Shown here: piece by piece, positions 1 to 64,000 of the stretch
Numbering within the stretch: position 1 is the stretch's first letter
Layout of the letters: each line of letters opens with the position of its first letter
IMG/VR virus record: IMGVR_UViG_3300027906_000003
Location: 1 to 64,000 of that record
Strand: one strand, 5' to 3'
Source: a virus
Length of the DNA stretch: 64,000 nucleotides
Translations under genes and position numbers: made by a program
The notes under the pieces: generated by a model
Told to the model about the DNA's origin: nothing
The model's input: the letters and a program-made list of their open reading frames with translations, nothing else
The model's database searches: none

Positions 1-77
1 TGATTGTTTTTGGTTTCTATTGTCTGGTGACAGAACCAATAGAAAAAGTTAAGAGGGATTTCAGGAGGAACAAATAA
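1..77 (+). CDS. 3' end of a truncated hypothetical protein
   Basis: Open frame IVFGFYCLVTEPIEKVKRDFRRNK* ending at TAA 75-77, just before the ORF at 79. Confidence 0.45.
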   Translation, partial: IVFGFYCLVTEPIEKVKRDFRRNK

Positions 78-78
78 T

Positions 79-303
79 ATGATAGAGAATATATCATTTG
101 AATTTATATTTACTTTACCTTTTACTATATTCATGTTCGGCATGAAATATTTCGGTTCGTTATTGGTGTGGGTCGGAATCGTAGTTTATGTATGGACAGA
201 ACGCATCAATCTATGGGACTCATGGTGTGATTTGTGTGAGTCAGTATATGACCGTATAAGAGATAAAATGTCTTATCTCTTATCTCTACTAAATAGAAGA
301 TAA
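79..303 (+). CDS. small membrane protein
   Basis: 74 aa, hydrophobic N-terminal half, AGGAGG upstream. Confidence 0.65.
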   Translation: MIENISFEFIFTLPFTIFMFGMKYFGSLLVWVGIVVYVWTERINLWDSWCDLCESVYDRIRDKMSYLLSLLNRR

Positions 304-473
304 TGGATTTATTTCTTATACATTTTATCTTTATTTCTGTTTGTGCAGGTGGTTCATTTGCATGGGGTTTCATGGCAGGTGAAAAGAATGGCAGTGCCAG
401 AACGATTGAGTTGTTCTTAGATGATAATTTAATTACAGAGAAACAAATCCGAGATAACTATATAAACAAATAG
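303..473 (+). CDS. small membrane protein (56 aa, absent from ORF track)
   Basis: MDLFLIHFIFISVCAGGSFAWGFMAGEKNG...YINK*; TAATG overlap with the previous stop. Confidence 0.6.
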   Translation: MDLFLIHFIFISVCAGGSFAWGFMAGEKNGSARTIELFLDDNLITEKQIRDNYINK

Positions 474-484
474 GATTTAATATT

Positions 485-1654
485 ATGAGAATCGTTGGCG
501 TAAACATATCACACGACACATCAGTCGCAGAAGTCGAGGACGGTAAATTAGTATCGTGTCATGACGAAGCAAGATTTAGAAGATACAAATATTGGGACCC
601 CGATAAATTGGATGACGACCACGATAAAGGTCTACAATGTGTCATTCAAGCAGGTATCGAAGAACCAGACCACCTGATATTTGCAACATTCGATAGAAGA
701 AATGTTCTTTGGACAATTCATCCATCTATTATAGAGGATAGAATACTTGCCGAACAATTCGCAAAAGATTGTCAAGCACAACAACTAACAATGGATAGAA
801 TTCGTGAACTTGAAGAGAAGTATAAAGACCATATGGACTTAGAGTTTCAACAAGACGGTGACGGTGATTACCATGTTGCAGACTTAATCAATGACTTTCA
901 TTGGCAGAAACCTGCCTATCATTTAGAACCAGAACATCATTTCTATCATGCAGAGTGTTGTTATCATTTAAGTCCTTATCTTAGAGACAATGAAGATGCA
1001 ATCTGTATCGTATGGGATGGTGGTGGTGCTATGCGATTGTATGATGAATATCCTGCATATCAAGAGATTGAATCTATCTACAGACTCAGACCTCAACATG
1101 AACCACATTTACAGTGGCAAAAATTATCTAATCATCGTATGTGTATGGATATAGGTTGGCAGTTTCCTAACCAAGGTATAGATTCTTTTCATTGCAACGA
1201 AGACTTAATCACTACAGACGCACAAGGTGTTGAGTTGTGTATTACAAGTAAACCATCAAGTGGTATGAACTTTAGTCAGATGAGTGTTGCGTTAGGTGCC
1301 GATACATTCGGTGGTGCCGCTGGAAAAGTTATGGGTATGGCCTCGTATAGTGCAGGTGTAAACAAAAATCAATTCTGGTCCAACTTCTCAGTTGCACAAC
1401 AACTCGAAGAAGATACACTTAAAGTATCTATTGAAACAATACAGAAAGCAGTCGACTTGAATCCTGATTGTAAGAACATCGTTCTAAGTGGAGGATACTC
1501 TCTCAATTGCACGAATAATTATAAGTATCTTGATGCCTTTCCTGACCATCAGTTCTTTGTGGACCCGATTCCACATGACGGAGGTACCGCTGCTGGTGCC
1601 GCTCTATGGTTTGAAAGACAAGTATTACTGAATCAGGAGAATCAAAATGATTAG
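485..1654 (+). CDS. carbamoyltransferase N-terminal (Kae1-like) domain, NodU/CmcH family
   Basis: GVNISHDTS, EHHFYHA, VWDGGG, GKVMGMASY, SGGYSLNC and PHDGGTAAGAA motifs. Confidence 0.9.
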   Translation: MRIVGVNISHDTSVAEVEDGKLVSCHDEARFRRYKYWDPDKLDDDHDKGLQCVIQAGIEEPDHLIFATFDRRNVLWTIHPSIIEDRILAEQFAKDCQAQQLTMDRIRELEEKYKDHMDLEFQQDGDGDYHVADLINDFHWQKPAYHLEPEHHFYHAECCYHLSPYLRDNEDAICIVWDGGGAMRLYDEYPAYQEIESIYRLRPQHEPHLQWQKLSNHRMCMDIGWQFPNQGIDSFHCNEDLITTDAQGVELCITSKPSSGMNFSQMSVALGADTFGGAAGKVMGMASYSAGVNKNQFWSNFSVAQQLEEDTLKVSIETIQKAVDLNPDCKNIVLSGGYSLNCTNNYKYLDAFPDHQFFVDPIPHDGGTAAGAALWFERQVLLNQENQND

Positions 1655-2267
1655 AACAGAAATATTAAGAGACTTAGATGTTGTAATGGATATGTTAATC
1701 GAAAGAGAACAAATCGTTGCAATCTTCCAAGGACAATCAGAATGGGGACCTCGTGCATTAGGTAATCGTAGTATATTATTTGACCCACGAAACCCACAGG
1801 CAAAGATGATAGTTAACAGTGTAAAACAAAGAGAAGACTATCGACCATTTGCAGGTTCAGTTATGTTAGAACATGCACATGATTATTTTGAAATGAAACA
1901 ATTAAAAGAATCTCCATGGATGTCATTTGCTATCCAAGCAAAAGAGAAAGCTTATCGAGAGGTTCCTAGTTTAGTTCATGCAGACGGCACTTGTCGTATT
2001 CAGACAGTGACAAGAGAACAAAACAAAAACTATTATGATTTGATAGAAAGATTCTATGAGATTACAGGTTGTCCAATGATATTCAATACATCATTCAACC
2101 TAGGTGGTGAAGCGTTAGTAGAAACAATCGAAGACGCACTTACCACCTGTCAACAAAGTCAGATTAACTATCTGTATATACCAGAAGACCAAGACTTTAA
2201 CATACCTTACAGTATGATTAAACCTAAAGATATAAGTATATTCGAGATTGAAGAGTCAGAGGACTAA
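1647..2267 (+). CDS. carbamoyltransferase C-terminal (YrdC-like) domain
   Basis: EWGPRALGNRSIL, KQREDYRPFA, HADGTCRIQTV, NTSFNLGGE. Confidence 0.92.
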   Translation: MIRTEILRDLDVVMDMLIEREQIVAIFQGQSEWGPRALGNRSILFDPRNPQAKMIVNSVKQREDYRPFAGSVMLEHAHDYFEMKQLKESPWMSFAIQAKEKAYREVPSLVHADGTCRIQTVTREQNKNYYDLIERFYEITGCPMIFNTSFNLGGEALVETIEDALTTCQQSQINYLYIPEDQDFNIPYSMIKPKDISIFEIEESED

Positions 2268-2276
2268 ATAGGTGGT

Positions 2277-2600
2277 GTGATAGAAGTTACCGATAACGCA
2301 ATACAAAAACTCCTGGAAAAGAAAGTCGATAATATAAGACTAGGACTAACAGGTGGTGGGTGTGCTGGTTACGAATACTTCATCGAACATGCAGAGAATA
2401 TAACCGATAGTGATACATTAATTGACTATGGTAAGTTTAATGTTGTTGTAGATAGTTTATCAGTCCCTTATTTGAGTGGTTCAACCTTTGATTGGATACA
2501 AGAAGGACTAAATGAATATTTTAAAATTATTAACCCAAAGGAAGTTTCTTCTTGTGGGTGTGGAGTGAGTGTGCAGTTTAATGAAGACCTCATCAGCTAA
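2277..2600 (+). CDS. iscA: A-type Fe-S cluster assembly protein (IscA/HesB family)
   Basis: GGGCAGYEY and CGCGVS motifs; GTG start. Confidence 0.9.
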   Translation: MIEVTDNAIQKLLEKKVDNIRLGLTGGGCAGYEYFIEHAENITDSDTLIDYGKFNVVVDSLSVPYLSGSTFDWIQEGLNEYFKIINPKEVSSCGCGVSVQFNEDLIS

Positions 2601-2913
2601 AGCAAAAGGTAGAAGATTACAACAATGGGTCGCAAAGATGTTAGTTGAACATCTAGGTGCAGACGAAGAAGATTTAGAATCAAGACCTATGGGTTCTAGT
2701 GGTGAAGATATCATCATGGGAAAACAGACTAGACAAATCTTCCCTTATAGTGTAGAATGTAAGAATCAGGAAAAGGTTAATGTGTGGTCATCATATGAAC
2801 AGGCAGAATCAAACTGTAAAGGGTATGAACCCTTAGTAGTAATTAAAAAGAACGGTAAGAAACCACTTGCTGTAATAGATGCAGAATACTTTGTGGAGTT
2901 GCATAACAAATGA
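2581..2913 (+). CDS. PD-(D/E)XK Holliday-junction-resolvase-like nuclease
   Basis: MKTSSAKAKGRRLQ...GEDI...SVECKNQE; start taken at ATG 2581. Confidence 0.7.
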   Translation: MKTSSAKAKGRRLQQWVAKMLVEHLGADEEDLESRPMGSSGEDIIMGKQTRQIFPYSVECKNQEKVNVWSSYEQAESNCKGYEPLVVIKKNGKKPLAVIDAEYFVELHNK

Positions 2914-4295
2914 TTAGAACTTTTAACGAGATAGTTTTACAAGAAGCTAAGGAGAATAAAAATCCTTATCGTCTGGTTGTTCTCGCCGAAAAACCTAAGA
3001 AGTCAAACCCCAAAGCTACAAGTGCAAAGATAGTTAAACTTGCAAAGTCATTAAGACTTGAAGTATACGATTGTAGAATCAATGGTGCCTTTATCATGCG
3101 TGATGAAGAGAGTGGTCAATTAACAATTCATAGAGAAGATGATTCATTTGGATTTGAAATCGATGAAGATACAGTTGTTCTCATTCGTGGTGCCGTTGGT
3201 AAGAAAGATTCATATCTGGATTTAATATCTCAATTAGAGAGATATGGTATTCCTGTTTGCAACTTTAGAGAAACAATCGAAGTATGTGGAGATAAGTTTA
3301 GATGTTATCTTCGACTACAAGAGATTGGTATGAATCAACCTAAAACTGTATTGATACCAAATGCAGAGAAAGAATCAGTAGAGACTGCTCATGAGGCATT
3401 GAAGTCTAAGTTCCCTATGGTGTTAAAGACACTACAAGGAAGTAAAGGTGTTGGTGTTCTATTAATCGAAACAGAAAGGTCATTACAATCAACCGTTCAA
3501 TTGGTTTATAAGATTGACCCATTTGCAGATATACTATTACAAGAATACATTGAAGTTGACTTTGATGTCAGATGTATTGTTGTGAATAAAGAAATCATAG
3601 GTGCAATGAAACGACCTAAGATACTTGATGACTTTAGAAGTAATGTCTCACAAGGTTCTGAACCAGAAGAGATTAAACTTACAGAAGTTGAACAAGAGTC
3701 AGTTCTACAGGCTGCTAAAGCGGTGAACGGACAATGGGTTGGTGTAGACTTTATGCCAGCAAAGAACAGAGATAAAGACGCACCATACATTATCGAAGTT
3801 AACCATTCACCTGGTACCGAGGGTATCAACAAAGTAATAGATGGTGATATTAATAAAATTGTTTTAGAAAATCTCCTAGATAGAGATTCATGGAAACGAA
3901 GTGCAACAGAATGTGGTGTATTAGAAACATTAGAAGTTGAAGGACAGGAACTAACTGTTAAGATGGATACTGGTAATAATACAACGACTTGTGCCTTGCA
4001 CGCCGATGACTTGACTGTAAAAAATAAAGTAGTCACATGGACTACAGAAGGAGTAAAATATAAGAAACCTCTACATCGATATGTAGAATTATTAAAACCC
4101 GCCGAGAAAAGACCGGTCGTTCTATTGGAAATAAATTTTCTAAATACAGTTTATGAAGTAGAAGTTTCGTTAGACAAAAGGAATCAAATACCATTCCTTG
4201 CTAACAGAGACTTTATGAAACGAGCAAACATAATGATAAATCCTGCTCGTAAATTTATGTTGACAAATAGAAACGATGAACACGAAAACGGTTAA
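2910..4295 (+). CDS. RimK-family ATP-grasp ligase fused to a retropepsin-like (RimB-type) protease domain
   Basis: DKFRC, PKT, GSKGVGV, LLQEYI, FRSNVSQG, GVDF, IEVNHSPG; C-terminal KMDTG and LANRDFM. Confidence 0.85.
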   Translation: MIRTFNEIVLQEAKENKNPYRLVVLAEKPKKSNPKATSAKIVKLAKSLRLEVYDCRINGAFIMRDEESGQLTIHREDDSFGFEIDEDTVVLIRGAVGKKDSYLDLISQLERYGIPVCNFRETIEVCGDKFRCYLRLQEIGMNQPKTVLIPNAEKESVETAHEALKSKFPMVLKTLQGSKGVGVLLIETERSLQSTVQLVYKIDPFADILLQEYIEVDFDVRCIVVNKEIIGAMKRPKILDDFRSNVSQGSEPEEIKLTEVEQESVLQAAKAVNGQWVGVDFMPAKNRDKDAPYIIEVNHSPGTEGINKVIDGDINKIVLENLLDRDSWKRSATECGVLETLEVEGQELTVKMDTGNNTTTCALHADDLTVKNKVVTWTTEGVKYKKPLHRYVELLKPAEKRPVVLLEINFLNTVYEVEVSLDKRNQIPFLANRDFMKRANIMINPARKFMLTNRNDEHENG

Positions 4296-4983
4296 TATCC
4301 AAGAACGAATGCGAAACAAGGCCATCGAGGCCTTAGACATCGTTGAGTTTGAAATTGACAAACTCATGGATAAACAACAAGTTCCTTTTTCTATGTATAA
4401 GTATCTTCGAAACTTAGGATACTCAGGTAAAGTTATTGCATACATGAAAGGTTTCACCCATGAAATGCAATACGAACTAAAGAATGAAGAGAAGTGTGAA
4501 CAGTTAGCAGAAGCATATAACTTCCTTACAAAAGGTCAGAAGACTAAAGTCTTAAAGAAACTCCAATCATTCGAAGATGATATAGAAAAGTATTGTGACG
4601 AATACAAACCAGTTCGTAAACCTAGAATTAAAACACCTGCCCAACAGGTTAAGAAACTTCCATATCTTGCAGAGTGGGAGAAATATAAATCAATAAATCC
4701 AGAAGAAATCATTCGTGCATCGATGTTGTTTGGATACAACATATCCACAAAGAAACTTACTATGTTTAAATCATATGGTGGTTTAAGAGTAATAGGAAGT
4801 AAAATAATGGATGCAGACGAATGTATAGAAAAGACCTTGACAGATTTGAAGTTGCTTGATAGACTGGTATCAGGTGGTAATATTATTGCTAAAGGTTTCA
4901 TGGACGAGATACCTCGTTCTAAAGAGAAAGAAGGAAACAATAGAATTACTAAGAATACATTATTAATTAAAGTGATAAGATGA
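4276..4983 (+). CDS. hypothetical protein upstream of rnh
   Basis: 235 aa ORF overlapping both neighbours; ends NNRITKNTLLIKV. Confidence 0.7.
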   Translation: MNTKTVNIQERMRNKAIEALDIVEFEIDKLMDKQQVPFSMYKYLRNLGYSGKVIAYMKGFTHEMQYELKNEEKCEQLAEAYNFLTKGQKTKVLKKLQSFEDDIEKYCDEYKPVRKPRIKTPAQQVKKLPYLAEWEKYKSINPEEIIRASMLFGYNISTKKLTMFKSYGGLRVIGSKIMDADECIEKTLTDLKLLDRLVSGGNIIAKGFMDEIPRSKEKEGNNRITKNTLLIKVIR

Positions 4984-5834
4984 TACTAATAGATTTTACT
5001 CAGACCATAATTGCTGGTCTGATGGCACAACTCAAAATGAATGACGGTGAGATACATGAAGATATGCTCCGTCATATGATATTAAACTCAGTAAGAAATT
5101 ACAATAAGAGATACTCAGAAGAATACGGTGAAATAGTTTTATGCACCGATGCAAGTAATCCTTGGAGACGAGAATACTTTCCCCAATATAAAGCAAACAG
5201 AAAGAAGACAAGAGAAGCATCTGATATGGATTGGAAACTTATCTTCGACACACTACAGAAAGTTAAAGAAGAAATAAGGGACAACTTTCCCTATCACTAC
5301 CTGTATGTCGATAGATGTGAGGCTGATGATATCATTGCAGTTCTAACTAAACATTCAAAGGAACCAGTCCTAATTGTCTCAGGAGATAAAGACTTTCAAC
5401 AGTTGCAGAAGTATGACTATGTCACACAATGGTCTCCTAATCTCAATAGGTTCGTTGATGTAGATGATGCAGATACATTTCTGAAAGAACATATTCTCAG
5501 AGGAGATAAGTCAGATGGTATACCAAATATACTATCTGCAGACAATTGTTTAGATGAGGGTATCAGGCAGACACCTTTAAGAAAACCTGTAGTAGACAAA
5601 TACCTCAGGATTAGTATTGAAAAGGACGATAAATACTATAGAAACTATTTAAGAAATCAAACATTAATTGATTTAGAATTTATACCAGAAGATGTTGAGA
5701 GTAGTATTCTTGCAGAATTTGGTCATTCTACACCACCTAGTGGCAAGGTGTTTGACTATCTTAGAGAGCATAGATTAAATGAATTGATGGATAACATTGG
5801 TGATTTTACAAATTATAACATGGTGAGGACCTAA
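4980..5834 (+). CDS. rnh: T4-type RNase H / 5'-3' exonuclease
   Basis: MILIDF, WRREYFPQYKANRK, EADDIIA, SGDKDFQQL, GDKSDGIPN. Confidence 0.95.
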   Translation: MILIDFTQTIIAGLMAQLKMNDGEIHEDMLRHMILNSVRNYNKRYSEEYGEIVLCTDASNPWRREYFPQYKANRKKTREASDMDWKLIFDTLQKVKEEIRDNFPYHYLYVDRCEADDIIAVLTKHSKEPVLIVSGDKDFQQLQKYDYVTQWSPNLNRFVDVDDADTFLKEHILRGDKSDGIPNILSADNCLDEGIRQTPLRKPVVDKYLRISIEKDDKYYRNYLRNQTLIDLEFIPEDVESSILAEFGHSTPPSGKVFDYLREHRLNELMDNIGDFTNYNMVRT

Positions 5835-5837
5835 ATT

Positions 5838-6353
5838 ATGACAGAGAAAAAAAGAGGAAGAGGAAGACCTAAGGGTGCTCCTAATAAACCTAAGATGGAT
5901 TTGGTTACAGAAAGAATCAATCTGCCTAACGGTGCTGATGTATATGAAATATTATGCCAAGCAAATATCGTTGCAGAGACAGATGTGCCAACTGCAGTTA
6001 ATGGTTTAAAAATATTTAATGATAGAAATGGTGCGGTGAAACCAGTCTTGCAATGGTTGTTTGATAGTAATATCAATTCAACATTACCAGAAGGAGAAAC
6101 TCCTTACAAAAAGAATGATGCACCTGATTCAACTTTATCAGAAACAGCATTGAGATTTGAATTTAAGAAGTTCAAATACTTTGTGACTGAACAGGTACCA
6201 CAAACTCGTAGAGAAACAATGTGGATTGAAATGCTTGAGGGTATGCACCCTAAAGAAGCACAAATGATTGACTTGGTTAAGGATAAGAAGAATCCATTCC
6301 CTAACATAACAAAGGAAGTAGCGTCAGAAGCGTTTCCTGAGATTCAAGTTTAA
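5838..6353 (+). CDS. T4-like hypothetical protein with AT-hook-like N-terminus
   Basis: KKRGRGRPKG; LPEGETPY and RETMWIEMLEGMHPKEA resemble the protein often found after rnh in marine T4-like phages. Confidence 0.7.
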   Translation: MTEKKRGRGRPKGAPNKPKMDLVTERINLPNGADVYEILCQANIVAETDVPTAVNGLKIFNDRNGAVKPVLQWLFDSNINSTLPEGETPYKKNDAPDSTLSETALRFEFKKFKYFVTEQVPQTRRETMWIEMLEGMHPKEAQMIDLVKDKKNPFPNITKEVASEAFPEIQV

Positions 6354-6465
6354 ATAAATATTAATGTCGCCAGAGACTATACATATAGAAATAGGAAGTT
6401 TAGAATTAACTTCGATGTGTAAACTTCTAGTCGAGTGCGGCTCCATGGATTTTTAGGATTATATT

Positions 6466-7878
6466 ATGGCAGAAGAAAAATCACAATTTGCAAGTGAACA
6501 AGTAGAACTCTCGGAACTTGAACGAATTCAACAACGACTCAATACCTTTACTGTAGGATTAAAACCTGCGAATGCAGAAGTAGTTAATCAAGTAATGCAG
6601 AAAGGGTTATCAGCAGGTAACTTCCAATTAAATGACTTAGACGCTTTAGTTTCAGTCAGAGAAGATGTTGCAAAAGGACTTATTGATTGGAATACACAAG
6701 TCACTGTTGCAAACAAACGAATACAGGAACTTCAAGTAGAAGAACTCCAGGCAGCTAGAGATTTAGTTGCAAAGAATCTTGCTGATAAAGATTTACTTAT
6801 CGATGCAGAAAGACAGGCAAAGAAATCGGCTGAATTAGAAAAGAGAATTGTTGAAGAAGAAAACAAAATTCTTAAAGCAAAACTCGAAGCTCTTTCATCG
6901 ATTGAAAACAATGTCACATCTAAACCTATTCAGGATTTATTAGATGAATCAAGAAGTGCAGCTGAACACGCTGCGAGTCAAGGAAAAAAGTCTAAAGCAT
7001 GGGACATGATTCGTGCTTCAAGACCAGAAGAAGAGGAAGAAAGTGGTTACATTCCACAATCTGAAACTTCTTACACTATGCCAGCTACAGACCAAGAAAG
7101 GTTTGAGGATAAGGTTGCAGAAACAAAGAAAGCTTTTAAAGACTTCGAAGAAGAATCTAAAATAATTCCTACTCCTGCATTAGAAGATTCAGTTCAATTC
7201 CGACCAAAAGGAACTACAACAGAATCTTTCTTAGATGAAGTTGATAGAGTAAATGAAGTTGCAGAAGCAGATGAATTACTTTCAGATGAACCTGTAGGTT
7301 ATGACAGACCATCTTATGATGACCCTGTAGGTTTTGAAGATGAGTCTTTTGATGAAGATGAAGACTTCGATGATTCAGAAGATTTCTATAATGGTGTTTC
7401 ACCTTTTGAAGTCACTGCAGACGATGAAGATACTCAACCAAACTTTACTAAACCAATTATCTCAGGTGGTAATGCACCAAACATTCAGGCACAAGTAAAT
7501 GAACCTGAAAACATTACTGCACCAGTAGAAGAAGAAAAGAAAACTATTCCTACATTTGATACTGAGGAAGATTTATTGGATTCTATTGCACAGAGAGAAG
7601 AACCAGAAGAAGACTATGAAGAGATTACAATTCCTTCAAGGTCTGAATTAGAAAGTATGTCTAAGGCAGAAGTTCAAACAGAGGCAGATAATCTAGGGTT
7701 TGAAGTTAGTGGTAACAAACAGGTTATGATTGACCAGTTCGAAGAACAAACAGAAGCCTTCATTGCATCGTTGCAAGAAGACGGTGATTTCATCAGTGCA
7801 TCAGAAACAGATAATACTCGCGAAGACGAGGAGAAGAAAGATGGTGATGATGATGTCAGAGACGGTGGATACTTCTAA
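6466..7878 (+). CDS. acidic coiled-coil protein with possible C-terminal Rho-N/SAP-like helical motif
   Basis: 470 aa; heptad-rich N-terminus, D/E-rich middle, ELESMSKAEVQTEADNLGFEVSGNKQVMIDQF. Confidence 0.6.
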   Translation: MAEEKSQFASEQVELSELERIQQRLNTFTVGLKPANAEVVNQVMQKGLSAGNFQLNDLDALVSVREDVAKGLIDWNTQVTVANKRIQELQVEELQAARDLVAKNLADKDLLIDAERQAKKSAELEKRIVEEENKILKAKLEALSSIENNVTSKPIQDLLDESRSAAEHAASQGKKSKAWDMIRASRPEEEEESGYIPQSETSYTMPATDQERFEDKVAETKKAFKDFEEESKIIPTPALEDSVQFRPKGTTTESFLDEVDRVNEVAEADELLSDEPVGYDRPSYDDPVGFEDESFDEDEDFDDSEDFYNGVSPFEVTADDEDTQPNFTKPIISGGNAPNIQAQVNEPENITAPVEEEKKTIPTFDTEEDLLDSIAQREEPEEDYEEITIPSRSELESMSKAEVQTEADNLGFEVSGNKQVMIDQFEEQTEAFIASLQEDGDFISASETDNTREDEEKKDGDDDVRDGGYF

Positions 7879-8311
7879 ACGAAAGTATACCGTCCAGCAA
7901 TTCAACAAAGAACAAATAAGTAGAATCTATTCAGAGAGACCCTTTGAAGAGAATCTACTTAGGTTCAATCTACCAGAAGACCTTACAATTTTTCTTGGTC
8001 TACAATTAAAACAATCAGCATATATCTTTAAGAAGTTAGATAGTAAGAAAAAAGAAAACTTCTATATCAGTGCAATCTCTTATCCTTGTTCTCGTATCGG
8101 TGAGACACTAGAGGCAAGAGAAGTTCCTACATATAACTACAAAGAAAACGGAGACCCTAAGTCGTGTCTAGTGAATCAACTAGAAGACCCACAATTTATT
8201 CTTCTACATCCAACATGGTGTAATTTAGAAGAGGGTGATGTAATAGAGTTTCAATATGTAGAGGAAGAAGAACCTGATACAGAAAGGTATATAGAAGTCC
8301 ATGTCTCGTAA
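7841..8311 (+). CDS. hypothetical protein
   Basis: Start re-called at ATG 7841 after GAGGAG; overlaps the next gene. Confidence 0.6.
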   Translation: MVMMMSETVDTSKRKYTVQQFNKEQISRIYSERPFEENLLRFNLPEDLTIFLGLQLKQSAYIFKKLDSKKKENFYISAISYPCSRIGETLEAREVPTYNYKENGDPKSCLVNQLEDPQFILLHPTWCNLEEGDVIEFQYVEEEEPDTERYIEVHVS

Positions 8312-9221
8312 TATTCCAGTCACAGCAGTTGACCAATACGATTTTCTCCAGCACAGAAGAGAGCAGGAAGAAAAACATTGGAAGAAAAATAGTGGAAGTA
8401 ATCCATTAGATTCTATTCTTACTGTAGAGGTTAATACAACAGAACTATGTAATCGTAAGTGTGTGTTTTGTCCTAGAAGTGACCCAAATGTTTATGACAA
8501 TAAAAACTTACATCTTACAGTTAAAGGTGCAAGAATAATCTCAGAAGAGTTGGCCGATAATGGGTACCAAGGAAAGATTTCCTTTAGTGGATTTGGGGAG
8601 AATCTCCTAAATCCAAACTTTATAGAAATAGTTAAAGAGTTTCATTTAAATCTTCCAATGGCAACATTAGAATGTAATACAAACGGAGATAAACTTACAG
8701 AAGATTATGTCCATTCATTATACAAATCAGGATTATCTTTACTCTATATTAATCTATATGATGGTATAGAACAGATGGAACATTTCGACAAGATGATGAA
8801 GAATGTGAGAGAAGAACAATACAAATATAGGTTACATTGGGGAGACTTTGAGAAACATGGATTAATATTAAACAATCGTAGTGGTGTTATGGATTGGGTT
8901 GGCATAGAAGAGTCAGACATTCAATCACTTAAAGGTAAACCTTGTCACTATCCATTTTATAAAATGTTTGTGGATTGGAATGGTGATGTATTGTTTTGTT
9001 CTAACGATTGGGGTAAAGAACATGTTGTAGGTAATCTTATGCAATCCACTTTACACGAAGTATGGTTTAGTAAACCAATGAACAAGATTAGAAAGAGATT
9101 AATGAAAGGAGATAGAAGTCATTCTCCTTGCAACAAGTGTAGTGTAGATGGTTCACTATTTGGAAAACCGTCATTTGATATAGTTAAGGAATATTATGAA
9201 AGTAGCAATAACAGGAAGTAG
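8301..9221 (+). CDS. radical SAM protein with SPASM/twitch domain
   Basis: CNRKCVFC motif, SGFGE, C-terminal CHYPF...GDVLFCSND...PCNKC. Confidence 0.9.
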   Translation: MSRNIPVTAVDQYDFLQHRREQEEKHWKKNSGSNPLDSILTVEVNTTELCNRKCVFCPRSDPNVYDNKNLHLTVKGARIISEELADNGYQGKISFSGFGENLLNPNFIEIVKEFHLNLPMATLECNTNGDKLTEDYVHSLYKSGLSLLYINLYDGIEQMEHFDKMMKNVREEQYKYRLHWGDFEKHGLILNNRSGVMDWVGIEESDIQSLKGKPCHYPFYKMFVDWNGDVLFCSNDWGKEHVVGNLMQSTLHEVWFSKPMNKIRKRLMKGDRSHSPCNKCSVDGSLFGKPSFDIVKEYYESSNNRK

Positions 9222-9777
9222 TGGTCTTGCAAAGATTATAAAAGATACACTAGAGTCAACACCTTTCGGAGGACAAACAATTGAAGTGTCAACTATTCGT
9301 TGTGAAGATATTACAATGAATGGAGAGAATTGTTGGATATACAATGGTCATAGTCCTTGTGATGTTCTTATTAACTTTGCACACCAAGACCAAGCAAAGA
9401 TTCTAGGGATAACTCATCGTGCATGGCAAAGTGATAAGACAAAATACATTATCAATATCTCCAGTCGTGCAAGTCAACCAAACATATCAAAAGGTTATGA
9501 GTATGCAAGTGATAAAGCACAACTCAACCACCTTGCAAATAATCTAACTTACAACTCAGATAAAAGATATAAAATGACCACAATTAATCTTGGTCTTTTA
9601 AACCATGAAGATTTACCAAGTGTCAAACACCAAGATGTTGCAGGTCTTATACACAAACTTATAACATCTTATCCAGATTATGAGATAACAGATGTCACCT
9701 TACAGGCACATGCAAACTATCAGGATATACAAAGTGAGAAAGAAATGTTAATGGAGATGGAAAGATTTACTAAATAA
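9196..9777 (+). CDS. short-chain dehydrogenase-like Rossmann protein
   Basis: AITGSSGLA, IINISS, YASDK (YxxxK). Confidence 0.75.
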   Translation: MKVAITGSSGLAKIIKDTLESTPFGGQTIEVSTIRCEDITMNGENCWIYNGHSPCDVLINFAHQDQAKILGITHRAWQSDKTKYIINISSRASQPNISKGYEYASDKAQLNHLANNLTYNSDKRYKMTTINLGLLNHEDLPSVKHQDVAGLIHKLITSYPDYEITDVTLQAHANYQDIQSEKEMLMEMERFTK

Positions 9778-9781
9778 TAGT

Positions 9782-10030
9782 ATGAGTATAGAATATAACG
9801 ATTTCGGTTTCACCGCTATGGACGCAGATGAGTTAGCATCTGTAGACACAAAGATAGTAGAAAAAACCACAACAGCAACAGAAGTTATCAATAAACTGGA
9901 CAACTTCGTCAGACCTCTATTGGAGAATCTTGCTAAAGATTCAGACAAAGACTACATCTATTGGCCAAAAAGGGTCGATATCATAAACGCAAAGCTAAAA
10001 GAATTAGACGAAATTCAAAAAGCACTTTAG
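9782..10030 (+). CDS. hypothetical phage protein
   Basis: DFGFTA...LLENL...KDYIYWPKR; preceded by a late-promoter-like ACTAAATA. Confidence 0.7.
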   Translation: MSIEYNDFGFTAMDADELASVDTKIVEKTTTATEVINKLDNFVRPLLENLAKDSDKDYIYWPKRVDIINAKLKELDEIQKAL

Positions 10031-10041
10031 TCAAAAACCAT

Positions 10042-10071
10042 TTGACAAAGCCCACCACTTTTTTATATAAT
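10042..10071 (+). promoter_or_regulatory. sigma70-type early promoter
   Basis: TTGACA-18 nt-TATAAT at the head of a run of small ORFs. Confidence 0.8.
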
Positions 10072-10103
10072 AGTATCTATTGAATTAAACATAGGAGTTT
10101 AAC

Positions 10104-10337
10104 ATGGATGATGCAACAATGAAGTTGGTCAAATTGGGTAGGGAAATGATTACTCAGGCAGAAGAGAACAAAGTATTTGCAAAAGATGATATGAAATGGA
10201 ATACATGTGTGGTTGCTGGTAATAAACTTACCACAATAGGAACGGTTTGGGGTTTACAAGATGTAAAGGATTTAAAGAAGACTGAACGAGAGATTGTTCT
10301 GGAATTCTTAGATTTAAACAAGGGTTTACTTGCATGA
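10104..10337 (+). CDS. hypothetical early protein
   Basis: AGGAG RBS, directly downstream of the promoter. Confidence 0.7.
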   Translation: MDDATMKLVKLGREMITQAEENKVFAKDDMKWNTCVVAGNKLTTIGTVWGLQDVKDLKKTEREIVLEFLDLNKGLLA

Positions 10338-10516
10338 GAGTATTAGTAGAATCATATGGTGATGTAAGAATCTTCTCAGAAAGACCATTCGGTTATAAAA
10401 GATATATTGTTGAGTGGCCAACTCACACACAAATTTTTAGTGGTCTTTGGTATAACGAAAAAACAGTGAGAGAGATTGTTGAAGAGTTTTTAAATAGGGG
10501 CTCTGAGCTCGGGTAG
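10334..10516 (+). CDS. hypothetical early protein
   Basis: ATGA overlap with the previous gene. Confidence 0.6.
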   Translation: MRVLVESYGDVRIFSERPFGYKRYIVEWPTHTQIFSGLWYNEKTVREIVEEFLNRGSELG

Positions 10517-10601
10517 GGATAATGGGTCAAGTATCACAAAATCCACAAGCATTAATACGATTGATGTGTGCGACCCACCCGCCAACTTTTTGGAGAAGTG
10601 T

Positions 10602-10679
10602 ATGAATGACGAAAGAATACTATGGTATTGTTTTATAGGACTATGTCTTACATGTCTTTATACAGTCTTATTTCTATAG
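10602..10679 (+). CDS. 25-aa hydrophobic mini-protein (absent from ORF track)
   Basis: GGAG RBS; MNDERILWYCFIGLCLTCLYTVLFL*. Confidence 0.45.
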   Translation: MNDERILWYCFIGLCLTCLYTVLFL

Positions 10680-10712
10680 GGCTTGACAATGCGTATCATT
10701 TTTTGATACCAT
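10677..10712 (+). promoter_or_regulatory. early promoter, copy 1 of an identical 36-bp repeat
   Basis: TAGGGCTTGACAATGCGTATCATTTTTTGATACCAT: TTGACA-18 nt-TACCAT. Confidence 0.8.
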
Positions 10713-10739
10713 GGTTGTATAGATTGAAAAAGGAGATAT

Positions 10740-11039
10740 ATGAAATTTAACGCAATATTAAGAGTCCCAAAAGGTGACGAAGGAATACTTGATTCTAAGA
10801 AAATATTAAACTTTGTCCACGGACTAGGTTGGAGGACATCAGAAGTCAGAGGTTCTTATAACAAATACTGGATTACTCATAAAGTCGAAGACGGAAAAAA
10901 ATTAGAGTTAATCGATGGTTCAAAATACTACAAATTAGTTATCAACTCAAATGAGTTTGGTATCGAATGTGGTGGTGATTTAAATGGTTGGCAGTTTGCT
11001 GGAGAATTTAGAGACGCAATTAAATCATCTAGGGCTTGA
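10740..11039 (+). CDS. hypothetical early protein
   Basis: AAGGAG RBS; lies between the two identical promoters. Confidence 0.75.
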   Translation: MKFNAILRVPKGDEGILDSKKILNFVHGLGWRTSEVRGSYNKYWITHKVEDGKKLELIDGSKYYKLVINSNEFGIECGGDLNGWQFAGEFRDAIKSSRA

Positions 11040-11065
11040 CAATGCGTATCATTTTTTGATACCAT
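11030..11065 (+). promoter_or_regulatory. early promoter, copy 2 of the 36-bp repeat
   Basis: Identical to 10677-10712. Confidence 0.8.
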
Positions 11066-11093
11066 ATAACTATAGATGAGAAAAGGAGACAAT

Positions 11094-11471
11094 ATGAAAA
11101 ATCTAATTGAGTATGTAGAAAGTCTTTGTGAAGATTTGACTACACTAAATCACAGTCGTTGGGACCATTGCAAAGAGCGTGGTGCTTATTATGGTTATAA
11201 ATCAGGTAGTAAGTATATCAAAGTGATATCATACGATGATTCAAATGGTGGTGGTGCTTCAGTATGGGGTTTCATCAACAAATCAAATCCAAAATTCAAA
11301 GAAGGAGATGTTCTTCTCGCTGCTGGGTGGGGAACTCCTGCCTTAAACAAAGCAAGAGGTAATCTCATAGACGGTTATCCAGTTCTTGAAATGGGTGATA
11401 GATTCATGTATGGTCCTGGATATTGTTCAGGTGCTATTGCAGGAACACCAAGAAACGGAGACTTTGTTTAA
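11094..11471 (+). CDS. phage early protein
   Basis: Start at ATG 11094 after AAGGAG; KYIKV...SVWGFI...GDVLLAAGWGTPA...ARGN. Confidence 0.75.
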   Translation: MKNLIEYVESLCEDLTTLNHSRWDHCKERGAYYGYKSGSKYIKVISYDDSNGGGASVWGFINKSNPKFKEGDVLLAAGWGTPALNKARGNLIDGYPVLEMGDRFMYGPGYCSGAIAGTPRNGDFV

Positions 11472-11665
11472 TGGATAATTTATACGATATCAAATACGCC
11501 AATCTTCCTATGAATGTAAGGAATCACAAGTTCGTTTTAGATTTCTTAAAGGCGAATCCTTCAAGAATTAGGTATAGAGGCAAATCAATTCCAGGTGTTT
11601 ATAAGAGAGCACCTCATCACTGCATTAAAGAATATGCAACAACTTTCACAATTTATCCGAGGTAA
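11471..11665 (+). CDS. hypothetical protein
   Basis: TAATG coupling; RIRYRG...ATTFTIY. Confidence 0.65.
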   Translation: MDNLYDIKYANLPMNVRNHKFVLDFLKANPSRIRYRGKSIPGVYKRAPHHCIKEYATTFTIYPR

Positions 11666-11670
11666 TTATT

Positions 11671-12063
11671 ATGCAAACAATACAATTTATACCATGCACT
11701 GAGGGCGGTGCAGGAACTTCATTGAGAGGTTCTATCAATGCTTCAACTAGTCAGTTGAAAGAAATGTTCGGTGACCCTTGGTATGAGGGCATCGGTGACA
11801 AAATCACTACAGACTTTTGTATTGATTATCAAGTCAGTGACGGTGAGGGTGACAGAAAATATGGTACCTTTACTGTTTACGATTGGCATTATGCCAGAAA
11901 TCTGCATGATGATTATGCAGAAACAGAATGGAATATCGGCGGTAAGTCATATGATGATTACGAGGCTGCTAGTCTGGCGTTAGATATTTTTAAAGAAACA
12001 GATGAGAGTTTAGTGTTTGCTAAACTACATGAGGTTCCTAAAGACCAGGAGTTTTTCTTATGA
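11671..12063 (+). CDS. hypothetical phage protein
   Basis: GAGG RBS; TSLRG...FGDP...FTVYDW...WNIGG. Confidence 0.7.
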   Translation: MQTIQFIPCTEGGAGTSLRGSINASTSQLKEMFGDPWYEGIGDKITTDFCIDYQVSDGEGDRKYGTFTVYDWHYARNLHDDYAETEWNIGGKSYDDYEAASLALDIFKETDESLVFAKLHEVPKDQEFFL

Positions 12064-12272
12064 GTGGAGAATTATTAAAAGCACATCACGAGATATTATC
12101 TGATACAAGTGATGGTAAACTTACAGCAGAAGAAGTTTACAATTTAGAAACATATGGTGCCAAACATCCAAGTGAGTTTGATACTGGAGAAAACGAACTG
12201 CAACCAGGTGAATGTATTTGTGGTGAGTTTAATTGTAAAGAAGAGTATGTCCATTGGACATCAGGATGGTAA
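12060..12272 (+). CDS. hypothetical protein
   Basis: AGGAG RBS; CICG...C...H possible metal site. Confidence 0.6.
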   Translation: MSGELLKAHHEILSDTSDGKLTAEEVYNLETYGAKHPSEFDTGENELQPGECICGEFNCKEEYVHWTSGW

Positions 12273-12273
12273 T

Positions 12274-12402
12274 ATGAATACATTTATTGGAATTATACTT
12301 ACAATTATTATGGGACTATTTGCATTCTATTCATGTGTAATAGTAGAAGAACAGAAACGAGGTGAGAAGATAACCTTACCTTGGGAGAAAGACGATGAGT
12401 AA
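12274..12402 (+). CDS. small membrane protein
   Basis: MNTFIGIILTIIMGLFAFYSCVIV; start at 12274. Confidence 0.55.
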   Translation: MNTFIGIILTIIMGLFAFYSCVIVEEQKRGEKITLPWEKDDE

Positions 12403-12907
12403 ACAGTATCGAGCGTTTATGGTAGGCATGGGTTTCGGTGCTTTACTTATGTTTATATTATTATTTCCGTCTACATTGTCAGCGTCAGATGAGAATGGTG
12501 AAACAGTTTGTCTTGCAAAGAACATTTACTTCGAGGCAGGTAATCAACCACTTGCAGGTAAAGTTGCAGTTGCACAAGTTGTTCTAAACAGAATCGAACA
12601 TAGTTCATATGAAGAAACTATTTGTGGTGTTGTTTATCAAGCACAATGGAGAACTAACTACAAAGGCAACATGGTACCAGTCAGAAACAAATGTCAGTTC
12701 AGTTGGTTCTGCGATGGTAAATCAGATGAACCTTTAGACACGGATACATTCTTTGAATCGTATCTAATTGCACAAGATGTTATTATGGGTAAGTATCCAG
12801 ACATTACAGAGGGTGCAACACATTATCATTCTATTATGGTTGAACCCTATTGGGCAGATACCTTAAATGAAACAGTTCAAATAACAGACCATATATTTTA
12901 CAAATGA
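12395..12907 (+). CDS. cell wall hydrolase, SleB/Hydrolase_2 family
   Basis: CLAKNIYFEA, AVAQVVLNR, CQFSWFCDGK, GATHYH, HIFYK; N-terminal TM/signal segment. Confidence 0.92.
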   Translation: MSKQYRAFMVGMGFGALLMFILLFPSTLSASDENGETVCLAKNIYFEAGNQPLAGKVAVAQVVLNRIEHSSYEETICGVVYQAQWRTNYKGNMVPVRNKCQFSWFCDGKSDEPLDTDTFFESYLIAQDVIMGKYPDITEGATHYHSIMVEPYWADTLNETVQITDHIFYK

Positions 12908-13125
12908 GAAAAGAAGAATTAGTTACCCTATTTGAGAAACTTCACCATGAAGACACAAACGGAAAGATTGAAGCAGTTGTTCATGATGTCAATGGTGGTA
13001 TGTTCAAAACAGATAGTATTAGATTAGACATGGACGGTGGAAGACTTATCATATGTCAAATGAATAGTCCATGTTATGAGTCTAACAAAGAGAATTGGAA
13101 ACAAGAATTGGAGTTTGTAAAATGA
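12904..13125 (+). CDS. hypothetical protein
   Basis: ATGA-coupled ORF. Confidence 0.6.
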   Translation: MRKEELVTLFEKLHHEDTNGKIEAVVHDVNGGMFKTDSIRLDMDGGRLIICQMNSPCYESNKENWKQELEFVK

Positions 13126-13289
13126 ATGATAAATGTATATCGTGTGGAAATGAAACAAGGTTTCCAAAAGAAACTTCGATAGAGGAAAGGAATAATTATA
13201 TCATCGGTGCCGGACAACTATGTCGTGTGTGCCATGATAAGATTTATAAAATGGAGAAAAATCTCAATTTCAAAGGAGAAGAAGAATGA
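13122..13289 (+). CDS. small Zn-finger-like protein
   Basis: CISC...GAGQLCRVC. Confidence 0.6.
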   Translation: MNDKCISCGNETRFPKETSIEERNNYIIGAGQLCRVCHDKIYKMEKNLNFKGEEE

Positions 13290-13648
13290 CTAAGAAAACG
13301 AAAATGAAAATAACAAGTGCGATGTTGACTGGACTTAAAATAGTCTCAACAATATTCGTAGTTGTTGGGTTAACACTTGCAATGAGTGGGAACTTTCACA
13401 TGGAAATTTATAGTCTATCTTCCATAATGATTGGTTGTGTAGGTTATATGATTCATAGTGTTAAATCAAATGACCATATGATACTATTGATTAGTGTTGC
13501 AGGTTTTACACTTGCAGGTAATCTTTTCTTAAGCACACCAACAGCATTGTTGATTGCAGAGAATTATGGTATTGCATTAACAGAAGAACAAGGTTGGTTT
13601 GCACAATATGGAAATATTTTAATATCTATCATTAAGGAGTTAGTATAA
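13286..13648 (+). CDS. multi-pass membrane protein
   Basis: Three hydrophobic segments; AAGGAG RBS. Confidence 0.65.
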   Translation: MTKKTKMKITSAMLTGLKIVSTIFVVVGLTLAMSGNFHMEIYSLSSIMIGCVGYMIHSVKSNDHMILLISVAGFTLAGNLFLSTPTALLIAENYGIALTEEQGWFAQYGNILISIIKELV

Positions 13649-13932
13649 TGTATGATAAACCAGAAACTCATAGAGAGTTCCTCATAGACACAAATTACAT
13701 TAATAGTGGTGTTCAACATCGTTATAAATTCAATAATGGTTATGGTGCAAGTGTTGTTAAACATGACCATAGTTATGGTGGAAAGAATGGATTGTGGGAA
13801 ATTGCTGTCTTAGATTTTCACCTTGACGATTCAGGTGCCTTATGTTATGATAGTGGTATAACAGAAGATGTTATTGGTCACCTCGATTGGAGAATGGTCA
13901 CAAATGTCTTAGACCAGGTGAAACAATTATGA
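13648..13932 (+). CDS. hypothetical phage protein
   Basis: FNNGYGASVV...SYGG...GLWEIAV...ITEDVIGHL. Confidence 0.75.
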   Translation: MYDKPETHREFLIDTNYINSGVQHRYKFNNGYGASVVKHDHSYGGKNGLWEIAVLDFHLDDSGALCYDSGITEDVIGHLDWRMVTNVLDQVKQL

Positions 13933-14474
13933 ATCTATTTTACTTACATGAAGAATCTGAAACAAGTGCAAAGTTGCATTGTGACAAACATGTAGTTAAA
14001 ATGATTATCGAGTATGCTCAAATGTTATCTACAGCACATAGAGTATTAGACGGCAAACCTTATGTTGAACAAAACTTGGGTTTAGGTGGTCGTAGAATTC
14101 AGAGGTGGAAACATCCAAATCCATGTATGGAAAAAACCTTATACAAGGCATCGCATGTAAATCATCCTAGTGCTGTATGGGTTCGTGAATCAGCAGTTCA
14201 GTATCAATACATGTATGATATGTTTGTTGCATTGTGCGATGAATACAAATTTAGATATGGTAAGGTTCATATGACAGATACTAAACTACGAGTTGTTCTT
14301 GATGAGATTCCAAGAAACTTACAGTTAGGTGATTGGCGAGAACCACCTCAATGTATGCCAGATGATGTGAAAGTTCCTGGAGATTCTATTTCTGCGTATC
14401 ATAAATACTACAAAGAATACAAAACACCTTTTGCAAGGTGGACTGGCAGACCAGTTCCAGAATTTATGATGTAA
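13929..14474 (+). CDS. pyrimidine-dimer DNA glycosylase-like protein
   Basis: MNLFYL...HCDKHVVKMIIEYAQMLSTAH...NHPSAVW...PPQCMP. Confidence 0.75.
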   Translation: MNLFYLHEESETSAKLHCDKHVVKMIIEYAQMLSTAHRVLDGKPYVEQNLGLGGRRIQRWKHPNPCMEKTLYKASHVNHPSAVWVRESAVQYQYMYDMFVALCDEYKFRYGKVHMTDTKLRVVLDEIPRNLQLGDWREPPQCMPDDVKVPGDSISAYHKYYKEYKTPFARWTGRPVPEFMM

Positions 14475-14476
14475 TT

Positions 14477-14806
14477 ATGCCCTTATACGAATTTTATAAT
14501 GAAGAGATTGATGAGTCATATGAAATGATGATGACCTATGACAACAAGGTCAAATATCTCAAAAAGAATCCCCATATCAGAGAAATCATCGGTGCACCGA
14601 ACATAGTTGGTGGTCATGGTGATAGAGTAAAAACAGATAGTGGTTTTAAAGATGTCTTAAACAAAGTTGGAAATAATTTCCCTGGTTCTCCACTCCATGA
14701 TAGACATGGAAGTAAAGATATCAAAACAGAAAAGACTAAAAGAATCGTGGATAAACATGTCAAAATGCAGACGAGAAATCGCCTAGACAAATCAAAAAAG
14801 AAGTAG
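14477..14806 (+). CDS. FmdB-like T4-like hypothetical protein
   Basis: MPLYEF...YLKKNPHI...GFKDVL. Confidence 0.6.
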   Translation: MPLYEFYNEEIDESYEMMMTYDNKVKYLKKNPHIREIIGAPNIVGGHGDRVKTDSGFKDVLNKVGNNFPGSPLHDRHGSKDIKTEKTKRIVDKHVKMQTRNRLDKSKKK

Positions 14807-14812
14807 TATAAT
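14784..14812 (+). promoter_or_regulatory. sigma70-type promoter
   Basis: TAGACA-17 nt-TATAAT, with an ATG 7 nt downstream. Confidence 0.6.
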
Positions 14813-14819
14813 GTATAGA

Positions 14820-15488
14820 ATGACAAATCATATTGAGATAACGGATTTAGAAAATCTGCAAGCAAAGACCATAAATGATGATGGTAAAAGATTATATAAA
14901 TTTGAGGGTATTGACGATAAGTATCCTTCGGTGACAACAGTCACAGGTCTCTTAAATAGAGAACACATTAAACTCTGGAGAAAAAGAGTTGGAGAAGAGA
15001 CTGCAAACAAGATTACAGCATCAGCAACAAAACGAGGAACAAACTTCCACCAATTAGTAGAAGATTATCTTCGTGCTGAGAAAGATATTGTATTGGACAA
15101 TCCTTTACAGAGAGGTATGTTCAATGCAATGCAACCAGTTTTAGACGAAATAATACCACTTGCTTTAGAGGCACCTTTGTTCTCACCTAATCTTAAAATG
15201 GCAGGTCGTGTTGATTGTGTAGGTATCTTTGATGAGAAACTTTGCATTATAGATTTCAAAACAAGTTCAAAGTATAAAGAAGAATACATGGCAAAACCAT
15301 GGTATATTCAAATGACTGCTTATGCTTTAATGGTGGAAGAATTAACAGGTCAGGCAGTAGAAGAATGTATAGCTTTAGTTGCAGTAGAAGGACTTAACGC
15401 ATTTCAAATGTTTGTATGTGACCCTTTAGACTATGTTGATGATTTAGTTGGATTAAGAAAACAATATGAGAATGTATATGGAATTTAA
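14820..15488 (+). CDS. PD-(D/E)XK exonuclease
   Basis: YPSVTTV, RGTNFH, AGRVDC, IIDFKTS, QMTAYA; start may be 14811 or 14820. Confidence 0.85.
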   Translation: MTNHIEITDLENLQAKTINDDGKRLYKFEGIDDKYPSVTTVTGLLNREHIKLWRKRVGEETANKITASATKRGTNFHQLVEDYLRAEKDIVLDNPLQRGMFNAMQPVLDEIIPLALEAPLFSPNLKMAGRVDCVGIFDEKLCIIDFKTSSKYKEEYMAKPWYIQMTAYALMVEELTGQAVEECIALVAVEGLNAFQMFVCDPLDYVDDLVGLRKQYENVYGI

Positions 15489-15765
15489 ACCAAAACAAGA
15501 TTGGAACTTTCAAAGAATGATTTGGAAAGGTGACGAATGGATTCGTTCACAGGCATATGATAATGCTCACACTTCCATGTTAGAGTATCTCGGAATTGAT
15601 GATGAAGAACAACTAACTCGTGAACTAATAGGTGAAGCACAACAGTTGATTCAACACTTAGAACAAAAGATTATGACTGAAGCAGACCAATCTAGTCCAA
15701 CTTACTATGGATATCAAAGAGTAGTGCAAGATTGGGAAGAAAACTTTGAAGAGGAAGAGGGTTAA
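15478..15765 (+). CDS. hypothetical protein
   Basis: ORF overlapping the exonuclease stop. Confidence 0.6.
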   Translation: MEFKPKQDWNFQRMIWKGDEWIRSQAYDNAHTSMLEYLGIDDEEQLTRELIGEAQQLIQHLEQKIMTEADQSSPTYYGYQRVVQDWEENFEEEEG

Positions 15766-15766
15766 T

Positions 15767-15916
15767 ATGGGAACTAAAGCAAGAGTTAAGTTTAGTCACA
15801 CAGGTGGAAGAGAAGGAAGAAGAGCACGAGCATTAGAAAGACTCTTAAAAGTTAAAGAACCTAATGACCGTCAAATGAAAGAGATTTCTGTTTTACAAAA
15901 AGGAAATAAATTATGA
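15767..15916 (+). CDS. small basic protein (49 aa, absent from ORF track)
   Basis: MGTKARVKFSHTGGREGRRARALERLL...; fills the gap and overlaps gp33 (ATGA). Confidence 0.55.
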   Translation: MGTKARVKFSHTGGREGRRARALERLLKVKEPNDRQMKEISVLQKGNKL

Positions 15917-16161
15917 TATCAAAAAAAGAGTTCACAGAAAAAGTAGAGAAACTATGCCGTTATGGTAAGTCAGATGTAATGTCTGCTATACTTAAAGTTT
16001 GTGAAGAGAACATGTTAGAACCTGAAAGTGCTAAGAGACTTTTATCTCCTCCTTTAAAAGAGAAGTTAGAAGCAGAAGCTACAGGTTTAAATATGGTAAA
16101 TCGTGGAAGTAATAGTCAAGCAACCTTATCAGGTTTCTTTGACACTAAAAAAGGAAAATAA
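15913..16161 (+). CDS. gp33: late transcription co-activator gp33
   Basis: FTEKVE...AILKVCEEN.LEPE...LKEKLEAEA; synteny with gp59 and gp32. Confidence 0.8.
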   Translation: MISKKEFTEKVEKLCRYGKSDVMSAILKVCEENMLEPESAKRLLSPPLKEKLEAEATGLNMVNRGSNSQATLSGFFDTKKGK

Positions 16162-16162
16162 A

Positions 16163-16459
16163 ATGAAAAAAGGCGATGTAGTCACAGTTGTGACATTTAG
16201 TGGAGAGTATGTAGGAGAACTTGCAAAGACCGAACCATTGACTCTTAAAAATCCGAAAATGATTGTTAAGAATCCAGAGGGTGGTATGGGATTTTCTAAG
16301 GGAGTTGCAGTGACAGGAAAAGAAAATCCTGAATCAATGGTCTTACAAACTTATATTTTTGTATCAGAGTGTAATGAAATGGTTGCAGAGGCACATAGAA
16401 GTGCTGTATCTGGAATCGAACTACCTACACCAGAAGAAACAAAGATAGTCACTAGTTAA
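16163..16459 (+). CDS. Sm-like small protein
   Basis: GDVVTVVTFSGEYVG...LKNP; start at ATG 16163. Confidence 0.65.
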   Translation: MKKGDVVTVVTFSGEYVGELAKTEPLTLKNPKMIVKNPEGGMGFSKGVAVTGKENPESMVLQTYIFVSECNEMVAEAHRSAVSGIELPTPEETKIVTS

Positions 16460-17049
16460 TGACAAGTCGTGAAGGATATGACGCATACACTTTATACCTT
16501 GGTATAAAACTACACTTCTATTCTAACGACTATGACTTTGTTAAGTATAATGGCAAAGTTAAAGCAGATATAAAGTCCTTTCTAAAACGGAAGGACAAAT
16601 ATCATTTTGGTAAACTTTATAGAACACATAAACAAGAACTACAAGATTTCTATATTGCAAACCTTTCAAAAAAGGATTTGTGGGCAGGAGATTTATTGAG
16701 TGAAGAATGTGTTAAAGTTTATAAAGAATGGAAGAAGAATAACCAGAAGTTAACTTATCTATTCGAAACAGAAGTAAGTGATTTACTTCGTAAAAAGGAT
16801 ATACAAAAGGTATTAGAAGTTAAGAACGGACAACACCCTATCCTTTTAAAAGAGTTTATGGCAAAGAAAGTATCTTTAGAAACCATCTGTATAATGGATG
16901 AGATTATAGAATTTACTAAAGATTGGGATAGAATGATATCAGAAAGAATCGTCTATCCAGAGATACACAATAAGATAAACAAATATAAATCATTCGTTGA
17001 TTTCGACCGAGTGAAATATAAAAAGGTATTAATAGATTTATGCGGATAA
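16459..17049 (+). CDS. gp59: helicase loader gp59
   Basis: YLGIKLHF...YDFVKYNGK...KRKDKY.F; adjacent to gp32. Confidence 0.88.
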   Translation: MTSREGYDAYTLYLGIKLHFYSNDYDFVKYNGKVKADIKSFLKRKDKYHFGKLYRTHKQELQDFYIANLSKKDLWAGDLLSEECVKVYKEWKKNNQKLTYLFETEVSDLLRKKDIQKVLEVKNGQHPILLKEFMAKKVSLETICIMDEIIEFTKDWDRMISERIVYPEIHNKINKYKSFVDFDRVKYKKVLIDLCG

Positions 17050-17114
17050 GCGGTGTTCTTAAAAACCAGAACATAGTTATGTATAAAATAATTAATCCTA
17101 ACACCTAATTTGGG

Positions 17115-17122
17115 TATAAATA
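17115..17122 (+). promoter_or_regulatory. T4-type late promoter upstream of gp32
   Basis: TATAAATA. Confidence 0.6.
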
Positions 17123-17158
17123 TATCCAGATTTGTTATAAGATTTATTGAAAAACCCC

Positions 17159-17187
17159 TTTACAGGCAAGTAAATAAATCATATAAT
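17159..17187 (+). promoter_or_regulatory. sigma70-type promoter for gp32
   Basis: TTTACA-17 nt-TATAAT. Confidence 0.65.
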
Positions 17188-17260
17188 GGACTAGTCAGTA
17201 CCACAGGTGTGATACTGATTTATACAATGCTAATACAATGCAATACGATAGGAGAATACA

Positions 17261-18163
17261 ATGTCAGCATCATTAGATAAGCTCAGAGCGGCTATGGAAA
17301 CCGCATCACCGGCTCAAGGTGAGAAAAAATCCTACAATGACGATACTATGTGGAAACCAGAACTTGATAAATCAGGTAATGGTTATGCAGTAGTTCGTTT
17401 TTTACCAACACCAGAAGGAGAAGAAATGCCGTGGGTTTCATATTGGGACCATGGTTTTCAAGGACCTGGAGGTTGGTATATTGAGAAGTCTTTAACGACT
17501 CTTAATAAAAAAGACCCTGTAAGTGAATACAACACTACCTTATGGAATTCAGGTATTGAAGCCAACAAAGAACAGGCAAGAAAACAGAAACGCAGATTGC
17601 ATTATGTTTCAAATGTCTATGTGGTTTCAGACCCTAAAAATCCTGATAACGAAGGAAAAGTTTTCAAATACAGATATGGTAAGAAAATCTTTGAACAACT
17701 CAAAGAAGCTATCTCACCAGCATTTGAAGATGAATCTGCAATTAACCCATTCGATTTAAGAGAGGGTGCTAATTTCAAAATCAAAATCCGTAAGGTTGAT
17801 GGTTATTGGAATTATGACAAATCAGAGTTTGACTCAACTTCACCATTAGGTGATGAGACAATGATTAACTCTACATTTAGTCAAGTTCATTCCTTAAATG
17901 AAGTAATCGCTCCAAGTGAGTTTAAAACTTACGAAGAGTTGAAAGAGAAACTTGATAGAGTATTAGGTCTATCAGGTGCAGTCTCAAATAGCACTGCAGA
18001 AAGTATAGCAGAAGACCAGGAAGAAGTGCCATGGTCAAATGTCAATACTGAAACAGTAGCTGATGAACCTGTAATCGCATCAGCCGAAACCACTGCCGAA
18101 ACATCAAGCGAAGGCGGAGACGACGCGATGGATTACTTCAAAAGATTAGCAGAGGATAGCTAA
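17261..18163 (+). CDS. gp32: single-stranded DNA-binding protein gp32
   Basis: WKPELDKSGNGYAVVRFLP, HGFQGPGGWYIE, GKKIF, NYDKSEF, acidic tail. Confidence 0.96.
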   Translation: MSASLDKLRAAMETASPAQGEKKSYNDDTMWKPELDKSGNGYAVVRFLPTPEGEEMPWVSYWDHGFQGPGGWYIEKSLTTLNKKDPVSEYNTTLWNSGIEANKEQARKQKRRLHYVSNVYVVSDPKNPDNEGKVFKYRYGKKIFEQLKEAISPAFEDESAINPFDLREGANFKIKIRKVDGYWNYDKSEFDSTSPLGDETMINSTFSQVHSLNEVIAPSEFKTYEELKEKLDRVLGLSGAVSNSTAESIAEDQEEVPWSNVNTETVADEPVIASAETTAETSSEGGDDAMDYFKRLAEDS

Positions 18164-18168
18164 TCTTT
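18141..18168 (+). terminator. hairpin across the gp32 stop (terminator or stabiliser)
   Basis: AAAGATTAGC-8 nt-GCTAATCTTT perfect 10-bp stem. Confidence 0.5.
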
Positions 18169-18171
18169 GTG

Positions 18172-18335
18172 TTGGGTGCTCTTGTGTATACATTATGTGT
18201 TAGTGGTGAAGGACGAGAGCAGACTTGGACCGTGGAAAATATAAGGGGGCACCAAGTAAGGGAAAGACTTTTAGCAAATAGCGGAGAAGTCGGTATAGAG
18301 CGGGTATGCTGTAAAGCGAGGGGCGAATATACATC
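18172..18335 (+). ncRNA. candidate structured RNA / rpsU leader
   Basis: GC-rich intergenic stretch with four predicted stems and an alternative pairing. Confidence 0.35.
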
Positions 18336-18351
18336 TATTTAAAGGAGAATT

Positions 18352-18585
18352 ATGCCAGAAGTGAAGCCAAGAATCAACCCTAAGAATCGACAGGAAGAAC
18401 CTTTCGATAGAATGCTTAGGAGATTCAAGAAACAGTGTGAAAGAGCTGGTATAGTTCAAGAGGTTAGAGATAGACAATATCACATCAAACCAAATACTAT
18501 AAAGAATCAAAAGAACCAAGACATCAAAAGACGAAAGAAACTTGATGCAAAGAGAGCTTCAATAAAAGGTTATAGACCAAGATAA
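18352..18585 (+). CDS. rpsU: phage-encoded ribosomal protein bS21
   Basis: [32 protein letters not shown]; AAGGAG RBS. Confidence 0.92.
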
Positions 18586-18791
18586 TGACTCAGTGGCATG
18601 GTGGTAAGGGTTCTAAAAGAAGAAACTCAGACGAAGATAAGTATGCGGAATCGTGGGAACGAATCTTCGGTAAACCTCAGCCTAAAATAAAGTCTCGCAA
18701 AGAGACTCCTTCACATGCAACTACTCAGGTGCATAAAGATAAAACTAAAGTTATTCCTCGTAAAGAGAAGTATTACGATAAGTTAGATTAA
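18585..18791 (+). CDS. small basic protein
   Basis: WHGGKGSKRR...WERIFG; TAATG coupling to rpsU. Confidence 0.7.
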   Translation: MTQWHGGKGSKRRNSDEDKYAESWERIFGKPQPKIKSRKETPSHATTQVHKDKTKVIPRKEKYYDKLD

Positions 18792-20860
18792 GCAGGTAAG
18801 GCGTCGTAATAACGCTCATTCTCGTCTCTTGCAGTATCAGTTGAATTCATTACATTCGTTGAAGAGTTATTATTGTTCTGTTGAACTACAGTTCCGTCTC
18901 CACCAGTTGCAGGTGTATCATCTGGTCTAGCTGCTAATGTCGCAGCGTCTATTGCACCACCTTTAGCATTAATTTCATCTTGAACCATTTCCATTGCTAA
19001 ACTAGGGTCACTACCATCGGCCATCATACTGCCGGTATCTAAAGCTTCCTGTGCTTCTTGGTAATCTGCTATGAGTGCCTTTCTGTTATCTAATTCCTTT
19101 TGAATTGCCTCATATGACTCTTCTGATATATCATCGTCATTGAGTATTGCCTCTAATTGATTTGTAGGTGCAGTTGCAACCATATCCATGTTGACGAGTG
19201 AACTTCTTAAACCTCTCTTAGTGTAAAGTCCTGATTCTTCTGCGGAGTCTTGACCTGCCTCTTGTTCTTCCTCAGTCATTTCTGGTGCTTCGTTTCCACT
19301 TCCAAAAATTAACTTAACTGCCCAACCTGGTAACATTTTCTTTGCCATATCTGATATGAATTTACCAATATCGATACCAAAGACATCTCTAAAGAAATTA
19401 CCAATAGCTTTGAATGGTGCCTTGATTAAATCCCATAGACCACCAAACATATCTTTAATACCAGAGAACATTAAGTCGAAGTCTCCTGTGAATAGACCTT
19501 TCCAGAAGTCAAAGAAACCACCGAATATTGTAAAGATTGAATCTTTGATATCTATGAAGTATTGTATAACTGTATCAATGGCAGCTTTAAATGATTCAGA
19601 TGTTTCATATAGTCTCATACCTGCAAGAACAATACCAACTACTGCAAGAGCAGCTAGTATATATGGAGCAGCTGCGAGTAATAATCCACCTGCAGTCGCC
19701 ATCAAACCACCTATAAAGGCAGCTGCACCAGCAGCGAATGCGGTTAGTGTTGTCCATAAGGCAGCTCCAGCAGCTGCGAGTCCACTACCCATAGCAGTGA
19801 AAGCACCTCGAATAGCAGACATACCTCCTTTAAGAAAACCACCAACATTCTTCTTCAAACCACTTGCCGCATTTCCAATTCCTTTTCCTGCGTCTTGCAT
19901 GGTTCTACCAAGATTACCCATAATCTTATCACCTAAGACTCCTTCTCCACCAAAAACTTTACCTAGTGCATTTAATTTTTTAGTTGCACCATCGAATGCT
20001 CCCATGATATCCATACCTGTAAGTTCTTTAAGACCATCAGAGAAGTTTGAAAGTCCTTCCATTTGAGTTTCTTTAGACTTATCAATTGCAATTTTTAATT
20101 GTTCAGAGGCATTCGCTTGGTGTTCATGAATTGATTTTAATGATGACTCATGTTGTTCAACAAAATAACTTCGGTCATCCATCTCTTTGGATAAAAAGTC
20201 CTGTTCCTTTTTGTGTTTTTCAGATAAGATTTTATCTTGAGCTGTCTCTTGTTCTGCAAGGGCGTTTTTAGCTTGTGCGACTTGTGCTTGAAGTTTAAAG
20301 TCTAAGTTTTTGTCTTCGTTTTCACTTGCTTTCTTTTCTGCATCTTTAACAGCTTGCACTGCATCAGCAACTGCAGAAGATTTCTCATCTGCCATGAGTT
20401 TATCTAAGTCGGTAATCTTTTGTTGAGTTTCTGCTTGTCTTATTAAAGCATCTCTTCTAAGTTTAGTAAACTTCTCTTCTTCTTTTTCGAGACCTTGTAT
20501 TCTTGCAACTTGACCACCAAAAACTTCTGATAGAATATCTTGTTGTTCTTCGGTTAGATTACTCCAACCCTTTTCTGCCATTTCAGTAGCAGCGGACATA
20601 CCTTTGATAAGGTCTCTATTAAGAACGGCACCCTTAAATGTGTCTGCAGATAGACCTTTAAACTCAGAAACAATTTTAGCTGCCTCTGGTCTTGTTTTAG
20701 CTAGAGTATTAATAACATTCTTAAACTCTTTTGTTGTTCCAACTGTAGACTCTTCTAAGTCTTGATTGAATTCAGCACGAATGTTTTTTTCTTCTTCTTT
20801 AGCTTTTTTAAGTTCTTCAGCTAACTGTTTCCGAACCTTTTTTATTTCGTCATCTGCCAT
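18788..20860 (-). CDS. tape-measure-like / gp29-like tail length protein
   Basis: 690 aa, helical coiled coil plus an Ala/Gly-rich hydrophobic segment and W/F-G periodic repeats; downstream of gp26/gp51. Confidence 0.65.
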   Translation of the reverse strand: MADDEIKKVRKQLAEELKKAKEEEKNIRAEFNQDLEESTVGTTKEFKNVINTLAKTRPEAAKIVSEFKGLSADTFKGAVLNRDLIKGMSAATEMAEKGWSNLTEEQQDILSEVFGGQVARIQGLEKEEEKFTKLRRDALIRQAETQQKITDLDKLMADEKSSAVADAVQAVKDAEKKASENEDKNLDFKLQAQVAQAKNALAEQETAQDKILSEKHKKEQDFLSKEMDDRSYFVEQHESSLKSIHEHQANASEQLKIAIDKSKETQMEGLSNFSDGLKELTGMDIMGAFDGATKKLNALGKVFGGEGVLGDKIMGNLGRTMQDAGKGIGNAASGLKKNVGGFLKGGMSAIRGAFTAMGSGLAAAGAALWTTLTAFAAGAAAFIGGLMATAGGLLLAAAPYILAALAVVGIVLAGMRLYETSESFKAAIDTVIQYFIDIKDSIFTIFGGFFDFWKGLFTGDFDLMFSGIKDMFGGLWDLIKAPFKAIGNFFRDVFGIDIGKFISDMAKKMLPGWAVKLIFGSGNEAPEMTEEEQEAGQDSAEESGLYTKRGLRSSLVNMDMVATAPTNQLEAILNDDDISEESYEAIQKELDNRKALIADYQEAQEALDTGSMMADGSDPSLAMEMVQDEINAKGGAIDAATLAARPDDTPATGGDGTVVQQNNNNSSTNVMNSTDTARDENERYYDALPA

Positions 20861-20871
20861 TTAATTTTCCT

Positions 20872-21249
20872 TTATTTTCCGAAAGCTTTTCCAGCTTCAG
20901 ATATTCCAAATGCACCCAATGTCACAACCACAAATGATGTATAAATTGTTTCTGAGACTTTTAAGTCTATATCCCAAACTAGTGCTGTCACTAGGTCAGT
21001 AATACCGAAACACATCATTAAAAAGAATGAGATAAATCCTATGATTGCCTTTTCATTCAAGTCGTTGTCGTCTAAGAACAAGTCTATAAACTTTCTTTTT
21101 GGTGGGTCGAGTGCTAGTTTGGCCTTTCGAGCCTCTTCTTGCATTTCTTTGATTTGGTCCTCTGATGCGTCCAGTTTTTCGATAAGTGCCATATACTTAT
21201 CTAAATCAATTTCCACCTCATTTCTGCTGTTATCTTTTTCGTCTGCCAT
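20872..21249 (-). CDS. two-TM membrane protein (holin-like candidate)
   Basis: N-terminal coiled coil; NEKAIIGFISFFLMMCFG and FVVVTLGAFGI TM segments. Confidence 0.55.
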   Translation of the reverse strand: MADEKDNSRNEVEIDLDKYMALIEKLDASEDQIKEMQEEARKAKLALDPPKRKFIDLFLDDNDLNEKAIIGFISFFLMMCFGITDLVTALVWDIDLKVSETIYTSFVVVTLGAFGISEAGKAFGK

Positions 21250-21290
21250 TTTCTACTCCTCATAGTTATTCACGGCACACATAATATAAG

Positions 21291-21475
21291 TTAATTGTAT
21301 TTTTTACTATCCTGTCTTTGCTTTTCTTGTTCCAAATAGTTTAAGAGAAGATTTGTATAAATCTCCCTTTCCCACGGCATCATATCCTCTAGTTCTGTTA
21401 ATGAATAATTATGATGTTGCATCATCTGAAAGTTAGTGTTATAATAATTAAACACCGACTCGTGAGAAAGGGCTA
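21291..21475 (-). CDS. gp51: gp51-like baseplate hub assembly domain (absent from ORF track), likely reached by -1 frameshift from gp26
   Basis: ...FQMMQHHNYSLTELEDMMPWEREIYTNLLLNYLEQE...; frame open up to the gp26 stop; alternative starts GTG 21455 or ATG 21425. Confidence 0.85.
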
Positions 21476-22177
21476 TTAGAAAAAATTTTGTAATCCTTCT
21501 AAAACCCTATTCTGTTGAGTGCTACAGAGTTCACATTTGAACTCTATTTCCTTTCTTAGTTTAGGAGTTTTCTCAAAGTATTCTGATAGTAGACCAAGTT
21601 GTGCAAATGTTAAGTTTTCAATAAACTCATCTACATCTTCGTCAGTTATATCAGTTCTTTCGTAGACACTATCTGCATCAAATATTCTTTCTATAGATTT
21701 ATTCAATAGATAGAATATGACTTCGTTCTCAGGCATTTCTGCAACACCACTTGTGTCTCCTACTCTAAGTAATCTCAAAACTACTCCAACATCATCACTA
21801 AGCATTACGGTACTATCAGGTACTTCACCATGAACTTCTACTTCTTCGAAATTGATGATTGCATCTCCTGTTCCTGAACAGTCATTTTCTTGACATTTCA
21901 TTTTAACAGTTGCAGTTTCACCAACAGATTTTGAACGAATCTGAATGAACAACCATTCAAGGTCGACCATTGCAAGGTCATTCGCATCTACCTTTTCAAA
22001 GGTAACATCGTGTATCATATTCTTAACAGTTTCAAGAGACTCTTCTGAGTTTTCTCCTTCTTTTGCCAACATCAACACTTTTTGTTCTTTTACAAGAAAA
22101 GGTCGGAACTTTACTTCACGACCATCACTTGGTAACACCGTCTTATAAGTCGGTGCTGATTGGATTGGTAATCCCAT
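21476..22177 (-). CDS. gp26: baseplate hub assembly protein gp26-like
   Basis: MGLP...FRPFLVKEQK...IRSKSVGE...C-x4-C...CELC...EGLQNFF. Confidence 0.9.
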   Translation of the reverse strand: MGLPIQSAPTYKTVLPSDGREVKFRPFLVKEQKVLMLAKEGENSEESLETVKNMIHDVTFEKVDANDLAMVDLEWLFIQIRSKSVGETATVKMKCQENDCSGTGDAIINFEEVEVHGEVPDSTVMLSDDVGVVLRLLRVGDTSGVAEMPENEVIFYLLNKSIERIFDADSVYERTDITDEDVDEFIENLTFAQLGLLSEYFEKTPKLRKEIEFKCELCSTQQNRVLEGLQNFF

Positions 22178-22199
22178 AATTTACTCCATAATTATAATA

Positions 22200-22922
22200 C
22201 TAGGAACCTCCTAGTAGTCCACTAAGTCTTGACCCAGCAGAATCTAAATCGTTTAGTTTACCTAACATGTCTTTAGATTTACCATTGAATCGACTAGCGA
22301 CTGTAAGACTCTCTCTTGCTAAATCAAGATATCGTCTTCCTTTATTTAGTACCGAAAGTTCAGGTGCTGGACCATATTCGGTATCAAATGTTTTAAATGC
22401 AAATTTGCATGAAAATTTTAACAATGCACTTTCACCCATTGTGAGTGCCATTGGTTCGTAAGAGATTGGAAAGGCATCATAAAATTTATACTTTAATGCC
22501 ATTGAATCATCTCTTCTAAATTGTTCTATTTCTATTGTTCCGTAATAATCTTTTGGATATCTAAAGATTGGTTTGATACTATTTCCATCTCCTTCAGTAA
22601 ATATGAAAGATTGCCATGCTTCGATAATGTATCTATCAAAGAAACTTGAATCACAAACAAACATGAAGTCTACTTCATTTGTATTGTTTACTTGTGTGAC
22701 TTTCTTTGTATTTGTTCCTGTTGTATGAAAATCTTTTGTTGTTAGACTTCTTCCTGGAAGAGATGTTCCTTCACATCTAATTCCTTCAACACTAAAATTA
22801 CCATCTGGTCCAAAAATGTTGACTGCAAATCTATTATTCATTGCTCCAGCATCGAAGTTTCCTTTAAACTTGTCGATACTTGATTTACTATTTCTAAAGA
22901 TACCTTTATTAAAAAAATCCAC
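22200..22922 (-). CDS. tail tube initiator / tube-fold protein (gp54/gp19-like)
   Basis: SLPGR, YPKDYYGTIEI, YDAFPIS tube-fold motifs. Confidence 0.7.
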   Translation of the reverse strand: MDFFNKGIFRNSKSSIDKFKGNFDAGAMNNRFAVNIFGPDGNFSVEGIRCEGTSLPGRSLTTKDFHTTGTNTKKVTQVNNTNEVDFMFVCDSSFFDRYIIEAWQSFIFTEGDGNSIKPIFRYPKDYYGTIEIEQFRRDDSMALKYKFYDAFPISYEPMALTMGESALLKFSCKFAFKTFDTEYGPAPELSVLNKGRRYLDLARESLTVASRFNGKSKDMLGKLNDLDSAGSRLSGLLGGS

Positions 22923-23497
22923 TAAAATTTCTCCTGACTTTCTGCATATACTGTATTTGCATTTACATTAAACTGTTGAGATGGTAACATTACCATCATG
23001 TCCCAATAATCCATAGGTATTTCTGATATCCTAGACTCTATATGACTGAATAGATATCTCTTTACACATGGTTTTGCATACCTAAGTGTTGAAACTGATT
23101 TGATTAACTGATAAGATAATAGAACTCGTCTCTCTTCTTCGTTCTCAGTCTCTAATGCAATTTCATATAGACCTAAAAGTAAGGGTGTTCGATATCTTGG
23201 TGCAATATAGTGTAGATTTATACCCATAAAGCCGTCAGATAGCAAATCAAAGCAAACTATGAGTGGGAATCTATCCCAATAAGGTAATGTTTCTTTGTAT
23301 TTTGCATCATAAAGATACATATACATTTTACCTAACTCAGGTCTTGCTACTACTGGAAAATCATCATCAGTTAGTAGCTTATTTACTGGTTGTCTTATCT
23401 TTCTAAGTCTTAATTTAAACCAATCTAAACTTTCTTGACTTCTTCTTTCTTGTTCAAGTGGAGTTTCACCTTGTATTTGTTCAAGTAAGTCTAACAT
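22922..23497 (-). CDS. gp2: DNA end protector gp2
   Basis: YDAKYKETLPYWDRFPL, GINLHY, KPCVKRYL. Confidence 0.92.
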   Translation of the reverse strand: MLDLLEQIQGETPLEQERRSQESLDWFKLRLRKIRQPVNKLLTDDDFPVVARPELGKMYMYLYDAKYKETLPYWDRFPLIVCFDLLSDGFMGINLHYIAPRYRTPLLLGLYEIALETENEEERRVLLSYQLIKSVSTLRYAKPCVKRYLFSHIESRISEIPMDYWDMMVMLPSQQFNVNANTVYAESQEKF

Positions 23498-23503
23498 ACA
23501 TAC

Positions 23504-23511
23504 TATTTATG
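23504..23511 (-). promoter_or_regulatory. late promoter for gp2
   Basis: CATAAATA on the minus strand, 6 nt before the ATG. Confidence 0.6.
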
Positions 23512-23513
23512 TA

Positions 23514-23945
23514 TTATGTAAGATGGTCCTCAGTTAAAATTCGAAATTTTAGTCTTCTTTCTTTACAAAAATCTTCGGCCGCTTTGAATTTTGCTTGATT
23601 TACGGCATATGTAGCAACTTCGTTAAGATATCTCTTAGTTTGTCGTTTGGGCTGCTTCGGAGGCAGTAATTGTTTCTTCGGTTTGACTTCAATTACTTCT
23701 CTTACTGTTTGACCAGAAGAATTTACATATTTTACATAAAAATCGGGAAAATAACGATGAACTCTCTTGTCTAAGGGTGATTTGTAAGGAATTACGACTT
23801 CCTCACTTCCCCATTCTACTACATTTTCGTTATTATCGCAATAAACCATGAATCTACGCTCCCATAGCGAACGATAGAAGATTTTTGTTGGGTCTCCCTT
23901 GTATTTTTTGTAATTCTTTGGTTTGAACTTACCACTGTATGACAT
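23514..23945 (-). CDS. gp4: head completion nuclease gp4
   Basis: YSGKFKPKN..KYKGDP...YRSLWE...RYFPDF...IEVKP. Confidence 0.93.
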   Translation of the reverse strand: MSYSGKFKPKNYKKYKGDPTKIFYRSLWERRFMVYCDNNENVVEWGSEEVVIPYKSPLDKRVHRYFPDFYVKYVNSSGQTVREVIEVKPKKQLLPPKQPKRQTKRYLNEVATYAVNQAKFKAAEDFCKERRLKFRILTEDHLT

Positions 23946-23981
23946 AAATAGATGTATATAACTCGTTTAAGGATATTTATA
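23943..23981. promoter_or_regulatory. overlapping late promoters for the divergent gp4 and gp48 genes
   Basis: CATAAATA (+, 23943-23950) and TATAAATA (-, 23974-23981). Confidence 0.7.
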
Positions 23982-25150
23982 TGCCCAACATTAATAAAAT
24001 TTTAAGTAAAGTAAACAAGGCAAAATCCGCAGTTTCAAGTGCAAAAGGAATAAAGTCTAAACTTTCAAACATCAACTACAACTCGGTAATCAATTCAAAT
24101 GAGTTAGAAGCTCAGGCTGAAATAGCAAAACAGACTTTAGATAAGAGAAAATCGTCTTTACAGAAGTCTTTAGATGCAAATAACACTGCAAAGAACAAGG
24201 CTAAGAAATCACCAGACTCACCATACATAGAAATGCAATATCCTTTAAATGAGGAACATGATAACTATATCGTATTCAGAAGTAGACAAAGAATCAATCG
24301 TCAAAGAAGAGCTGAAGACGGTAAAATTATGAGTGCTGATGCAAATAGAGCATCACTCTTATCAGGAGATGGTTCTGAACAAGTAGAAATTGCATTACAT
24401 ATTCCTTTAACACTAGAACAAGACACTACCGTTGGGTATTCTAAAAAAGATGTTGGTTCACTTGCAAGAGGAGTTCAACAAGGTGGTGCTGGTGGATTTA
24501 TTCAAGGTATGATTCAAGGACTATCACAAGCAGCTCAAAAGATGTTAAACAGTATGACTGGTAATGCAATGTTTATCATGCAAGGTAAAGCAGTTAACCC
24601 TATGCAAGAAATGGCACTAGAGGGTGTTGACTTTAGAACATTAACTTTTTCATATACAATGTCACCAACATCACAAGAAGAGGCAGACATGATTAGAGAC
24701 ATCATTTACTATTTCAAAACTGCAATGTTACCTGATACATATCCGGCACTAGGTGCTGGTCAGTCAGATGCAGAAGGATTCTTTAACTATCCAAATACTT
24801 GGACTGCAGAGTTAGAAGGACCGATTGCAACGAGAGTTGATGGTTATCTTCCAATGATTCTACAAAATTGTAAAGTTGTATATGAGGGAGATGCTTCATC
24901 AATGACTTTCTTTAAAGATGGTCAACCAACAAGTGTTAAAATGGACTTATCATTCCAAGAACTCAAAATACTTACACAAGAATCTTACCAAGAGATTACT
25001 GCTCACCCAAATGGAGCGGCATCTGGTCTCAAATCTATGCCTAGTATCATTGACCAAAACGCAACAGGTGATACAACAAACATCGAAGCAGGTGCAGCGG
25101 CAGAACAAGCAGTCAAAGAGAATGCAGAAAAGGGTAAGAAAAATCCATAA
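23981..25150 (+). CDS. gp48: baseplate tail-tube cap gp48
   Basis: NP.QE..EGVDFRTLTFSY.MSP.SQEEA...FK..MLP...FQELKILT. Confidence 0.85.
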   Translation: MPNINKILSKVNKAKSAVSSAKGIKSKLSNINYNSVINSNELEAQAEIAKQTLDKRKSSLQKSLDANNTAKNKAKKSPDSPYIEMQYPLNEEHDNYIVFRSRQRINRQRRAEDGKIMSADANRASLLSGDGSEQVEIALHIPLTLEQDTTVGYSKKDVGSLARGVQQGGAGGFIQGMIQGLSQAAQKMLNSMTGNAMFIMQGKAVNPMQEMALEGVDFRTLTFSYTMSPTSQEEADMIRDIIYYFKTAMLPDTYPALGAGQSDAEGFFNYPNTWTAELEGPIATRVDGYLPMILQNCKVVYEGDASSMTFFKDGQPTSVKMDLSFQELKILTQESYQEITAHPNGAASGLKSMPSIIDQNATGDTTNIEAGAAAEQAVKENAEKGKKNP

Positions 25151-25160
25151 GGTATAAAAT

Positions 25161-25871
25161 ATGTCAAATCAATTATTCAAAAACTTTCCAGAAATACAAT
25201 ACACTTTATCAACAGGTAAAATTGTCACCATAAAAGACTTCTTTAGAAAGTCTATGATTGAACGAGAAGCCGTTAACAGTGTAATCAGTTATACATATTA
25301 CGAGATACAAGATGGTGAAAGACCAGATGTAGTTGCAGATAGATTATACGGTGATAGTGAATTGCATTGGACATTCTTCTTAGTTAATAATATGGACAAC
25401 TACTATCAATGGCATAAAGATAATGTCACATTTGAGAATTATATAAATGAAATGTATCCAGAGTATTGGTTAACTGCAAGTGATTCAACAGACATAGTAT
25501 CTTCAACAAATAAGTTTCTATTAGGTGAGATTATCGAATCATCTCTACAACAAGGTAATGTCATCTCAGTTCAACCTACATTTAATAGGATAGGAGTTGC
25601 AGGTGGAAGTTGGAATGCAAATGATATAGTCACAGGAAAAGTAAGTGGTAAATCATTTACTGTATCATCAGCTGTGAGAGGACCTGATGGCATTGACCAT
25701 TATGTTAACTCAGAAGGACTTAAAAGAAATACTTCTGATACAGGTTTTACACCTGTCACATATTATACACATGATTACGAACAGAATGAGGCTAATAGAA
25801 AAATAAAGGTTATTAGGCCTGAATATATAAGAAGAGTAGTATCAGAATTTGAAAAAGTAATGGCATCATAA
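25161..25871 (+). CDS. gp53: baseplate wedge gp53
   Basis: FKNFP.I.Y, GERPDVVADRLYGD..LHW, NEANRKIKV. Confidence 0.9.
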   Translation: MSNQLFKNFPEIQYTLSTGKIVTIKDFFRKSMIEREAVNSVISYTYYEIQDGERPDVVADRLYGDSELHWTFFLVNNMDNYYQWHKDNVTFENYINEMYPEYWLTASDSTDIVSSTNKFLLGEIIESSLQQGNVISVQPTFNRIGVAGGSWNANDIVTGKVSGKSFTVSSAVRGPDGIDHYVNSEGLKRNTSDTGFTPVTYYTHDYEQNEANRKIKVIRPEYIRRVVSEFEKVMAS

Positions 25872-27316
25872 TGGCAGAAGCACCACTAAAACAAGGAGAA
25901 TTCTTAGTAGAATCCTTTGCACTAATAAACCAATTCGGTGAGACTTTAGATATCTCAGGTATAGTTGGTGAATTTACTATGTCAGAAAGTATACATCGGA
26001 AGTTTGTATCAGGTGTCGTTGGTGTTGTCGATGGTCTTAATCTACTAAAGAACTATCGTTTTACTGGTCAAGAATTTATTCGTATATCAATAAAACAAAA
26101 AGAAGGAATGGGAGATACTGCAGATGCTTTATACAGTATTGATAAAACATTCAGAGTGTTTAAGGCTGATAGAATAACAAGACAATCAGAAAAAATTCAA
26201 TCGTATCTATTAAGTTTATGTGAACCTAGAGTATTCAATCTTAGAAGAACAAGATTGAGTAGAACATTAAGAGGTTCTTATGATGACATGTTAGAGAATG
26301 TCTTAGTAAATGAAGCAAAGATTCCTATGGAAGAATTTGACCATTGGGAAGAAACTAAACCAGACAACTTTCAATTCATAGTTCCTAATTGGACTACAAA
26401 TAAGATTATAGATTATTGTGTTAAAGAGGCAAACATAGGTGGTGATACTAACTATAGAAATAGTATGTTCTTCTTTCAAACATTAAATGGTGGATTTAGA
26501 TTTAAGTCAATAGATGAAATGTTTGCACAAGAATTCCCTGTTTCATTCAGTATGAAACCTAGAAACTCATCTCCAACAGAAGATATGGACTTAAATGCTC
26601 CTGGAGGTTTGAACAGTCAGATTCTTAGTTATAGAAAAGCTCAAATGTTTGATACTTTAAGGGGAACGGTGGCTGGTGCTTATGCTTCTCATATGAAAGT
26701 CTATGACCCTTTGCGTAAATTAGAATCAGAAGAACTTTACGATATGGAAGAAACATGGAAGAGAGGTAAACACTTATCTGGTTTCCCTATGATTCATAAT
26801 GGTGAATATGAATACACATTTACTGCGGAAAACACAACAGGTGAAGGAGAACCACCACAATATAGTGAAATAGATGTTGACTTACCTCCAAACCAGCATT
26901 TTAACGCGTTTTTCATTGAAGCATCTGATATGAGACATTCATATGATGACAATGCAGATATGACAGCACAAGAACTTTTTAGAGGAAAAGAAAATAGAGA
27001 TAATGCAACATTAGAAAGAATTGCACTTATGGAAATCTTGTCTCAACATAGAATGGTTGTGACAGTTCCCTTTAGAACAGATATGAATGTAGGTCAAGTT
27101 ATTCAATTGTCTTTACCAGCTGCTGAACCAACATCAGAAAGTGATACTTCTGATAAGTTAAATGATGATAGATATTTAATAACAGATTTAAAATTAGTTG
27201 GTGACCCAACACAATTAACAGGCACGATGACAATGGAATGTGTTAAAGAATCTTACATGGATAAAGTAGAGAATGTAAGTCCATTAGATAACACTGCAAC
27301 ACCGAGAGAAGTATGA
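25871..27316 (+). CDS. baseplate hub protein (gp27-like)
   Basis: Between gp53 and gp5; ESI...G...D, TGQE, FFFQT..GFRFKSID. Confidence 0.65.
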   Translation: MAEAPLKQGEFLVESFALINQFGETLDISGIVGEFTMSESIHRKFVSGVVGVVDGLNLLKNYRFTGQEFIRISIKQKEGMGDTADALYSIDKTFRVFKADRITRQSEKIQSYLLSLCEPRVFNLRRTRLSRTLRGSYDDMLENVLVNEAKIPMEEFDHWEETKPDNFQFIVPNWTTNKIIDYCVKEANIGGDTNYRNSMFFFQTLNGGFRFKSIDEMFAQEFPVSFSMKPRNSSPTEDMDLNAPGGLNSQILSYRKAQMFDTLRGTVAGAYASHMKVYDPLRKLESEELYDMEETWKRGKHLSGFPMIHNGEYEYTFTAENTTGEGEPPQYSEIDVDLPPNQHFNAFFIEASDMRHSYDDNADMTAQELFRGKENRDNATLERIALMEILSQHRMVVTVPFRTDMNVGQVIQLSLPAAEPTSESDTSDKLNDDRYLITDLKLVGDPTQLTGTMTMECVKESYMDKVENVSPLDNTATPREV

Positions 27317-28590
27317 TAACATTTTATGGAATAGTTGAAGATAGAAATGACCCATTGATGGTCGGAAGAGTTCGTGTTCGTATCCATGGAATTCATTCTG
27401 AAAATAAACAATACATCGCAACACCTGACCTTCCATGGGCACAAGTTTTATTACCAACAACTTCTGCTGGATTATCCGGTTTAGGAACACAACATGGTTT
27501 AGTTGAGGGTTCTACAGTCTATGGATTCTTTAGAGATGGTGAAACTAAACAAGACCCTGTTATAACTCATTCGTCTGCAGGTATTCCTCAGAAAGGTTAT
27601 AAAGAAACAACAAAAGATGAATTATTAAATAGAAATATTGAAAAGGGTTTTAATGACCCACGAAGATTAAAGGTTGATGACTATAAAGATACTCCTGACG
27701 GACCAAATCCTGAACAGGCACCCAATCGTTCACATGGTTTAACAAGTTCATTAGAAACTTCACCAAAAACACCGAAAGAACTTACTATTAATTACGACAA
27801 CACAGGTTCTACTATCGAAGAGTTAGAGGTAACTGAGGATATGTTACCTTACTATCCTTTATATACAGATGAATCAGATTTATCTAGTATTGCAAGAGGT
27901 GGTGTTTTAGACCATGCAATTAAAGGTGATATAGTTCACCCACAAACACAAAGTATTCTAGGAGATTTTGTGGATGTCCAAGCAAAACCTGTATATCCTT
28001 ACAATAAGGTTTTACAGTCCGAGGCTGGCCATGTTTTAGAAATTGATGACACACCAAAATCAGAAAGATTAAATGTTCATCATAGGTCAGGAACATTCCA
28101 TGAGATTCATGCAGATGGTTCAGAAGTCACAAGAATAGTAAACAACAATTATACTGCAATACTTAAAGATGATAAAGTTTATATAGCTGGTAATACAGAC
28201 TTACAAGTAGGACATGGTAATGTAAATATAACAATCAATACAGGTAATGTTGATATGAAAGTATTAAAAGGTAATGTGACCTCAGAGATTACAGAGGGAA
28301 ATCTTAAAGCAGATATACTTAAAGGAACAACAGATGTATTATCAGAAGGAAAGATAACAATTACAGGTAATAATACAACAGAGATTATATCAGACACAAC
28401 AGTCACAGGAACATTACATGTGACTGGAGCTCAAACAAACGATTCAACAATACATGCAACAGGAGATATATCAACTTCTGCTGGAAATTCTCCAACACTT
28501 GCAACACATAAACACAAATCTACTTCACAAGATACAGGTGCAGGAACAAATGCTGGTAAGAAGAAAGATACTTCGGAACCTGATGCGTAA
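27313..28590 (+). CDS. gp5: central spike gp5 (OB fold plus beta-helix, no lysozyme domain)
   Basis: GIVEDRNDPL..GRVRVR..G.H, DLPWA, YPYNKV..SE.GH..EIDDTP; C-terminal THKH. Confidence 0.9.
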   Translation: MITFYGIVEDRNDPLMVGRVRVRIHGIHSENKQYIATPDLPWAQVLLPTTSAGLSGLGTQHGLVEGSTVYGFFRDGETKQDPVITHSSAGIPQKGYKETTKDELLNRNIEKGFNDPRRLKVDDYKDTPDGPNPEQAPNRSHGLTSSLETSPKTPKELTINYDNTGSTIEELEVTEDMLPYYPLYTDESDLSSIARGGVLDHAIKGDIVHPQTQSILGDFVDVQAKPVYPYNKVLQSEAGHVLEIDDTPKSERLNVHHRSGTFHEIHADGSEVTRIVNNNYTAILKDDKVYIAGNTDLQVGHGNVNITINTGNVDMKVLKGNVTSEITEGNLKADILKGTTDVLSEGKITITGNNTTEIISDTTVTGTLHVTGAQTNDSTIHATGDISTSAGNSPTLATHKHKSTSQDTGAGTNAGKKKDTSEPDA

Positions 28591-28594
28591 GAGG

Positions 28595-28602
28595 TATAAA
28601 TA
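28595..28602 (+). promoter_or_regulatory. late promoter
   Basis: TATAAATA, 5 nt before the gp25 ATG. Confidence 0.75.
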
Positions 28603-28607
28603 GATAT

Positions 28608-29024
28608 ATGGCGACCATAAAATCACAAGCAAAGAATGTAGCGGCAACTGAAGTTTATGCAGATTTAGACATGAATTTCACTGCTCACCCAATAACAGGT
28701 GATTTGACTATCAAAAAAGATGCAGATGCAATCAAACAGTCGGTAAAAAATATCATAATGACTAATTATTATGAGAGGCCATTCAAACCATCACTTGGTG
28801 GAGGTTTTAGAGACTTATTATTTGCACTTGATACTGAAAGACGAGTAAAAAGAGCACAAGTAAAAATAAAACAAGTAATTGAGGATTTTGAACCTAGAGT
28901 CACAGCAGTTTTACCTCAATTTGTAATAAAGAGAAACAACGATTTGCATGTCATAATCAATTATACGATTAAAAATGGTATGCCAAATCAAGAAGTCAAT
29001 ATGACACTTAAAAGGGCAAGATAA
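28608..29024 (+). CDS. gp25: baseplate wedge gp25
   Basis: YADLD..F..HP, AIKQSVKNI..T...ERPF, FEPRV. Confidence 0.92.
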   Translation: MATIKSQAKNVAATEVYADLDMNFTAHPITGDLTIKKDADAIKQSVKNIIMTNYYERPFKPSLGGGFRDLLFALDTERRVKRAQVKIKQVIEDFEPRVTAVLPQFVIKRNNDLHVIINYTIKNGMPNQEVNMTLKRAR

Positions 29025-30895
29025 TGGCAACAAAGAGTTCACAAATAAACATTACAGAATTAGATTTCGATTCTATTTCTGAAAACCTTAAATCATATCT
29101 TAAAGGTCAAGAAAAATTAAAAGATTATAACTTTGAGGGGTCAACAATGGCAACATTGATTGACTTACTTGCATATTCATCACACATAGGTGCAGTTAAT
29201 ACTAACATAGCTGCGTCAGAACTGTTTTTAGACTCAGCACAAATAAGAAAGAATGTAGTATCTCGTGCAAAAGATTTAGGATTTACACCTGCTTCAGAAA
29301 AGTGTTCATCTGCTATTATAGATATTGCATTGAATAATGTTTTAAAGGCCGATGGAACTTATCCGACACTTACAGAAATGACTATACCTAGAGGTCATGT
29401 TTTCCAAACAGTTTTTGATGGTGTATCATATGACTTTGTCACTACAGATACAAATAAACCAACTCAGAACAGTTCAACATTTAATTATACAGGTGTTGAG
29501 ATATCACAAGGGACATATATGTCCGATTCTTTTGTTTATGATAGACAAGTTAAGAATTCTAAATTTGTTTTATCAAATGAGAGAGTTGACAGAAGTAAAC
29601 TTTCAGTTGTAGTTAACTCAGCTGGAATATCTACTACATTTGCATTATCTACAGACATTTCTACAATTACAACAACATCAAATGTATATTATACACAAGA
29701 AAACGAAGAAGGATACTTAGAAATCTATTTTGGTGATGGTGTATTAGGAACAGAACTACTTGATGGTGATATTATAACTGCAACATATATTGTAGTTGAT
29801 GCAGACCACGCTGATGGTGCAAAAAACTTTCAACAAATCACATCAATAAATGGTTATTCAGATTCAGTTATAACAACAACTACTAATTCAACAGGTGGTG
29901 CAGAGAAAGAATCAATAGAATCAATTAAGTTTAAGGCAAATAAATTCTTTACATCACAAAACAGATTAGTCACATTAAATGACTATAAAGCAAAAGTAAG
30001 TGAATACTATCCAAACGCAGATGCAGTTGCAGTATGGGGTGGGGAAGATAACAATCCACCACAATATGGTAAAGTATTTCTTGCAATCAAACCTAAAAAT
30101 TCAGACTACTTAACAGAAGTAGAAAAGGCAGATGTTGTTAAGAAACTAAATTCATTGAATATGGTAACTGTAAGACCAGAGATTGTGAATCCAGAAATTA
30201 TTAAGATTCTTATCTCAACAACATTTAAATACAACAACAACTTTACAACACTATCAAAAGGAGAGTTGGAACAATTAGTCAATACAACAATCAATACATA
30301 TGATTCAGACCATTTATCTAACTTCGATAGTATATTCAGACATTCAAACTTAGTAAAGGATATTGATGAAACAGATACATCAATTCTTTCTAATATAACA
30401 AACATAAGATTGAAGAAATCAACAAGTCTTACTTTAAACAAAAAGATTGGTTATACAAACGATTTTGGTAACCCTTTCTATCACCCAAATGCACAATACA
30501 ATAAAGCTTTAGGTGGTATATTATCTTCAACTGGATTTAAGGTTACAGGAGATTCTGTAAACACACAATATTTTGATGACGATGGAGATGGTAATCTGAG
30601 AAGATACTATCTTTCTGGTTCAACAAGAATCTATAGTGATACGACTGCAGGAGTAGTCGACTACACTACAGGTAAAATAACAATCAATGCGTTGATGTTT
30701 ACCTCAACAGTAAATACCAATACAACGATTGATTTCACAATCATACCAGACAGCTACGATGTAGTTGCAACTAGAGGTTCTCTTGTAGATATCTCTTCTG
30801 CTGATGTCACGGTCAAAGGTGAAATAGACACCATCGCAAGTGGTGAGAGTAGTGCTGGGGTTGGATTTAGTTCAACATCTAGTTCTACATATTAA
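29024..30895 (+). CDS. gp6: baseplate wedge gp6
   Basis: LDFD.I..NLK, DYNFEGS, ELFLDSA, YFGDG, QNRLVT..DY, WGGEDN.PP.YGKVF. Confidence 0.95.
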   Translation: MATKSSQINITELDFDSISENLKSYLKGQEKLKDYNFEGSTMATLIDLLAYSSHIGAVNTNIAASELFLDSAQIRKNVVSRAKDLGFTPASEKCSSAIIDIALNNVLKADGTYPTLTEMTIPRGHVFQTVFDGVSYDFVTTDTNKPTQNSSTFNYTGVEISQGTYMSDSFVYDRQVKNSKFVLSNERVDRSKLSVVVNSAGISTTFALSTDISTITTTSNVYYTQENEEGYLEIYFGDGVLGTELLDGDIITATYIVVDADHADGAKNFQQITSINGYSDSVITTTTNSTGGAEKESIESIKFKANKFFTSQNRLVTLNDYKAKVSEYYPNADAVAVWGGEDNNPPQYGKVFLAIKPKNSDYLTEVEKADVVKKLNSLNMVTVRPEIVNPEIIKILISTTFKYNNNFTTLSKGELEQLVNTTINTYDSDHLSNFDSIFRHSNLVKDIDETDTSILSNITNIRLKKSTSLTLNKKIGYTNDFGNPFYHPNAQYNKALGGILSSTGFKVTGDSVNTQYFDDDGDGNLRRYYLSGSTRIYSDTTAGVVDYTTGKITINALMFTSTVNTNTTIDFTIIPDSYDVVATRGSLVDISSADVTVKGEIDTIASGESSAGVGFSSTSSSTY

Positions 30896-30974
30896 GGTAT
30901 TCATTATGAATAAAGTGGTCGCGAGTCCCGCGAGTAGTTTCCCATTAATTTGGATTATATAAAAGGAGAAAAAA

Positions 30975-31442
30975 ATGGCAGATAAAAAAATATCAGCACT
31001 ATCAGCAGTAGCAGATTCAGCAATTGGAGCTGATGACTTACTACACATTGTAGATAACCCAGGTGGAACACCTGTAAACAAAAAGATGACTATTGGTCAA
31101 TTGTTTGAAAATATCCCAACTCACTTAGCAGTTGACGATATTGTCACACATACGGCAACTAGTTCAACATTAGCAGCTCAGTTCTGTAATATCTTTAATC
31201 TAACAGCTACATCAAAAGTAGCTTTTGATTTAGGAGTTGGAACACAAACTGGACAGTTAATGGTCTTAATCATGTCAGCTATCGGTTCAGGCGGTTCAGC
31301 TGCTGTGACTGTTAGTTCATGGGGTGGTTCAACTGATACTACAGAACAAATTACACTTAATGCTGTGGGTGAATCCTGCATTCTTATGTGGAATGGTTCA
31401 AAGTGGTTTGCAATTTCAAATAATAATTGCACAATAACATAA
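30975..31442 (+). CDS. virion structural protein
   Basis: MADKKISAL N-terminus typical of fibre-associated proteins; AAGGAG RBS. Confidence 0.65.
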   Translation: MADKKISALSAVADSAIGADDLLHIVDNPGGTPVNKKMTIGQLFENIPTHLAVDDIVTHTATSSTLAAQFCNIFNLTATSKVAFDLGVGTQTGQLMVLIMSAIGSGGSAAVTVSSWGGSTDTTEQITLNAVGESCILMWNGSKWFAISNNNCTIT

Positions 31443-31453
31443 GAGTAAACTAA

Positions 31454-34400
31454 ATGTCTCACGAATCATTATCAGCAGATAAAATAACACAAAGACTGCA
31501 TACAATCTTACCAGAACATGTAAGAGATGATGCACCAGCTTTTTCGGCATTTTTATCTGCATATTTTGAATTCTTAGAGAGAGAGGTTATAACTCTTAAA
31601 TCACAAAGCGATTTAGACGGTATTGCTTTAGAAGACGGTCAAGGTGCTCTACTTGTAGAGACTGCGACCGTCTCACCGTCACCAGATGAGAACTCATCTA
31701 AAATCATAAACGAGTCGACACCGACAAATCCAAATGTAAGTGCGGAACCTCTTACAGTTGGAGAATATGTTTATGGAAAAGAAAATGGTTCTATTGCAAG
31801 AATAGATGTCATCAACGGTGATACATTATATGTTTCTACTGTTTCAGGAAATGGTTTCTCTAAGAATGAAGTTATTGAAGGAAGAAATAGTCTGCAATCT
31901 GCAGTTGTTGAATCATATAAAGAAAACAGTATACTTGCAAACAATCGACTATTAGACTATTCTGATATCGACCATACAACAGAAGAATTCTTACAATACT
32001 TCCAAAAAGATTTCTTACCATCGATTGATTTATCAAAACTAAAAAACAAAAGATTAACAATCAAAAATATTTCTGATTTATATCAGAGAAAAGGAAGTGA
32101 AGAGTCAATCAAATTCTTAATGAGACTCTTATACGGTCAGGATGCAGAAGTTAGATATCCTGACAACGAAACAATTTATGTATCTGAATCAAATTACAAC
32201 GAAGAAAGAAGATTAGTTTTACAGATGCCTGATGAAAAGGTACCTGCAGAAACAGATAGACTAACTTACTTAGATTCAGATGGCAAGACTATACTTGCAG
32301 AAGCAAATATAGAAAGAATAAACACACTTGCAACCAATATTTACTCATGTAGTATATCCAGAAATCACTATGGAACTTTTGTAGAAAACACAACAGTTAA
32401 TGTTTTAGATAGAGATGGTATTACAAGTTATACAGGAACAGTTCTAGGTGTTAATACAGGAATTAATACATCAGGTGGTTCATCTACTTATGTGGGTCAA
32501 TTCAATGATGACGATGGCCATGGTATTCTCTTAGCAGAAGATGGTTCTGGTATTCTTATGGAGAAATCTACAATAGGTTCTCTATATTCAATGAATGACA
32601 ATATCATCTTTACAGGTTCTAAAGATGATGCAGGAGTTGTAGACTCAACTGCAAGAGTTGATATACTATCAGACGGACCTGTTAAAGAAATTATTGTTGA
32701 AGCTGGTGGTATAAATTACGAAGCTGGTGAAATGGTCGTCTTTGATGAGACTAACACAGGTGGTAATTCTGCAGAGGGAATCATTGGTGCAACTGGTGAT
32801 GAAATCATATTAGAGAATGCTACACTTTGGGGTCAATTTGAATTTATTGCAACAGCTGGTCAAACTTTATTTGGTGGTGCAGGTGTAAAAGATGTCAACG
32901 GAAGATATGTATTCTTTAATGACCACACTGTTAAAGTCTATAGAGATGGTTTAATACAAACAGACCCAGGTGATGGTTCAGTCTTTACACTTAAAAACGA
33001 TAGAGTCACATTTGCAGCTGGTCAATCTGCAGGAACAAAAATTGAAATTGTTACCGAATCAAATAGACTATTACACGAAACAGGAAAACCAATAACACTA
33101 GATGCCTACGATGATGGTGGAACTATCGTCTCAGATGACGGAAGAATTAGAAGAGTTGAAATCTTAAATGGTGGTGTAGGATATCAACAAGTTCCAGAAG
33201 TAAGTCCTGGTGGTTATTTATATTTTGATAAAGGTGTTGCCGAGACATATACAATTGGTGAAACAGTCACAGGTTCAATATCAAATGCAACTGCAATAGT
33301 TCTTAGAACAGATGCTAAAAACAAAAGAATAGTAGTAAAAAGAAGTCATACAGACCCAAATGCTTTTCAAACCAACGAACAAATAACAGGTTCACTTTCA
33401 TTAGTTGCAAAGATAAACAGAAAATCTACTGTTGCAACAGGAACAGGTGCAAAACTTCTTTCATATTCAGATGAAATTGGTGGTGCTGAATCAATTAACA
33501 TAATAGGACAAGGTTATAACTTTGATTCAGATGGTATTGTTTCATCAGAATCAGACTTCCCTATGTTGATTTCTACACCTAGTGCAACACCTACAAGAGA
33601 CACAGTAATAACAGGTGCTACATCAGCCACAACTGCAAAGGTTGTGAGTTATAACGCAGCGAGACAGATTTTAACATATAAAGATTTATCAGGTGAGTTC
33701 TTAGAAGGAGAAACAATAACATATAATGTTAATGATAAGTTCTCCGTCTTTAAATCAGACCCAATTTCAGGAAGAGGAAGATTTGCTGGAGAGGGAAATA
33801 TAAATGAAGGACTATTAGGTGATAAAGGAACATTAGACGCTTCTGCAGCTAATATACAAGACGGTTATTATTATCAAACACATTCATATGTTGTTAAAGT
33901 TGGTGAATCAATTAACAGTTGGAGAAGTGTATTAAAAGACTTAATACATCCATCTGGTCATATCTTCTTTGGTGAAGTTGCAATTAACTCATCAATCAAT
34001 ACAGTTGCAGATGAACAATTTAGATTTAGACCAACACTTATAATGAACTTAGATGTTGGTATTGCAGTTCCAAATGCCTTTGCAAATTCTTCAAGAGTTG
34101 TAAATCTTTGGACTACAGACAGTGAAGTCACAGCTGCTGGTGCAATGATGCAATTATTAGAAGCAGGTATTCCTGGAATAAATGTAGATACATCAGGTAT
34201 ATTAAACACAACAGATACAACAAATAGTGCAGGACAAAGTTTAGGTGCAAGGTCAGAATTCTATGACACTTCACATAGGTCAAGACACATCAACCTTAAT
34301 ATTATAAACTCTTTTGCAACAGTGACAACAAATCATGCAAAAGGTTCCAATGCTGGTCTACCAACAGCATTATCATTAGATTCTTCGGACCATGATTACT

Positions 34401-35119
34401 TAATAAGAAGTCCAGAAAGAAGACCTGCAGACCAAGGTAAAATTTTCCAACTTGGTTCTCTAGTTGATGAACAACTAATACTTGAAGATGGTGGTCTTAT
34501 TGAATTAGAAGAAGAAGTATGTAAAGTGAGAATGGAACCTGATGAAAATGCAAGAGTTAAAGGAGATTATGGTGATGTCTTCACAATGGAAGACGGAAGT
34601 ATATTCAGACTTGAAAGTGCAACTACAGATGAACCTGTTCATTACTTTACGACTGAAAGGTCTATAGAATTGGCAGGAAAATATCTTAGAATGGAAGATA
34701 ATGAAAGAATCTGTATGGAAGATGGAGACATACTAATTGATGAAGAGAACTCAGAAAATGGCATAGTCAGTTTCGTTCCTTTAGGGTCTCGATTTAACAC
34801 TATAAATACAATTAGTGAACAAGACACTTATCGAATATCATATCATATGAGGCAAGAATCTGGTAACGCAGCTAACAATAGTGGTGGTATTAATATAGAA
34901 GGCCAAGGTAGTGGAACAAATCCATCTTATAATGGTGACAATATAATAATGGAAGATAATTCAGGTAGTGTATTGATGGAAGAGTCAATAAAAGAGGGAT
35001 TGAGAATATCAGACTTAGAAACTTATTATCCTAAGTTCTATGTATCAGAATACGACAATCACAGAAATTTAAGAACAAATTTAACATTTAATGCTTATGT
35101 TAAGTCGGCCACGACATAA
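31454..35119 (+). CDS. gp7: baseplate wedge initiator gp7-like
   Basis: FL.AYFEFLE, LYQRKGSEESIKFL.RLLYG, IQDGYYYQ.HSYV, HPSG; between gp6 and gp8. Confidence 0.8.
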   Translation: MSHESLSADKITQRLHTILPEHVRDDAPAFSAFLSAYFEFLEREVITLKSQSDLDGIALEDGQGALLVETATVSPSPDENSSKIINESTPTNPNVSAEPLTVGEYVYGKENGSIARIDVINGDTLYVSTVSGNGFSKNEVIEGRNSLQSAVVESYKENSILANNRLLDYSDIDHTTEEFLQYFQKDFLPSIDLSKLKNKRLTIKNISDLYQRKGSEESIKFLMRLLYGQDAEVRYPDNETIYVSESNYNEERRLVLQMPDEKVPAETDRLTYLDSDGKTILAEANIERINTLATNIYSCSISRNHYGTFVENTTVNVLDRDGITSYTGTVLGVNTGINTSGGSSTYVGQFNDDDGHGILLAEDGSGILMEKSTIGSLYSMNDNIIFTGSKDDAGVVDSTARVDILSDGPVKEIIVEAGGINYEAGEMVVFDETNTGGNSAEGIIGATGDEIILENATLWGQFEFIATAGQTLFGGAGVKDVNGRYVFFNDHTVKVYRDGLIQTDPGDGSVFTLKNDRVTFAAGQSAGTKIEIVTESNRLLHETGKPITLDAYDDGGTIVSDDGRIRRVEILNGGVGYQQVPEVSPGGYLYFDKGVAETYTIGETVTGSISNATAIVLRTDAKNKRIVVKRSHTDPNAFQTNEQITGSLSLVAKINRKSTVATGTGAKLLSYSDEIGGAESINIIGQGYNFDSDGIVSSESDFPMLISTPSATPTRDTVITGATSATTAKVVSYNAARQILTYKDLSGEFLEGETITYNVNDKFSVFKSDPISGRGRFAGEGNINEGLLGDKGTLDASAANIQDGYYYQTHSYVVKVGESINSWRSVLKDLIHPSGHIFFGEVAINSSINTVADEQFRFRPTLIMNLDVGIAVPNAFANSSRVVNLWTTDSEVTAAGAMMQLLEAGIPGINVDTSGILNTTDTTNSAGQSLGARSEFYDTSHRSRHINLNIINSFATVTTNHAKGSNAGLPTALSLDSSDHDYLIRSPERRPADQGKIFQLGSLVDEQLILEDGGLIELEEEVCKVRMEPDENARVKGDYGDVFTMEDGSIFRLESATTDEPVHYFTTERSIELAGKYLRMEDNERICMEDGDILIDEENSENGIVSFVPLGSRFNTINTISEQDTYRISYHMRQESGNAANNSGGINIEGQGSGTNPSYNGDNIIMEDNSGSVLMEESIKEGLRISDLETYYPKFYVSEYDNHRNLRTNLTFNAYVKSATT

Positions 35120-35122
35120 ATA
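35115..35122 (+). promoter_or_regulatory. late promoter
   Basis: CATAAATA upstream of gp8. Confidence 0.6.
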
Positions 35123-35159
35123 GTATTAAAGAAAATTATAATCTGAGGAGATTAAGAAA

Positions 35160-36629
35160 ATGGCAGCAATAATAACAGAGAAGTTTCGTGTTCATAATGC
35201 GAGACAATTCAAAGAAGACTTTGGTGAAGCAGAATCATCAACATATGTTTTCATAGGTCGTTCATCATCATGGGCAGACGATAATAGTCCACCAGCACCT
35301 GCAAACGGAGTCGGTGAAGAAATACAAGCATGGGAAGACATGTTGGCACTTAAAAAAGTTGACCCAGCAGATGTATCTCATGGTATAACAAGATATAACT
35401 GGACATCAGGAACAAAATACGATGAGTATTCACATGATTACAGTGCAACAAATAAAACACCTGCAACAAACAAAGATAGTTTGTATGAAGGAAGATTTTA
35501 TGTGATGACTGATGAATATCATGTCTACAAATGTATCAGAACAGGAAGAGATAGTTCAGGTGCAGTTGTAAACTCAGTAAACAAACCAACAGGAACAGAT
35601 GTATCAGTTCTATTTGAAGGAACACCAGCTGATGAGGGTGGAACAGACGGAATGCCTTATCTTTGGAAGTATATGTATACTATATCTGCTTCAGATACAA
35701 TCAAGTTCGTGACTAACGACTTTATACCTGTTAAGACATTAGGTGCAAAGACAGGTATTTTTGGAACTCATACAAACGGTGGTCTGAACTCCTCAGCAGA
35801 CAACGATAGTTCACAACAATATCAAGTAGAGACAAATGCTGTCGATGGTTCAATCTTACATATTAAAGTTGACAATCCAGGTTCTGGATATACAGATGGA
35901 ACTTACACGAATGTCGATATCGATGGAGATGGTTCATCTGGAAAATGCACTGTTAAGGTAGTTTCAGGTGGTCTAAGAGAAATCGATGTGACTAACCGAG
36001 GAAGTTTATATAAACAAGCATCTATTGATGTTGCGGGTATATCAAGCATCGGTGGTGGTTCAGGTGGAGTTGCAACTCCAGTAATATCACCTCAGTTCGG
36101 ACATGGTGCTGACCCTGTAGAAGAATTAGGTGGAAACTACATCATCGTTAATTCAAGATTAGAATTCAATGAGGGTGCAGGAGATTTCCCTGTAGATAAC
36201 GATTTCAGACGAATTGGTCTATGTCAAGACCCATTTGCATTTGGAACAACAAACAGAGCAACTGCAGCTACTATGTTTGCTTATGGCAAAATGACTTTAT
36301 CTGCAATTGGTTCACTTGGTGTAGATGACTTAATACATAGTGCATCATCTGATGGTTCTGGTGTGGCTGCGGCTAGAGTAGTTTCAATTTCAGGAACAGT
36401 AGTATCATTTTTACCAATCGCAAACAGTGCGGGTGGTTATGTAGACTTCGTAGCAGGAAATACAGTTCACAAAATAGGAGTTGGTTCAATCGGAACTATA
36501 AACTCTTCAAGTATGGTGAATCCAGAGGTTGCAAAACATACAGGTAGAATGATGTATATTGAGAATAGAGGTGCGGTAACTCGTGCAAGTGACCAGATTG
36601 AAGATATCAAACTGATTATCGAAATGTAA
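35160..36629 (+). CDS. gp8: baseplate wedge gp8
   Basis: MAAIITEKFR, VYKCI, YLWKYMY, YIENR..VTR..DQIEDIK. Confidence 0.92.
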   Translation: MAAIITEKFRVHNARQFKEDFGEAESSTYVFIGRSSSWADDNSPPAPANGVGEEIQAWEDMLALKKVDPADVSHGITRYNWTSGTKYDEYSHDYSATNKTPATNKDSLYEGRFYVMTDEYHVYKCIRTGRDSSGAVVNSVNKPTGTDVSVLFEGTPADEGGTDGMPYLWKYMYTISASDTIKFVTNDFIPVKTLGAKTGIFGTHTNGGLNSSADNDSSQQYQVETNAVDGSILHIKVDNPGSGYTDGTYTNVDIDGDGSSGKCTVKVVSGGLREIDVTNRGSLYKQASIDVAGISSIGGGSGGVATPVISPQFGHGADPVEELGGNYIIVNSRLEFNEGAGDFPVDNDFRRIGLCQDPFAFGTTNRATAATMFAYGKMTLSAIGSLGVDDLIHSASSDGSGVAAARVVSISGTVVSFLPIANSAGGYVDFVAGNTVHKIGVGSIGTINSSSMVNPEVAKHTGRMMYIENRGAVTRASDQIEDIKLIIEM

Positions 36630-36632
36630 TTC

Positions 36633-36654
36633 ATGGGAGTCAAAGGACTCCCAT
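36633..36654 (+). terminator. intergenic hairpin
   Basis: ATGGGAGTC-AAAG-GACTCCCAT; no U tract, so possibly a processing or stability element. Confidence 0.45.
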
Positions 36655-36675
36655 ATATAAAATTTAGGACAAACA

Positions 36676-39600
36676 ATGGCAGAGAAAACTGATTTAAATA
36701 TATCACCCTATTACGATGACTATTCAGAAGATAAGAACTTTCAAAAAGTTCTTTATCGTGCTGGTAGACCACTTCAAGCAAGAGAATTAACTCAGTCTCA
36801 ATCAATTTTACAAAATCAAATTGAAAGATTTGGTGACCACTTCTTTAAAGAGGGTTCTATAGTATCTGGTGCTCAATGTGATGTTGACATGGACTTATAC
36901 TATGTTAAAGTAAAGTCTGCTAATCCAAATTCCTCAGGTGATGCAAGTATCGAAACATTCAGAACTGCATCACATGGTTTACATATTCAAGGTAAAACAT
37001 CAGGTGTTGTTGCAAAGATTATAACATCAACTGCTGAAACATCAGATGATAAAGCGACACTATTTGTTTACTACTTACAACAAGGAACAAATACAACCAA
37101 TGATTTTGCATTCACACCAAATGAAGAATTACAACTAGTCACATTAGATGGTTCTGGTAATGTATCAGATATTGGCACAAACAACAATGACTTTCAGGTA
37201 GAAGTTGAAACAGAAACACCAAATGGTCGTGCTTCTATAGCAAACATCTCAGAGGGTGTTGTCTTTAGTAGAGGTTTCTTCCTAAAAGTTGACAAACAAG
37301 AACTCATACTTGAAAAGTATTCAGGTAAACCAAGTTATAAAGTTGGTCTCTCTATTGTAGAATCGTTTGTTGATTCTGCAGAAGATAACACACTAGAAGA
37401 CAATGCAACAGGAACATCAAACGAAAACGCTGCAGGTGCAGATAGATTTAAAGTTGCATTAACCCTAACAAAACAATCATTAACTACCTCAGATGATACA
37501 AACTTCATCGAACTAACAAGAGTTAATCAAGGTGTTATTGAACTACATGTCAATAGACCTGTTTACAATGAAATAGAAAATACACTTGCAAGAAGAACAT
37601 TCGATGCAAATGGTGATTTTGTTGTAAAACAATTCACTCAATCAATGAGAGAACATTTAGATGATACTACTAACAGAGGATTCTATACTGCAACAAATGG
37701 TGGTAAAGAAGACCAATTTGTTATGCAAGTATCTCCAGGTAAAGCATATGTTAAAGGTTACGAAGTAGAGAAGATAGGAACTTCTATAATACCTATAAAC
37801 AAAGCAAGGTCTACTGCAACTTTAACATCAACAAATACTCCTATTAGATTAGGAAACAGATTAAGAGTCACAAAATTACATTCATTACCAGAATTTGGTA
37901 ATGAATCAGGAACAGATGCACAAGACCCATTTCAAACTTGTGAATTATTTCCTAGTGCGGTTGCATCACAAGGTGTAAAGAATAGTGAAAACCCAATTGG
38001 TTATGCAAGAGTAAGAGATGTAGTTCATCATTCAGGTGTAGATTCATCTAATGTCTATGGTGATGATGCACAATTTGATTTATCTATGTTTGACATTAAG
38101 ATGTTTACACAATTGTCTTTCAGTAGTGTAGCTAGTAATACTGAGGTCAAAGTTGGAGATAAAATTACAGAAACAAATAGTGGAGTTCCGACAGGTGCTT
38201 CAGGTATTGTAGCCGTTTGTGACAGCACAAATAATGTCTACATGTTGCACGATGTTATTGGACAATTTACAGTAGGATATGGATTATCTTCCTCAGGACA
38301 AACTGCCCACACTAAATCAAATGCGGCGGGAATAACAGCAGTTAGAAATTATAACATAGATAGAGTTCGTTCTATATATCAAGAACCTTTGGCTACATCT
38401 AGTAGAGAAGAGTTCACTGCAAATGTTATAACAAACTCAGAATTTATATTAACAGGAACAGTTCAATTTACAGCTAGTTCAACTGCATTAACAGGATTTG
38501 GAACTGCATTTACAAGAGAACTAAAAGAAGGAGATGTTGTTTACAATCCTTCAGGTTCAGGTCAAGAAAGAATTGTTGCCTCAGTCACAGATAATACAAC
38601 TGCTGTTCTTACAGCAAATTCAACAGCTGCTTTCCAAGGAAATGTCACAAGACGAAGAGCTGCTTTAATTGACCAAGACCAATCTGCAAGTATATTCAGT
38701 TGGCCTAGAGATTGGGTTAAAGACCATACACCAGACCAAGTAAAAGTAAGAAGACAAAAAGTTGTGACAGTCACTTCAAATTCTTTCACTCTTAATGTTG
38801 GTTCTAGTGAGTCGTTTGATTCAAATCTTCCTACTACTGATGATTTAACGATTGCAGTTATTGAAGCTGGTTCAGGTTCTTCTGCAAAAGCAGTTGGTGA
38901 CTTATTGAATGTAGAAGATTACACTAAAACAGCAGGCACAGGAACATTATCAATTGGTGGTTTTCATTCAGACGATAACGATGCAGTATTAAAAGTCACA
39001 TATACAGTTGACATTAATACACCTGTTAACAGAGATAAAACATTACACAAAAACAGATGTCTGAAAGTAGGAACTGCTTCAGGTAATAATGGTTTCTATG
39101 GAACTAATTACAACGATAAAGAAATATCACTTGGTGTTTCAGATGTATTTAAAGTAAGAGGTATATATGAAGGAGTTGATAATACTCCTCTAACACCAAG
39201 TGCAACATTTACAATCACATCAGGAGCATTTACAAACCATGAAGTAATCATTGGTCAAACATCAGACGCAAGGGCAGTATTAGTCACAAATAATGGTAAT
39301 GCAGCTACAAGTTATTTCTATTATACAACACCAGAAAGATTTATAGATACTGAGGTTATTACTGGTAAAGATTCAAGTGCAACTGCAACACTAACAAATG
39401 TTAATGCAGGTTCTCCAGACATCACAAGTAGATACTTCTTTGATGATGGTCAAAGAGATGGTATGTATGACTTAGCAAAATTAACACTTAAATCTGGTGA
39501 ACCAGTTCCACAAGGACCGATTCTAATAGTATATGATTACTTTACAGCATCAAACGCTGGTGATTTCTATGATGTAAATTCATACAGTAATATTGACTAT

Positions 39601-42600
39601 AAAGATATACCTGTTTACTCTCCAAGTAGAGTTGACTTAGGTGGTTTAGAACCAGACGGAACATTCGAACTATCAGATTGTGCAGACTTTAGACCAAATT
39701 GTGGTCAAGTATTTGCATCTTCAACATTTAAAACCGATTTACAACATAATGTTGCAAGTCCATTAGACTTATCTAATACAACTAATGGTGCAAGGTATTC
39801 TCCATTTTCATATGATGAGGGTCGTTCATTTGCATCTAGTAGAACAAACATAACATCTGCTAATGCAAGTGCTGTAGACTCACCTGTTAATGGTTCAAAT
39901 ATGACTGGTGCTATTGACTTCTATGTTGGAAGAATAGATAAAGTGTTTATGCACAAAACAGGTCAGTTCATGGTATCAACAGGTATTCCTTCGTTGACAC
40001 CAACCAAACCAAAAGCAATCGATGATGCAATCGAAATGTTTGAACTGAGAATACCACCTTACACGAACAATCTAAAAGATATTAGAGTAAGGTCACATGA
40101 CCATAGACGATATACTATGAAAGATATCGGTAAGATTAATAATAGGGTCACAAACTTAGAAAGAATTACTGCATTATCTTTATTAGAAAAAGACACACAA
40201 ACAAAACAAATTTTAGATGCAGACGGATTTGATAGATTCAAATCAGGTTTCTTAGTAGATAACTTTAGAGGTCATAGAGTTGGTGATGTAAATCATCCAG
40301 ACTATAATGTTTCTATTGATGCAAAATTAGGTGCAATGAGACCTAAATCATATTCACAATTCTTTGATTTAGATTTAGATACTACTGCATCATCAAACTA
40401 TACTAAGACTGGTGATTTAATTACATTACCATTCTCAGAATTATCATATGTAAACCAAGATAAAGCATCAAGACAATTGAATGTTAATCCATATCATGTC
40501 TTTGCATTCGATGGTCAACTTAAATTAACACCTGGTACCGATATATGGCAAGACACAGAACAATTACCAGAAGTAAGAGTTAATAGAGAAGGAAACTTTG
40601 ATGCTGTTATGGCTGAAAACGATAATGCCTTAGGAACAGTTTGGAATAACTGGCAAACAACATGGGCAGGAGAACCAACTGCAGTAAGTTCAGAAGTTCA
40701 AGCAACTTCAAATGGTTCTTGGTCAGGAGACCCAGCACAAGGTGGTGAATGGGTTGCAGGTTTACAAGTCACAAGAGAAATTACAGAAACACCTGAAACA
40801 CAAACAAGAACAGGTGTGACAACAAGTGTTGTTGAAGACTTTGTAGAAACAAGAAACGATAGAGTCGTATCAGTATCAATGATACCATTCTGTAGAGCAA
40901 GAACAATTGAAATAGATGCAACGAACTTAAAACCAGGTTCAAATCACTATGTCTTCTTTGATAACATCGATGTAAATAAATTTGTAAGACCTTATAATGC
41001 AAGTTATTCACAAGACGGTGGAACTACAGTATCATCAGGAGTTAAGACAGACGGAAACGGAAGATGTCGTGCATATTTTGAATTGCCTAATAGTAATGCA
41101 CAAAGATTCCCTTCAGGAATGAGGGAGATGATGATTACAACATCTGCATTCAATCTATCTAATCCAGCTTCAAGTGCTAGTGTTATATATCAAGCACAAG
41201 GACTATTACAATCTTCTCAAACAGAAATAGTATCAACAAGAAATGGTCGAGTAATTACAGAAAGAACAAGAGGAGAAAGACAATTTACAAGAAGAGGTGA
41301 GAATATAAACTCAACTGAGTGGGATTCACAAGCACCAGAAATACCAGTAAATGATGTTGTCGTGACTCCACCAAGTTCACCGATAGTTCCACCTCCAGTA
41401 GAACCACCAATTCCTGTGCCAGCACCAATACAACCTCCACAATTGGAGTCATTCCCTGCTACTGGTGTAGACAGAAGATTCATAACCAGATTAGATGGTG
41501 GTGGAAGAGGTGGTTGGAAAGACCCATTAGCACAATCATTCATGTGTGAACCACAAGGTGGAATGTTCTTATCATCAATCGATTTATACTTTGCAACTAA
41601 GTCAGATAACTTACCTGTATCTGTAGAAATCAGAAATATGGTAAACGGATATCCAGGTCAAACAGTATTACCATTCTCAGTAGTCACTAAGAATCCAGGA
41701 GATGTTAATACATCATCAGATGGTTCAGTGGTAACAACATTCACATTCGAATCACCAGTTTATATAGAAGAGGGTGCAGAAATGTGTTTCGTTGTTCTAT
41801 CTAACTCAAATGATTACGAAGTATTCATTTCAAGAATGGGTGAATCAGATATAATTTCTGGTGAGACAATATCAGGACAACCTTATGCAGGTTCTTTATT
41901 CTTATCTCAGAATGCGTCAACATGGACTGCAGAACAAACAGATGATATGAAGTTCAACATGAAGATATGTTCATTCGATACAACAAAAACACCTGATTTA
42001 AGATTTAATAATAGTGCATTACCAACACACACATTACAAAACAATCCAGTAGAAGCATTCTCAGGCAAAAACTTTGTTAAAGTTTATAACTACTCACATG
42101 GAATGTATACACCAAATTCAAGTGTGACACTTGCAGGATTAACAGGAGACAAACAAGGTTCTGCCTTAACTGTTGATACATTTACTACATCAGGAAGTCC
42201 AACTGCATCTTCAACATTTGCTGATAAAGCACAAAGTTCAACATCTGGTCAAGGTTCAGGTATGGTAGTAGAACTTACTACAGATGCTTCTAGTCCACCT
42301 GTAGTCACAGGTGTTAAGATAAAAGACCCAGGTCAAGGACATGTAGTTGGAGATGTTATTACTATCGAGAATTTTGAATCAACACATGATTGCACATTTA
42401 GAATTGCCTCAATCGGAGAGACAATTGGTGGTATGCCAGTAGATGCTATAAACGCATCATTCACTGCCATTAAAGAAATTGGTATTGATTCATTCTGCGT
42501 GACACCAGATGTATCATCATATCACTTCGTATCAAATTATACTGCACCTGCATCAACAGTAAGTGGTGGTTCAGTTGCAACATCAACAAGAAACTATTAC

Positions 42601-43383
42601 TTTGATACACTGCATACTATGATACCTAACATTCAATTTAAAAACACAAGAATATATTCAAGTGTTTATATGTCACCAATGCAATCACCAGAAGGATTTG
42701 TTGGTGGTGGTGCAAACTATGTTAAGAAAACAGTCACAGAATTTATAACACTAAATGATAATAGTCATTTTAGTAATTCACATGTTGTTGCATCTCCAGT
42801 AAATGAATCTGCTTACAATGGTAACACAAAATCATTTACTGCTCAGTTGCAATTACAATCATTTAATTCTAACTTATCACCTGTAGTCGATGTAGGAACA
42901 TTGGGTGCTATTGGTATTATGAATAGATTGAACAATATTGATAGTGCAACAAGTAAGAAAATAGATACAACTACAAATTCATTACCAGAAGGAACAGTAT
43001 ATGTTGCATCAACTGAACCTGAGGGTGATAATAATGCAATGGTATATTGCACAAGAAAAGTTAATTTAAAAACACCTGCAACTGCATTAAGAGTCACAGC
43101 AGATTTATTTAAACCTGCAACAGCAGATATCAAGTTTATGTATAAGATTCTAAAGAATGATGAATCTACTCCTTGGGACGATTTGGGTTGGGAATTCTTC
43201 AACACTGATGGTTCACCAGATGCAACACTTGAATCAGATGCAAGAAACTTTAAAGAATATGATTATACTGCAGAAGGACTTGCAGAGTTTTCATCATTTG
43301 CAATTAAGATTGTAGGACAAGGAACAAATACATGTGAAATACCGTTAGTAGCGGCTTTAAGATGTATTGCATTAGCAACATAA
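36676..43383 (+). CDS. large VrlC-like (DUF4815-type) virion structural protein
   Basis: 2235 aa; NISPYYDD, QARELTQ.QSILQ.QIE, ARRTFD..GDF, RFKSGFLVDNF, DPLAQSF. Confidence 0.85.
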   Translation: MAEKTDLNISPYYDDYSEDKNFQKVLYRAGRPLQARELTQSQSILQNQIERFGDHFFKEGSIVSGAQCDVDMDLYYVKVKSANPNSSGDASIETFRTASHGLHIQGKTSGVVAKIITSTAETSDDKATLFVYYLQQGTNTTNDFAFTPNEELQLVTLDGSGNVSDIGTNNNDFQVEVETETPNGRASIANISEGVVFSRGFFLKVDKQELILEKYSGKPSYKVGLSIVESFVDSAEDNTLEDNATGTSNENAAGADRFKVALTLTKQSLTTSDDTNFIELTRVNQGVIELHVNRPVYNEIENTLARRTFDANGDFVVKQFTQSMREHLDDTTNRGFYTATNGGKEDQFVMQVSPGKAYVKGYEVEKIGTSIIPINKARSTATLTSTNTPIRLGNRLRVTKLHSLPEFGNESGTDAQDPFQTCELFPSAVASQGVKNSENPIGYARVRDVVHHSGVDSSNVYGDDAQFDLSMFDIKMFTQLSFSSVASNTEVKVGDKITETNSGVPTGASGIVAVCDSTNNVYMLHDVIGQFTVGYGLSSSGQTAHTKSNAAGITAVRNYNIDRVRSIYQEPLATSSREEFTANVITNSEFILTGTVQFTASSTALTGFGTAFTRELKEGDVVYNPSGSGQERIVASVTDNTTAVLTANSTAAFQGNVTRRRAALIDQDQSASIFSWPRDWVKDHTPDQVKVRRQKVVTVTSNSFTLNVGSSESFDSNLPTTDDLTIAVIEAGSGSSAKAVGDLLNVEDYTKTAGTGTLSIGGFHSDDNDAVLKVTYTVDINTPVNRDKTLHKNRCLKVGTASGNNGFYGTNYNDKEISLGVSDVFKVRGIYEGVDNTPLTPSATFTITSGAFTNHEVIIGQTSDARAVLVTNNGNAATSYFYYTTPERFIDTEVITGKDSSATATLTNVNAGSPDITSRYFFDDGQRDGMYDLAKLTLKSGEPVPQGPILIVYDYFTASNAGDFYDVNSYSNIDYKDIPVYSPSRVDLGGLEPDGTFELSDCADFRPNCGQVFASSTFKTDLQHNVASPLDLSNTTNGARYSPFSYDEGRSFASSRTNITSANASAVDSPVNGSNMTGAIDFYVGRIDKVFMHKTGQFMVSTGIPSLTPTKPKAIDDAIEMFELRIPPYTNNLKDIRVRSHDHRRYTMKDIGKINNRVTNLERITALSLLEKDTQTKQILDADGFDRFKSGFLVDNFRGHRVGDVNHPDYNVSIDAKLGAMRPKSYSQFFDLDLDTTASSNYTKTGDLITLPFSELSYVNQDKASRQLNVNPYHVFAFDGQLKLTPGTDIWQDTEQLPEVRVNREGNFDAVMAENDNALGTVWNNWQTTWAGEPTAVSSEVQATSNGSWSGDPAQGGEWVAGLQVTREITETPETQTRTGVTTSVVEDFVETRNDRVVSVSMIPFCRARTIEIDATNLKPGSNHYVFFDNIDVNKFVRPYNASYSQDGGTTVSSGVKTDGNGRCRAYFELPNSNAQRFPSGMREMMITTSAFNLSNPASSASVIYQAQGLLQSSQTEIVSTRNGRVITERTRGERQFTRRGENINSTEWDSQAPEIPVNDVVVTPPSSPIVPPPVEPPIPVPAPIQPPQLESFPATGVDRRFITRLDGGGRGGWKDPLAQSFMCEPQGGMFLSSIDLYFATKSDNLPVSVEIRNMVNGYPGQTVLPFSVVTKNPGDVNTSSDGSVVTTFTFESPVYIEEGAEMCFVVLSNSNDYEVFISRMGESDIISGETISGQPYAGSLFLSQNASTWTAEQTDDMKFNMKICSFDTTKTPDLRFNNSALPTHTLQNNPVEAFSGKNFVKVYNYSHGMYTPNSSVTLAGLTGDKQGSALTVDTFTTSGSPTASSTFADKAQSSTSGQGSGMVVELTTDASSPPVVTGVKIKDPGQGHVVGDVITIENFESTHDCTFRIASIGETIGGMPVDAINASFTAIKEIGIDSFCVTPDVSSYHFVSNYTAPASTVSGGSVATSTRNYYFDTLHTMIPNIQFKNTRIYSSVYMSPMQSPEGFVGGGANYVKKTVTEFITLNDNSHFSNSHVVASPVNESAYNGNTKSFTAQLQLQSFNSNLSPVVDVGTLGAIGIMNRLNNIDSATSKKIDTTTNSLPEGTVYVASTEPEGDNNAMVYCTRKVNLKTPATALRVTADLFKPATADIKFMYKILKNDESTPWDDLGWEFFNTDGSPDATLESDARNFKEYDYTAEGLAEFSSFAIKIVGQGTNTCEIPLVAALRCIALAT

Positions 43384-43387
43384 TATT

Positions 43388-43600
43388 ATGGAAGAGTATG
43401 CACAAGTTGAAGGACATTCTAATCTTTTAAGAGATGAAGAATCTTCTGCAATTGTAAATACAGACATTGAACAATGGAAACTTGCAAAACAAAGAAAATT
43501 GCGTTTTCAAAACCAAGCGAAAGAGATAAATAGTTTAAAGAGTGAAGTTGGTGAAATTAAAAACCTACTTAACGATATATTAGGAAAGTTAAATGGCTAA
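43388..43600 (+). CDS. small coiled-coil protein following VrlC
   Basis: VEGHSNLLRD..S.AIVN...EI..LK.EV.EIK.LL. Confidence 0.75.
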   Translation: MEEYAQVEGHSNLLRDEESSAIVNTDIEQWKLAKQRKLRFQNQAKEINSLKSEVGEIKNLLNDILGKLNG

Positions 43601-45071
43601 AACCGTAGATAATTACAGCACAATAAACGAATTCAGAGAGAGATATAATGAACTTGCCACAGATGTAGGTGAGGTTTCAGGATTAAGACCTGCGTTAGGA
43701 GAAAATCTTGTTGATGCCGTTAACGCAGTAGAAGATAAAGCATTCTATTTTGGAAAGTATAGATATGTTGCAACTGCAGGACAACAAACATTCACAGGTG
43801 CAGATGCAAATGGAAACACTCTTAAATATAAAGGAAATAGAGTTCAAGTATTTAAGAATGGTTCGTTATTAGAAGAACAAACTGATTGGCAGGTTGGTGG
43901 ACTTGCAGGTGCTTTCTATTATGACATACAATTGATATCGGCGGCAAGTGCTAATGATTTAATACAAATCTATGCTTACACAGGTTCTTTTGAAGGAACT
44001 GCTACATCAACTGCAATACTTTCATTCTTTACAGAAACATTACAGAACACAATCTATAACACAAATTCAAATGGTGTTATACTTCAAGGAGATAATTCAT
44101 CTCCTACAACAACCTTACAAGGTGGATATACTTTACAACTTGCAGGTAAAACTTATGCAGAAGATGACCTAACACTTGCAACAGGTAAACTATTAACTGC
44201 ACCTACTATGACTGATGGCACTTTATCAATCGATAATGGTAACATAACAGCTGCGGTCAATGGAACATTCTCAGCACAAGTTCAAGCAGAACACTTAAAA
44301 TCAACAGATGATTTAGAAGTAGCCGAAGATGCAACAATTGGTGGTGACTTAGGAGTCACTGGAACTGCAACAGTAGGAACTTTGTCATCAGGTGGTATAA
44401 CAGGAACAACTGCAAGTTTTACAGGAAATGTAGACTTAGGAAGTGATGCAAATGATACAGTATCAATTCTTGGTGTTGTAGATACAAATATAATGCCTAA
44501 TTCAGATAATACTAGAACATTAGGTTCTTCTACAAAGAGATTTCAGAGTTTACATGCAACAACTATTACTGCAACAACATTAAATGGTGAACTAGTAGGT
44601 AATGTAAAAGGTGATATCCTTAAAGATGACGGAACCAAAATTTTAGAAAACTCAACAGGTGCGTTGACTGGTACCGTTTCTAGTGTTTCAAATCATGCAG
44701 CGTCAGGATTATCAGATATTAATTATACATCATCACCAGCTGCTGGTCAAGTCTTAGCATGGGATGCCTCAAACAATTATTGGGAACCTGTTAACCCTAC
44801 AAATACAACAGACTCAGTATCAGAGGGTTCAAACAATTATTACTTTACAGATGATAGGGTCAATGCAATCATTAATGCTAATGCAGGTTTAGCCAAATCA
44901 TATGCTACCAACACAGGAAATTCTTTGGATGGTGACATAAATATTAGTGTTAACACCGCAGAAGGAGTCAAAATTGATGGTGATAATGTGGTGATGGACA
45001 AAACAATAGTAAGTTCAGCTCCTTCTGGAGTTGGGTCGACATCATCAGGTCACTTATGGTTTGTAGTATAA
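43593..45071 (+). CDS. tail fibre / whisker-like structural protein
   Basis: T..EFR..YN N-terminus, ATAGQQTF, beta-repeats, EGSNNYYFT; C-terminal SSAPS...GHLWFVV. Confidence 0.7.
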   Translation: MAKTVDNYSTINEFRERYNELATDVGEVSGLRPALGENLVDAVNAVEDKAFYFGKYRYVATAGQQTFTGADANGNTLKYKGNRVQVFKNGSLLEEQTDWQVGGLAGAFYYDIQLISAASANDLIQIYAYTGSFEGTATSTAILSFFTETLQNTIYNTNSNGVILQGDNSSPTTTLQGGYTLQLAGKTYAEDDLTLATGKLLTAPTMTDGTLSIDNGNITAAVNGTFSAQVQAEHLKSTDDLEVAEDATIGGDLGVTGTATVGTLSSGGITGTTASFTGNVDLGSDANDTVSILGVVDTNIMPNSDNTRTLGSSTKRFQSLHATTITATTLNGELVGNVKGDILKDDGTKILENSTGALTGTVSSVSNHAASGLSDINYTSSPAAGQVLAWDASNNYWEPVNPTNTTDSVSEGSNNYYFTDDRVNAIINANAGLAKSYATNTGNSLDGDINISVNTAEGVKIDGDNVVMDKTIVSSAPSGVGSTSSGHLWFVV

Positions 45072-45074
45072 ATT

Positions 45075-46469
45075 ATGTCAGAGAAAATTTATGTAAATAC
45101 TGGTTCGACCTTTCAACAACCATTTAATGATAGGTCACCTAAGAATGCTCAGCAACCTTATATAGCTAATGCTCAGACTCCCTATATAGCTAATTCACAA
45201 ACACCCTTTACATATTCAAATAGACAACCTGCAAAGTATCAGAATCCAACTGATGCTCAGCAACCTTATATAGCTAATGCACAACAGTCGTATCCATATA
45301 TTGCTAATGCAAGACAACCTTACATAGCTAACGCACAACAACCTTATCCATATCAGGCAAATAGTCAGAATCCTTATATTGCGAATGCAAGGCAACCTGC
45401 GAAGTATCAACATCCGACATCTTCTCAGACTCCTTACATAGCTAATGCACAGACACCGTATCCTGCTAATGCAAGACAACCTAGTGATTATCAAACACCT
45501 TATATTGCAAATTATCAAACAGCGTATCCTGCAAATGCGAGACAACCTGTAGATGCTCAACAACCTAGTAATAGTCAAACACCATATCCTGCAAATGCTA
45601 GGCAACCTGCAAAATATAGAAACCCATTTACATATAATGCGAGGACTCCAGCATCTTCACAAACTCCTGTAACCTATGATGTGTGGGGTGGGGGAAATGC
45701 TCAATCAACATCACAATTAGAAACCACAACTGATGTGTCAGCACCTATGGCACCCTTTTCACAAACGCCTACTTTTAATTACCAGACTGTAGGTCAACCA
45801 ACATCAATTCATTGGGGTCCAGGTTCAACACATATAAAAAATAGTCCAAATTCATCATATGCTCCAACAACTGCACCTATGATTTGGAGTACCCAGCAAT
45901 ATAACACTTATAATTACAGTTTCGGTTCTTGTTGGGCTCAGTTCTTTATTGGTTATGAATCTAGTTCAGGCAAAGTTTACTACGGTTATGGTGCGGGTAA
46001 TTCTCAATTCGGAGGCACAAGTGTTGGCACCTCTGGTAATAGAGTATATTTACCTTTAACTGAATTAAGTAATAATAATGTTATTGATAGTTCTTGGTCA
46101 ATATCAGTCAAATATACAGTTCAATCACAAAGTATAGTTCAAGGTGGTACATCTTCTCAACATCCAGCTAGTCCGAGTTATGGTACAGGTTTAGCTGCTG
46201 GAACATATGTAAACATATGGGATGGTTCTTCTGTTCAAAGTAGTGGCATTGAAACATTCATGTGGGAGGCGGTATCATCATCTAACCCAGGAAATGGAGA
46301 TGCAAGGGTTTCTGCAAGTGGTGTAGTATTTACAGTTAAGGCACATAAGACTGGTCAAACATCATACTATACACATTATATTGTAGCACAACATGGAGCT
46401 GGTACCAGCTCACCTTTTGGTGAAATATATTTGAGGTCACTCTATGGTAATAACCATGCACCAGTATAA
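45075..46469 (+). CDS. QPY-repeat filament protein A with C-terminal globular domain
   Basis: 25 units of x(Q/R)xP.. (6/8/10 aa), mostly PYIAN, followed by about 270 aa of Ser/Gly/aromatic-rich sequence. Confidence 0.8.
   Translation: MSEKIYVNTGSTFQQPFNDRSPKNAQQPYIANAQTPYIANSQTPFTYSNRQPAKYQNPTDAQQPYIANAQQSYPYIANARQPYIANAQQPYPYQANSQNPYIANARQPAKYQHPTSSQTPYIANAQTPYPANARQPSDYQTPYIANYQTAYPANARQPVDAQQPSNSQTPYPANARQPAKYRNPFTYNARTPASSQTPVTYDVWGGGNAQSTSQLETTTDVSAPMAPFSQTPTFNYQTVGQPTSIHWGPGSTHIKNSPNSSYAPTTAPMIWSTQQYNTYNYSFGSCWAQFFIGYESSSGKVYYGYGAGNSQFGGTSVGTSGNRVYLPLTELSNNNVIDSSWSISVKYTVQSQSIVQGGTSSQHPASPSYGTGLAAGTYVNIWDGSSVQSSGIETFMWEAVSSSNPGNGDARVSASGVVFTVKAHKTGQTSYYTHYIVAQHGAGTSSPFGEIYLRSLYGNNHAPV
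45111..45656 (+). repeat. coding repeat array A (182 aa)
   Basis: Unit lengths 6,6,8,8,8,6,6,8,10,8,10,8,6,6,8,8,6,8,8,6,6,8,6,8,6. Confidence 0.85.
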
Positions 46470-46483
46470 GGAGATGAGAAGAT

Positions 46484-47200
46484 ATGCCTACAGTTAGTCA
46501 ACCAGTCATAATTCAGCAACCTTATATTGCAAGTGGTCAATCGCCGGTCGATTATAGAGTTCCGTTTACATATCAGGCAAGACAACCTGGAACATATAGA
46601 CACCCCTTTACATATCAAGTTCCGTTTACATATCAGGCAAGACAACCTGGAACATATGATGCAAGGCAACCTGCAAAGTATCAACACCCATTTATATATC
46701 AGGCACGACAGCCTTCTACATATCAGGCAAGACAACCTGCTATATACAGACATCCGGCAGATTATCAAACACCATTTACATATGCTCGTAGACAACCGGC
46801 AACATATGCAAGACAAGGTCAAACTCCGTTTACATATCAAGCAAGAACACCTTTCACATATGATAGACAAGGTCAAACACCATTTACATATCAGGCAAGA
46901 AGTCCGTTTACATACAGAAATCCAACAGACTATCAGACACCTTATATTGCAGATGCAAGACAACCTGGAACATATTCTAATAGACAACCATCCACTTATC
47001 AGAATAGACAACCATTCACATATCAACTTTCGGTTCCAAGCACAAGACCAATAGGTCCTTTGGCAAAAGCAAAACAAGTTTGGGTAAATGATAACGGAAC
47101 TTTAAAAAAGGCAAGTAGTGTATATGTAAATGATGGTGGAACGGCTAAAAAGATACATCAAACACAACCTACAGCACAATTAACAGAACCTAATACCTAG
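46484..47200 (+). CDS. QPY-repeat filament protein B (mirror partner of A)
   Basis: PFTY/PGTY units; C-terminal VWVNDNG and VYVNDGG motifs; AGGAG RBS. Confidence 0.8.
   Translation: MPTVSQPVIIQQPYIASGQSPVDYRVPFTYQARQPGTYRHPFTYQVPFTYQARQPGTYDARQPAKYQHPFIYQARQPSTYQARQPAIYRHPADYQTPFTYARRQPATYARQGQTPFTYQARTPFTYDRQGQTPFTYQARSPFTYRNPTDYQTPYIADARQPGTYSNRQPSTYQNRQPFTYQLSVPSTRPIGPLAKAKQVWVNDNGTLKKASSVYVNDGGTAKKIHQTQPTAQLTEPNT
46493..47038 (+). repeat. coding repeat array B (182 aa)
   Basis: Unit lengths 6,8,6,8,6,6,8,8,6,8,8,6,6,8,10,8,10,8,6,6,8,8,8,6,6, the reverse of A. Confidence 0.85.
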
Positions 47201-47213
47201 AGTTCTTTTTTCG

Positions 47214-47221
47214 TATAAATA
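47214..47221 (+). promoter_or_regulatory. late promoter
   Basis: TATAAATA, 5 nt before the ATG. Confidence 0.75.
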
Positions 47222-47226
47222 GTTAT

Positions 47227-47562
47227 ATGGCTATTATCGCAAACTTATATATTGACCAAGGAACAGACTTCACAATTACAGTTGATGTCACAGACGCTGC
47301 TGGAGATGTTCTTAATTTGACTAACTATTCTGCGCTTGCACAAGTAAGAAAAACATATAGTTCTTCTAGTGCTTCAGTAGCATTTACTACTTCGATATCA
47401 GCAGCTCAAGGTCAAGTCACATTAAGTCTAAATGATACACAAACAAAAGCTTTAGAAGCAGGTCGATATGTTTACGATTTAAATATCACAAGTGCTGGTG
47501 GGATAACTACTAGAGTTGTCGAAGGACAAGCAATAGTGACACCAGGAGTAAGTCGGAGTTAA
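47227..47562 (+). CDS. Ig-like fibre/baseplate adaptor protein
   Basis: NLYIDQGTDF...AQVRK...GRYVYD...RVVEG...VTPGV. Confidence 0.75.
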   Translation: MAIIANLYIDQGTDFTITVDVTDAAGDVLNLTNYSALAQVRKTYSSSSASVAFTTSISAAQGQVTLSLNDTQTKALEAGRYVYDLNITSAGGITTRVVEGQAIVTPGVSRS

Positions 47563-47564
47563 TT

Positions 47565-47807
47565 ATGTCGAACATTAAAGGAACAGTTTCAAGAGTTGTA
47601 GGTATCTCAGGTAGAGTTGGAGGCACAGGAAACATTCGTGCTAAACAAGTCCAAGTTGGTTCAGGTGGAGGTGCAGACTTATCAGCAAAATCTATAAATG
47701 AACTTGCAGATGTTAATGCAACTGAAACAGATGATGGTCTTCTTTCATATGACCAAGCATCAGATAAATGGACAACCACTACTACGATAGACGGCGGAAC
47801 ATTTTAA
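47565..47807 (+). CDS. short fibre connector protein
   Basis: LADV...DGLLSYD...KW; C-terminal IDGGTF. Confidence 0.65.
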   Translation: MSNIKGTVSRVVGISGRVGGTGNIRAKQVQVGSGGGADLSAKSINELADVNATETDDGLLSYDQASDKWTTTTTIDGGTF

Positions 47808-47823
47808 AAAGTTTTAATATATT

Positions 47824-48687
47824 ATGGATGAATGGTCACCTTTGCGTGAAATCATTGTAGGCACACTTCAAGGTTTCGAAGAACATAATCACTATTCATC
47901 ATATCATTCCTCAAATAAATTCATTAAATCATTATATGATGAAGCAGAAGAGGGTCTACAAACATTTCAAAAACTATTAGAGAAAGAGGGTGTAATTGTT
48001 CATCGTCCTCGTGGTTTTTGTTATAATGTAAGAGATTGTGCTGTAGTATTAGGTGATACTATTGTTGAGGGTTCTATGAGATATGAAGAAGAGTATCTTT
48101 GGTTGGAATCTTTAAGACCAATATTCTTAGAAAGTGATTTAAATTATTTGATAGGTCCTAAACCCACATGGAAAAATGACGAACCCATATTTGATGGTGC
48201 AAATCTTTGTAAACTAGGAGATAGTGTTCTAATTGCAATTAATGAAACTGCAAATGATAAAGGAAAAATGTGGTTAGAGAAAACATTTCCAAATATAAAC
48301 TTCAATTCAATAAATCTAAAAGAAGATGTATCTCATATAGATACAACTATAGTTCCTATATCTTCTAATACTGTTTTATTAAACTCAAATAGATTAGACG
48401 AAGATACACTTCCATCTGTATTGAATGATTGGAATAAAATATGGGTTAAAGAAGAAGATTTAGTAGATGAAGCTAAAATGTTTGGATTTAAATATGGTGC
48501 AAGTAAGTGGATAGGTATGAATACTCTTTCTCTTAATGAGAATACACTATTCATTAGTGAAGGACAAGTAAAACTTATAGACATATTAGAGAGTAAGAAC
48601 TTTAATTGTATACCTGTTCCTTTAAGATATACCAGAGAACTTTGTGGTGGTTTACATTGTTGCACTTTAGACCTGGTTAGAGAATAG
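47824..48687 (+). CDS. amidinotransferase (pentein superfamily, glycine amidinotransferase-like)
   Basis: DEWSPLREIIVG, RD, FDGAN, HIDTT, GGLHCCTLD. Confidence 0.88.
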   Translation: MDEWSPLREIIVGTLQGFEEHNHYSSYHSSNKFIKSLYDEAEEGLQTFQKLLEKEGVIVHRPRGFCYNVRDCAVVLGDTIVEGSMRYEEEYLWLESLRPIFLESDLNYLIGPKPTWKNDEPIFDGANLCKLGDSVLIAINETANDKGKMWLEKTFPNINFNSINLKEDVSHIDTTIVPISSNTVLLNSNRLDEDTLPSVLNDWNKIWVKEEDLVDEAKMFGFKYGASKWIGMNTLSLNENTLFISEGQVKLIDILESKNFNCIPVPLRYTRELCGGLHCCTLDLVRE

Positions 48688-48693
48688 GATTTG

Positions 48694-48701
48694 TATAAAT
48701 A
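48694..48701 (+). promoter_or_regulatory. late promoter
   Basis: TATAAATA, followed by a long structured leader. Confidence 0.75.
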
Positions 48702-48835
48702 CTAATACAATCAATGTGCCATTCAGTGAGGCACGAACCTCATAGTGAGAGGATAGCATATATGATTTCAATCTAGGGATAGTGAACTAGAATTTTGCAA
48801 AATTTTATTAAATATATTTTCTTTAGGAGAGAAAA

Positions 48836-50476
48836 ATGGCAACAGTAATTCAAATCAAACGAAGCACAGGAGTATCCGCACCAGCAGTCTCAGACTTAGC
48901 TGAAGGCGAATTAGCTTATGTGCAGGATAGGTCGAATTCAGGTGCTGGTGCTAAACTATACATCGAATCAGTAGATTCTGATAACTCTACTCCATTAATT
49001 CAAGCAATTGGTGGTAAGTATTATACAGATATCTTAGCTGGTTCAGCTGCGACTCCTGCCAACTTTAAAGTTGGTAATGGTTCAACAGCAGGTGCAAGTT
49101 TACAACTATTAGAAGACAGTGACAACGGAACACATTTCGTTGGATTAAAAGCTGCCGATACAATAGCTTCATCAGTTACCTTTACACTTCCAGCTGCCGA
49201 CGGTTCTGCTAACCAAGTGTTAGGAACAGACGGCTCAGGAACACTTTCGTTCTTATCAACAACATCTACGCTCGCAGGTGCAAGTGATACTAATATCACA
49301 ACACCAGCTGATGCGTCAATGCTTTTATATGACACAGGAACATCGAAATGGATAGACAATGTTATGTCCGGCGATGCTACTATGACAGATGGTGGTGTTT
49401 TAACAATCGCAAACGATGCCGTTGAACAGGCTATGATTGCAGACGACGCTGTTGGTGCAGACCAACTTGCGGCTTCAGCAGTTGTATTTGGTTCATTAGC
49501 AGGTGCGATGGTACAAACATCAGGTGAATCATTTAGTGATGACGATGTCTCATTAATGACTTCAGCTGCAATCTTGGACAAAATCCAAGCAACTGCAACA
49601 CTAGAAGACTTAGATGTCGCTGGTGATTCAGGAACAGGTGCAGTAGATTTAGACTCACAATCATTAACAATCGCTGGTACAGCGAACGAGATTGAAACAT
49701 CTGCTAGTGGACAAACTATAACAGTTGGTCTTCCTAACAATGTGACAGTCGCAAACAATTTAACCGTTTCAGGAAACTTAATATCAGACGATATTACAAC
49801 TGCAACTTTAACAACATCTGGTAACTTAACAGTCACAGGAAACTTGGCCGTTAACGGAACTACAACTACAGTAAACTCAACAACAGTAAATATTGCTGAC
49901 CCTGTATTTGAAATTGGTGACGATTCATCAGATGACAACCTAGACAGAGGTATTAAATTTAAATACAACTCTGGTGGTGCAAAGATTGGTTTCTTCGGAA
50001 TGGATGATACTGACGGTTCTTTTGTTGCTCTATCAAGTGCAACAGATAGTTCATCAGTATTCTCTGGAACTGCAATGGCAGGTAAATTCGGCAACTTAAC
50101 AGCTGCTGGTTTAGCAATGTCAGGAAGTATTTCTTCTTATGCAGGTTCAGCTCCAACAGATGGACAGTTATTAATAGGTGATACAGCTTCAGGAATAATG
50201 GACGCTGCTACTCTTACTGCTGGTGATGGTATTGACATCACTAACGGTGCAGGTGCAATTACGATTGCTACCGAAGTGGGTACTGCTTCTAACTTAGGTT
50301 CTGTAATTATCGCAGTTGGGGAAGGCATGGATGTGGCTTACTCAGGTGGTACTGCTACTCTTTCAGGAGAGGATGCAACTACAACCAATAAAGGTATTGC
50401 AAGTTTTGCTACAGCAAACTTTACAGTATCAAGTGGTGCGGTTTCTATCACAGGTATCGATGGCGGTACATTTTAA
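48836..50476 (+). CDS. tail fibre protein
   Basis: MATVIQIKRS...LAEGELAY; LPAADG..QVL.TDGSG.LSF; GNL.V.GTTTTVNST; C-terminal IDGGTF. Confidence 0.8.
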   Translation: MATVIQIKRSTGVSAPAVSDLAEGELAYVQDRSNSGAGAKLYIESVDSDNSTPLIQAIGGKYYTDILAGSAATPANFKVGNGSTAGASLQLLEDSDNGTHFVGLKAADTIASSVTFTLPAADGSANQVLGTDGSGTLSFLSTTSTLAGASDTNITTPADASMLLYDTGTSKWIDNVMSGDATMTDGGVLTIANDAVEQAMIADDAVGADQLAASAVVFGSLAGAMVQTSGESFSDDDVSLMTSAAILDKIQATATLEDLDVAGDSGTGAVDLDSQSLTIAGTANEIETSASGQTITVGLPNNVTVANNLTVSGNLISDDITTATLTTSGNLTVTGNLAVNGTTTTVNSTTVNIADPVFEIGDDSSDDNLDRGIKFKYNSGGAKIGFFGMDDTDGSFVALSSATDSSSVFSGTAMAGKFGNLTAAGLAMSGSISSYAGSAPTDGQLLIGDTASGIMDAATLTAGDGIDITNGAGAITIATEVGTASNLGSVIIAVGEGMDVAYSGGTATLSGEDATTTNKGIASFATANFTVSSGAVSITGIDGGTF

Positions 50477-50503
50477 TAACGCTTAATCTAACGGAGAATT
50501 CAG

Positions 50504-51331
50504 ATGGCAACAGTAATACAATTCAAAAGAAGTTCTACTCAGAATAGTGTTCCTGCTACTAGTGATTTAGCACTAGGTGAATTAGCAGTCAACACTTACC
50601 ACGGTAGATTCTATACTGAAAAGAACGATGGTTCTGCTTCAGTTGTAGAAGTTGGGTCTAACCCAGCATCTCTTACTGTTAACGACGCATTCTCATTCCC
50701 AACTGCTGACGGTTCTTCGAATCAGGTCTTAAAGACTAATGGTTCAGGAACTTTAGCGTGGTCAGACCAACCAAGTTCAGGCATGGTAGTATTTACATAT
50801 ACAATGTCTGGCACTACAACATCAATCACAGGTAATGATGATAGTTCAAACTCATTATCATATACAAGTGGTTCAGAATCAGTATACATCAACGGTGTTA
50901 AATTAGTTGGAGGTGGTGCAGACTATACTGCAACTAGCTCAACAGTTATAACACTTGCTGAGAATGCTGTATCTGGTGATGTTGTTCAGGTTGTTGCAAT
51001 AACAGCGGCTAGTAATCTAGTCCAAGGTTTCTTCACAACAGGAAGCTTTACAGCTACTACTGCAGACCAGGTCTTATCATCAAACGCAGTTGCGAACAAG
51101 GCAGTTAAGTATGTTATTAACGCCACACACGCGTCAGCAGGAACTCACGCAGCTGAGGTCCTACTGATTAATAATGGTACAAATTCATATTTTGTGCAAT
51201 ACGGTGATGTTTATTCATCATCTTCATTGTTTACTTTGAGTTCAGATATTGATTCAGGAAACATGAGATTACTCGTGACTCCTGCCAATACTAACACAAC
51301 GATAGACACTTTCCAAATTAGACATAGTTAA
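50504..51331 (+). CDS. tail fibre protein
   Basis: MATVIQFKRS...LALGELAVN; VYINGVKL; C-terminal KY...E..L..QYG...RLLVTP domain. Confidence 0.78.
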   Translation: MATVIQFKRSSTQNSVPATSDLALGELAVNTYHGRFYTEKNDGSASVVEVGSNPASLTVNDAFSFPTADGSSNQVLKTNGSGTLAWSDQPSSGMVVFTYTMSGTTTSITGNDDSSNSLSYTSGSESVYINGVKLVGGGADYTATSSTVITLAENAVSGDVVQVVAITAASNLVQGFFTTGSFTATTADQVLSSNAVANKAVKYVINATHASAGTHAAEVLLINNGTNSYFVQYGDVYSSSSLFTLSSDIDSGNMRLLVTPANTNTTIDTFQIRHS

Positions 51332-51341
51332 GGAGTAGAAA

Positions 51342-51752
51342 ATGGCTAAAACAAACGCATTTAAAATCGCTGAGTTAATAAGAGTTTTCTCTTATGATTC
51401 ATCTGCTGATGTTATCACTACTTCTAAGGAACTAGATACTAAACATAGAACTTCAAGTTCTTTGACAACAACTGCAACTACAGAGGTAAATTTAGATACC
51501 TTTGCTCATGCTTCTTATAGAGCAGCGAGATACATTGTGGCAATGTCAAAGGGTTCTGATTTCCATTCTACAGAGATAGTATTAGTTCATGACGGAAGTG
51601 CGGTGACAATGACTCAGTATGGCACACTCAAATCGGCCACTTTGGCATCATTTGATTCAGATATTTCTGGTTCAGATGCACGATTGAGGGTAACTCCAGC
51701 GTCAAGCAGTTCTACGGTTATTAATATTCATAGAGTATTAGTTTCAGCGTAA
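51342..51752 (+). CDS. fibre-associated structural protein
   Basis: DTF...YRAARY...HSTEIVLVHDG...TQYG...RLRVTP. Confidence 0.72.
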   Translation: MAKTNAFKIAELIRVFSYDSSADVITTSKELDTKHRTSSSLTTTATTEVNLDTFAHASYRAARYIVAMSKGSDFHSTEIVLVHDGSAVTMTQYGTLKSATLASFDSDISGSDARLRVTPASSSSTVINIHRVLVSA

Positions 51753-51771
51753 GACTTCTTTATATTATTCG

Positions 51772-51798
51772 AAAGGGGAACTTAGTTCCCCTTTTTTT
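51772..51798 (+). terminator. intrinsic terminator
   Basis: AAAGGGGAAC-TTA-GTTCCCCTTT followed by a T run. Confidence 0.88.
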
Positions 51799-51811
51799 GG
51801 TCTACAAATCT

Positions 51812-51819
51812 TATAAATA
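51812..51819 (+). promoter_or_regulatory. late promoter
   Basis: TATAAATA just after the terminator. Confidence 0.75.
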
Positions 51820-51843
51820 GTATAACACAAGAGATTCTTTTAT

Positions 51844-52680
51844 ATGGCAACAAAATCTAAATTTTATGCAGACTTAGGATTAGAATCAGCAAGTAATTTG
51901 CAAGTTGATGGTAATGCAACCATTACAGGTAATTTAACTGTAAACGGAACAACCGTGACAGTTAATAGTGCCACAACTTCTGTTGCTGATTCAATGTTAG
52001 AACTTGCAAACGGCAATACATCGTCAGATACACTAGACATTGGGTTCTACGGAAACTATAATGACGGTATTGGTAGTGAAAGTGGTGTTTCAGAATATAC
52101 AGGACTCTTTAGAGATGCAAGTGATTCAACATGGAAACTATTTGATGGTTTAGAAGTAGAACCAACTTCAACTGTTAATGTTTCAGGAACAAATTATGCA
52201 CTTGCAGACATGCAGGTAGGTGACTTGACAGCAACAACTCTTACTGCAACAAACAGTATTACAGGTGCTTCGATAGTCTTTCCAACCAGTGACGGAACTA
52301 GTGGACAAGCTATTGTGACTAATGGTTCAGGAACTTTATCATTTGAGACCGTCTCAGGTGGTTTAGATGGTGGAACATTGACAACAACTTCAACTTCTGA
52401 AACTACAATGGATAGTTTTGTAATATCAACATATAGAAGTGGAAAATACCAAATCTCAATATCAGATTCAACTAGTGGAGATTATCAACAAACAGAAATC
52501 TCAGTAGTTCATGACGGAACGAGTGCCTACTTTACCCAATACGGAACGATAACAACAGATACAAGTGAATTGGCAACATTTGGAGTTGATATAAATATCA
52601 ATACCTTACGAATCAGGATAACTCCTGCTTCATCTAATTCAACTGTATTTAAATTTAAGAAAATACTTGTAGATATTTAA
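51844..52680 (+). CDS. tail fibre protein
   Basis: GNLTVNGTTVTVNS, GLFRDASD, DSF...YRSGKY...VHDG...TQYG domain. Confidence 0.75.
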   Translation: MATKSKFYADLGLESASNLQVDGNATITGNLTVNGTTVTVNSATTSVADSMLELANGNTSSDTLDIGFYGNYNDGIGSESGVSEYTGLFRDASDSTWKLFDGLEVEPTSTVNVSGTNYALADMQVGDLTATTLTATNSITGASIVFPTSDGTSGQAIVTNGSGTLSFETVSGGLDGGTLTTTSTSETTMDSFVISTYRSGKYQISISDSTSGDYQQTEISVVHDGTSAYFTQYGTITTDTSELATFGVDININTLRIRITPASSNSTVFKFKKILVDI

Positions 52681-52710
52681 ATTTAGTCCGTGCCGAGAGG
52701 ACACAACTAT

Positions 52711-52718
52711 TATAAATA
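52711..52718 (+). promoter_or_regulatory. late promoter
   Basis: TATAAATA. Confidence 0.72.
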
Positions 52719-52754
52719 TCTGTATACTAACACATTCTAAACTAGGACAGATAT

Positions 52755-53015
52755 ATGGCAACAACAAATACATTTGTAGTAGAATACGGATTGACAGTTG
52801 GAACAACCGAAGTTATAAATTCATCAGGAAAGATACAAGCGGCAGCTATTTCAACCTTAGATTCTGATGACCTTTCGGAAGGTTCTACAAATCAATATTT
52901 TACTAACGCGAGAGCAAGAGGGTCTATATCCTTAGCTTCTGGAGAGACAAATCTCAGTTATAATTCTACATCTGGAGAACTTAGTCTACCAACAGTTAAC
53001 GGAGGTACCATCTAA
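52755..53015 (+). CDS. short fibre connector protein
   Basis: FVVEYGL, EGSTNQYFTNARAR, C-terminal NGGTI. Confidence 0.68.
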   Translation: MATTNTFVVEYGLTVGTTEVINSSGKIQAAAISTLDSDDLSEGSTNQYFTNARARGSISLASGETNLSYNSTSGELSLPTVNGGTI

Positions 53016-55084
53016 TGGCGGGTGAAAAGAACTTTAATATTAAAAATGGACTATCAGTTCAAGGCGTAGAAGTAATAAACTCGTCTGGTGACTTAGTTGC
53101 CGGCGGAGTTGGAACAGCAGTTCAAGAGGCCATTGCAGATAAAATCGGTGGAATACTCAGTGCAACAGGTGGTGCAACTGCAACATACAATGATGGTGCA
53201 GACACTATCGTTATTGATGTTCCAATTACAGATGAAGATAACATGGCATCAAACAGTGCTACTGCTATTCCTTCACAACAATCAGTCAAAGCATATGTAG
53301 ACTCTCAAATCTTAACAAAAGACAATACAGATGAGATAACAGAGGGTTCAACTAATTTATATTTCACAAACGCAAGAGCAGATGCCAGAATTGCAAACGC
53401 AATCAAAGATGAAGATAACATGGCATCAGATAGTGCAACTCATGTTCCTTCACAACAATCTGTTAAGGCTTTTGTAGCCACACAACTTGCAACTAAAGAC
53501 GCATTATCAGAACTTTCAGGTGATTCAGACGATATCACAGAGGGTACAACAAACTTATTCCATACATCTGAAAGAGTTGCAGATGTTGTTGGAGGAATGG
53601 TGACTTCAAATACCGAATCTGGTATAACAGTCACATATGAGGATGGTGATAACACTTTAGACTTTGCAATAGGAACACTAAACCAAAACACAACAGGTTC
53701 AGCAGCTACTCTAACAACTCCAAGAGCAATTTCAGGTACCAACTTTGATGGTTCTGCAGACATTACTTTAACGACTGCCGGAATAACAGAAAACACAAAT
53801 CTCTACTATACAAACGAAAGAGTTGATGATAGAGTCAACGCATTATTGACTGCTGGTACTAACATAACAACATCATACGATGATGCAAATGGTACCTTAA
53901 CAATTAACTCTTCAGGTAAAACAGAAGAAGAAATTGAAGACATTGTAAACGGATTAGTTGTTGGTGGAACAGGAATATCATCAACATATGATGACGCTGC
54001 TGGAACATTAACACTTGCAACTTCTATTACACAATATGCAGATTCAGATGCTAGAGGTGCTATCTCAGTCACAGATTCAGGTGGAGATGGTAGTTTAGCA
54101 TATAATAACTCAACAGGTGTAATAACTTATACAGGACCAAGTGCATCAGAAGTAAGAGCTCATCTAAGTGCTGGAACTGGTGTATCATATTCAGGTGGTG
54201 CAATCAGTATTGGTCAGGCAGTTTCAACTTCTTCAGATGTCACATTTGGGGATATAGCTGCAACAGATATAACACTATCTGGAAACTTAACAGTTAATGG
54301 TACCACAACAACAGCTGCTTCTACTAACACAGTAATCACAGATAGATTGATTGAGTTAGGAAACGGAACAACAGGAACACCAGCAAATGATATGGGTCTT
54401 GTCTTCGAAAGAGGAAGTTCAGACAATGTATTTGTAGGTTGGGACGAAAGTGCAGACGCTGTTACCGTAGGAACAGGTTCATTTACAGGTGCTAGCACAG
54501 GTGATTTAACACATACAGTAGCTAACTTTACTGCTGGTGTTGGAACATTTGCCTCATTAGATATTTCAGGAAACGCAGACATTGACGGAACAATGGAAGC
54601 AGATGCGTATACAGTTGACGGAACTGCATTAAACGAATACATTGCCGATACAGTTGGTGCAATGGTATCGTCAAATACTGAAAGTGGCATCACAGTTGCT
54701 TATCAAGACGGAGACAATACATTAGACTTTACAATCGGAACACTTAACCAAAACACTACAGGTTCAGCGGCAACATTAACAACAGCCAGAGCAATAGCAT
54801 TAGGTGGAGATTTATCAGGTTCTGCAAACTTTGATGGTTCTGCAGATATAACAATTACTGCTACAGTAGCAGATGATTCACACAATCATACAATTGCAAA
54901 TGTAGATGGACTACAAACTGCATTAGATTCAAAATATGATTCAGGTGATAATATTGCAGCGGGAACAATAACAACAACGAATGCAAGTAATTCGGGTGGA
55001 TATGTAAGAAATGTATATCAGTCAACATCTAATCCAGGCAGTAGTGATGGTGCAGTTGGTGACTTATGGATATTATACAGTTAA
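53015..55084 (+). CDS. long tail fibre protein with internal duplications
   Basis: FNIKNGL, EGSTNLYFT repeats, two DEDNMAS..PSQQSVKA and two SNTESGITV modules; C-terminal GDLWILYS. Confidence 0.8.
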   Translation: MAGEKNFNIKNGLSVQGVEVINSSGDLVAGGVGTAVQEAIADKIGGILSATGGATATYNDGADTIVIDVPITDEDNMASNSATAIPSQQSVKAYVDSQILTKDNTDEITEGSTNLYFTNARADARIANAIKDEDNMASDSATHVPSQQSVKAFVATQLATKDALSELSGDSDDITEGTTNLFHTSERVADVVGGMVTSNTESGITVTYEDGDNTLDFAIGTLNQNTTGSAATLTTPRAISGTNFDGSADITLTTAGITENTNLYYTNERVDDRVNALLTAGTNITTSYDDANGTLTINSSGKTEEEIEDIVNGLVVGGTGISSTYDDAAGTLTLATSITQYADSDARGAISVTDSGGDGSLAYNNSTGVITYTGPSASEVRAHLSAGTGVSYSGGAISIGQAVSTSSDVTFGDIAATDITLSGNLTVNGTTTTAASTNTVITDRLIELGNGTTGTPANDMGLVFERGSSDNVFVGWDESADAVTVGTGSFTGASTGDLTHTVANFTAGVGTFASLDISGNADIDGTMEADAYTVDGTALNEYIADTVGAMVSSNTESGITVAYQDGDNTLDFTIGTLNQNTTGSAATLTTARAIALGGDLSGSANFDGSADITITATVADDSHNHTIANVDGLQTALDSKYDSGDNIAAGTITTTNASNSGGYVRNVYQSTSNPGSSDGAVGDLWILYS

Positions 55085-55104
55085 TAACTGTAAGGTGAAA
55101 ATAA

Positions 55105-55977
55105 ATGGTAACAGGTAATCAAAAGGTTAAAACCCCAGCTGGTTGGAATTCAACTAGAGGGGCTTGGGTTAAGACTGCATCAGACACATGGACAGATGTT
55201 GACCAGATTTATGTAAAAACTCCAACAGGTTGGAATAATGCGTCAGGTCAGGCAATTACTCAGAACCCTTACCCATATATTGCGAATAATCAAACCCCTT
55301 ATATTGCTAATGCTCAACAGCCTTATCCTTATATTGCGAATAACCAGACTCCATATATTGCAAATGGTCAACAACCATATCCGTATATAGCAAACAGTCA
55401 GACTCCTTATATAGCAAACGGTCAACAACCTTATCCATATCAGGCAAATAGTCAGACTCCTTATATTGCTAACGCACAACAACCGTATCCATATATTGCG
55501 AATAGTCAATCACCATATATTGCTAATGCAAGACAACCTGCAAAATATCAGAATCCTGTAAATGGACAACAACCCTATATTGCAAATGGTCAAAGAAATG
55601 AGTCATACAGAAATCCTGTAAACTATCAGACACCTTATATTGCAAATGCTAGACAACCTGCACATTATAGGAATCCTGTAAGTTATCGTGTGCCTTATAT
55701 TGCAAATGGTCAACAACCATTTACCTATAATGCAAGGTATCCGGCAACATATCCGGCAAATGCTCAGCAACCATTCACCTACAATGCAAGGTATCCTGCA
55801 ACATATCCGGCAAATGCAAGACAACCATTTACATATAATGCAAGATATCCTGCAAATGCAACATATCCTGCAAACGGACAACAACCGTCTACATATCCGT
55901 TCTTGTATAATGCACCTTATCCATTCTTCCAACCATTTGGTGGCGGCGGTGGTTCACCTAACATGAACTTGAAATAA
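55105..55977 (+). CDS. QPY-repeat filament protein C
   Basis: N-terminal head with three VKT...W motifs, then 26+ x(Q/R)xP units. Confidence 0.8.
   Translation: MVTGNQKVKTPAGWNSTRGAWVKTASDTWTDVDQIYVKTPTGWNNASGQAITQNPYPYIANNQTPYIANAQQPYPYIANNQTPYIANGQQPYPYIANSQTPYIANGQQPYPYQANSQTPYIANAQQPYPYIANSQSPYIANARQPAKYQNPVNGQQPYIANGQRNESYRNPVNYQTPYIANARQPAHYRNPVSYRVPYIANGQQPFTYNARYPATYPANAQQPFTYNARYPATYPANARQPFTYNARYPANATYPANGQQPSTYPFLYNAPYPFFQPFGGGGGSPNMNLK
55258..55875 (+). repeat. coding repeat array C (206 aa)
   Basis: Unit lengths (10,8)x5,(6,6,8)x3,8,10,8,10,8,6,6. Confidence 0.88.
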
Positions 55978-56011
55978 TGGAGTATATAATGAATAAAACG
56001 GAGAACACACA

Positions 56012-56749
56012 ATGGCTATAGGATTTTACTGGACAAGTGCTCAAGGTAACACTAGGTCACCGTTTACTTATCAAGTCCCATTTACATATCGTGTGCCTTA
56101 CATTGCAAATGGTAGGTCACCATTTACTTATCAAGCATCATATCGTGTGCCTTATATTGCGAATGGTAGAAGTCCTTTCACATATCAAGCATCATATCGT
56201 GTGCCTTACATTGCAAATGGTAGGTCACCGTTTACATATAATGCAAGGTATCCGGCAGGTTATAGAAATCCGGTAAGTTATCGAGTTCCGTTTACATATT
56301 CAAATAGACAACCTGCATTATATCAGAATCCTGTAATTTATCAAGTTCCGTTTACTTACAACAATAGGTCTCCGTTTACATACAGAAACCCTGTAGATTA
56401 TAGAATACCGTTTACATATCAGTCAAGACAACCAGGCACATATCAGAGAACAGGACAAACTCCATTCACTTATCAGAATAGACAACCTGGAACATATGAA
56501 ACACAAGGTCAAACACCATTTACCTATCAAAACAGGCAACCAGGAACATATGATAGGCAAGGACAGACTCCATTCACTTATCAGAATAGACAACCTGGAA
56601 CATATGCAAGACAAGGTCAGACTCCATTCACTTATCAGAATAGACAACCTGGAACATATGCTACACAAGGTAGAACACCAGTGTCTCGTTGGGATGGAGT
56701 TTTATCACAAACTTGGCCAGCAGCTCCGTTTGATGCTACAAACTCATAA
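56012..56749 (+). CDS. QPY-repeat filament protein D (mirror partner of C)
   Basis: GGAG RBS; YRVPYIAN, GQTPFTYQ and NRQPGTY units. Confidence 0.8.
   Translation: MAIGFYWTSAQGNTRSPFTYQVPFTYRVPYIANGRSPFTYQASYRVPYIANGRSPFTYQASYRVPYIANGRSPFTYNARYPAGYRNPVSYRVPFTYSNRQPALYQNPVIYQVPFTYNNRSPFTYRNPVDYRIPFTYQSRQPGTYQRTGQTPFTYQNRQPGTYETQGQTPFTYQNRQPGTYDRQGQTPFTYQNRQPGTYARQGQTPFTYQNRQPGTYATQGRTPVSRWDGVLSQTWPAAPFDATNS
56051..56668 (+). repeat. coding repeat array D (206 aa)
   Basis: Unit lengths 6,6,8,10,8,10,8,(8,6,6)x3,(8,10)x5, the reverse of C. Confidence 0.88.
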
Positions 56750-56808
56750 ATCAACTCATAAAATAACACCTAAATATCTGTATTAAACAAACTTAATACA
56801 GGTATTTT

Positions 56809-58461
56809 ATGGCAGCTGATTCTAAATTTATTGACATCAAAACAGTTGAAGATGTTGATAAGATAAAACAAATAGATTTCTCAGATGTAGAGAACGCATT
56901 CTCTATAAGAAACAAAGAAGATTCTGAACACTATCATTTAGGAAGTCTAAATGTGAATCGTGTTATGAAAGATATCAATCCTTGTTATCAAGTTCTTAAA
57001 AAAGTATTCGAAGAGAAAAAAATACCACCTCTTAAATTATTTACATATGGTGATGTAATAAATGATAGAAGAGGAAATACAATGTTGACTATGCACGGTT
57101 TAAAACACCATTCTCTAGTATATAACGCATTCCTACCTTATGGTTATACTTGTGCTCCAACTCCAGAAATGTTTCCAACAGGAACAAATACATCTGTAAT
57201 TAGAACAGAAGAAGACCCAAATGGAGAAAGGTCTATAAATTATTATGCAGTAGAAAAAGATGAAGAAGATAGTCAATCTCAACCACAAAAAACACTTTGG
57301 GATAGTTCTTACTATCACGCTGCGAAAGCACACTGGTTAACTCAAAGTATAATTGAAGATGGTTTATGGGCACCAATACAAGGAATTATTTTAAAAGATA
57401 CTTCATGGATTGATGAAAACAATCCAGATGAAAAGTATAAATTCTATGTTCATCCAGGTTCTGTTCGTTCAGGTGTTATTGAAGAAATGCAAGACCCTAG
57501 TATGATGTGTCATTTCTTTGACCCACATAACAAGGTTCCTGATGTTGAACCAGCAACAGTAGATGAGTTTTTGGATTATTGGAAAGACTTACTTGAAAAA
57601 AGAAATATAGAACAAGACAATCTATCTTTTATTATAACAGGTGGAGTTATAGAGGTAAGCAGTGAGTTTGCAAATGTGTCTGATTTTAGGCCTAAAATAT
57701 ATGAGTTTAATAAGAAAGTTCATAAACTTGCAAAAGGTAAACCTCTAAACATATACATTGGTTATGACTCAACACATAATCAATTAGAAGAATTAACCAA
57801 GTTCTCCATAGAAGACTCAATTAAACAAAGTTTTTCTGCAAATACAAAAACAAATCGATTCATTCCTGAGATAAAAATGCTTGACTATTCTAAGATTCCA
57901 GTGTATAATAGGGAGTATGCAAATCAATCTACTGCGTTTACATACAGTAGATTTTTGATACCTTACTTAGAGAATTATGAAGGATTCAGTATGTTTCTTG
58001 ATGATGATATTCTTTTTGAAGAGAATTTATTACCAATGTTCTACTATCTAAATCCTGATGATGCGGTTGCGTGTATTCAATACCCACAATATAAACACGA
58101 TTCTGTTAAGTTTAATGGTGAAATAAACATAGATTATCCATGTAAGTTGTGGTCTTCATTAATGATATTTAATAATGGACATGAAGACTGTAAGAAACTA
58201 ACACCAGAAGTTGTTAATACATGGACAGGTGCTCAGTTGCATCAGTTCGAATGGACAGATAAATTGAGTAAGATACCTGAACACTATATTTTTACTGAAG
58301 GATATGATAATCCAGAAACCAAATGGGGTTGTTCTGGTTATCATTATACAAGAGGTGGTCCTTGGATAGATAACATGGACACATCTAATATTAAAAGACT
58401 ATCACACTATGAGAAAATAAAGACTCGTAGAGACAACCTAAATAATTTGAAGAGAGGATAA
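56809..58461 (+). CDS. unknown N-terminal domain fused to a GT-A glycosyltransferase
   Basis: C-terminal half IYIGYDS, STAFTYSRFLIPYL, FLDDD (DxD), WSSLMIFN, HYTRGGPW. Confidence 0.78.
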   Translation: MAADSKFIDIKTVEDVDKIKQIDFSDVENAFSIRNKEDSEHYHLGSLNVNRVMKDINPCYQVLKKVFEEKKIPPLKLFTYGDVINDRRGNTMLTMHGLKHHSLVYNAFLPYGYTCAPTPEMFPTGTNTSVIRTEEDPNGERSINYYAVEKDEEDSQSQPQKTLWDSSYYHAAKAHWLTQSIIEDGLWAPIQGIILKDTSWIDENNPDEKYKFYVHPGSVRSGVIEEMQDPSMMCHFFDPHNKVPDVEPATVDEFLDYWKDLLEKRNIEQDNLSFIITGGVIEVSSEFANVSDFRPKIYEFNKKVHKLAKGKPLNIYIGYDSTHNQLEELTKFSIEDSIKQSFSANTKTNRFIPEIKMLDYSKIPVYNREYANQSTAFTYSRFLIPYLENYEGFSMFLDDDILFEENLLPMFYYLNPDDAVACIQYPQYKHDSVKFNGEINIDYPCKLWSSLMIFNNGHEDCKKLTPEVVNTWTGAQLHQFEWTDKLSKIPEHYIFTEGYDNPETKWGCSGYHYTRGGPWIDNMDTSNIKRLSHYEKIKTRRDNLNNLKRG

Positions 58462-58464
58462 ATT

Positions 58465-59046
58465 ATGAATGATATAAAAAACGCTTTAGTTTTTTGTGAG
58501 AACAGAAATCTTTGGATAAGAAAACCAAACGGACTTGAATACGAATTTCAGAATGTTGATAAACCTGCATTAGGTTTTGAATTTGATGTTGTAATATATG
58601 ATGAGATGGAAAGTAAAATTCTTAAATGGGACCCAAATAAAAATTTTGACGAACAAGAAATAGTTCCTTTAAATGAAAGTGAGAAAGAACTTTGTGAACA
58701 ATATATTGCAAATTCAGAAGCACCAGAAGGAATAAATCTACACAATCAATATGTAGAAAGACTTGGTGATTATTGCAGACAACAACAAGAAGAAGTTCGA
58801 ATGACTTATGGTTTCCGTGATATGGAAATGGTATTGGTTGCTGGTAGAGAGGGTTCAAATCATCCTATGAGAGGAAATGCCAGAAGAGTATTAGAGTATG
58901 TTGATAATACACATCAAATATTTGCTTCGGTAACTGATGAAATCTTTGCAACTAAAGAAGAACTACTTAAAGATTATGATGTTTATAGAAGACAGATACC
59001 TCAATCGTCTATGGCTACAGGCCATGCCGAATTAGGTAATGCCTAA
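58465..59046 (+). CDS. hypothetical protein, possible tail fibre assembly chaperone
   Basis: Position after the fibre genes; helical C-terminus loosely resembling tail-fibre-assembly proteins. Confidence 0.45.
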   Translation: MNDIKNALVFCENRNLWIRKPNGLEYEFQNVDKPALGFEFDVVIYDEMESKILKWDPNKNFDEQEIVPLNESEKELCEQYIANSEAPEGINLHNQYVERLGDYCRQQQEEVRMTYGFRDMEMVLVAGREGSNHPMRGNARRVLEYVDNTHQIFASVTDEIFATKEELLKDYDVYRRQIPQSSMATGHAELGNA

Positions 59047-59048
59047 AG

Positions 59049-59792
59049 ATGCAAGTCGTTCACATTGATAAACCCTTTAAGATACAGGACATGCCTTTAA
59101 AAGATGTCTATGTATTAGATAATTGGTTATCAACTGAACTACATCAACACTTCGATAAACTAATTTCTAATAATTCTTGGTGGTCTAAAACAAATCAAGT
59201 AGGCAGTAATAGTCCTACAGGTCTTCCACACCATTCTTTTTGGGGTGCGTCTTTCTTTAGAGACAACTATGAAATAGAACATGACATGGAACCTCTACAT
59301 ACATATTTTGTTAAATCTATTATAGAAAGACTTGAAGTTGAATTTGGATTTAAATATACTCGTTTTCAATATGCAGGCCTAAACTCACAAACACAAGGTT
59401 GTCCAGGAACAATACATACAGACTGTTCAAATGATGACGCATGGAATATATCCTTTCTATATTACCCAAATAGATTTTGGAATCCAAAATGGGGTGGGAC
59501 ATTAAGATTGCTTGATGAACCACATCAAGGTTTAGATGGAAGACAAGAACATATTGAGAAACATCAGATAGCCGAAGTAGAGTTTGTTCCAAATCGACTA
59601 GTTATATTTGACGGAAGAATACCTCATGGTGCAGATGCACCAAATGAAAGTGCAAGATATATGGATAGAAAATCTTTAGTAATAAGAGGAGATGAGGTAG
59701 AATTAATAAAAAACACAGAGGTGTTGTATAAATCTTATAGAAGGCCAATGACAGAATGGGCCGCTGGAACACACCTACAACCTTACTTTTAA
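59049..59792 (+). CDS. 2OG-Fe(II) oxygenase, prolyl-hydroxylase-like
   Basis: HTD...LYYPN..W...WGG...PNRLVIFDGRIPH...R. Confidence 0.85.
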   Translation: MQVVHIDKPFKIQDMPLKDVYVLDNWLSTELHQHFDKLISNNSWWSKTNQVGSNSPTGLPHHSFWGASFFRDNYEIEHDMEPLHTYFVKSIIERLEVEFGFKYTRFQYAGLNSQTQGCPGTIHTDCSNDDAWNISFLYYPNRFWNPKWGGTLRLLDEPHQGLDGRQEHIEKHQIAEVEFVPNRLVIFDGRIPHGADAPNESARYMDRKSLVIRGDEVELIKNTEVLYKSYRRPMTEWAAGTHLQPYF

Positions 59793-59793
59793 A

Positions 59794-60879
59794 ATGCCAA
59801 CAATAGAATTTACATGTTATAACGATAGAACTCTAAAAGAGACTAGACCTATTCTTGCGTCTAAAGTCCAACCAGAATGGTGGAAAGGGTTGAAAATTAA
59901 TGAGATAGTCAGAGGTGATAAACAACAGACTATTAGAGCATGTCCAGCTATGCAAGATTGGTTGACTATGGGGTATTACCTAATTGCAGAAAAGGATATG
60001 TATGTTCAAATAGGTAGAGACAAATATGATGAGAGTGGAAAGGCTTCTGTTGCATGGTCATATGAAGACCCAAAATTAGGTTCGTCATCTCATCCAGACA
60101 CACAATTTGGAAATGCGTTCGAACCTGAAAAAAGAGCTGGACTTCCAGTGAAAGACGCATTCAAATTTAGGAATGCCTGGAATATAAAAACCCCACCTGG
60201 TTATTCTTGTTTATATCTTGACCCATTTTTACATCAAAACAATTTCTTTAGTGTATGGCCAGGTATAATAGACACTGATAAGTTTAATTTAAATATGGAT
60301 AATTCACAAGTTATATTTTATCCTAAAGTAGACCATTCATTTGTCATAAAGAAAGGAACTCCTTTAACTCAAATCATACCATTTAGAAGAGAAGAATGGA
60401 ATTCTTCTGCTCAGGTTAAAGACCCAAAAACATTTATAGACAATTTATCTGATGTGACATCTGTATATGGACCTGATAAACCAGTCACTTTACATATGGA
60501 ATATGCAGAATGGCAAGAAAAAGATAGGAAAGAAAAAGAAAAATTCAATGAGAGCAGAATTGCAACAGACGCTCTTATGGAAAATGCAAAAGGTAATAAA
60601 ATTAGAAAGTCTGTTCAAGGTGCCATAAACGAGGCAAATCTATTAGAAGCAAATGGATTAGGTCCTTATAGAAAAGTTGGAATGCACATGCCTAAAACTA
60701 AACTATACAAGAATAAAGGTAATGAATTGGATATAGAGATACCACCAGAATGCCCTATGCACAAGAAAACAGAAGAGTCTCCTGAAATTCAATTAGAAAT
60801 GGACTTCAATGATAAACAACGAGAGTTAACAGATTTAAATTGGGACGGTTCGGAGTCAAAGAAAATAGATAGAGATTAG
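59794..60879 (+). CDS. oxygenase-associated beta-fold protein (DUF6065-like)
   Basis: PEWW, TIRACPAMQD...GY, W.IKTPPGYSCLY, PGIIDTD, KGTPL.QIIPF.RE. Confidence 0.65.
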   Translation: MPTIEFTCYNDRTLKETRPILASKVQPEWWKGLKINEIVRGDKQQTIRACPAMQDWLTMGYYLIAEKDMYVQIGRDKYDESGKASVAWSYEDPKLGSSSHPDTQFGNAFEPEKRAGLPVKDAFKFRNAWNIKTPPGYSCLYLDPFLHQNNFFSVWPGIIDTDKFNLNMDNSQVIFYPKVDHSFVIKKGTPLTQIIPFRREEWNSSAQVKDPKTFIDNLSDVTSVYGPDKPVTLHMEYAEWQEKDRKEKEKFNESRIATDALMENAKGNKIRKSVQGAINEANLLEANGLGPYRKVGMHMPKTKLYKNKGNELDIEIPPECPMHKKTEESPEIQLEMDFNDKQRELTDLNWDGSESKKIDRD

Positions 60880-60882
60880 ATT

Positions 60883-61599
60883 ATGTCAGTTAAATTTTTT
60901 GCACCTCAGATGGTGTTTATAAGAGACTTGTTAGACCCAAGTTTAGGTGACATTGGTGTTGATGATAATTATATAAGTCTTCTTAAAAGAACTATAGATG
61001 AAATGAGGAGTGATGACCCAATAGGAAGAAGAATTTCAAATGCAGATACAGGTTGGCAATCAAATGACGGTTGTGAAGACCATCCAGCCTTTGTAAAATT
61101 AATGAGATGTATAAGAGAATCTCTTTATGAAGAAGTTTGGCCTTTTTGGGGATTAGATAGAAATAAGGGTCATATGGTTGAAATGCACAACTCATGGGCA
61201 AATATAAATGATAAGGGTGCCTGGAATAAACCACACAAACACAATGGTTGTTGGATGTCTGGTGCCTTTTATATAAATGCACAAGGAGATGAGGGTGATT
61301 TCATAGCAATGTCAGATTCAGATAGAGTAATGGGTGATTTTCCACATTCACAAAGAATGCAAGAGACTGAAAATTTAAGACCTAAAACAGGAATGTTGTA
61401 TATGTTTCCTAGTGGTTTGTCTCACATGGTTGCACCAAATACAACTGATAATGATAGATATAGTATATCATTTAATGTAGGATTTAGATACAAAGGAGAA
61501 AGACCAACAGGAGATATTCCAAATTGGCGTTGGGATGAAACTCTTTTTGATATCACACCAGACGGAAAACTTATACAAGTATCTACTGCAGAAGAATAA
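60883..61599 (+). CDS. 2OG-Fe(II) oxygenase (TIGR02466-like)
   Basis: GWQS, SWANIN, NKPHKH, SGAFY, FPSGLSHMV.PN, RYSISFN. Confidence 0.85.
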   Translation: MSVKFFAPQMVFIRDLLDPSLGDIGVDDNYISLLKRTIDEMRSDDPIGRRISNADTGWQSNDGCEDHPAFVKLMRCIRESLYEEVWPFWGLDRNKGHMVEMHNSWANINDKGAWNKPHKHNGCWMSGAFYINAQGDEGDFIAMSDSDRVMGDFPHSQRMQETENLRPKTGMLYMFPSGLSHMVAPNTTDNDRYSISFNVGFRYKGERPTGDIPNWRWDETLFDITPDGKLIQVSTAEE

Positions 61600-61604
61600 G
61601 ATTC

Positions 61605-61612
61605 CATAAATA
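61605..61612 (+). promoter_or_regulatory. late promoter
   Basis: CATAAATA, 5 nt before the ATG. Confidence 0.65.
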
Positions 61613-61617
61613 GTTGT

Positions 61618-61878
61618 ATGGAATTAATCATAGACGCTCATGTAATTTGGAATATACTCTTAACGCTGATATTAGCACCGTTAGGATTTCTTGTAAGGTC
61701 GGTTTTGTCTGAACAAAAACGATTGGACATTCTTGTCAATAAAACAAGAGAAGAAGTTGCTAGAGACTATGTGACTAGACAAGAGATTGAACAAGACTTT
61801 GAACGACTAGCAAGACAACTTCAAAGAATTGATGAGAAAATCGACAGACTTCAAAGTAAAACCTATTTCCAAGATTAG
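61618..61878 (+). CDS. TM plus coiled-coil protein
   Basis: WNILLTLILAPLGF; TREEVARDYVT; IDEKIDRL. Confidence 0.7.
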   Translation: MELIIDAHVIWNILLTLILAPLGFLVRSVLSEQKRLDILVNKTREEVARDYVTRQEIEQDFERLARQLQRIDEKIDRLQSKTYFQD

Positions 61879-61884
61879 GATTCG

Positions 61885-61892
61885 TATAAATA
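61885..61892 (+). promoter_or_regulatory. late promoter for the neck genes
   Basis: TATAAATA. Confidence 0.75.
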
Positions 61893-61920
61893 GTAGTAGA
61901 CCTTAAAATGGAATATTACT

Positions 61921-62736
61921 ATGGCAACACCAAATAGCAAAGCAACTTTCAAAGAATACATCAAAAGAAAACTCGGTGCGCCTGTTCTGGAAATCAATGT
62001 CGATGACGACCAATTTGAAGATAGAATGGATGAGGCAATACAGTGGTTTCAAGAGTATCACTATGATGGTTCTATAAAAACATACTTAAAACATGAGTTA
62101 ACCGACTCAGAACTAACACAAATGAAGACGGATACGAGTATGACATCGTCTCCAGCTGGTTCACACGACTACTCAAACACTGCATTTAAAGAACAACAGA
62201 ATTATATTGTTCTTCCAGAGTTCGTTCTTGCAGTTAATAACATATTTCCTTTCAACGATAAACACAATTTAAATATGTTTGACTTACGATATCAATTAAG
62301 ACTAAATGATATCTATGATTTAACATCAACAAACATTCTAAACTATTCAATGGTTCAACAACACATTAGTATGTTAGATGATATACTAGTTGGAAAAACA
62401 CCAATCAGATATAACACACATCAAAATAGACTATACTTAGATATGGCTACATCAAATGTATCTGCAGGTGAGTATATCATTATTGAATGTTATAGAAAAT
62501 TAGACCCCACAGACATGACAGATATCTATAATGATATGTGGTTGAAAAAATATGCAACTGCATTAGTCAAGTATCAGTGGGCAGAAAACTTATCTAAGTT
62601 CTCAGGAGTTGCACTACCAGGTGGTGTCACACTTGATGCTGAGAGAATGAAAACTGAAGCACAAGAAGAGATTACAAGATTAGAAGAAGAGTCAAGATTA
62701 AATCATCAAATGATGCCAATCGACTTAATGGGATAA
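61921..62736 (+). CDS. gp13: neck protein gp13
   Basis: LGAPVLEINVDDDQ, EYHYDG, WLKKYATAL.K.QW..NL.KF.G..LPGGV. Confidence 0.95.
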   Translation: MATPNSKATFKEYIKRKLGAPVLEINVDDDQFEDRMDEAIQWFQEYHYDGSIKTYLKHELTDSELTQMKTDTSMTSSPAGSHDYSNTAFKEQQNYIVLPEFVLAVNNIFPFNDKHNLNMFDLRYQLRLNDIYDLTSTNILNYSMVQQHISMLDDILVGKTPIRYNTHQNRLYLDMATSNVSAGEYIIIECYRKLDPTDMTDIYNDMWLKKYATALVKYQWAENLSKFSGVALPGGVTLDAERMKTEAQEEITRLEEESRLNHQMMPIDLMG

Positions 62737-62740
62737 TATT

Positions 62741-63595
62741 ATGCCGACAAATGTATACTTTAACCATGCAGTTAATACTGAACAACACCTCTATGAGGAT
62801 TTAGTTGTTGAATCACTTAGATTCTATGGTCATGAAACATACTATCTACCAAGACAGATAATAGAAGAAGATAGTATTCTTGGTGAAGATGTGCAATCAA
62901 CATTCGGTGATGCGTATTCTGTAGAAATGTATTTAGATAATGTTGAGGGGTTTGAAGGAGAGGACCTATTCTCTAAGTTTGGTATTCAAACACAAGAAGA
63001 ATGCACATTTACACTTGCACTTAGAACATGGGAAAGATTCATTTCATTAGACTCCAACTTAGTCACATCACTTAGACCAAATGAGGGAGACTTAGTATAC
63101 TTCCCTATGTCTGGTTCTATGTTTGAAATCAGATATGTCGAAGACCAAAATCCTTTCTTTCAGATAGGAAAACTTTTTGTATTCAAACTTAAATGCACAT
63201 TATTCGAATACAGTGGAGAAGACTTCGATACAAACATTGATGCAATTGACATTGTTGAAGACCAACAAGCATATACAATTCAATTAACAATGAATTCAAG
63301 TGGTTCAGGTGATTACGCAGCGAATGAATCAATTAAGATTGGTTCAACAGTAATTGGTGAAGTCACATCTTGGAAAGCGTCTACACATCTACTTACAGTT
63401 AAAGATGTCACCACAACGATTCAGGTTGGTGATACGATAGAGGGTGCTGTTAACGGTGCATCTTATACAGTTGCAAGTATTAGAGACATTCTAACTATGA
63501 ATGACGGAACAGGTGCTGATAATGCAGATTTAGAAACTACTGCAGACAACTACTTAGACTTCTCAGAAACAAACCCATTTGGTGAGGTTACATAA
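62741..63595 (+). CDS. gp14: neck protein gp14
   Basis: EQ.LYEDLVVES...YG...YLPR, SKFG, RPNEGDL.YFP, FSETNPFG. Confidence 0.95.
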   Translation: MPTNVYFNHAVNTEQHLYEDLVVESLRFYGHETYYLPRQIIEEDSILGEDVQSTFGDAYSVEMYLDNVEGFEGEDLFSKFGIQTQEECTFTLALRTWERFISLDSNLVTSLRPNEGDLVYFPMSGSMFEIRYVEDQNPFFQIGKLFVFKLKCTLFEYSGEDFDTNIDAIDIVEDQQAYTIQLTMNSSGSGDYAANESIKIGSTVIGEVTSWKASTHLLTVKDVTTTIQVGDTIEGAVNGASYTVASIRDILTMNDGTGADNADLETTADNYLDFSETNPFGEVT

Positions 63596-63810
63596 TGATA
63601 GAAAAAATAATTGCAGATACACTTAATGTAAAAGAAGATGTTATTAAAGACGATTCAAACTTTGTAGAAGATTTAGGTGCAGACTCACTTAACATTGTTG
63701 AACTAGTTATGCAAGTTGAAGAAAACTACGACATGGAAATTTCTGATGATGATGCAGAAACATTACATACAGTTGCAGACTTGAAACAGTATATAGAGGA
63801 CTATTCATAA
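63595..63810 (+). CDS. acpP: acyl carrier protein
   Basis: FVEDLGADSLNIVELVM.VEE (phosphopantetheine Ser); acidic, 71 aa. Confidence 0.9.
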   Translation: MIEKIIADTLNVKEDVIKDDSNFVEDLGADSLNIVELVMQVEENYDMEISDDDAETLHTVADLKQYIEDYS

Positions 63811-64000
63811 TGTTTGGTACCTATTTTTATAATGAAACAATCAAAAGGTCTGTTTCTATATTTGGAACTTTGTTTAATAACATAACTCTCAAAAAAATCA
63901 AATCAGATGGAACAATTCTTGGAGAACAGATAGTTCCTATATCATATGGTCCAAAACAAAAATGGTTAGAAAGAATCAATGTTGACCCAAAACAGAGAGA
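63810..64000 (+). CDS. gp15: tail sheath stabiliser/terminator gp15 (5' part, truncated by the window)
   Basis: MFGTYFYNETIKRSVSIFGTLFNNI...VPISYGPKQKWL. Confidence 0.9.
   Translation, partial: MFGTYFYNETIKRSVSIFGTLFNNITLKKIKSDGTILGEQIVPISYGPKQKWLERINVDPKQR

What the first reader, a model, noticed from the sequence alone, without database searches (positions are those of the whole stretch)
45075..47200. A second mirror pair (A and B) with a different barcode and a distal globular domain
Seen: A = 6,6,8,8,8,6,6,8,10,8,10,8,6,6,8,8,6,8,8,6,6,8,6,8,6 and B = 6,8,6,8,6,6,8,8,6,8,8,6,6,8,10,8,10,8,6,6,8,8,8,6,6, an exact reversal over 25 units (182 aa each; three units lack the Pro). The pattern is aperiodic and differs from that of C/D, so the symmetry occurs twice and is unlikely to be chance. 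Inference: distinct barcodes would keep A with B and C with D and fix the register. Antiparallel pairing puts A's roughly 270-aa C-terminal domain (candidate adhesin) at the far tip and brings A's N-terminus and B's C-terminus together at the base.
Basis: partly seen in the sequence, partly recalled or inferred. Interest (0 to 1): 0.92.

Follow-up and report, generated by a model that had tools for sequence, protein, structure and literature searches.

The report
Mirror-coded two-protein phage fibre
Two neighbouring genes of an uncultured marine T4-like phage encode repeat proteins that match unit for unit, in length and in complementary type, when one is read backwards, which points to a long two-chain antiparallel fibre held in register by a sequence code that I could not find described.

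Summary
A (45075-46469) and B (46484-47200) each carry 25 Pro-ended units of 6, 8 or 10 residues over 182 aa, and B's order is exactly A's reversed. The three Pro-less boundaries carry Pro in orthologues. An exact reversal is 1 of 4.06e8 possible orders, and 0 of 100,000 shuffles reached it.

The rule is general. In 114 sources there are 70 distinct adjacent gene pairs with 54 different barcodes. In 70 of 70 the antiparallel Pro coincidence beats the parallel one, up to 71 coincidences.

Mirrored units are also of opposite type (YIAN-type facing FTY-type) in 741 of 753 8-mers. Orthologues swap types on both chains together. The strongest residue covariation is between positions that face each other if Pro faces Pro. 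A natural single-gene fusion (L025) carries both arms.

Best reading: an antiparallel, register-locked A:B fibre shaft in the phage's tail-fibre region, with A's variable C-terminal domain at the far end. The fold, stoichiometry, binding and any adhesin role are untested, because the structure predictors gave nothing usable. Pfam, PDB, cultured phages and paper searches gave no match.

This scan has already noted the same family on other genomes.

The parts
45075..46469 (+). Gene A, 464 aa: N-terminal cap, 25-unit repeat arm, C-terminal domain
   Evidence: ORF. No Pfam or PHROG family. Orthologues at 57-82% identity.
45075..45122 (+). A aa 1-16, N-terminal cap MSEKIYVNTGSTFQQP with one IYVNTG hairpin-like motif
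   Evidence: Conserved in the orthologues of the A/B-position pairs printed, and at the N-terminus of the fused L025.
45123..45668 (+). A repeat arm, aa 17-198: units 6,6,8,8,8,6,6,8,10,8,10,8,6,6,8,8,6,8,8,6,6,8,6,8,6
   Evidence: pLDDT under 50 as a monomer.
45669..46466 (+). A C-terminal region, aa 199-464; a beta-sandwich is predicted for aa 282-458. This is the far end of the duplex.
   Evidence: AF2 model. Only generic matches. 7 homologues in 5.8e9 proteins. One of 8 unrelated tail families at this position.
46484..47200 (+). Gene B, 238 aa, with a GGAG ribosome-binding site 11 nt upstream
   Evidence: 138 homologues, none named.
46505..47050 (+). B repeat arm, aa 8-189: units 6,8,6,8,6,6,8,8,6,8,8,6,6,8,10,8,10,8,6,6,8,8,8,6,6, which is A reversed
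47051..47197 (+). B C-terminal tail, aa 190-238, with two VxVND.G hairpin-like motifs (VWVNDNG, VYVNDGG). This is the base end, next to A's N-terminus.
   Evidence: PHROG 13729 (unknown function) on aa 195-227. Conserved in the A/B-position partners printed and at the C-terminus of the fused L025.
55105..55977 (+). Gene C, the first chain of the sister pair, with a different barcode
56012..56749 (+). Gene D, the mirror partner of C
43593..45071 (+). Upstream 492-aa fibre-like protein. Its stop lies 3 nt before A's start. Candidate attachment partner.
   Evidence: Conserved upstream neighbour in 16 of 35 loci. No Pfam or PHROG family. Junction sequence.
47227..47562 (+). Downstream LtfC-like small protein (tail-fibre assembly type)
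   Evidence: phrog_3304, E 4.4e-26. Conserved downstream neighbour in 16 of 35 loci.
56809..61599 (+). Cassette after C/D: a protein with a weak GT8-like match (below Pfam's cut-off), two 2OG-Fe(II) oxygenases and two unknown proteins. Possible fibre-modifying enzymes.
   Evidence: Pfam. Conserved after the pair in 19 of 35 loci. No chemistry has been shown.

Best explanation
A and B are the two chains of one elongated heteromeric fibre shaft.

- Pairing. The 182-residue arms lie side by side and antiparallel in a single register, so each Pro-ended unit of A faces a unit of B of the same length. 'Small' units (YIANAQQP, VNAQQP, YPYIANSQTP) face 'large' units (FTYQNRQP, FTYRNP, GTYARQGQTP).
- Geometry. 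All unit lengths are even, so every Pro falls in the same phase of an extended beta-type strand. The odd positions of both chains (Y/F, A/Y, A/N, Q) share one aromatic face. An insertion of two residues in one chain has to be matched in the other.
- Ends. One end (the base) holds A's N-terminal cap and B's C-terminal tail, which together carry three similar hairpin-like motifs. The other end holds B's N-terminus and A's 266-aa C-terminal domain, an exchangeable distal module.
- Location. The duplex is a virion fibre in the tail-fibre region between the baseplate and neck genes. It probably extends the 492-aa fibre protein encoded just upstream.
- The sister pair C/D is a second such fibre with a different barcode.

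Shown: the mirror, the complementarity, the covariation, the natural fusion and the synteny.

Inferred: physical pairing, beta conformation, location in the virion, and which end is base and which is tip. A length of about 60 nm follows if the arm is fully extended. Stoichiometry is unknown: one duplex, or three as in a six-stranded needle.
For: 1. Exact mirror of 25 units: 1 of 4.06e8 orders, and 0 of 100,000 shuffles reached it.
2. Parse-free Pro coincidence: 23 antiparallel against 15 parallel, and 13 for the next register.
3. Generality. In 114 sources there are 70 distinct adjacent pairs with 54 distinct barcodes. Antiparallel beats parallel in 70 of 70; for example L098 has 71 coincidences (73 Pro of its second chain lie in the matched span) and L021 has 70 over 516 aa. 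Two further pairs on MAG contigs behave the same way. In the first 24 pairs the cognate or orthologous partner always scores best.
4. Complementary types. 741 of 753 mirrored 8-mers are small-opposite-large (11 small-small, 1 large-large), and 470 of 559 6-mers. For 10-mers, 117 of 120 are complementary, 3 could not be classed and none is like-with-like (redundant set). 0 of 2000 within-pair shuffles reach the observed total. In A/B itself, 12 of 12 8-mers and 2 of 2 10-mers are complementary.
5. Types swap chains. A's FTYSNRQP and FTYNARTP face B's YIADARQP and YIASGQSP.
6. Compensating swaps between orthologues. A129-136, A151-158 and A171-178 change from YPAN-type to FTY-type in L010 and L011, while B70-77, B48-55 and B28-35 change from FTY-type to a small type (Y-I/Q-A; YIAD/YIAN, and YQAS in L010 at B28-35). 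That is 3 of 3 switches compensated, with no uncompensated 8-mer in the 4 orthologues.
7. Strongest covariation among 281 distinct 8-mer pairs is S3-L5 (z 36.6). These are the residues directly opposite if Pro faces Pro, with size compensation (G with F/I/V, R with H, A with N/A/H). S7-L1 and S1-L7 are also high. Four of the five strongest pairs, and six of the top seven, are odd-odd, meaning one face.
8. The natural single-chain fusion L025/L026 (484 aa, on two contigs) has an A-type N-terminus and a B-type C-terminus. It shows 11 Pro coincidences at one register, and all eight 8- and 10-mer pairs that I compared by eye are complementary.
9. The pair is conserved in fixed tail-fibre contexts in 35 of 35 loci: between a DUF4815 giant protein and baseplate wedge on one side and T4-type neck protein on the other.
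10. There are 8 unrelated tail families on the C-terminus of the first-gene chain, the end where A carries its 266-aa domain.
Against: No physical evidence exists. There is no structure, no binding assay and no virion proteomics.

AF2 models the arm of A, and the whole fused L025, as unstructured (pLDDT under 50), so the beta conformation is inferred only from even spacing and odd-odd covariation.

6-mers break the small/large rule in 89 of 559 cases (69 large-large, 20 small-small), including 6 of 11 in A/B. The code is therefore more than binary, or it is looser at 6-mers.

A contains a 13-unit internal palindrome, and C against itself reaches 23 Pro coincidences. Proline spacing alone therefore does not exclude every wrong pairing.

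Mutual information is inflated by unit subtypes and by relatedness of the loci.

The closest cultured relative that I searched whole (Melnitz) lacks the genes, so nothing can be checked on a cultured phage.
Confidence: 0.8

Rival explanations
1. The pairing is the same, but the unit of assembly is a trimer of duplexes (A3B3). This would be a six-stranded antiparallel needle like the tip of T4 gp37, with the aromatic odd face buried on the threefold axis. It is a rival on stoichiometry only.
For: Phage fibres are as a rule trimeric (own knowledge). gp37's D10 domain is made of residues 811-881 and 1010-1026, so that chain runs out and back (passage read in PMC6957217). One face of the duplex is aromatic and would need burying.
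Against: There are no HxH metal motifs and no similarity to gp37. Each pair supplies exactly three hairpin-like motifs at the base, which would also fit one duplex docking on one trimeric fibre. Stoichiometry was not tested.
Confidence: 0.35
2. The chains pair antiparallel but not as beta strands. For example, they could be polyproline-II-like or another extended conformation, possibly only after hydroxylation or glycosylation by the neighbouring enzymes.
For: Pro occurs every 6-10 residues. A 2OG-Fe(II) oxygenase and GT8-like cassette is conserved beside the C/D-type pair in 19 of 35 loci. The predictors find no regular structure.
Against: PPII bundles have a 3-residue period (own knowledge). 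Here all unit lengths are even, and covariation links odd with odd positions, as expected for a two-residue beta repeat.
Confidence: 0.15
3. There is no contact between mirrored units. A and B would join end to end, or bind a common symmetric scaffold, giving a rod that is palindromic in unit lengths.
For: Concatenating A then B gives a palindromic length pattern.
Against: A palindromic rod predicts like facing like, but mirrored units are of opposite type (741 of 753 8-mers) and change together in orthologues. The best covarying residues are those that would touch in a side-by-side duplex. A search of the whole 123,820-base record with protein B as the query matched only the four ORFs A-D (8 matches), so no third repeat gene was seen.
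Confidence: 0.03
4. The mirror is a nucleic-acid phenomenon, either an inverted duplication of the A array read on the other strand or an mRNA stem between the two arrays.
For: The opposite strands of both arrays are open reading frames.
Against: Only 10 inverted repeats of 14-20 nt at 78-93% complementarity occur in 45075-47200, and nothing array-wide. The antisense translations lack the Pro pattern. Both proteins end their units in Q-x-P in the same reading direction.
Confidence: 0.01

Closest known systems
Needle (domains D10-D11) of the T4 long-tail-fibre tip protein gp37
   Same: An elongated antiparallel out-and-back shaft with the receptor-binding part at the far end. D10 is built from residues 811-881 and 1010-1026 of one chain (passage read in PMC6957217). 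The fused L025 has this same topology. Both lie among the tail-fibre genes of T4-like phages.
   Different: gp37 is one chain forming a homotrimer held by seven iron ions on His residues (same paper). The description as six-stranded is recalled from Bartual et al. 2010, which I did not read. A/B has two genes, no HxH motifs, no sequence similarity, Pro-ended units of 6, 8 and 10, and a small/large pairing rule.
Fold-back stalk of streptococcal antigen I/II (SpaP/SspB)
   Same: Two distant repeat regions of complementary type pair antiparallel into a long stalk, with a globular domain at the tip. This is recalled from my own knowledge; no paper was read.
   Different: It is one chain, pairing an alpha-helix with a PPII helix, in a bacterial surface adhesin. 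There is no Pfam match here, and here both arms are of one Pro-punctuated kind.
Antiparallel coiled-coil arms of SMC/Rad50 and heterospecific coiled coils
   Same: Two arms or chains whose sequence features, including interruptions, must match in reverse order, and partner choice is coded in repeat positions (own knowledge).
   Different: Those are alpha-helical heptads. Pro every 6-10 residues excludes a coiled coil here.
Collagen-like phage and virus fibres with viral prolyl hydroxylases (e.g. PBCV-1 P4H)
   Same: Pro-rich repeats beside 2OG-Fe(II) oxygenase genes. Chain register is set by sequence.
   Different: There is no Gly-X-Y period. Collagen has parallel chains, whereas here the chains are antiparallel and heteromeric. 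Hydroxylation has not been shown. The PBCV-1 example is recalled.
Host recognition cluster of pelagimyophages and cyanomyophages (PMC7029224)
   Same: A hypervariable block of tail-fibre and glycosyltransferase genes lies between VrlC and neck gene gp14 (passages read). A/B and C/D lie between a DUF4815 giant protein and a T4-type neck protein.
   Different: The paper does not use the word proline (0 occurrences) and does not describe these repeat pairs. I did not test whether the DUF4815 protein is VrlC. Supplements were not seen.

Membership tests
T4 gp37-type needle / gp37_C | Sequence similarity to gp37 or its solved needle | tested here: not met
   phmmer of A and B against all PDB chains gave nothing better than E 0.078 (an antibody chain) and 2. 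No Pfam family for A or B.
T4 gp37-type needle / gp37_C | HxH metal-binding motifs along the shaft | tested here: not met
   The arm sequences contain single His only, in YQHP and YRHP. There is no HxH.
T4 gp37-type needle / gp37_C | Out-and-back chain path with the tip between the arms | tested here: inconclusive
   This is inferred from the mirrored arms of the fused L025 and from A/B. There is no structure; AF2 gave pLDDT 36.8.
T4 gp37-type needle / gp37_C | Homotrimer | not testable with these tools
   Stoichiometry is unknown.
Collagen-like triple helix | Gly at every third residue | tested here: not met
   Units are 6, 8 or 10 long and end in Pro, with no G-X-Y period. No Pfam Collagen hit.
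Coiled-coil fibre (fibritin/wac type) | Heptad repeats compatible with an alpha-helix | tested here: not met
   Pro occurs every 6-10 residues over 182 aa.
Mirror-coded repeat pair family of uncultured marine T4-like phages (unnamed; defined here) | Adjacent same-strand genes whose Pro spacing matches when one is reversed | tested here: met
   A/B gives 23 antiparallel against 15 parallel. 70 of 70 pairs follow the rule.
Mirror-coded repeat pair family of uncultured marine T4-like phages (unnamed; defined here) | Small-type units opposite large-type units | tested here: met
   A/B: 12 of 12 8-mers and 2 of 2 10-mers, but 5 of 11 6-mers. Family: 741 of 753 8-mers.
Mirror-coded repeat pair family of uncultured marine T4-like phages (unnamed; defined here) | Fixed synteny in the tail-fibre block | tested here: met
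   16 of 35 loci share the A/B context and 19 of 35 the C/D context.
Receptor-binding adhesin (for A aa 199-464) | Fold or sequence match to a known receptor-binding domain | tested here: inconclusive
   The best VIA Z is 4.8, to Ig/FN3-like sandwiches. BFVD hits are uncharacterised proteins. Atlas scores are 0.85 or lower. The model is of modest confidence.

The most novel reading that the evidence does not exclude
These phages use a genuine protein-level pairing code. Two chains recognise each other antiparallel through a small alphabet of complementary Pro-bounded units (small opposite large, with matched 2-residue indels). The order of units addresses each chain to its partner and to one register.

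This would allow two or more orthogonal duplex fibres of freely evolvable length (about 100 to more than 500 residues) to form in one virion. The same module can be split into two genes or fused into a hairpin. The neighbouring oxygenase and glycosyltransferase cassette, and the C-terminal Hint domains on some chains, may then lock or decorate the duplex covalently.
Probability: 0.55. Interest if true: 0.93.

Novelty: categorically new. Interest (0 to 1): 0.86.

Why it matters
If the two chains really zip together as the sequences imply, this is a natural way of building a long thin protein rod that is not described in the sources I searched. It would be a heteromeric antiparallel duplex whose partner choice, register and length are written in a simple repeat code, with compensatory evolution like that of RNA stems.

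It would explain a widespread group of unannotated genes in the host-recognition region of abundant uncultured marine T4-like phages: 173 stretches in IMG/VR match D and 138 protein clusters match B.

It would give a handle on how these phages vary fibre length and tip modules. It would also offer a programmable protein-pairing scaffold for protein design.

The claim is directly testable with synthetic genes.

Tried and rejected
- Complex prediction on A(1-210) with B(1-238), each with a 4-row alignment, gave no verdict (score 0.00; controls were not run). I count it neither for nor against. A+D could not be tried because the cap is one job.
- AF2 of whole A with 11 rows leaves aa 1-281 under pLDDT 50. 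AF2 of the fused L025 without an alignment gave mean pLDDT 36.8. Neither gives structural information on the arms.
- Fold searches with the A model found nothing. BFVD returned 2 hits at E <= 0.001, both uncharacterised, with TM-score normalised to the whole 464-residue query 0.16 or lower (0.38 and 0.28 normalised to the targets). PDB representatives gave a best Z of 4.8. ESM Atlas gave at most 0.85. No named fold results.
- Pfam found nothing for A, B, C or D. PHROGs found only an unknown-function family on B's tail.
- PDB sequence searches found nothing.
- Cultured phages (INPHARED, tblastn with the low-complexity filter on): A gave no match. B, C and D gave 3, 3 and 6 records. Four of D's six, and all three each for B and C, are Pseudomonas phages whose annotated protein under the match is an unrelated SAASNTG repeat. 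The two Vibrio phage hits of D were not followed up. megablast of 43500-48000 gave none. Melnitz searched whole gave none. HTVC008M and Mosig were not searched whole.
- Papers. Six peptide motifs in full text gave 0 papers. Keyword searches listed 12 papers each, none relevant by title or abstract. PMC7029224 has no occurrence of proline. Subscription journals and supplements were not searched.
- A search for more fused genes with L025 found only itself, on two contigs.
- Inverted DNA repeats: only short chance matches.
- Promoter and terminator scan: promoter-like sites at shuffle level, 26 against a mean of 26.6. Not used.
- My position-3 classifier mislabels 10-mers (YPY...), so the 10-mer row is invalid. 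I used instead.
- Covariation in 6-mers and 10-mers is odd-odd but does not single out the directly opposite pair.
- Reads.
  - All four runs are contigs, so no depth or strand can be read.
  - Contigs of DNA run X2 (another sample and study than the possible source) cover 45000-45369, 45340-45601, 45603-46245, 46568-46657 and 46628-46893 with 0-1 other letters.
  - Contigs of RNA-library run X10 cover 45035-45464 with 1-6 other letters, and X24 covers 46835-47045 with 6. An RNA library can hold DNA, so transcription is not shown.
  - Stretches without cover and the listed joints (short sides, repeats, relatives) are not interpreted.
- Genome collection scan: two MAG contigs labelled Verrucomicrobiales and Sphingobacteriales carry mirrored pairs. 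I take them as phage contigs binned with bacteria, not as host evidence.
Full report
WHAT IS THERE

The window is the first 64 kb of a 123,820-base IMG/VR virus record. It is a T4-like marine myovirus. Its baseplate wedge protein (35160..36629) matches phrog_438 (E 5e-127). It is about 35% identical to those of Methylophilales phage Melnitz and Pelagibacter phages Mosig and HTVC008M.

Gene order around the finding:
- a 2,235-aa DUF4815 protein (36676..43383)
- a 70-aa protein
- a 492-aa fibre-like protein
- A (45075..46469)
- B (46484..47200)
- an LtfC-like tail-fibre assembly protein (phrog_3304)
- further fibre proteins
- a 689-aa fibre protein
- C (55105..55977)
- D (56012..56749)
- a cassette with a weak GT8-like match (22.3 bits, below Pfam's 24.3-bit cut-off) and 2OG-Fe(II) oxygenases
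- a T4-type neck protein (62741..63595)

This is the position that PMC7029224 calls the host recognition cluster, between VrlC and gp14 (passages read). I did not test whether the DUF4815 protein is VrlC. A search of the whole record with protein B as the query matched only the four ORFs A-D.

THE OBSERVATION

Three boundaries lack Pro in the window (A72, A150, B183), but orthologues have Pro at exactly those columns, so the parse is objective.
- B is A reversed over 25 units and 182 residues.
- For the same set of units there are 405,623,400 orders.
- No shuffle of 100,000 reached the full reversed run; the maximum was 16.
- A has a 13-unit internal palindrome, which explains why a parallel alignment also gives a run of 13.
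- A parse-free statistic counts Pro of A at position i and Pro of B at K-i. It gives 23 at the best K, 13 at the next best, and 15 for the best parallel offset.
- C/D gives 26. The cross pairs A x D and C x B give 15 and 13, the level of unrelated pairs.

THE RULE HOLDS IN RELATIVES, WITH DIFFERENT BARCODES

Two scans of IMG/VR with B and D returned 35 and 78 loci; D's patterns hit 173 stretches.
- In 114 sources I found 70 distinct adjacent pairs with 54 distinct barcodes. The antiparallel count exceeded the parallel one in 70 of 70.
- The arms range from about 100 to 532 residues. L098 has 71 coincidences and L021 has 70; 73 and 72 Pro of the second chain lie within the matched spans.
- Fourteen repeat ORFs had no partner. 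Twelve of them begin within about 800 bases of a contig end. The other two are the fused gene described below.
- Within the first 24 pairs, the cognate or orthologous partner is always the best match.
- Recurrent modules are (6,6,8)n and (10,8)n.

THE UNITS ARE COMPLEMENTARY, NOT JUST EQUAL IN LENGTH

Consensus units:

| Length | Small | Large |
|---|---|---|
| 8 | Y-I-A-N-A-Q/R-Q-P | F-T-Y-Q/N-N/A/H-R-Q/S-P |
| 6 | V/A-N-A-Q-x-P | F-T-Y-R-N/V-P |
| 10 | YP + 8-small | large with GQ inserted |

- Over one representative per barcode, 741 of 753 mirrored 8-mers are small opposite large, and 470 of 559 6-mers. No within-pair shuffle of 2000 reaches the total.
- For 10-mers, 117 of 120 are complementary and none is like-with-like (which includes redundant loci).
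- Type is not a property of the chain. In A/B, A's two FTY-type 8-mers face B's two YIA-type 8-mers. In C/D and L021 whole blocks swap.
- Between orthologues, three 8-mers of A change from YPAN-type to FTY-type. The three facing units of B change from FTY-type to a small type (YIAD/YIAN, and YQAS in L010 at B28-35). No 8-mer is left uncompensated.
- Among 281 distinct small/large 8-mer pairs, the strongest covariation is S3 with L5 (z 36.6). This is the pair directly opposite if Pro faces Pro, and it shows size compensation. The next strongest pairs are mostly odd-odd.
- 6-mers and 10-mers also show mainly odd-odd coupling but are less clean.
- 6-mers include a third kind of pair (AxYxNP facing VxYx[VI]P), which accounts for most of the 'large-large' cases.

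A NATURAL FUSION

L025/L026 is the same 484-aa ORF on two contigs, in the A/B position by synteny. It begins like A (MADEIYINTGSTFQQP) and ends like B (...RPIGPLAKVKGVFVNDGG...VHVNDSG...KIH).
- Residues 17-134 and about 323-437 mirror each other, with 11 Pro coincidences at one register.
- All eight 8- and 10-mer pairs that I compared by eye are complementary.
- About 190 residues lie between the arms.
It ties A's N-terminus and B's C-terminus to the same end.

WHAT IT IS NOT

- It is not a DNA or RNA inverted repeat.
- It is not collagen, a coiled coil or gp37.
- It is not present in cultured phages at tblastn sensitivity.
- I could not find it in print.

MECHANISM

Shown: the mirror, complementarity, covariation, fusion and synteny.

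Inferred:
- The arms lie side by side and antiparallel.
- Even unit lengths keep all Pro in one phase of an extended strand. In a two-stranded antiparallel ladder, that is the phase whose NH groups point outward.
- The odd positions form one aromatic face.
- Matched two-residue indels keep the ladder in register.
- If fully extended, 182 residues span roughly 60 nm.
- Whether one duplex stands alone or three pack into a six-stranded needle like gp37's is open.

The ends:
- The base end carries three similar motifs: IYVNTG in A, and VWVNDNG and VYVNDGG in B. C has three such motifs in its N-terminus.
- The C-terminus of the first-gene chain carries a long tail in 47 of 70 pairs. These tails fall into 8 unrelated families, one of them with Hint domains. 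For A this is the far end of the duplex.
- A's own tail is predicted to be a beta-sandwich of modest confidence with no informative match. 'Adhesin' therefore remains a guess.

STRUCTURE PREDICTION

The predictors gave nothing usable for the arms.

INDEPENDENT OCCURRENCE

Contigs from a DNA run of another sample and study cover most of both arrays with 0-1 differences. Contigs of RNA libraries cover parts of A and B, which does not prove transcription.

EARLIER NOTES OF THIS SCAN

Follow-up agents have reported the same family on other genomes at least 15 times, with the same reading. These notes are not independent evidence, and I re-derived each claim that I use. One note led me to PMC7029224.

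VERDICT

The antiparallel pairing reading is strongly supported by comparative sequence evidence, but it is physically untested. I did not find the design among known families.

Noticed in passing
L032:993-2750; L113:1062-2987; 18 of 47 long tails: In many relatives the first-gene chain ends in a Hint/intein-type self-cleaving domain right after a ...FQGG|C junction (Pfam). The window's C ends in ...FFQPFGGGGGSPNMNLK without one. This suggests C-terminal autoprocessing, or covalent ligation, at the far end of some duplexes.
   Followed up: partly
window 56809-61599: A cassette of a protein with a weak GT8-like match (below Pfam's cut-off), two 2OG-Fe(II) oxygenases (PF13640, PF13759) and two unknown proteins follows the C/D-type pair in 19 of 35 loci. 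These are candidate modifiers of the Pro/Tyr-rich fibres. No chemistry has been shown.
   Followed up: partly
window 45075-45122, 47051-47197, 55105-55269: Each pair carries exactly three similar hairpin-like motifs at the inferred base end: one in A plus two in B, and three in C's N-terminus. D ends in a conserved V.RWDG.L.Q.WP tail.
   Followed up: partly
window 45066-45077: The upstream 492-aa gene stops 3 nt before A's ATG, within ...GTATAAATTATG... This resembles the T4 late-promoter box TATAAATA (box recalled from memory) and overlaps the stop codon.
   Followed up: no
L126, L127: Two contigs filed under bacterial MAGs (Verrucomicrobiales, 9.6 kb; Sphingobacteriales, 121 kb) carry mirrored pairs. 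They are most likely phage contigs binned with bacteria.
   Followed up: partly
L044:2005-3327 (Pseudomonas phage Flu_PA14_4): A 441-aa hypothetical protein made of about 30 tandem SAASNTG(Y/D/N)(Q/R/Y) 9-mers. It is unrelated to the finding but was picked up by tblastn.
   Followed up: no
window 45216-45605 and 46442-47077, minus strand: Long open frames (129 and 211 aa) lie antisense to the two repeat arrays. They are Cys/Arg/Leu/Ile-rich and are a by-product of the repeat codon pattern rather than genes.
   Followed up: no

Follow-up and report, generated by a model that had tools for sequence, protein, structure and literature searches.

In the T4 gp37 needle, the product of one gene folds back on itself; three chains contribute six strands, and iron is held on HxH motifs in the core. 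Heterospecific coiled coils are built from alpha-helical heptads with knobs-into-holes packing and with pairs of large and small residues in the core. In the stalks of antigen I/II-type adhesins, an Ala-rich helix runs antiparallel to a Pro-rich polyproline-II helix from the same polypeptide.

Here, we describe two pairs of neighboring genes, A/B and C/D, that encode repeat proteins in an uncultured marine T4-like phage. (The window that we analyzed is a stretch of 64,000 nucleotides, positions 1 to 64,000 of the IMG/VR record IMGVR_UViG_3300027906_000003.) Judging from their sequences, the proteins of each pair probably form a long two-chain antiparallel beta-ribbon, which would be the shaft of a host-recognition fiber of a marine T4-like myovirus. 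We found no published paper or solved structure for a mirrored two-gene repeat fiber, and A, B, C, and D have no match in the PDB and no sequence similarity to gp37.

As with the gp37 needle, this would be a host-recognition fiber of a T4-like phage, with very long antiparallel strands along its axis and a repeated motif that sets the register. But each of our fibers would be encoded by two ORFs, and the register would come from aromatic/small complementarity and a barcode of 6-, 8-, and 10-residue units. There are no HxH motifs of the gp37 type in A, B, C, or D (which contain 8, 4, 1, and 0 histidines, respectively). The proposed likeness to heterospecific coiled coils is that two chains recognize each other over their full length by a repeating pattern, with large-versus-small sterics choosing the partner and the orientation. 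However, A-D have a proline every 6-10 residues, a two-residue periodicity, and an aperiodic mixture of repeat lengths. Recurrent proline and two-residue periodicity exclude helices for these shafts, so we rejected a coiled-coil heterodimer (the periodicity of Y, F, I, and P is strict). We also rejected a collagen-like fiber: (G-x-x)n runs reach at most n = 2 in A and C and n = 1 in B and D, and the units are of 6, 8, or 10 residues. The antigen I/II stalks are similar in that repeat segments of matched period lie antiparallel and make up a thin, elongated stalk for the display of a tip domain, but those stalks lack two genes, beta structure, and a swap code at the level of units.

Two gene pairs in a host recognition cluster

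According to the main-text account of the host recognition cluster of pelagimyophages and cyanomyophages, this cluster is a hypervariable island, flanked by VrlC on one side and the neck protein on the other, with fiber genes and GT8 glycosyltransferases (PMC7029224). That account makes no mention of mirrored repeat proteins or of a pairing rule. The two pairs in our window lie in the same genomic place. On the left, the cluster is bordered by a VrlC-like giant structural protein (36676..43383, + strand), which is 32-36% identical to the Melnitz, Mosig, and cyanomyophage VrlC (by tblastn). On the right, it is bordered by the T4 neck protein (62741-63595; 129.7 bits to T4_neck-protein).

In the ORF listing, the first chains are A (45075..46469, + strand, 464 amino acids) and C (55105..55977, + strand, 290 amino acids), and the second chains are B (46484..47200, + strand, 238 amino acids) and D (56012..56749, + strand, 245 amino acids). 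All four proteins are made up of units that start with proline and are 6, 8, 10, or 12 residues long. The repeats do not match any Pfam or PHROG profile.

A has an N-terminal IYVNTGS motif, followed by the part of the shaft that pairs with B (amino acids 16-197, nt 45120-45665). A globular beta-sandwich domain is predicted at its C terminus (approximately amino acids 271-464), which is the only part of A with AF2 pLDDT of 55-76. The paired shaft of B (amino acids 7-188, nt 46502-47047) is antiparallel to that of A, and the C terminus of B has two (V/Y)VNDxG motifs. (The C-terminal motif is the only part of B that is matched by phrog_13729, whose function is not assigned.) C begins with a putative anchor that contains three VKTPxGW-like motifs, continues with the paired shaft (amino acids 55-260, nt 55267-55884), and ends with GGGGG and 8 more residues, without a tip domain. 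In D, the paired shaft (amino acids 17-222, nt 56060-56677) is followed by a C-terminal PVSRWDGxLSQTWP tail.

Prolines set a single antiparallel register

We set the register of each pair from the positions of the prolines alone, independently of the types of the units. If B is run antiparallel to A, 23 prolines coincide at a single offset, as compared to 13 at the runner-up offset and 15 at the best parallel offset. Similarly, 26 of the 29 prolines in D coincide with prolines in C at a single antiparallel offset (runner-up 16, best parallel 18). Crossed combinations of chains (A-D, B-C, A-C, and B-D) give 11-17 coincidences at most. So, A/B and C/D each show one gapless antiparallel relation (i + j = constant) between two different chains. 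At the DNA level, the similarity within A/B and within C/D is on the plus strand only (on the minus strand, the E-values of the HSPs are 0.12 and 0.078 at best), so a DNA-level cause of the mirroring is not supported.

Opposite unit types face each other in the window

A reading of the sequence alone had claimed that the 23 eight-residue positions (12 in A/B and 11 in C/D) never place like opposite like. In the register given by the prolines, this was borne out: in all 23 slots, a PY(I/P/Q)A unit lies opposite a Px(T/I)Y unit. Nine of the A/B slots and 10 of the C/D slots stand alone; the other three in A/B lie within merged 16- or 18-mers (where proline is absent from one chain), and one in C/D is merged.

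The rule was also said to survive swaps of type between the chains, and it does so at all of the swapped positions, two in A/B and three in C/D. In A, PFTYSNRQ (amino acids 44-51, 45204..45227, + strand) lies opposite PYIADARQ in B (amino acids 153-160, nt 46940-46963), and PFTYNART (amino acids 184-191, 45624..45647, + strand) lies opposite PYIASGQS (amino acids 13-20, nt 46520-46543). In C, the swaps form a block (55717..55848, + strand) with PFTYNARY at amino acids 205, 223, and 241 and PATYPANAxQ 10-mers between them. The opposing part of D (amino acids 29-72, nt 56096-56227) has three PYIANGRS units, at amino acids 65, 47, and 29, respectively, and two PFTYQASYRV 10-mers. As had also been noticed, the 10-mers pair by type: PYPY(I/Q)AN with P(G/A/F)TYxxxGxT, and PATYPANAxQ with PFTYQASYRV.

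Given the number of units of each type, the probability of perfect opposition by chance is 1/C(12,2) = 1/66 for A/B and 1/C(11,3) = 1/165 for C/D, or 1/36 and 1/120 if just the stand-alone slots are considered. A caveat is that the three swaps in C/D are all part of one tandem (8+10)x3 block and may represent fewer than three independent events.

The rule holds in homologous pairs

We searched other viral contigs with patterns from A and D, which matched 176 and 174 stretches before confirmation, and we took the best 80 of 173 and the best 80 of 174 confirmed matches. Because the patterns came from A and D and the best matches were taken, this sample leans towards close relatives. At 143 of the 158 loci in this best-match sample there are exactly two adjacent repeat ORFs, and the other 15 loci are cut by the end of a contig; a fused, single-ORF form was not seen among the 158. 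In 73 distinct homologous pairs from this sample, an average of 83% of prolines match, counted on the chain that has fewer of them, versus 53% for non-cognate chains. Within the paired spans, which range from 72 to 532 amino acids, an average of 92.5% of the prolines in chain 2 match. There are 60 different architectures of unit lengths among 75 pairs, and each of them is mirrored.

The central tyrosine-against-alanine opposition can be scored as exactly one aromatic residue at position 4 of an eight-residue slot. In the 73 homologous pairs from the best-match sample, this was true of 980 of 996 slots. Shuffling the units within each pair gave an average of 585 slots (standard deviation 13.9, maximum 630 in 2,000 runs), and sliding the chains gave 600-684. 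Frequent like-with-like pairing in homologues would have spoken against the rule, but at position 4 there is just one Y:Y and one A:A among the 996 slots. Most of the exceptions (13 of 16) involve the last or next-to-last unit, which is degenerate. Both orientations are used in 70 of the 73 pairs, and many pairs change orientation several times along the shaft.

The sequence-only reading had likened the swaps to compensatory changes in an RNA stem. This is a fair description, as both chains change type at once at orthologous slots. At the slots that correspond to amino acids 128, 150, and 170 of A, the window and one homologous locus (L087) have YPA opposite F(T/I)Y, and two other loci (L088 and L089) have xTY opposite Y(I/Q)A. 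The analogy to covariation in an RNA stem extends to an antiparallel, gapless arrangement and a binary complementary alphabet of slots. However, the complementarity here would involve steric packing of side chains instead of hydrogen-bonded bases, there are several types of rungs, and a third of the even-face rungs have no ring.

At most one aromatic residue per rung

We then examined individual residues, with shifts expressed relative to a register K. K-2 is the only even shift with no aromatic-aromatic rungs (0/57 in A/B and 0/77 in C/D). In the pooled homologues, there are 5 such rungs at K-2 and 347-2,078 at the other even shifts. Among the 9,299 even-face rungs at K-2, 6,233 have one aromatic residue, 3,061 have none, and 5 have two, as compared to about 1,050 with two that would be expected from the marginal frequency of aromatic residues. 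The aromatic face is continuous; 67% of even rungs bear a ring. No rung at K-2 has two aromatic residues in any tabulated class of 6-mers (745 pairs) or 10-mers (426 pairs). K-2 is also alone among the even shifts in placing position 4 opposite position 4 with nearly no aromatic-aromatic rungs, which supports the proposed opposition of tyrosine and alanine at the residue level. The rule of YIA opposite FTY holds, but it is too narrow: "at most one aromatic per rung" covers 6-, 8-, and 10-mers. The residues found opposite an aromatic residue are A, G, N, V, R, and S, and the ringed rungs are Y:A, F:A, F:G, Y:G, Y:R, Y:V, and Y:N.

The two faces are sharply separated by a two-residue periodicity. 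At odd and even positions, respectively, we counted 7 and 4,675 tyrosines, 4 and 1,700 phenylalanines, 5,358 and 3 prolines, and 1,663 and 68 isoleucines.

Covariation between the chains across homologues, which does not depend on the types of the units, peaks on the same antidiagonal. The signal lies at i + j = L (direct) and L+2 (diagonal). At L, the z-scores (which were obtained by shuffling unique unit pairs, with no correction for shared descent or tandem duplication) are 21.3 for position 6 by position 2, 7.3 for 2 by 6, and 4.9 for 3 by 5 in 8-mers; 20.0 for 8 by 2 and 7.0 for 5 by 5 in 10-mers; and 22.9 for 2 by 4 and 13.6 for 3 by 3 in 6-mers. Some of the strongest covarying pairs sit at L+2 (position 10 by position 2 of 10-mers, z = 20.1; 8 by 2 of 8-mers, z = 13.7), so the direct register could be K instead of K-2.

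In the window, there are four Lys:Asp rungs in A/B and one in C/D, but pairing of opposite charges is not general, with just 8 such pairs at K-2 in the pooled homologues. In 10 sets of contigs with two pairs each, the cognate chains have 0-1 clashes, and crossed chains have fewer proline matches and 0-12 clashes.

A proposed duplex fiber

We propose that the ribbons stand either singly, with the chains at 1:1, or in bundles. The N terminus of chain 1 would be a proximal anchor and, in A, the C terminus of this chain would form a distal tip domain, which is variable. Chain 2 would be almost all shaft and would run in the opposite direction, with residue i of chain 1 opposite residue (K-2)-i of chain 2 and no gaps. 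One face of the ribbon would carry Pro, Ile, Arg, and much Thr, Asn, and Gln, and the other face would carry Tyr, Phe, Ala, Gly, and Val. On the latter face, each rung would accommodate at most one bulky ring, across from a small or flexible residue. Eight-residue units would have a local two-fold axis on position 4, so that two units of one kind could not lie opposite each other (two tyrosines would collide there, and two alanines would leave a cavity), which gives the YIA/FTY rule. Finally, the aperiodic order of the units (6, 8, or 10 residues long) and the orientation of each rung would jointly act as a barcode that permits one register and leaves two fibers of the same virion blind to each other's chains.

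We cautiously favor a stronger reading, in which this is a natural digital "protein duplex" code: two chains zip up antiparallel over 160 to >500 residues, using a complementary alphabet of rungs and the 6/8/10 barcode. Each rung would place a ring against a small residue, in either orientation; the register, the choice of partner, and the orthogonality of several fibers per cell would be encoded linearly; and evolution would proceed as it does in nucleic-acid helices, through compensated swaps. To our knowledge, this would be the first known natural assembly with a complementary alphabet that is read slot by slot over hundreds of residues and with compensated double changes. It would also be a new architecture for phage fibers, a heteromer of antiparallel chains and not a homotrimer of parallel ones, and it would sit in the host recognition cluster of abundant uncultured ocean myoviruses. 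The pairing code would be readable, predictable, and rewritable from sequence alone. It could be of use for programmable assembly, with at least 60 natural architectures as a library for designing orthogonal, beta-rich rods of programmable length. And an old question, that of how out-of-register assembly is avoided in long repetitive fibers, would become directly testable.

Alternative explanations

The chains might pair with each other, with the code reflecting packing in the core of a bundle of ribbons and not contacts within a free ribbon. For instance, three heterodimers could form a needle of six antiparallel strands, as in the tip of T4 gp37, with the aromatic face buried; in such a narrow core, there would be room for just one ring per rung. 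Burial would more easily explain both the very strict ban (5/9,299) and the continuous aromatic face (67% of even rungs ringed); a continuous exposed stripe of Tyr and Phe is unusual. Also, isolated hairpins can accommodate aromatic pairs across the strands, and such pairs can even be favorable, so a strict ban suggests a tighter environment than a free ribbon, such as face-to-face packing of ribbons. Most phage fibers are trimers, and six antiparallel strands have a precedent in the gp37 needle. But there are three anchor motifs per pair (three VKTPxGW-like motifs in C; one in A and two in B), so one heterodimer on a three-fold partner fits better than three heterodimers. Furthermore, hydrogen bonds from one ribbon to the next would be weakened by the prolines, which recur along both outer edges at intervals of 6-10 residues, and A-D have no HxH or other metal motif. 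We consider this explanation of the code to be unlikely.

It is very improbable that the chains do not bind each other and lie in opposite directions along a third scaffold (a trimeric fiber or a host polymer) that imposes the mirrored spacing. Ordinary fiber-like proteins are encoded beside the pairs (43593-45071, 48836-50476, and 53015-55084), and a scaffold would give matched spacing, but it would not give opposite size classes at position 4 or residue-level covariation on the i + j antidiagonal. Also, the architectures vary (60 among 75 pairs), as does the length of the shaft (about sevenfold, 72-532 amino acids), and there is no indication of a third gene that co-varies with them. An antiparallel pairing in a non-beta extended form, as polyproline-II or collagen-like helices, might be suggested by the abundance of Pro, Gln, and Tyr and by a nearby gene from a prolyl-hydroxylase-type oxygenase family (2OG-FeII_Oxy_3). 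We find this extremely doubtful: the unit lengths are even (6, 8, or 10) and not multiples of three, the sorting of Y, F, and P by parity has an error of about 0.1-0.2%, and Gly-X-Y runs do not exceed 2. The pattern could also be a by-product of composition and tandem duplication, if YIA is simply abundant in A and C and FTY in B and D, and the few swaps are due to chance or to the choice of alignment. Within the window alone, 5 of the 23 slots are informative, three of these in one tandem block. But we tested this explanation and it was not supported: both orientations occur in 70/73 pairs, the shuffles reach 630/996 at most versus 980 observed, and the register was taken from prolines only. 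Moreover, a DNA inversion cannot reverse the order of units in a protein, there is no minus-strand similarity, and 60 distinct architectures argue against near-duplicate homologues. A by-product of this kind is hardly credible.

A conserved cassette downstream

Downstream of D is a conserved cassette (56809..61599, + strand), which we mention as context, without a demonstrated link to the code. It encodes two 2OG-Fe(II) oxygenases (59049-59792 and 60883-61599, + strand), with Pfam scores of 33 bits for 2OG-FeII_Oxy_3 and 72.9 bits for Oxy_5, and two ORFs without a Pfam match (58465-59046 and 59794-60879, + strand). The first gene (56809-58461, + strand) encodes a GT8-like protein, with a score of 22.3 bits for Glyco_transf_8 in Pfam, which is below the cut-off of 24.3. 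In all 69 D-type loci of the best-match sample with at least 2.5 kb of downstream sequence, the gene that immediately follows chain 2 is GT8-like.

Each repeat protein mirrors its neighbour

The window encodes four repeat proteins, all on the plus strand, in two pairs of neighbouring genes: A (45075-46469) with B (46484-47200), and C (55105-55977) with D (56012-56749). We refer to A and C as chain 1 and to B and D as chain 2. The two chains of a pair have a mirrored barcode of repeat units, a one-ring-per-rung rule, parity, covariation, and orthogonality between pairs. The repeat units of A-D all start with proline and are 6, 8, 10, or 12 residues long (even without exception). These repeats are absent from every other gene of the virus record, which is 123,820 bases long (IMG/VR).

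The sequence-only reading had proposed that, if the two chains of a pair are aligned antiparallel, 8-residue units of the PYIA type always face units of the Px(T/I)Y type. To set the register, we ignored unit types and looked only at proline: one chain was reversed, and the prolines that it then shared in position with its partner were counted at each offset. For A/B, 23 prolines coincide at a single antiparallel offset, while the next best offset gives 13 and the best parallel one gives 15. For C/D, 26 of D's 29 prolines coincide (next best 16; best parallel 18). The crossed combinations (A-D, B-C, A-C, and B-D) give just 11-17. The alignments are gapless over about 182 residues in A/B and 206 in C/D.

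In these registers, all 12 8-mer slots of A/B and all 11 of C/D pair PY(I/P/Q)A with Px(T/I)Y, as had been proposed. The rule also survives the swaps, where the two unit types change chains: A's two PFTY units lie opposite B's only two PYIA units, and C's three PFTYNARY units lie opposite D's three PYIANGRS units. The 10-mers are matched by type as well. Given the margins, simple arithmetic puts the chance of the 8-mer pairing at 1/66 for A/B and 1/165 for C/D, but the three swaps in C/D lie within a single tandem block, so they may count as fewer than three events.

Could the mirrored order have arisen by inversion of the DNA? Inverted DNA would not encode the same units in reverse order. Also, the DNA similarity between A/B and C/D is on the plus strand only, with no significant similarity on the minus strand (E = 0.12 and 0.078 for the top minus-strand HSPs).

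The rule holds in homologous pairs

Two IMG/VR scans gave 173 and 174 confirmed matches; from the best 80 of each, we retained 78 and 80 loci, so the sample leans to close relatives of A and D. Of these 158 loci, 143 have exactly two repeat ORFs, side by side, and the other 15 are cut by contig ends. From these we obtained 73 distinct homologous pairs, with chain 2 ranging from 205 to 559 amino acids. In every one of the 73 pairs, one antiparallel offset dominates. Cognate pairs match a mean of 83% of the prolines in the proline-poorer chain, versus 53% for non-cognate combinations; within the paired span, a mean of 92.5% of chain-2 prolines coincide. In one pair (L055, from another viral contig), 70 of 73 prolines coincide over 543 amino acids. 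With the window's two pairs included, there are 60 different unit-length architectures among 75 pairs, and each is mirrored in the partner. We considered indels as the cause of the second-best offsets in some homologues, but these offsets are periodic echoes (shifts of +/-8, 18, 20, or 26 from the proline register).

If units often faced their own kind in homologues, the proposed pairing would fail. Instead, exactly one aromatic residue is present at position 4 in 980 of 996 8-residue slots. Most of these are A:Y (600) or Y:A (242), and most of the others also have one aromatic (Y:R, R:Y, Y:G, F:A, G:Y, G:F, and others); Y:Y and A:A occur once each. When chain-2 units were shuffled within pairs, the mean was 585 slots (standard deviation 13.9; maximum 630 in 2000 runs), and sliding one chain by one or two slots left 600-684. 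Both orientations are used in 70 of the 73 pairs. Of the 16 exceptions, 13 involve the last or next-to-last, degenerate unit, and of the three internal ones, one comes from a truncated chain with an ambiguous offset.

Compensatory changes, which had also been suggested, can be seen at orthologous slots, where both chains flip. At A aa128, 150, and 170, YPA faces F(T/I)Y in the window and in the homologous locus L087, while xTY faces Y(I/Q)A in L088 and L089.

Partner choice can be compared within ten contig sets that have two pairs each (two of these give numbers identical to another set). The cognate pairs have 0-1 aromatic clashes; the crossed pairs have fewer matched prolines and 0-12 clashes.

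One aromatic ring per rung

We then counted aromatic-aromatic pairs at all shifts around the proline register (K, antiparallel with i+j constant). Among the even shifts, K-2 alone has no such pairs (0 of 57 aromatic-containing pairs in A/B and 0 of 77 in C/D). In the pooled homologues there are 5 at K-2, versus 347-2078 at other even shifts. At K-2, the facing positions are 2:6, 3:5, 4:4, and 6:2 in 8-mers; 2:4, 3:3, and 4:2 in 6-mers; and 2:8, 4:6, 5:5, 6:4, and 8:2 in 10-mers. In the tables, which cover 745 pairs of 6-mers and 426 of 10-mers, no class has a rung (facing residue pair) with two aromatics. Overall, even-face rungs have one ring in 6233 cases, none in 3061, and two in 5. The pairing rule is broader than YIA versus FTY: there is at most one ring per rung, in 6-, 8-, and 10-mers. 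The residue opposite the ring is small or flexible (A 3385, G 826, N 615, V 566, R 530, S 124), and odd-face rungs are stereotyped (P:Q, P:R, N:T, and I:Q).

Residues are also sorted by parity. The counts at odd and even positions are 7 and 4675 for Tyr, 4 and 1700 for Phe, 5358 and 3 for Pro, and 1663 and 68 for Ile. Such near-errorless sorting is the signature of two-faced extended strands.

Within one unit class (and hence independently of YIA/FTY), the strongest covariation between chains falls on two antidiagonals, i+j = L and i+j = L+2, where L is the unit length. With z-scores that are uncorrected for shared descent, the strongest pairs were position 6 with 2 (z = 21.3), 8 with 2 (13.7), 2 with 6 (7.3), and 3 with 5 (4.9) in 8-mers; 10 with 2 (20.1), 8 with 2 (20.0), and 5 with 5 (7.0) in 10-mers; and 2 with 4 (22.9) and 3 with 3 (13.6) in 6-mers. 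The covarying residues are again matched by size, with Ala or Gly facing Phe, Ser facing Gly, and Arg facing Ser or Thr.

At position 3 of 6-mers, on the dyad, Lys lies opposite Asp four times in A/B (A aa52-57, 108-113, 136-141, and 178-183 with B aa147-152, 91-96, 63-68, and 21-26), one of these having its charges exchanged between the two chains; C/D has a single case (C aa145-150 with D aa127-132). Locally, Lys:Asp forms a second complementary "letter," and other homologues seldom have it. We rejected salt bridges as a register marker, since they are striking in A/B (4 pairs) but lack generality (8 pooled over homologues).

A putative two-stranded fibre

We propose that the two chains form a two-stranded antiparallel beta-ribbon. 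Prolines would occupy non-hydrogen-bonded, outward-facing sites on both edges, which is possible on both chains at once only under the observed parity. Position 4 of the 8-mers would lie on a local dyad, so a unit could not face its own kind, and the aperiodic order of 6-, 8-, and 10-mers would block slipped registers and wrong partners. A single ribbon might stand by itself, or several might pack with their aromatic faces against each other; the strict ban on paired aromatics favours some burial of these faces. The periodicity of the repeats fits neither a collagen-like nor a coiled-coil fibre, which excludes both. The nearest structural precedent that we can name is the gp37 needle of phage T4. 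In that needle, which is a trimer, each chain doubles back along itself and iron is bound by HxH motifs, whereas A-D contain 0 HxH motifs.

Chain 1 comprises an N-terminal anchor (three VKTPxGW-like motifs in the C type or one IYVNTGS motif in the A type), the shaft of paired repeats, and, in most cases, a globular C-terminal domain that varies between chains and spans about 150-260 amino acids; A has this domain and C lacks it. Chain 2 opens with about 6-8 residues, continues as the shaft, and closes with a short tail made of PVxRWDGxLxQxWP or of two VYVNxxG motifs. Given this anatomy and an antiparallel shaft, the C-terminus of chain 2 would lie at chain 1's anchor and its N-terminus at the tip. 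At the proximal end, a short motif, W/Y-V-(K/N)-x-x-x-G, occurs three times in each pair: three in C (aa1-54; 55105-55266), or one in A (aa1-15; 45075-45119) and two in B (C-terminus; 47048-47200). Three copies per pair would fit a pseudo-three-fold plug for a trimeric partner.

Structure prediction for A (AF2 with a 9-row alignment) gave a mean pLDDT of 42, with the repeat region below 35. The only folded part was aa271-464, a beta-sandwich with pLDDT of 55-76. In a wide structure search with VIA-align, the best hit for this tip fold was the CfaE adhesin (Z = 5.2, rmsd 4.5, 132 residues aligned), which is below the tool's meaningful level. For the complex of C and D (12-row alignments each), ipSAE was 0.00 in both ESMFold2 runs and the partner fold was uncertain, a result that weighs neither for nor against binding.

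Two relatives of C (P0009 and P0029) continue past a terminal GGGGG with a cysteine and a Hint/Vint (intein-like) domain of roughly 150 amino acids (Vint scores of 27.9 and 30.4 bits; cut-off 27). The window's C ends 8 residues past its GGGGG. In the duplex model, this end of chain 1 would adjoin the N-terminus of chain 2, and we speculate that autoprocessing might occur there, or even that the ribbon end might be closed covalently.

Relatives and genomic setting

The repeats of A-D had no match in Pfam or PHROGs. A sequence search of the PDB found 0 matches for C and one chance match for D (E = 0.24). Against INPHARED phages, tblastn gave no match for A and just weak matches for C and D, one of them at a Vibrio phage F23s1 locus. 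No cultured phage in INPHARED was identified as a homologue, although BLAST's low-complexity filter may hide some. A search for homologues of the D protein gave 171 matches among proteins of similar length, all of them metagenomic and either unnamed or "hypothetical." We found no description of these repeat proteins in the literature, and no occurrence of the strings PYIAN or PYIANA among the papers listed (paper supplements lay outside the search). Another of the weak tblastn matches, in a Pseudomonas phage, came from a different reading frame of a SAASNTG-repeat protein that is unrelated to this family. This 440-residue hypothetical protein of phage Flu_PA14_4 (PQ287279.1; L167:2005-3327) consists of about 30 tandem SAASNTG(Y/D/N)(Q/R/Y) nonamers.

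The four genes are flanked by a giant VrlC-like protein (36676-43383), which shares 32-36% identity with its counterparts in Methylophilales phage Melnitz, Pelagibacter phage Mosig, and cyanomyophages, and by a T4 neck protein (62741-63595). In PMC7029224, host recognition cluster is the name for the hypervariable island bounded by VrlC and the neck gene, so A-D fall within that cluster.

Right after B is a small protein (47227-47562) that matches phrog_3304, "L-shaped tail fiber protein assembly" (E = 4.4e-26), and has a weak match to Pfam's LtfC-like beta-sandwich that falls short of the cut-off (17.2 versus 27 bits). It is present in 24 of the 80 loci found with A and in 0 of the 78 found with D. 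Directly 3' of D (56809-61599) are a GT8-like protein, two ORFs without Pfam matches, and two 2OG-Fe(II) oxygenases. In all 69 D-type loci with enough downstream sequence, the GT8-like gene is next after chain 2. The GT8-like gene, both ORFs, and the first oxygenase are present in 78 of the 78 loci found with D, and the second oxygenase in 55. This cassette could modify the Pro/Tyr/Thr-rich shafts, or its position could simply be conserved gene order.

What the first reader, a model, noticed from the sequence alone, without database searches (positions are those of the whole stretch)
55105..56749. Mirror-image repeat proteins C and D: a candidate antiparallel, register-coded heterodimeric filament
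Seen: splitting both proteins at the x(Q/R)xP motif gives C = 10,8,10,8,10,8,10,8,10,8,6,6,8,6,6,8,6,6,8,8,10,8,10,8,6,6 and D = 6,6,8,10,8,10,8,8,6,6,8,6,6,8,6,6,8,10,8,10,8,10,8,10,8,10. D is exactly C reversed over 26 irregular units (206 aa each); one C unit, GQRNES, lacks the Pro but keeps the length. The DNA is not an inverted duplicate, because the antisense frames encode unrelated Cys/Ile/Arg sequence. Inference: the two separately encoded chains zip together antiparallel, probably as a long two-stranded beta ribbon (about 65-70 nm if fully extended at about 3.3 A per residue), so a repeat gain or loss in one gene must be matched at the mirror position in the other. I know of no described phage fibre built this way.
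Basis: partly seen in the sequence, partly recalled or inferred. Interest (0 to 1): 0.95.

Follow-up and report, generated by a model that had tools for sequence, protein, structure and literature searches.

The report
Mirror-coded two-protein phage tail filament
Two neighbouring genes of an uncultured marine T4-like phage encode repeat proteins that match unit by unit when one is read backwards, a rule kept in dozens of relatives, so the two chains most likely zip head-to-tail into a thin tail filament of a design not described before.

Summary
Observation confirmed. C (55105-55977) and D (56012-56749) each carry a 206-aa proline-punctuated array. In one gapless antiparallel register, 26 of the 27 D prolines in that span face a C proline (unit-order shuffles: mean 11, max 17).

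The mirror is conserved. Among 62 unique adjacent pairs (arrays 98-532 aa, 47 different unit strings), 61 beat all 300 shuffles. Units also pair by type: 862 of 889 opposed 8-mers are xTY against non-xTY, and 1 is xTY/xTY. Residue covariation lies on odd positions near the antiparallel diagonal.

New here: in some relatives the second pair type (A/B) sits in the same genomic slot as one chain, arm, middle domain, then complementary arm.

Best reading: a heteromeric antiparallel beta-type filament at the end of a tail fibre. Stoichiometry, physical binding and virion presence are not shown. I found no description in print.

This scan has found the same design before on other DNA, for example e1-5879396, e1-6137868 and e1-5784398.

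The parts
53015..55084 (+). Upstream tail-fibre protein (689 aa) ending ...GDGAVGDLWILYS; probable carrier of the C/D filament
   Evidence: PHROG hits phrog_697, phrog_11011 (long tail fiber distal subunit) and phrog_1833. An ORF ending in G[DA]G[AS]VGD[LM]W[IV][LY]Y[SA] precedes the C-like gene in 46 of the 46 C/D-type rows whose locus held an upstream ORF.
55105..55269 (+). C, N-terminal non-repeat part (residues 1-55) with three VKTxxGW / WVKT-type motifs; inferred base of the filament
   Evidence: This is the invariant block in the alignment of 14 C-like proteins. In the antiparallel register it faces the C-terminal tail of D.
55270..55887 (+). C array, residues 56-261, 206 aa, 26 units of 6, 8 or 10 residues
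55888..55977 (+). C tip tail (STYPFLYNAPYPFFQPFGGGGGSPNMNLK) and stop; inferred turn end of the filament
   Evidence: In homologs the poly-Gly run is followed by a Hint domain, or is replaced by a globular domain.
55978..56011 (+). 34-nt spacer with GGAG about 9 nt before D's ATG; D is translated on its own
   Evidence: Read directly.
56012..56062 (+). D lead (residues 1-17, MAIGFYWTSAQGNTRSP), facing the C tip tail
56063..56680 (+). D array, residues 18-223, 206 aa, 26 units, the exact reverse of the C unit string
56681..56749 (+). D C-terminal tail (VSRWDGVLSQTWPAAPFDATNS) and stop; the RWDGxLxQxWP motif is conserved in D-like proteins
56778..56808 (+). Terminator-like hairpin (CTGTATTAA / TTAATACAG, 6-nt loop) followed by a T run, just before the next gene
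   Evidence: Read directly. No scan was run, so this is weak. No TATAAATA lies between 52718 and 61885, so fibre, C and D may share one transcript (inference).
45075..46469 (+). A: second pair, outgoing chain (464 aa): IYVNTG N-terminus, 182-aa array, about 260-aa globular C-terminal domain
46484..47200 (+). B: second pair, returning chain (238 aa): 182-aa array, then VWVNDNG / VYVNDGG motifs
   Evidence: 23 of the 26 B prolines in the span face an A proline (z 7.8). Cross pairs score C x B 13 of 30 and A x D 15 of 29, against cognate 26 of 29 and 23 of 30.
47227..47559 (+). 111-aa protein after A/B, of a family annotated as tail-fibre assembly
   Evidence: phrog_3304 'L-shaped tail fiber protein assembly', E 4.4e-26. 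It follows the pair in 10 of 10 A/B-type rows and the single-chain form in 14 of 14 loci.
56809..58461 (+). 550-aa protein with a GT8-like glycosyltransferase part; conserved neighbour after D
   Evidence: Pfam Glyco_transf_8 at 22.3 bits, below the 24.3 cut-off; phrog_28018. An ORF follows D in 48 of 48 C/D-type rows: 499-550 aa in 42, and 274-374 aa in 6.

Best explanation
C and D are the two strands of one heteromeric filament at the far end of a tail fibre.

Proposed arrangement:
- C runs outward from a base made of its N-terminal motifs.
- D runs back from the tip to the base.
- The two 206-residue arrays lie antiparallel and in register, unit against unit, with each boundary proline facing a boundary proline.
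- A bulky xTY unit always faces a unit with a small residue. Three residues after one chain's proline sits Tyr; it faces the Gly, Ala or Ser that sits three residues before the other chain's proline.
- All units have even length, which keeps every proline at the same kind of site in an antiparallel beta ladder.
- The irregular order of 6-, 8- and 10-residue units fixes one register and keeps the C/D pair from mixing with the A/B pair of the same phage.

Shown: the sequence rules and their conservation.
Inferred: direct contact, beta geometry, attachment to the upstream fibre, and a role in host binding.
Open: whether one C/D duplex stands alone or several bundle together.
For: (1) Window pair. 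26 of 27 D prolines coincide in one gapless antiparallel register (shuffle max 17; parallel best 18; next register 16).

(2) Conservation with change. Of 62 unique adjacent pairs from IMG/VR loci plus the window, 61 exceed all 300 shuffles, 53 have z >= 7, and the median share matched is 0.96. Spans run from 98 to 532 aa and there are 47 distinct unit strings. Independently measured array lengths correlate at r = 0.95, n = 59.

(3) Cognate specificity. The protein's own partner is best or tied for 51 of 58 D proteins. Within three genomes that hold two pairs, cross pairs match 13-16 prolines against 14-36 for the six cognate pairs; the lowest, 14 of 32, is L053, the subfamily that loses register.

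(4) Type code over 2047 opposed unit pairs.
- 8-mers: 862 of 889 are xTY against non-xTY; 1 is xTY/xTY; 9 are small/small.
- 6-mers: 529 of 668 are xTY against small.
- 10-mers: 354 of 397 are xTY against YPY-type.

(5) Residue covariation inside heterotypic unit pairs is confined to odd positions with p+q = L or L-2. At 8-mer positions (3,5) the pairs are A with N/A/H, R with H/Y, and G with I/F/V. This is the pattern expected for cross-strand and diagonal neighbours in an antiparallel ladder (established knowledge of beta sheets).

(6) Gene-fusion evidence for the sister pair type.
- In 14 of 27 loci with an A-type gene, one ORF of 445-541 aa carries the A-type N-terminus and the B-type C-terminus, and no separate partner gene is present.
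- It lies in the same slot: after a protein ending GHLW[FL]V[IV] in 13 of the 13 loci with an upstream ORF, and before the 110-111-aa assembly-like gene in 14 of 14.
- Its two arms mirror each other in the clearer cases: L152 18 against shuffle max 14, L166 12 against 9, P0180 17 against 13, P0183 17 against 13, P0195 16 against 14.

(7) In L033 the gene order is D then C and the mirror still holds, 29 of 33. A read-through product is therefore not needed.

(8) Context. The pairs lie among baseplate and fibre genes, between a 2235-aa baseplate-region protein and the neck genes. C-like relatives carry hypervariable globular ends, as receptor-binding proteins do.
Against: - No physical evidence of binding, and no evidence that either protein is in the virion.
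- AlphaFold2 gives C alone no confident fold (mean pLDDT 44.6), so the beta geometry rests on sequence logic.
- The many pairs are related phages. The shuffle z-scores ignore this, although the 47 different strings limit the problem.
- Exceptions exist. L053/L054/L059 match only 14 of 28 prolines, and L054 does not beat its shuffles. L009 has an unmatched 20-aa unit. In 15 of 62 pairs fewer than 85% of D prolines match.
- Of 11 unique single-chain forms from loci, only 3 exceed all shuffles, 3 tie and 5 do not. Of the 7 from the protein database, 4 exceed, 1 ties and 2 do not.
- No single-chain form of the C/D type was found. None of 242 database proteins and none of 140 repeat ORFs combines a C-type N-terminus with a D-type C-terminus.
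- Both arrays are cationic (+10 and +19), so pairing gains nothing from charge.
Confidence: 0.8

Rival explanations
1. Same antiparallel pairing, but D is an assembly splint or cap. It templates and holds C in register during folding and is then removed, so the mature fibre holds C only.
For: Phage fibres often need dedicated chaperones encoded next to them (established knowledge). A paper on Alteromonas phage fibres with transient chaperone caps appeared in a search listing; I saw only its title and abstract (PMC10579305). A protein of a family annotated as tail-fibre assembly follows the A/B pair.
Against: The complement runs residue by residue over the whole 206 aa, and up to 532 aa in relatives, which implies an equimolar and costly chaperone. 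The single-chain forms keep both arms in one polypeptide. D-like proteins keep a conserved C-terminal motif that faces C's conserved base, as expected for a permanent joint.
Confidence: 0.1
2. C and D pair, but as a compact two-chain beta-solenoid-like body with coils of 18 (10+8) and 20 (6+6+8) residues stacked across the axis. This would be about 5 nm long rather than a filament of tens of nanometres.
For: Super-periods of 18 and 20 residues are typical coil sizes of beta-solenoids (own knowledge). AlphaFold2 places a short strand in nearly every unit of C, but at low confidence.
Against: Side-by-side solenoids would need equal coil numbers. They would not need the reversed order of units inside each coil, the unit-by-unit type complement, or covariation along p+q = L. 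Array length varies fivefold among relatives, as in fibre shafts.
Confidence: 0.07
3. The mirror is chance or a by-product of repeat turnover, and C and D act separately.
For: Both arrays are built from a few unit lengths in blocks, which raises the background. Parallel and shuffled controls still reach 16-18 of 27.
Against: 61 of 62 pairs beat every shuffle, with 47 different strings. The heterotypic type code and cognate specificity also argue against chance. No DNA-level inverted repeat exists.
Confidence: 0.03

Closest known systems
Needle domain at the tip of the T4 long tail fibre protein gp37
   Same: It is a distal fibre part in which polypeptide runs out to the tip and back, so antiparallel segments pack along a thin rod (this description is recalled: Bartual et al. 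2010, PDB 2XGF, not opened here). I read a passage stating that gp37 is a trimer with seven iron atoms along the needle (PMC6957217).
   Different: gp37 is one chain in a homotrimer held by HxH iron sites. C and D are two genes, have no HxH, have no sequence match to any solved structure, and use a proline-punctuated unit code.
Fold-back stalk of streptococcal antigen I/II adhesins
   Same: Two repeat regions of complementary type pair antiparallel into a long stalk that presents a distal domain. The single-chain A/B-type forms found here have the same arm, head, arm layout.
   Different: Antigen I/II pairs an alpha helix with a polyproline helix within one chain. Here both arms have a proline every 6-10 residues, which excludes long helices (established knowledge), and the window's pairs are split into two genes.
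Heterodimeric and antiparallel coiled coils such as SMC/Rad50 arms and keratin pairs (own knowledge)
   Same: Long two-segment rods in which repeat position sets register and partner choice.
   Different: Those are alpha-helical heptads. Here AlphaFold2 predicts no helix, at low confidence, units are 6, 8 or 10 residues long and end in Pro, and pairing is large-against-small on one face.
Host recognition cluster of pelagimyophages (PMC7029224; passages read)
   Same: Same genomic place: a variable block with fibre genes and glycosyltransferases between a giant baseplate protein and the neck genes. The window's gp6-like protein is 39-42% identical to those of the Methylophilales phage Melnitz and the Pelagibacter phages Mosig and HTVC008M.
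   Different: The passages read do not mention these repeat pairs. The paper's supplementary tables could not be opened. 0 of 4 cultured relatives searched hold a D-like gene, while the same query finds 9 places in the window's own genome.

Membership tests
Mirror-coded repeat-pair family as seen in this scan (uncultured marine T4-like phages) | Two adjacent same-strand genes whose proline registers coincide in one antiparallel register | tested here: met
   26 of 27 D prolines, z 9.2. 61 of 62 related pairs exceed all shuffles.
Mirror-coded repeat-pair family as seen in this scan (uncultured marine T4-like phages) | Heterotypic unit pairing (xTY unit against small or YPY-type unit) | tested here: met
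   All eleven 8-mer rungs of the window's C/D are xTY against small. Family-wide, 862 of 889 8-mer pairs are heterotypic.
Mirror-coded repeat-pair family as seen in this scan (uncultured marine T4-like phages) | Conserved ends and synteny (C N-terminus QKVKTPxGW; D C-terminus RWDGxLxQxWP; fibre ending GDLW.. upstream; about 500-550-aa gene downstream) | tested here: met
T4 gp37-type needle | HxH iron-binding motifs along the rod | tested here: not met
   0 HxH in C and in D; 1 His in the C array and none in the D array.
T4 gp37-type needle | Sequence relation to the solved protein | tested here: not met
   phmmer with D gave one chance-level hit at E 0.24. A profile of 14 C-like proteins gave none at E <= 1.
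T4 gp37-type needle | Homotrimer of fold-back chains | not testable with these tools
   Stoichiometry is unknown and the one complex job gave no answer.
Collagen-like or other known fibre repeats (Pfam, PHROGs) | Match to a curated family model, or Gly-X-Y runs | tested here: not met
   0 Pfam and 0 PHROG families for C and D. No run of four or more G-x-x triplets.
Hint / intein-like self-cleaving C-terminal domain | Hint module after the poly-Gly run | tested here: not met
   Absent in the window's C. Present above Pfam cut-offs in the L126 homolog: Intein_splicing 39.4 against 35.8, Hint 34.2 against 29.7, Vint 28.9 against 27.
Alpha-helical coiled coil | Heptad repeats and helical propensity | tested here: not met
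   A Pro every 6-10 residues. No helix in the AlphaFold2 model of C, at low confidence.

The most novel reading that the evidence does not exclude
Nature has a protein analogue of a nucleic-acid duplex. Two polypeptides, or two arms of one, pair antiparallel over hundreds of residues through a small alphabet of complementary units, large against small on one face, with prolines as punctuation at fixed ladder sites. The order of units works as an address. It sets the register, lets one virion carry two non-mixing filaments (A/B and C/D), and lets fibre length evolve by matched repeat gain and loss. This would be a new class of fibrous fold and a natural, programmable beta-zipper.
Probability: 0.5. 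Interest if true: 0.97.

Novelty: categorically new. Interest (0 to 1): 0.9.

Why it matters
If the pairing is real, it is a fibre-building principle not seen in solved phage fibres, which are parallel homotrimers or fold-back homotrimers.

It would explain how abundant uncultured marine myophages vary fibre length and keep several fibres apart. It would also offer a natural, sequence-addressable beta-strand pairing code for protein design.

The hypothesis is directly testable with two small genes expressed in E. coli. The single-chain relatives found here give an easier first target for structure work.

Tried and rejected
- Complex prediction of full-length C with D: verdict 'no answer' (score 0.00, controls not run). 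It counts neither for nor against binding.
- AlphaFold2 of C alone with 14 homologs: mean pLDDT 44.6, pTM 0.32. It gave no usable fold, only short strands.
- AlphaFold2 of the globular tip domain of the L005 C-like protein with 11 sequences: pLDDT 56, pTM 0.58. Foldseek against PDB found nothing at E <= 0.001; the best hit was a CBM21 at E 0.078 and TM about 0.3.
- Exhaustive profile search with A's C-terminal domain: only 3 representatives, too few for a good model.
- Cultured phages: blastn found no match. tblastn gave only weak hits (36-41% identity) to a hypothetical ORF in the early region of Pseudomonas phages and to Vibrio phages. I take these as compositional matches.
- ESM Atlas: unnamed viral clusters, and structural neighbours that are extended repeat proteins. 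No lead.
- Public runs: short Logan contigs of two marine DNA runs tile most of the stretch without mismatch, but these may be the source sample. Contigs break inside the repeats. The RNA run held only a diverged relative, so nothing can be said on expression.
- Whole-array mutual information by register shift: high at all shifts because of periodicity, so uninformative. Replaced by the within-unit analysis.
- A self-mirror scan of 603 ORFs in the loci found no fold-back chain at a strict threshold. Single-chain forms came only from the 'longer' protein search.
D's tail also has a W-x7-W motif, so the count of three is not firm.
- Supplementary tables of PMC7029224 were not available and may list these proteins.
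Full report
**What is there.** The stretch holds two same-strand ORFs, C (55105-55977, 290 aa) and D (56012-56749, 245 aa). A 34-nt spacer with its own GGAG separates them. Neither matches any Pfam or PHROG family or any solved structure by sequence.

The window is part of a 123,820-bp IMG/VR virus record. Its gp6-like baseplate protein is 39-42% identical to those of the Methylophilales phage Melnitz and the Pelagibacter myophages Mosig and HTVC008M.

C and D lie in the fibre region, downstream of baseplate genes and a 2235-aa protein and upstream of the neck genes. This corresponds to the 'host recognition cluster' described for pelagimyophages (PMC7029224, passages read).

**Checking the observation.**
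- The C string needs two hand splits: a 14 where Asn replaces Pro, and a 12 whose inner Pro is not in the motif.
- A test free of such choices compares proline positions in every gapless register. At one antiparallel register, 26 of the 27 D prolines within a 206-residue span face a C proline.
- Controls are lower. 300 shuffles of D's unit order give mean 11 and at most 17. The best parallel register gives 18 and the next antiparallel register 16.
- The DNA holds no long inverted repeat, only 14-31 nt imperfect matches. The symmetry therefore exists only at the protein level.

**A second pair.** The window's A/B pair (45075-46469 and 46484-47200) behaves the same way: 23 of 26 prolines, z 7.8. 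The cross pairs C x B and A x D reach only 13 and 15.

**Relatives.**
- Two scans of IMG/VR gave 137 loci. With the window they hold 62 unique adjacent pairs.
- In 61 of the 62, the observed proline coincidence exceeds all 300 shuffles. 53 have z of 7 or more. The median share of D prolines matched is 0.96.
- The mirrored spans run from 98 to 532 residues and comprise 47 different unit strings. The symmetry is kept through many changes of repeat number.
- Array lengths measured in each protein on its own correlate at r = 0.95 (n = 59).
- For 51 of 58 D proteins the cognate C is the best or tied partner among all C proteins.
- In L033 the gene order is D then C and the mirror still holds.

Exceptions:
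- L053/L054/L059 match only 14 of 28 prolines and lose register in the distal half.
- L009 has one extra 20-residue unit near the tip of C with no change in D.
- In 15 of 62 pairs fewer than 85% of D prolines match.

**A pairing code.** Across 2047 opposed unit pairs, units pair by type as well as by length.

| Unit length | Dominant pairing | Count | Notable others |
|---|---|---|---|
| 8-mers | xTY against non-xTY | 862 of 889 | 1 xTY/xTY, 9 small/small |
| 6-mers | xTY against small | 529 of 668 | 81 of a self-complementary xxY class |
| 10-mers | xTY against YPY-type | 354 of 397 | |

Within heterotypic pairs, excess mutual information is confined to odd positions with p+q equal to the unit length or two less. 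Examples are (3,5) and (1,5) in 8-mers and (1,5) in 6-mers. The pairs at (3,5) show size and chemistry compensation: Ala with Asn/Ala/His, Arg with His/Tyr, and Gly with Ile/Phe/Val.

This is the pattern expected for direct and diagonal cross-strand neighbours on one face of an antiparallel beta ladder (established knowledge of sheets). The fact that all units have even length would keep every proline at the same, non-hydrogen-bonded kind of site (inference).

Both arrays are cationic (+10 and +19) and lack Cys and HxH.

- A search for longer relatives of D returned five proteins of 482-491 aa with the A-type N-terminus and the B-type C-terminus. It also returned two hybrids with an A-type N-terminus and a D-type C-terminus.
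- The five 482-491-aa proteins consist of an arm, a non-repeat middle of roughly 100 residues (judged by eye), and a second arm.
- The arms mirror each other in P0180, P0183, P0195 and P0236, which give 17, 17, 16 and 12 coincidences, each above its shuffle maximum.
- The mirror is not significant in P0206 and P0144, and P0075 only ties its maximum.
- A scan of IMG/VR with P0195 gave 27 loci with an A-type gene. In 14 of them one such ORF (445-541 aa) occupies the slot that the split A and B genes occupy elsewhere. That slot lies after a protein ending GHLW[FL]V[IV] and before the 110-111-aa gene of a family annotated as tail-fibre assembly.
- Of 11 unique sequences from these loci, 3 exceed, 3 tie and 5 fail the shuffle maximum. 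L152 shows clear unit complementarity over about 150 residues per arm.
- Fusion of two proteins in some genomes is classical evidence that they act together. Here it also fixes the topology: out, turn, back.
- No single-chain form of the C/D type was seen.

**Polarity and context.**
- Every C/D-type pair with an upstream ORF in the locus (46 of 46) follows a fibre protein ending ...GDGAVGDLW[IV][LY]YS. Every one precedes a conserved gene that carries a GT8-like part in the window.
- C-like relatives end in one of three ways after the array: poly-Gly plus a short tail (as in the window), poly-Gly plus a Hint domain (Pfam above cut-off), or a hypervariable globular domain.
- A variable distal domain on the outgoing chain, conserved motifs where C's N-terminus meets D's C-terminus, and a fibre gene just upstream fit one picture: a filament anchored at the C-N/D-C end on the tip of the upstream fibre, with the turn end facing the host. 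This is inference.

**What is not known.**
- Binding, stoichiometry, geometry and virion presence are all untested.
- Structure tools gave nothing usable (see Tried and rejected).
- The aromatic stripe on the odd face may be buried by bundling of two or three duplexes, so a six-stranded rod like the gp37 needle remains possible. It could also be exposed to bind sugars. I cannot tell which.

**Novelty.**
- Seven literature searches were run, including motif strings and the terms tail fibre, antiparallel, heterodimer, beta-ribbon, complementary repeats and Hint. None found a description.
- All database relatives are unnamed or 'hypothetical'.
- The four cultured relatives searched lack the genes.
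- Earlier agents of this scan reached the same reading on other genomes. Those are not independent experiments, but they show that the design is widespread in this phage clade.

Noticed in passing
L126:2843-3487 (C-like C-terminus); also L083, L084, L092, L096, L118, L120, L131, L133, L134, L137 and, on reading its C-terminus, L094 (not flagged by the script): In many relatives the outgoing chain ends in poly-Gly, then Cys, then a Hint / intein-like domain of about 158 aa that ends in ...VHN plus 4-8 residues. It would cut itself off at the filament tip. The window's C keeps only GGGGG plus 7 residues.
   Followed up: partly
L152:3501-4967; P0180, P0183, P0195, P0206, P0236: Natural single-chain versions of the A/B pair (arm, non-repeat middle, complementary arm) sit in the same genomic slot as the split genes. 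They are good first targets for structure prediction or crystallography.
   Followed up: yes
P0075 (155 aa) and P0144 (502 aa): Hybrid single chains with an A-type N-terminus and a D-type C-terminus. The two base types can be recombined. P0075 would be a mini fold-back of about 60 residues per arm.
   Followed up: partly
L009 versus L006 (C-like 739 versus 719 aa, D-like 543 aa in both): One extra 20-residue unit (FTYNARYP-ANAQSP-SNAQSP type) near the tip of C with no matching change in D. This is either a natural mismatch or an assembly difference in a repeat.
   Followed up: partly
L033 (also L034, L035, L055): Gene order is fibre, D-like, C-like. The mirror holds, with 29 of 33 prolines.
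   Followed up: partly
window 56809-61599: A conserved block after D: a 550-aa protein with a GT8-like part, a 2OG-Fe(II) oxygenase at 59049-59792 (Pfam 2OG-FeII_Oxy_3, 33 bits) and a second at 60883-61599 (phrog_81). They could modify the regularly spaced prolines. No chemistry has been shown.
   Followed up: partly
window 47227-47559: A 111-aa protein after A/B matches phrog_3304, annotated 'L-shaped tail fiber protein assembly'. It is conserved after both split and single-chain A/B forms.
   Followed up: partly
window 43593-45071 and 53015-55084 (C-terminal ends): The proteins upstream of each pair end in pair-specific stubs, ...GHLWFV[IV] before A/B and ...GDLW[IV][LY]YS before C/D, throughout the relatives. 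These are possible docking strands for the pair's base motifs.
   Followed up: partly
window 55270-55887 and 56063-56680: Both arrays are strongly cationic (+10 and +19), rich in Tyr, Gln, Asn and Arg, and have no Cys. This fits a surface that binds anionic glycans, but nothing has been tested.
   Followed up: no
MK819239.1 33925-35274 (L138) and OK483201.1 1-572 (L139): Weak tblastn matches of C and D to a hypothetical ORF in the early region of Pseudomonas phage YA3 and its relatives, and to a Vibrio phage. These are probably compositional.
   Followed up: partly
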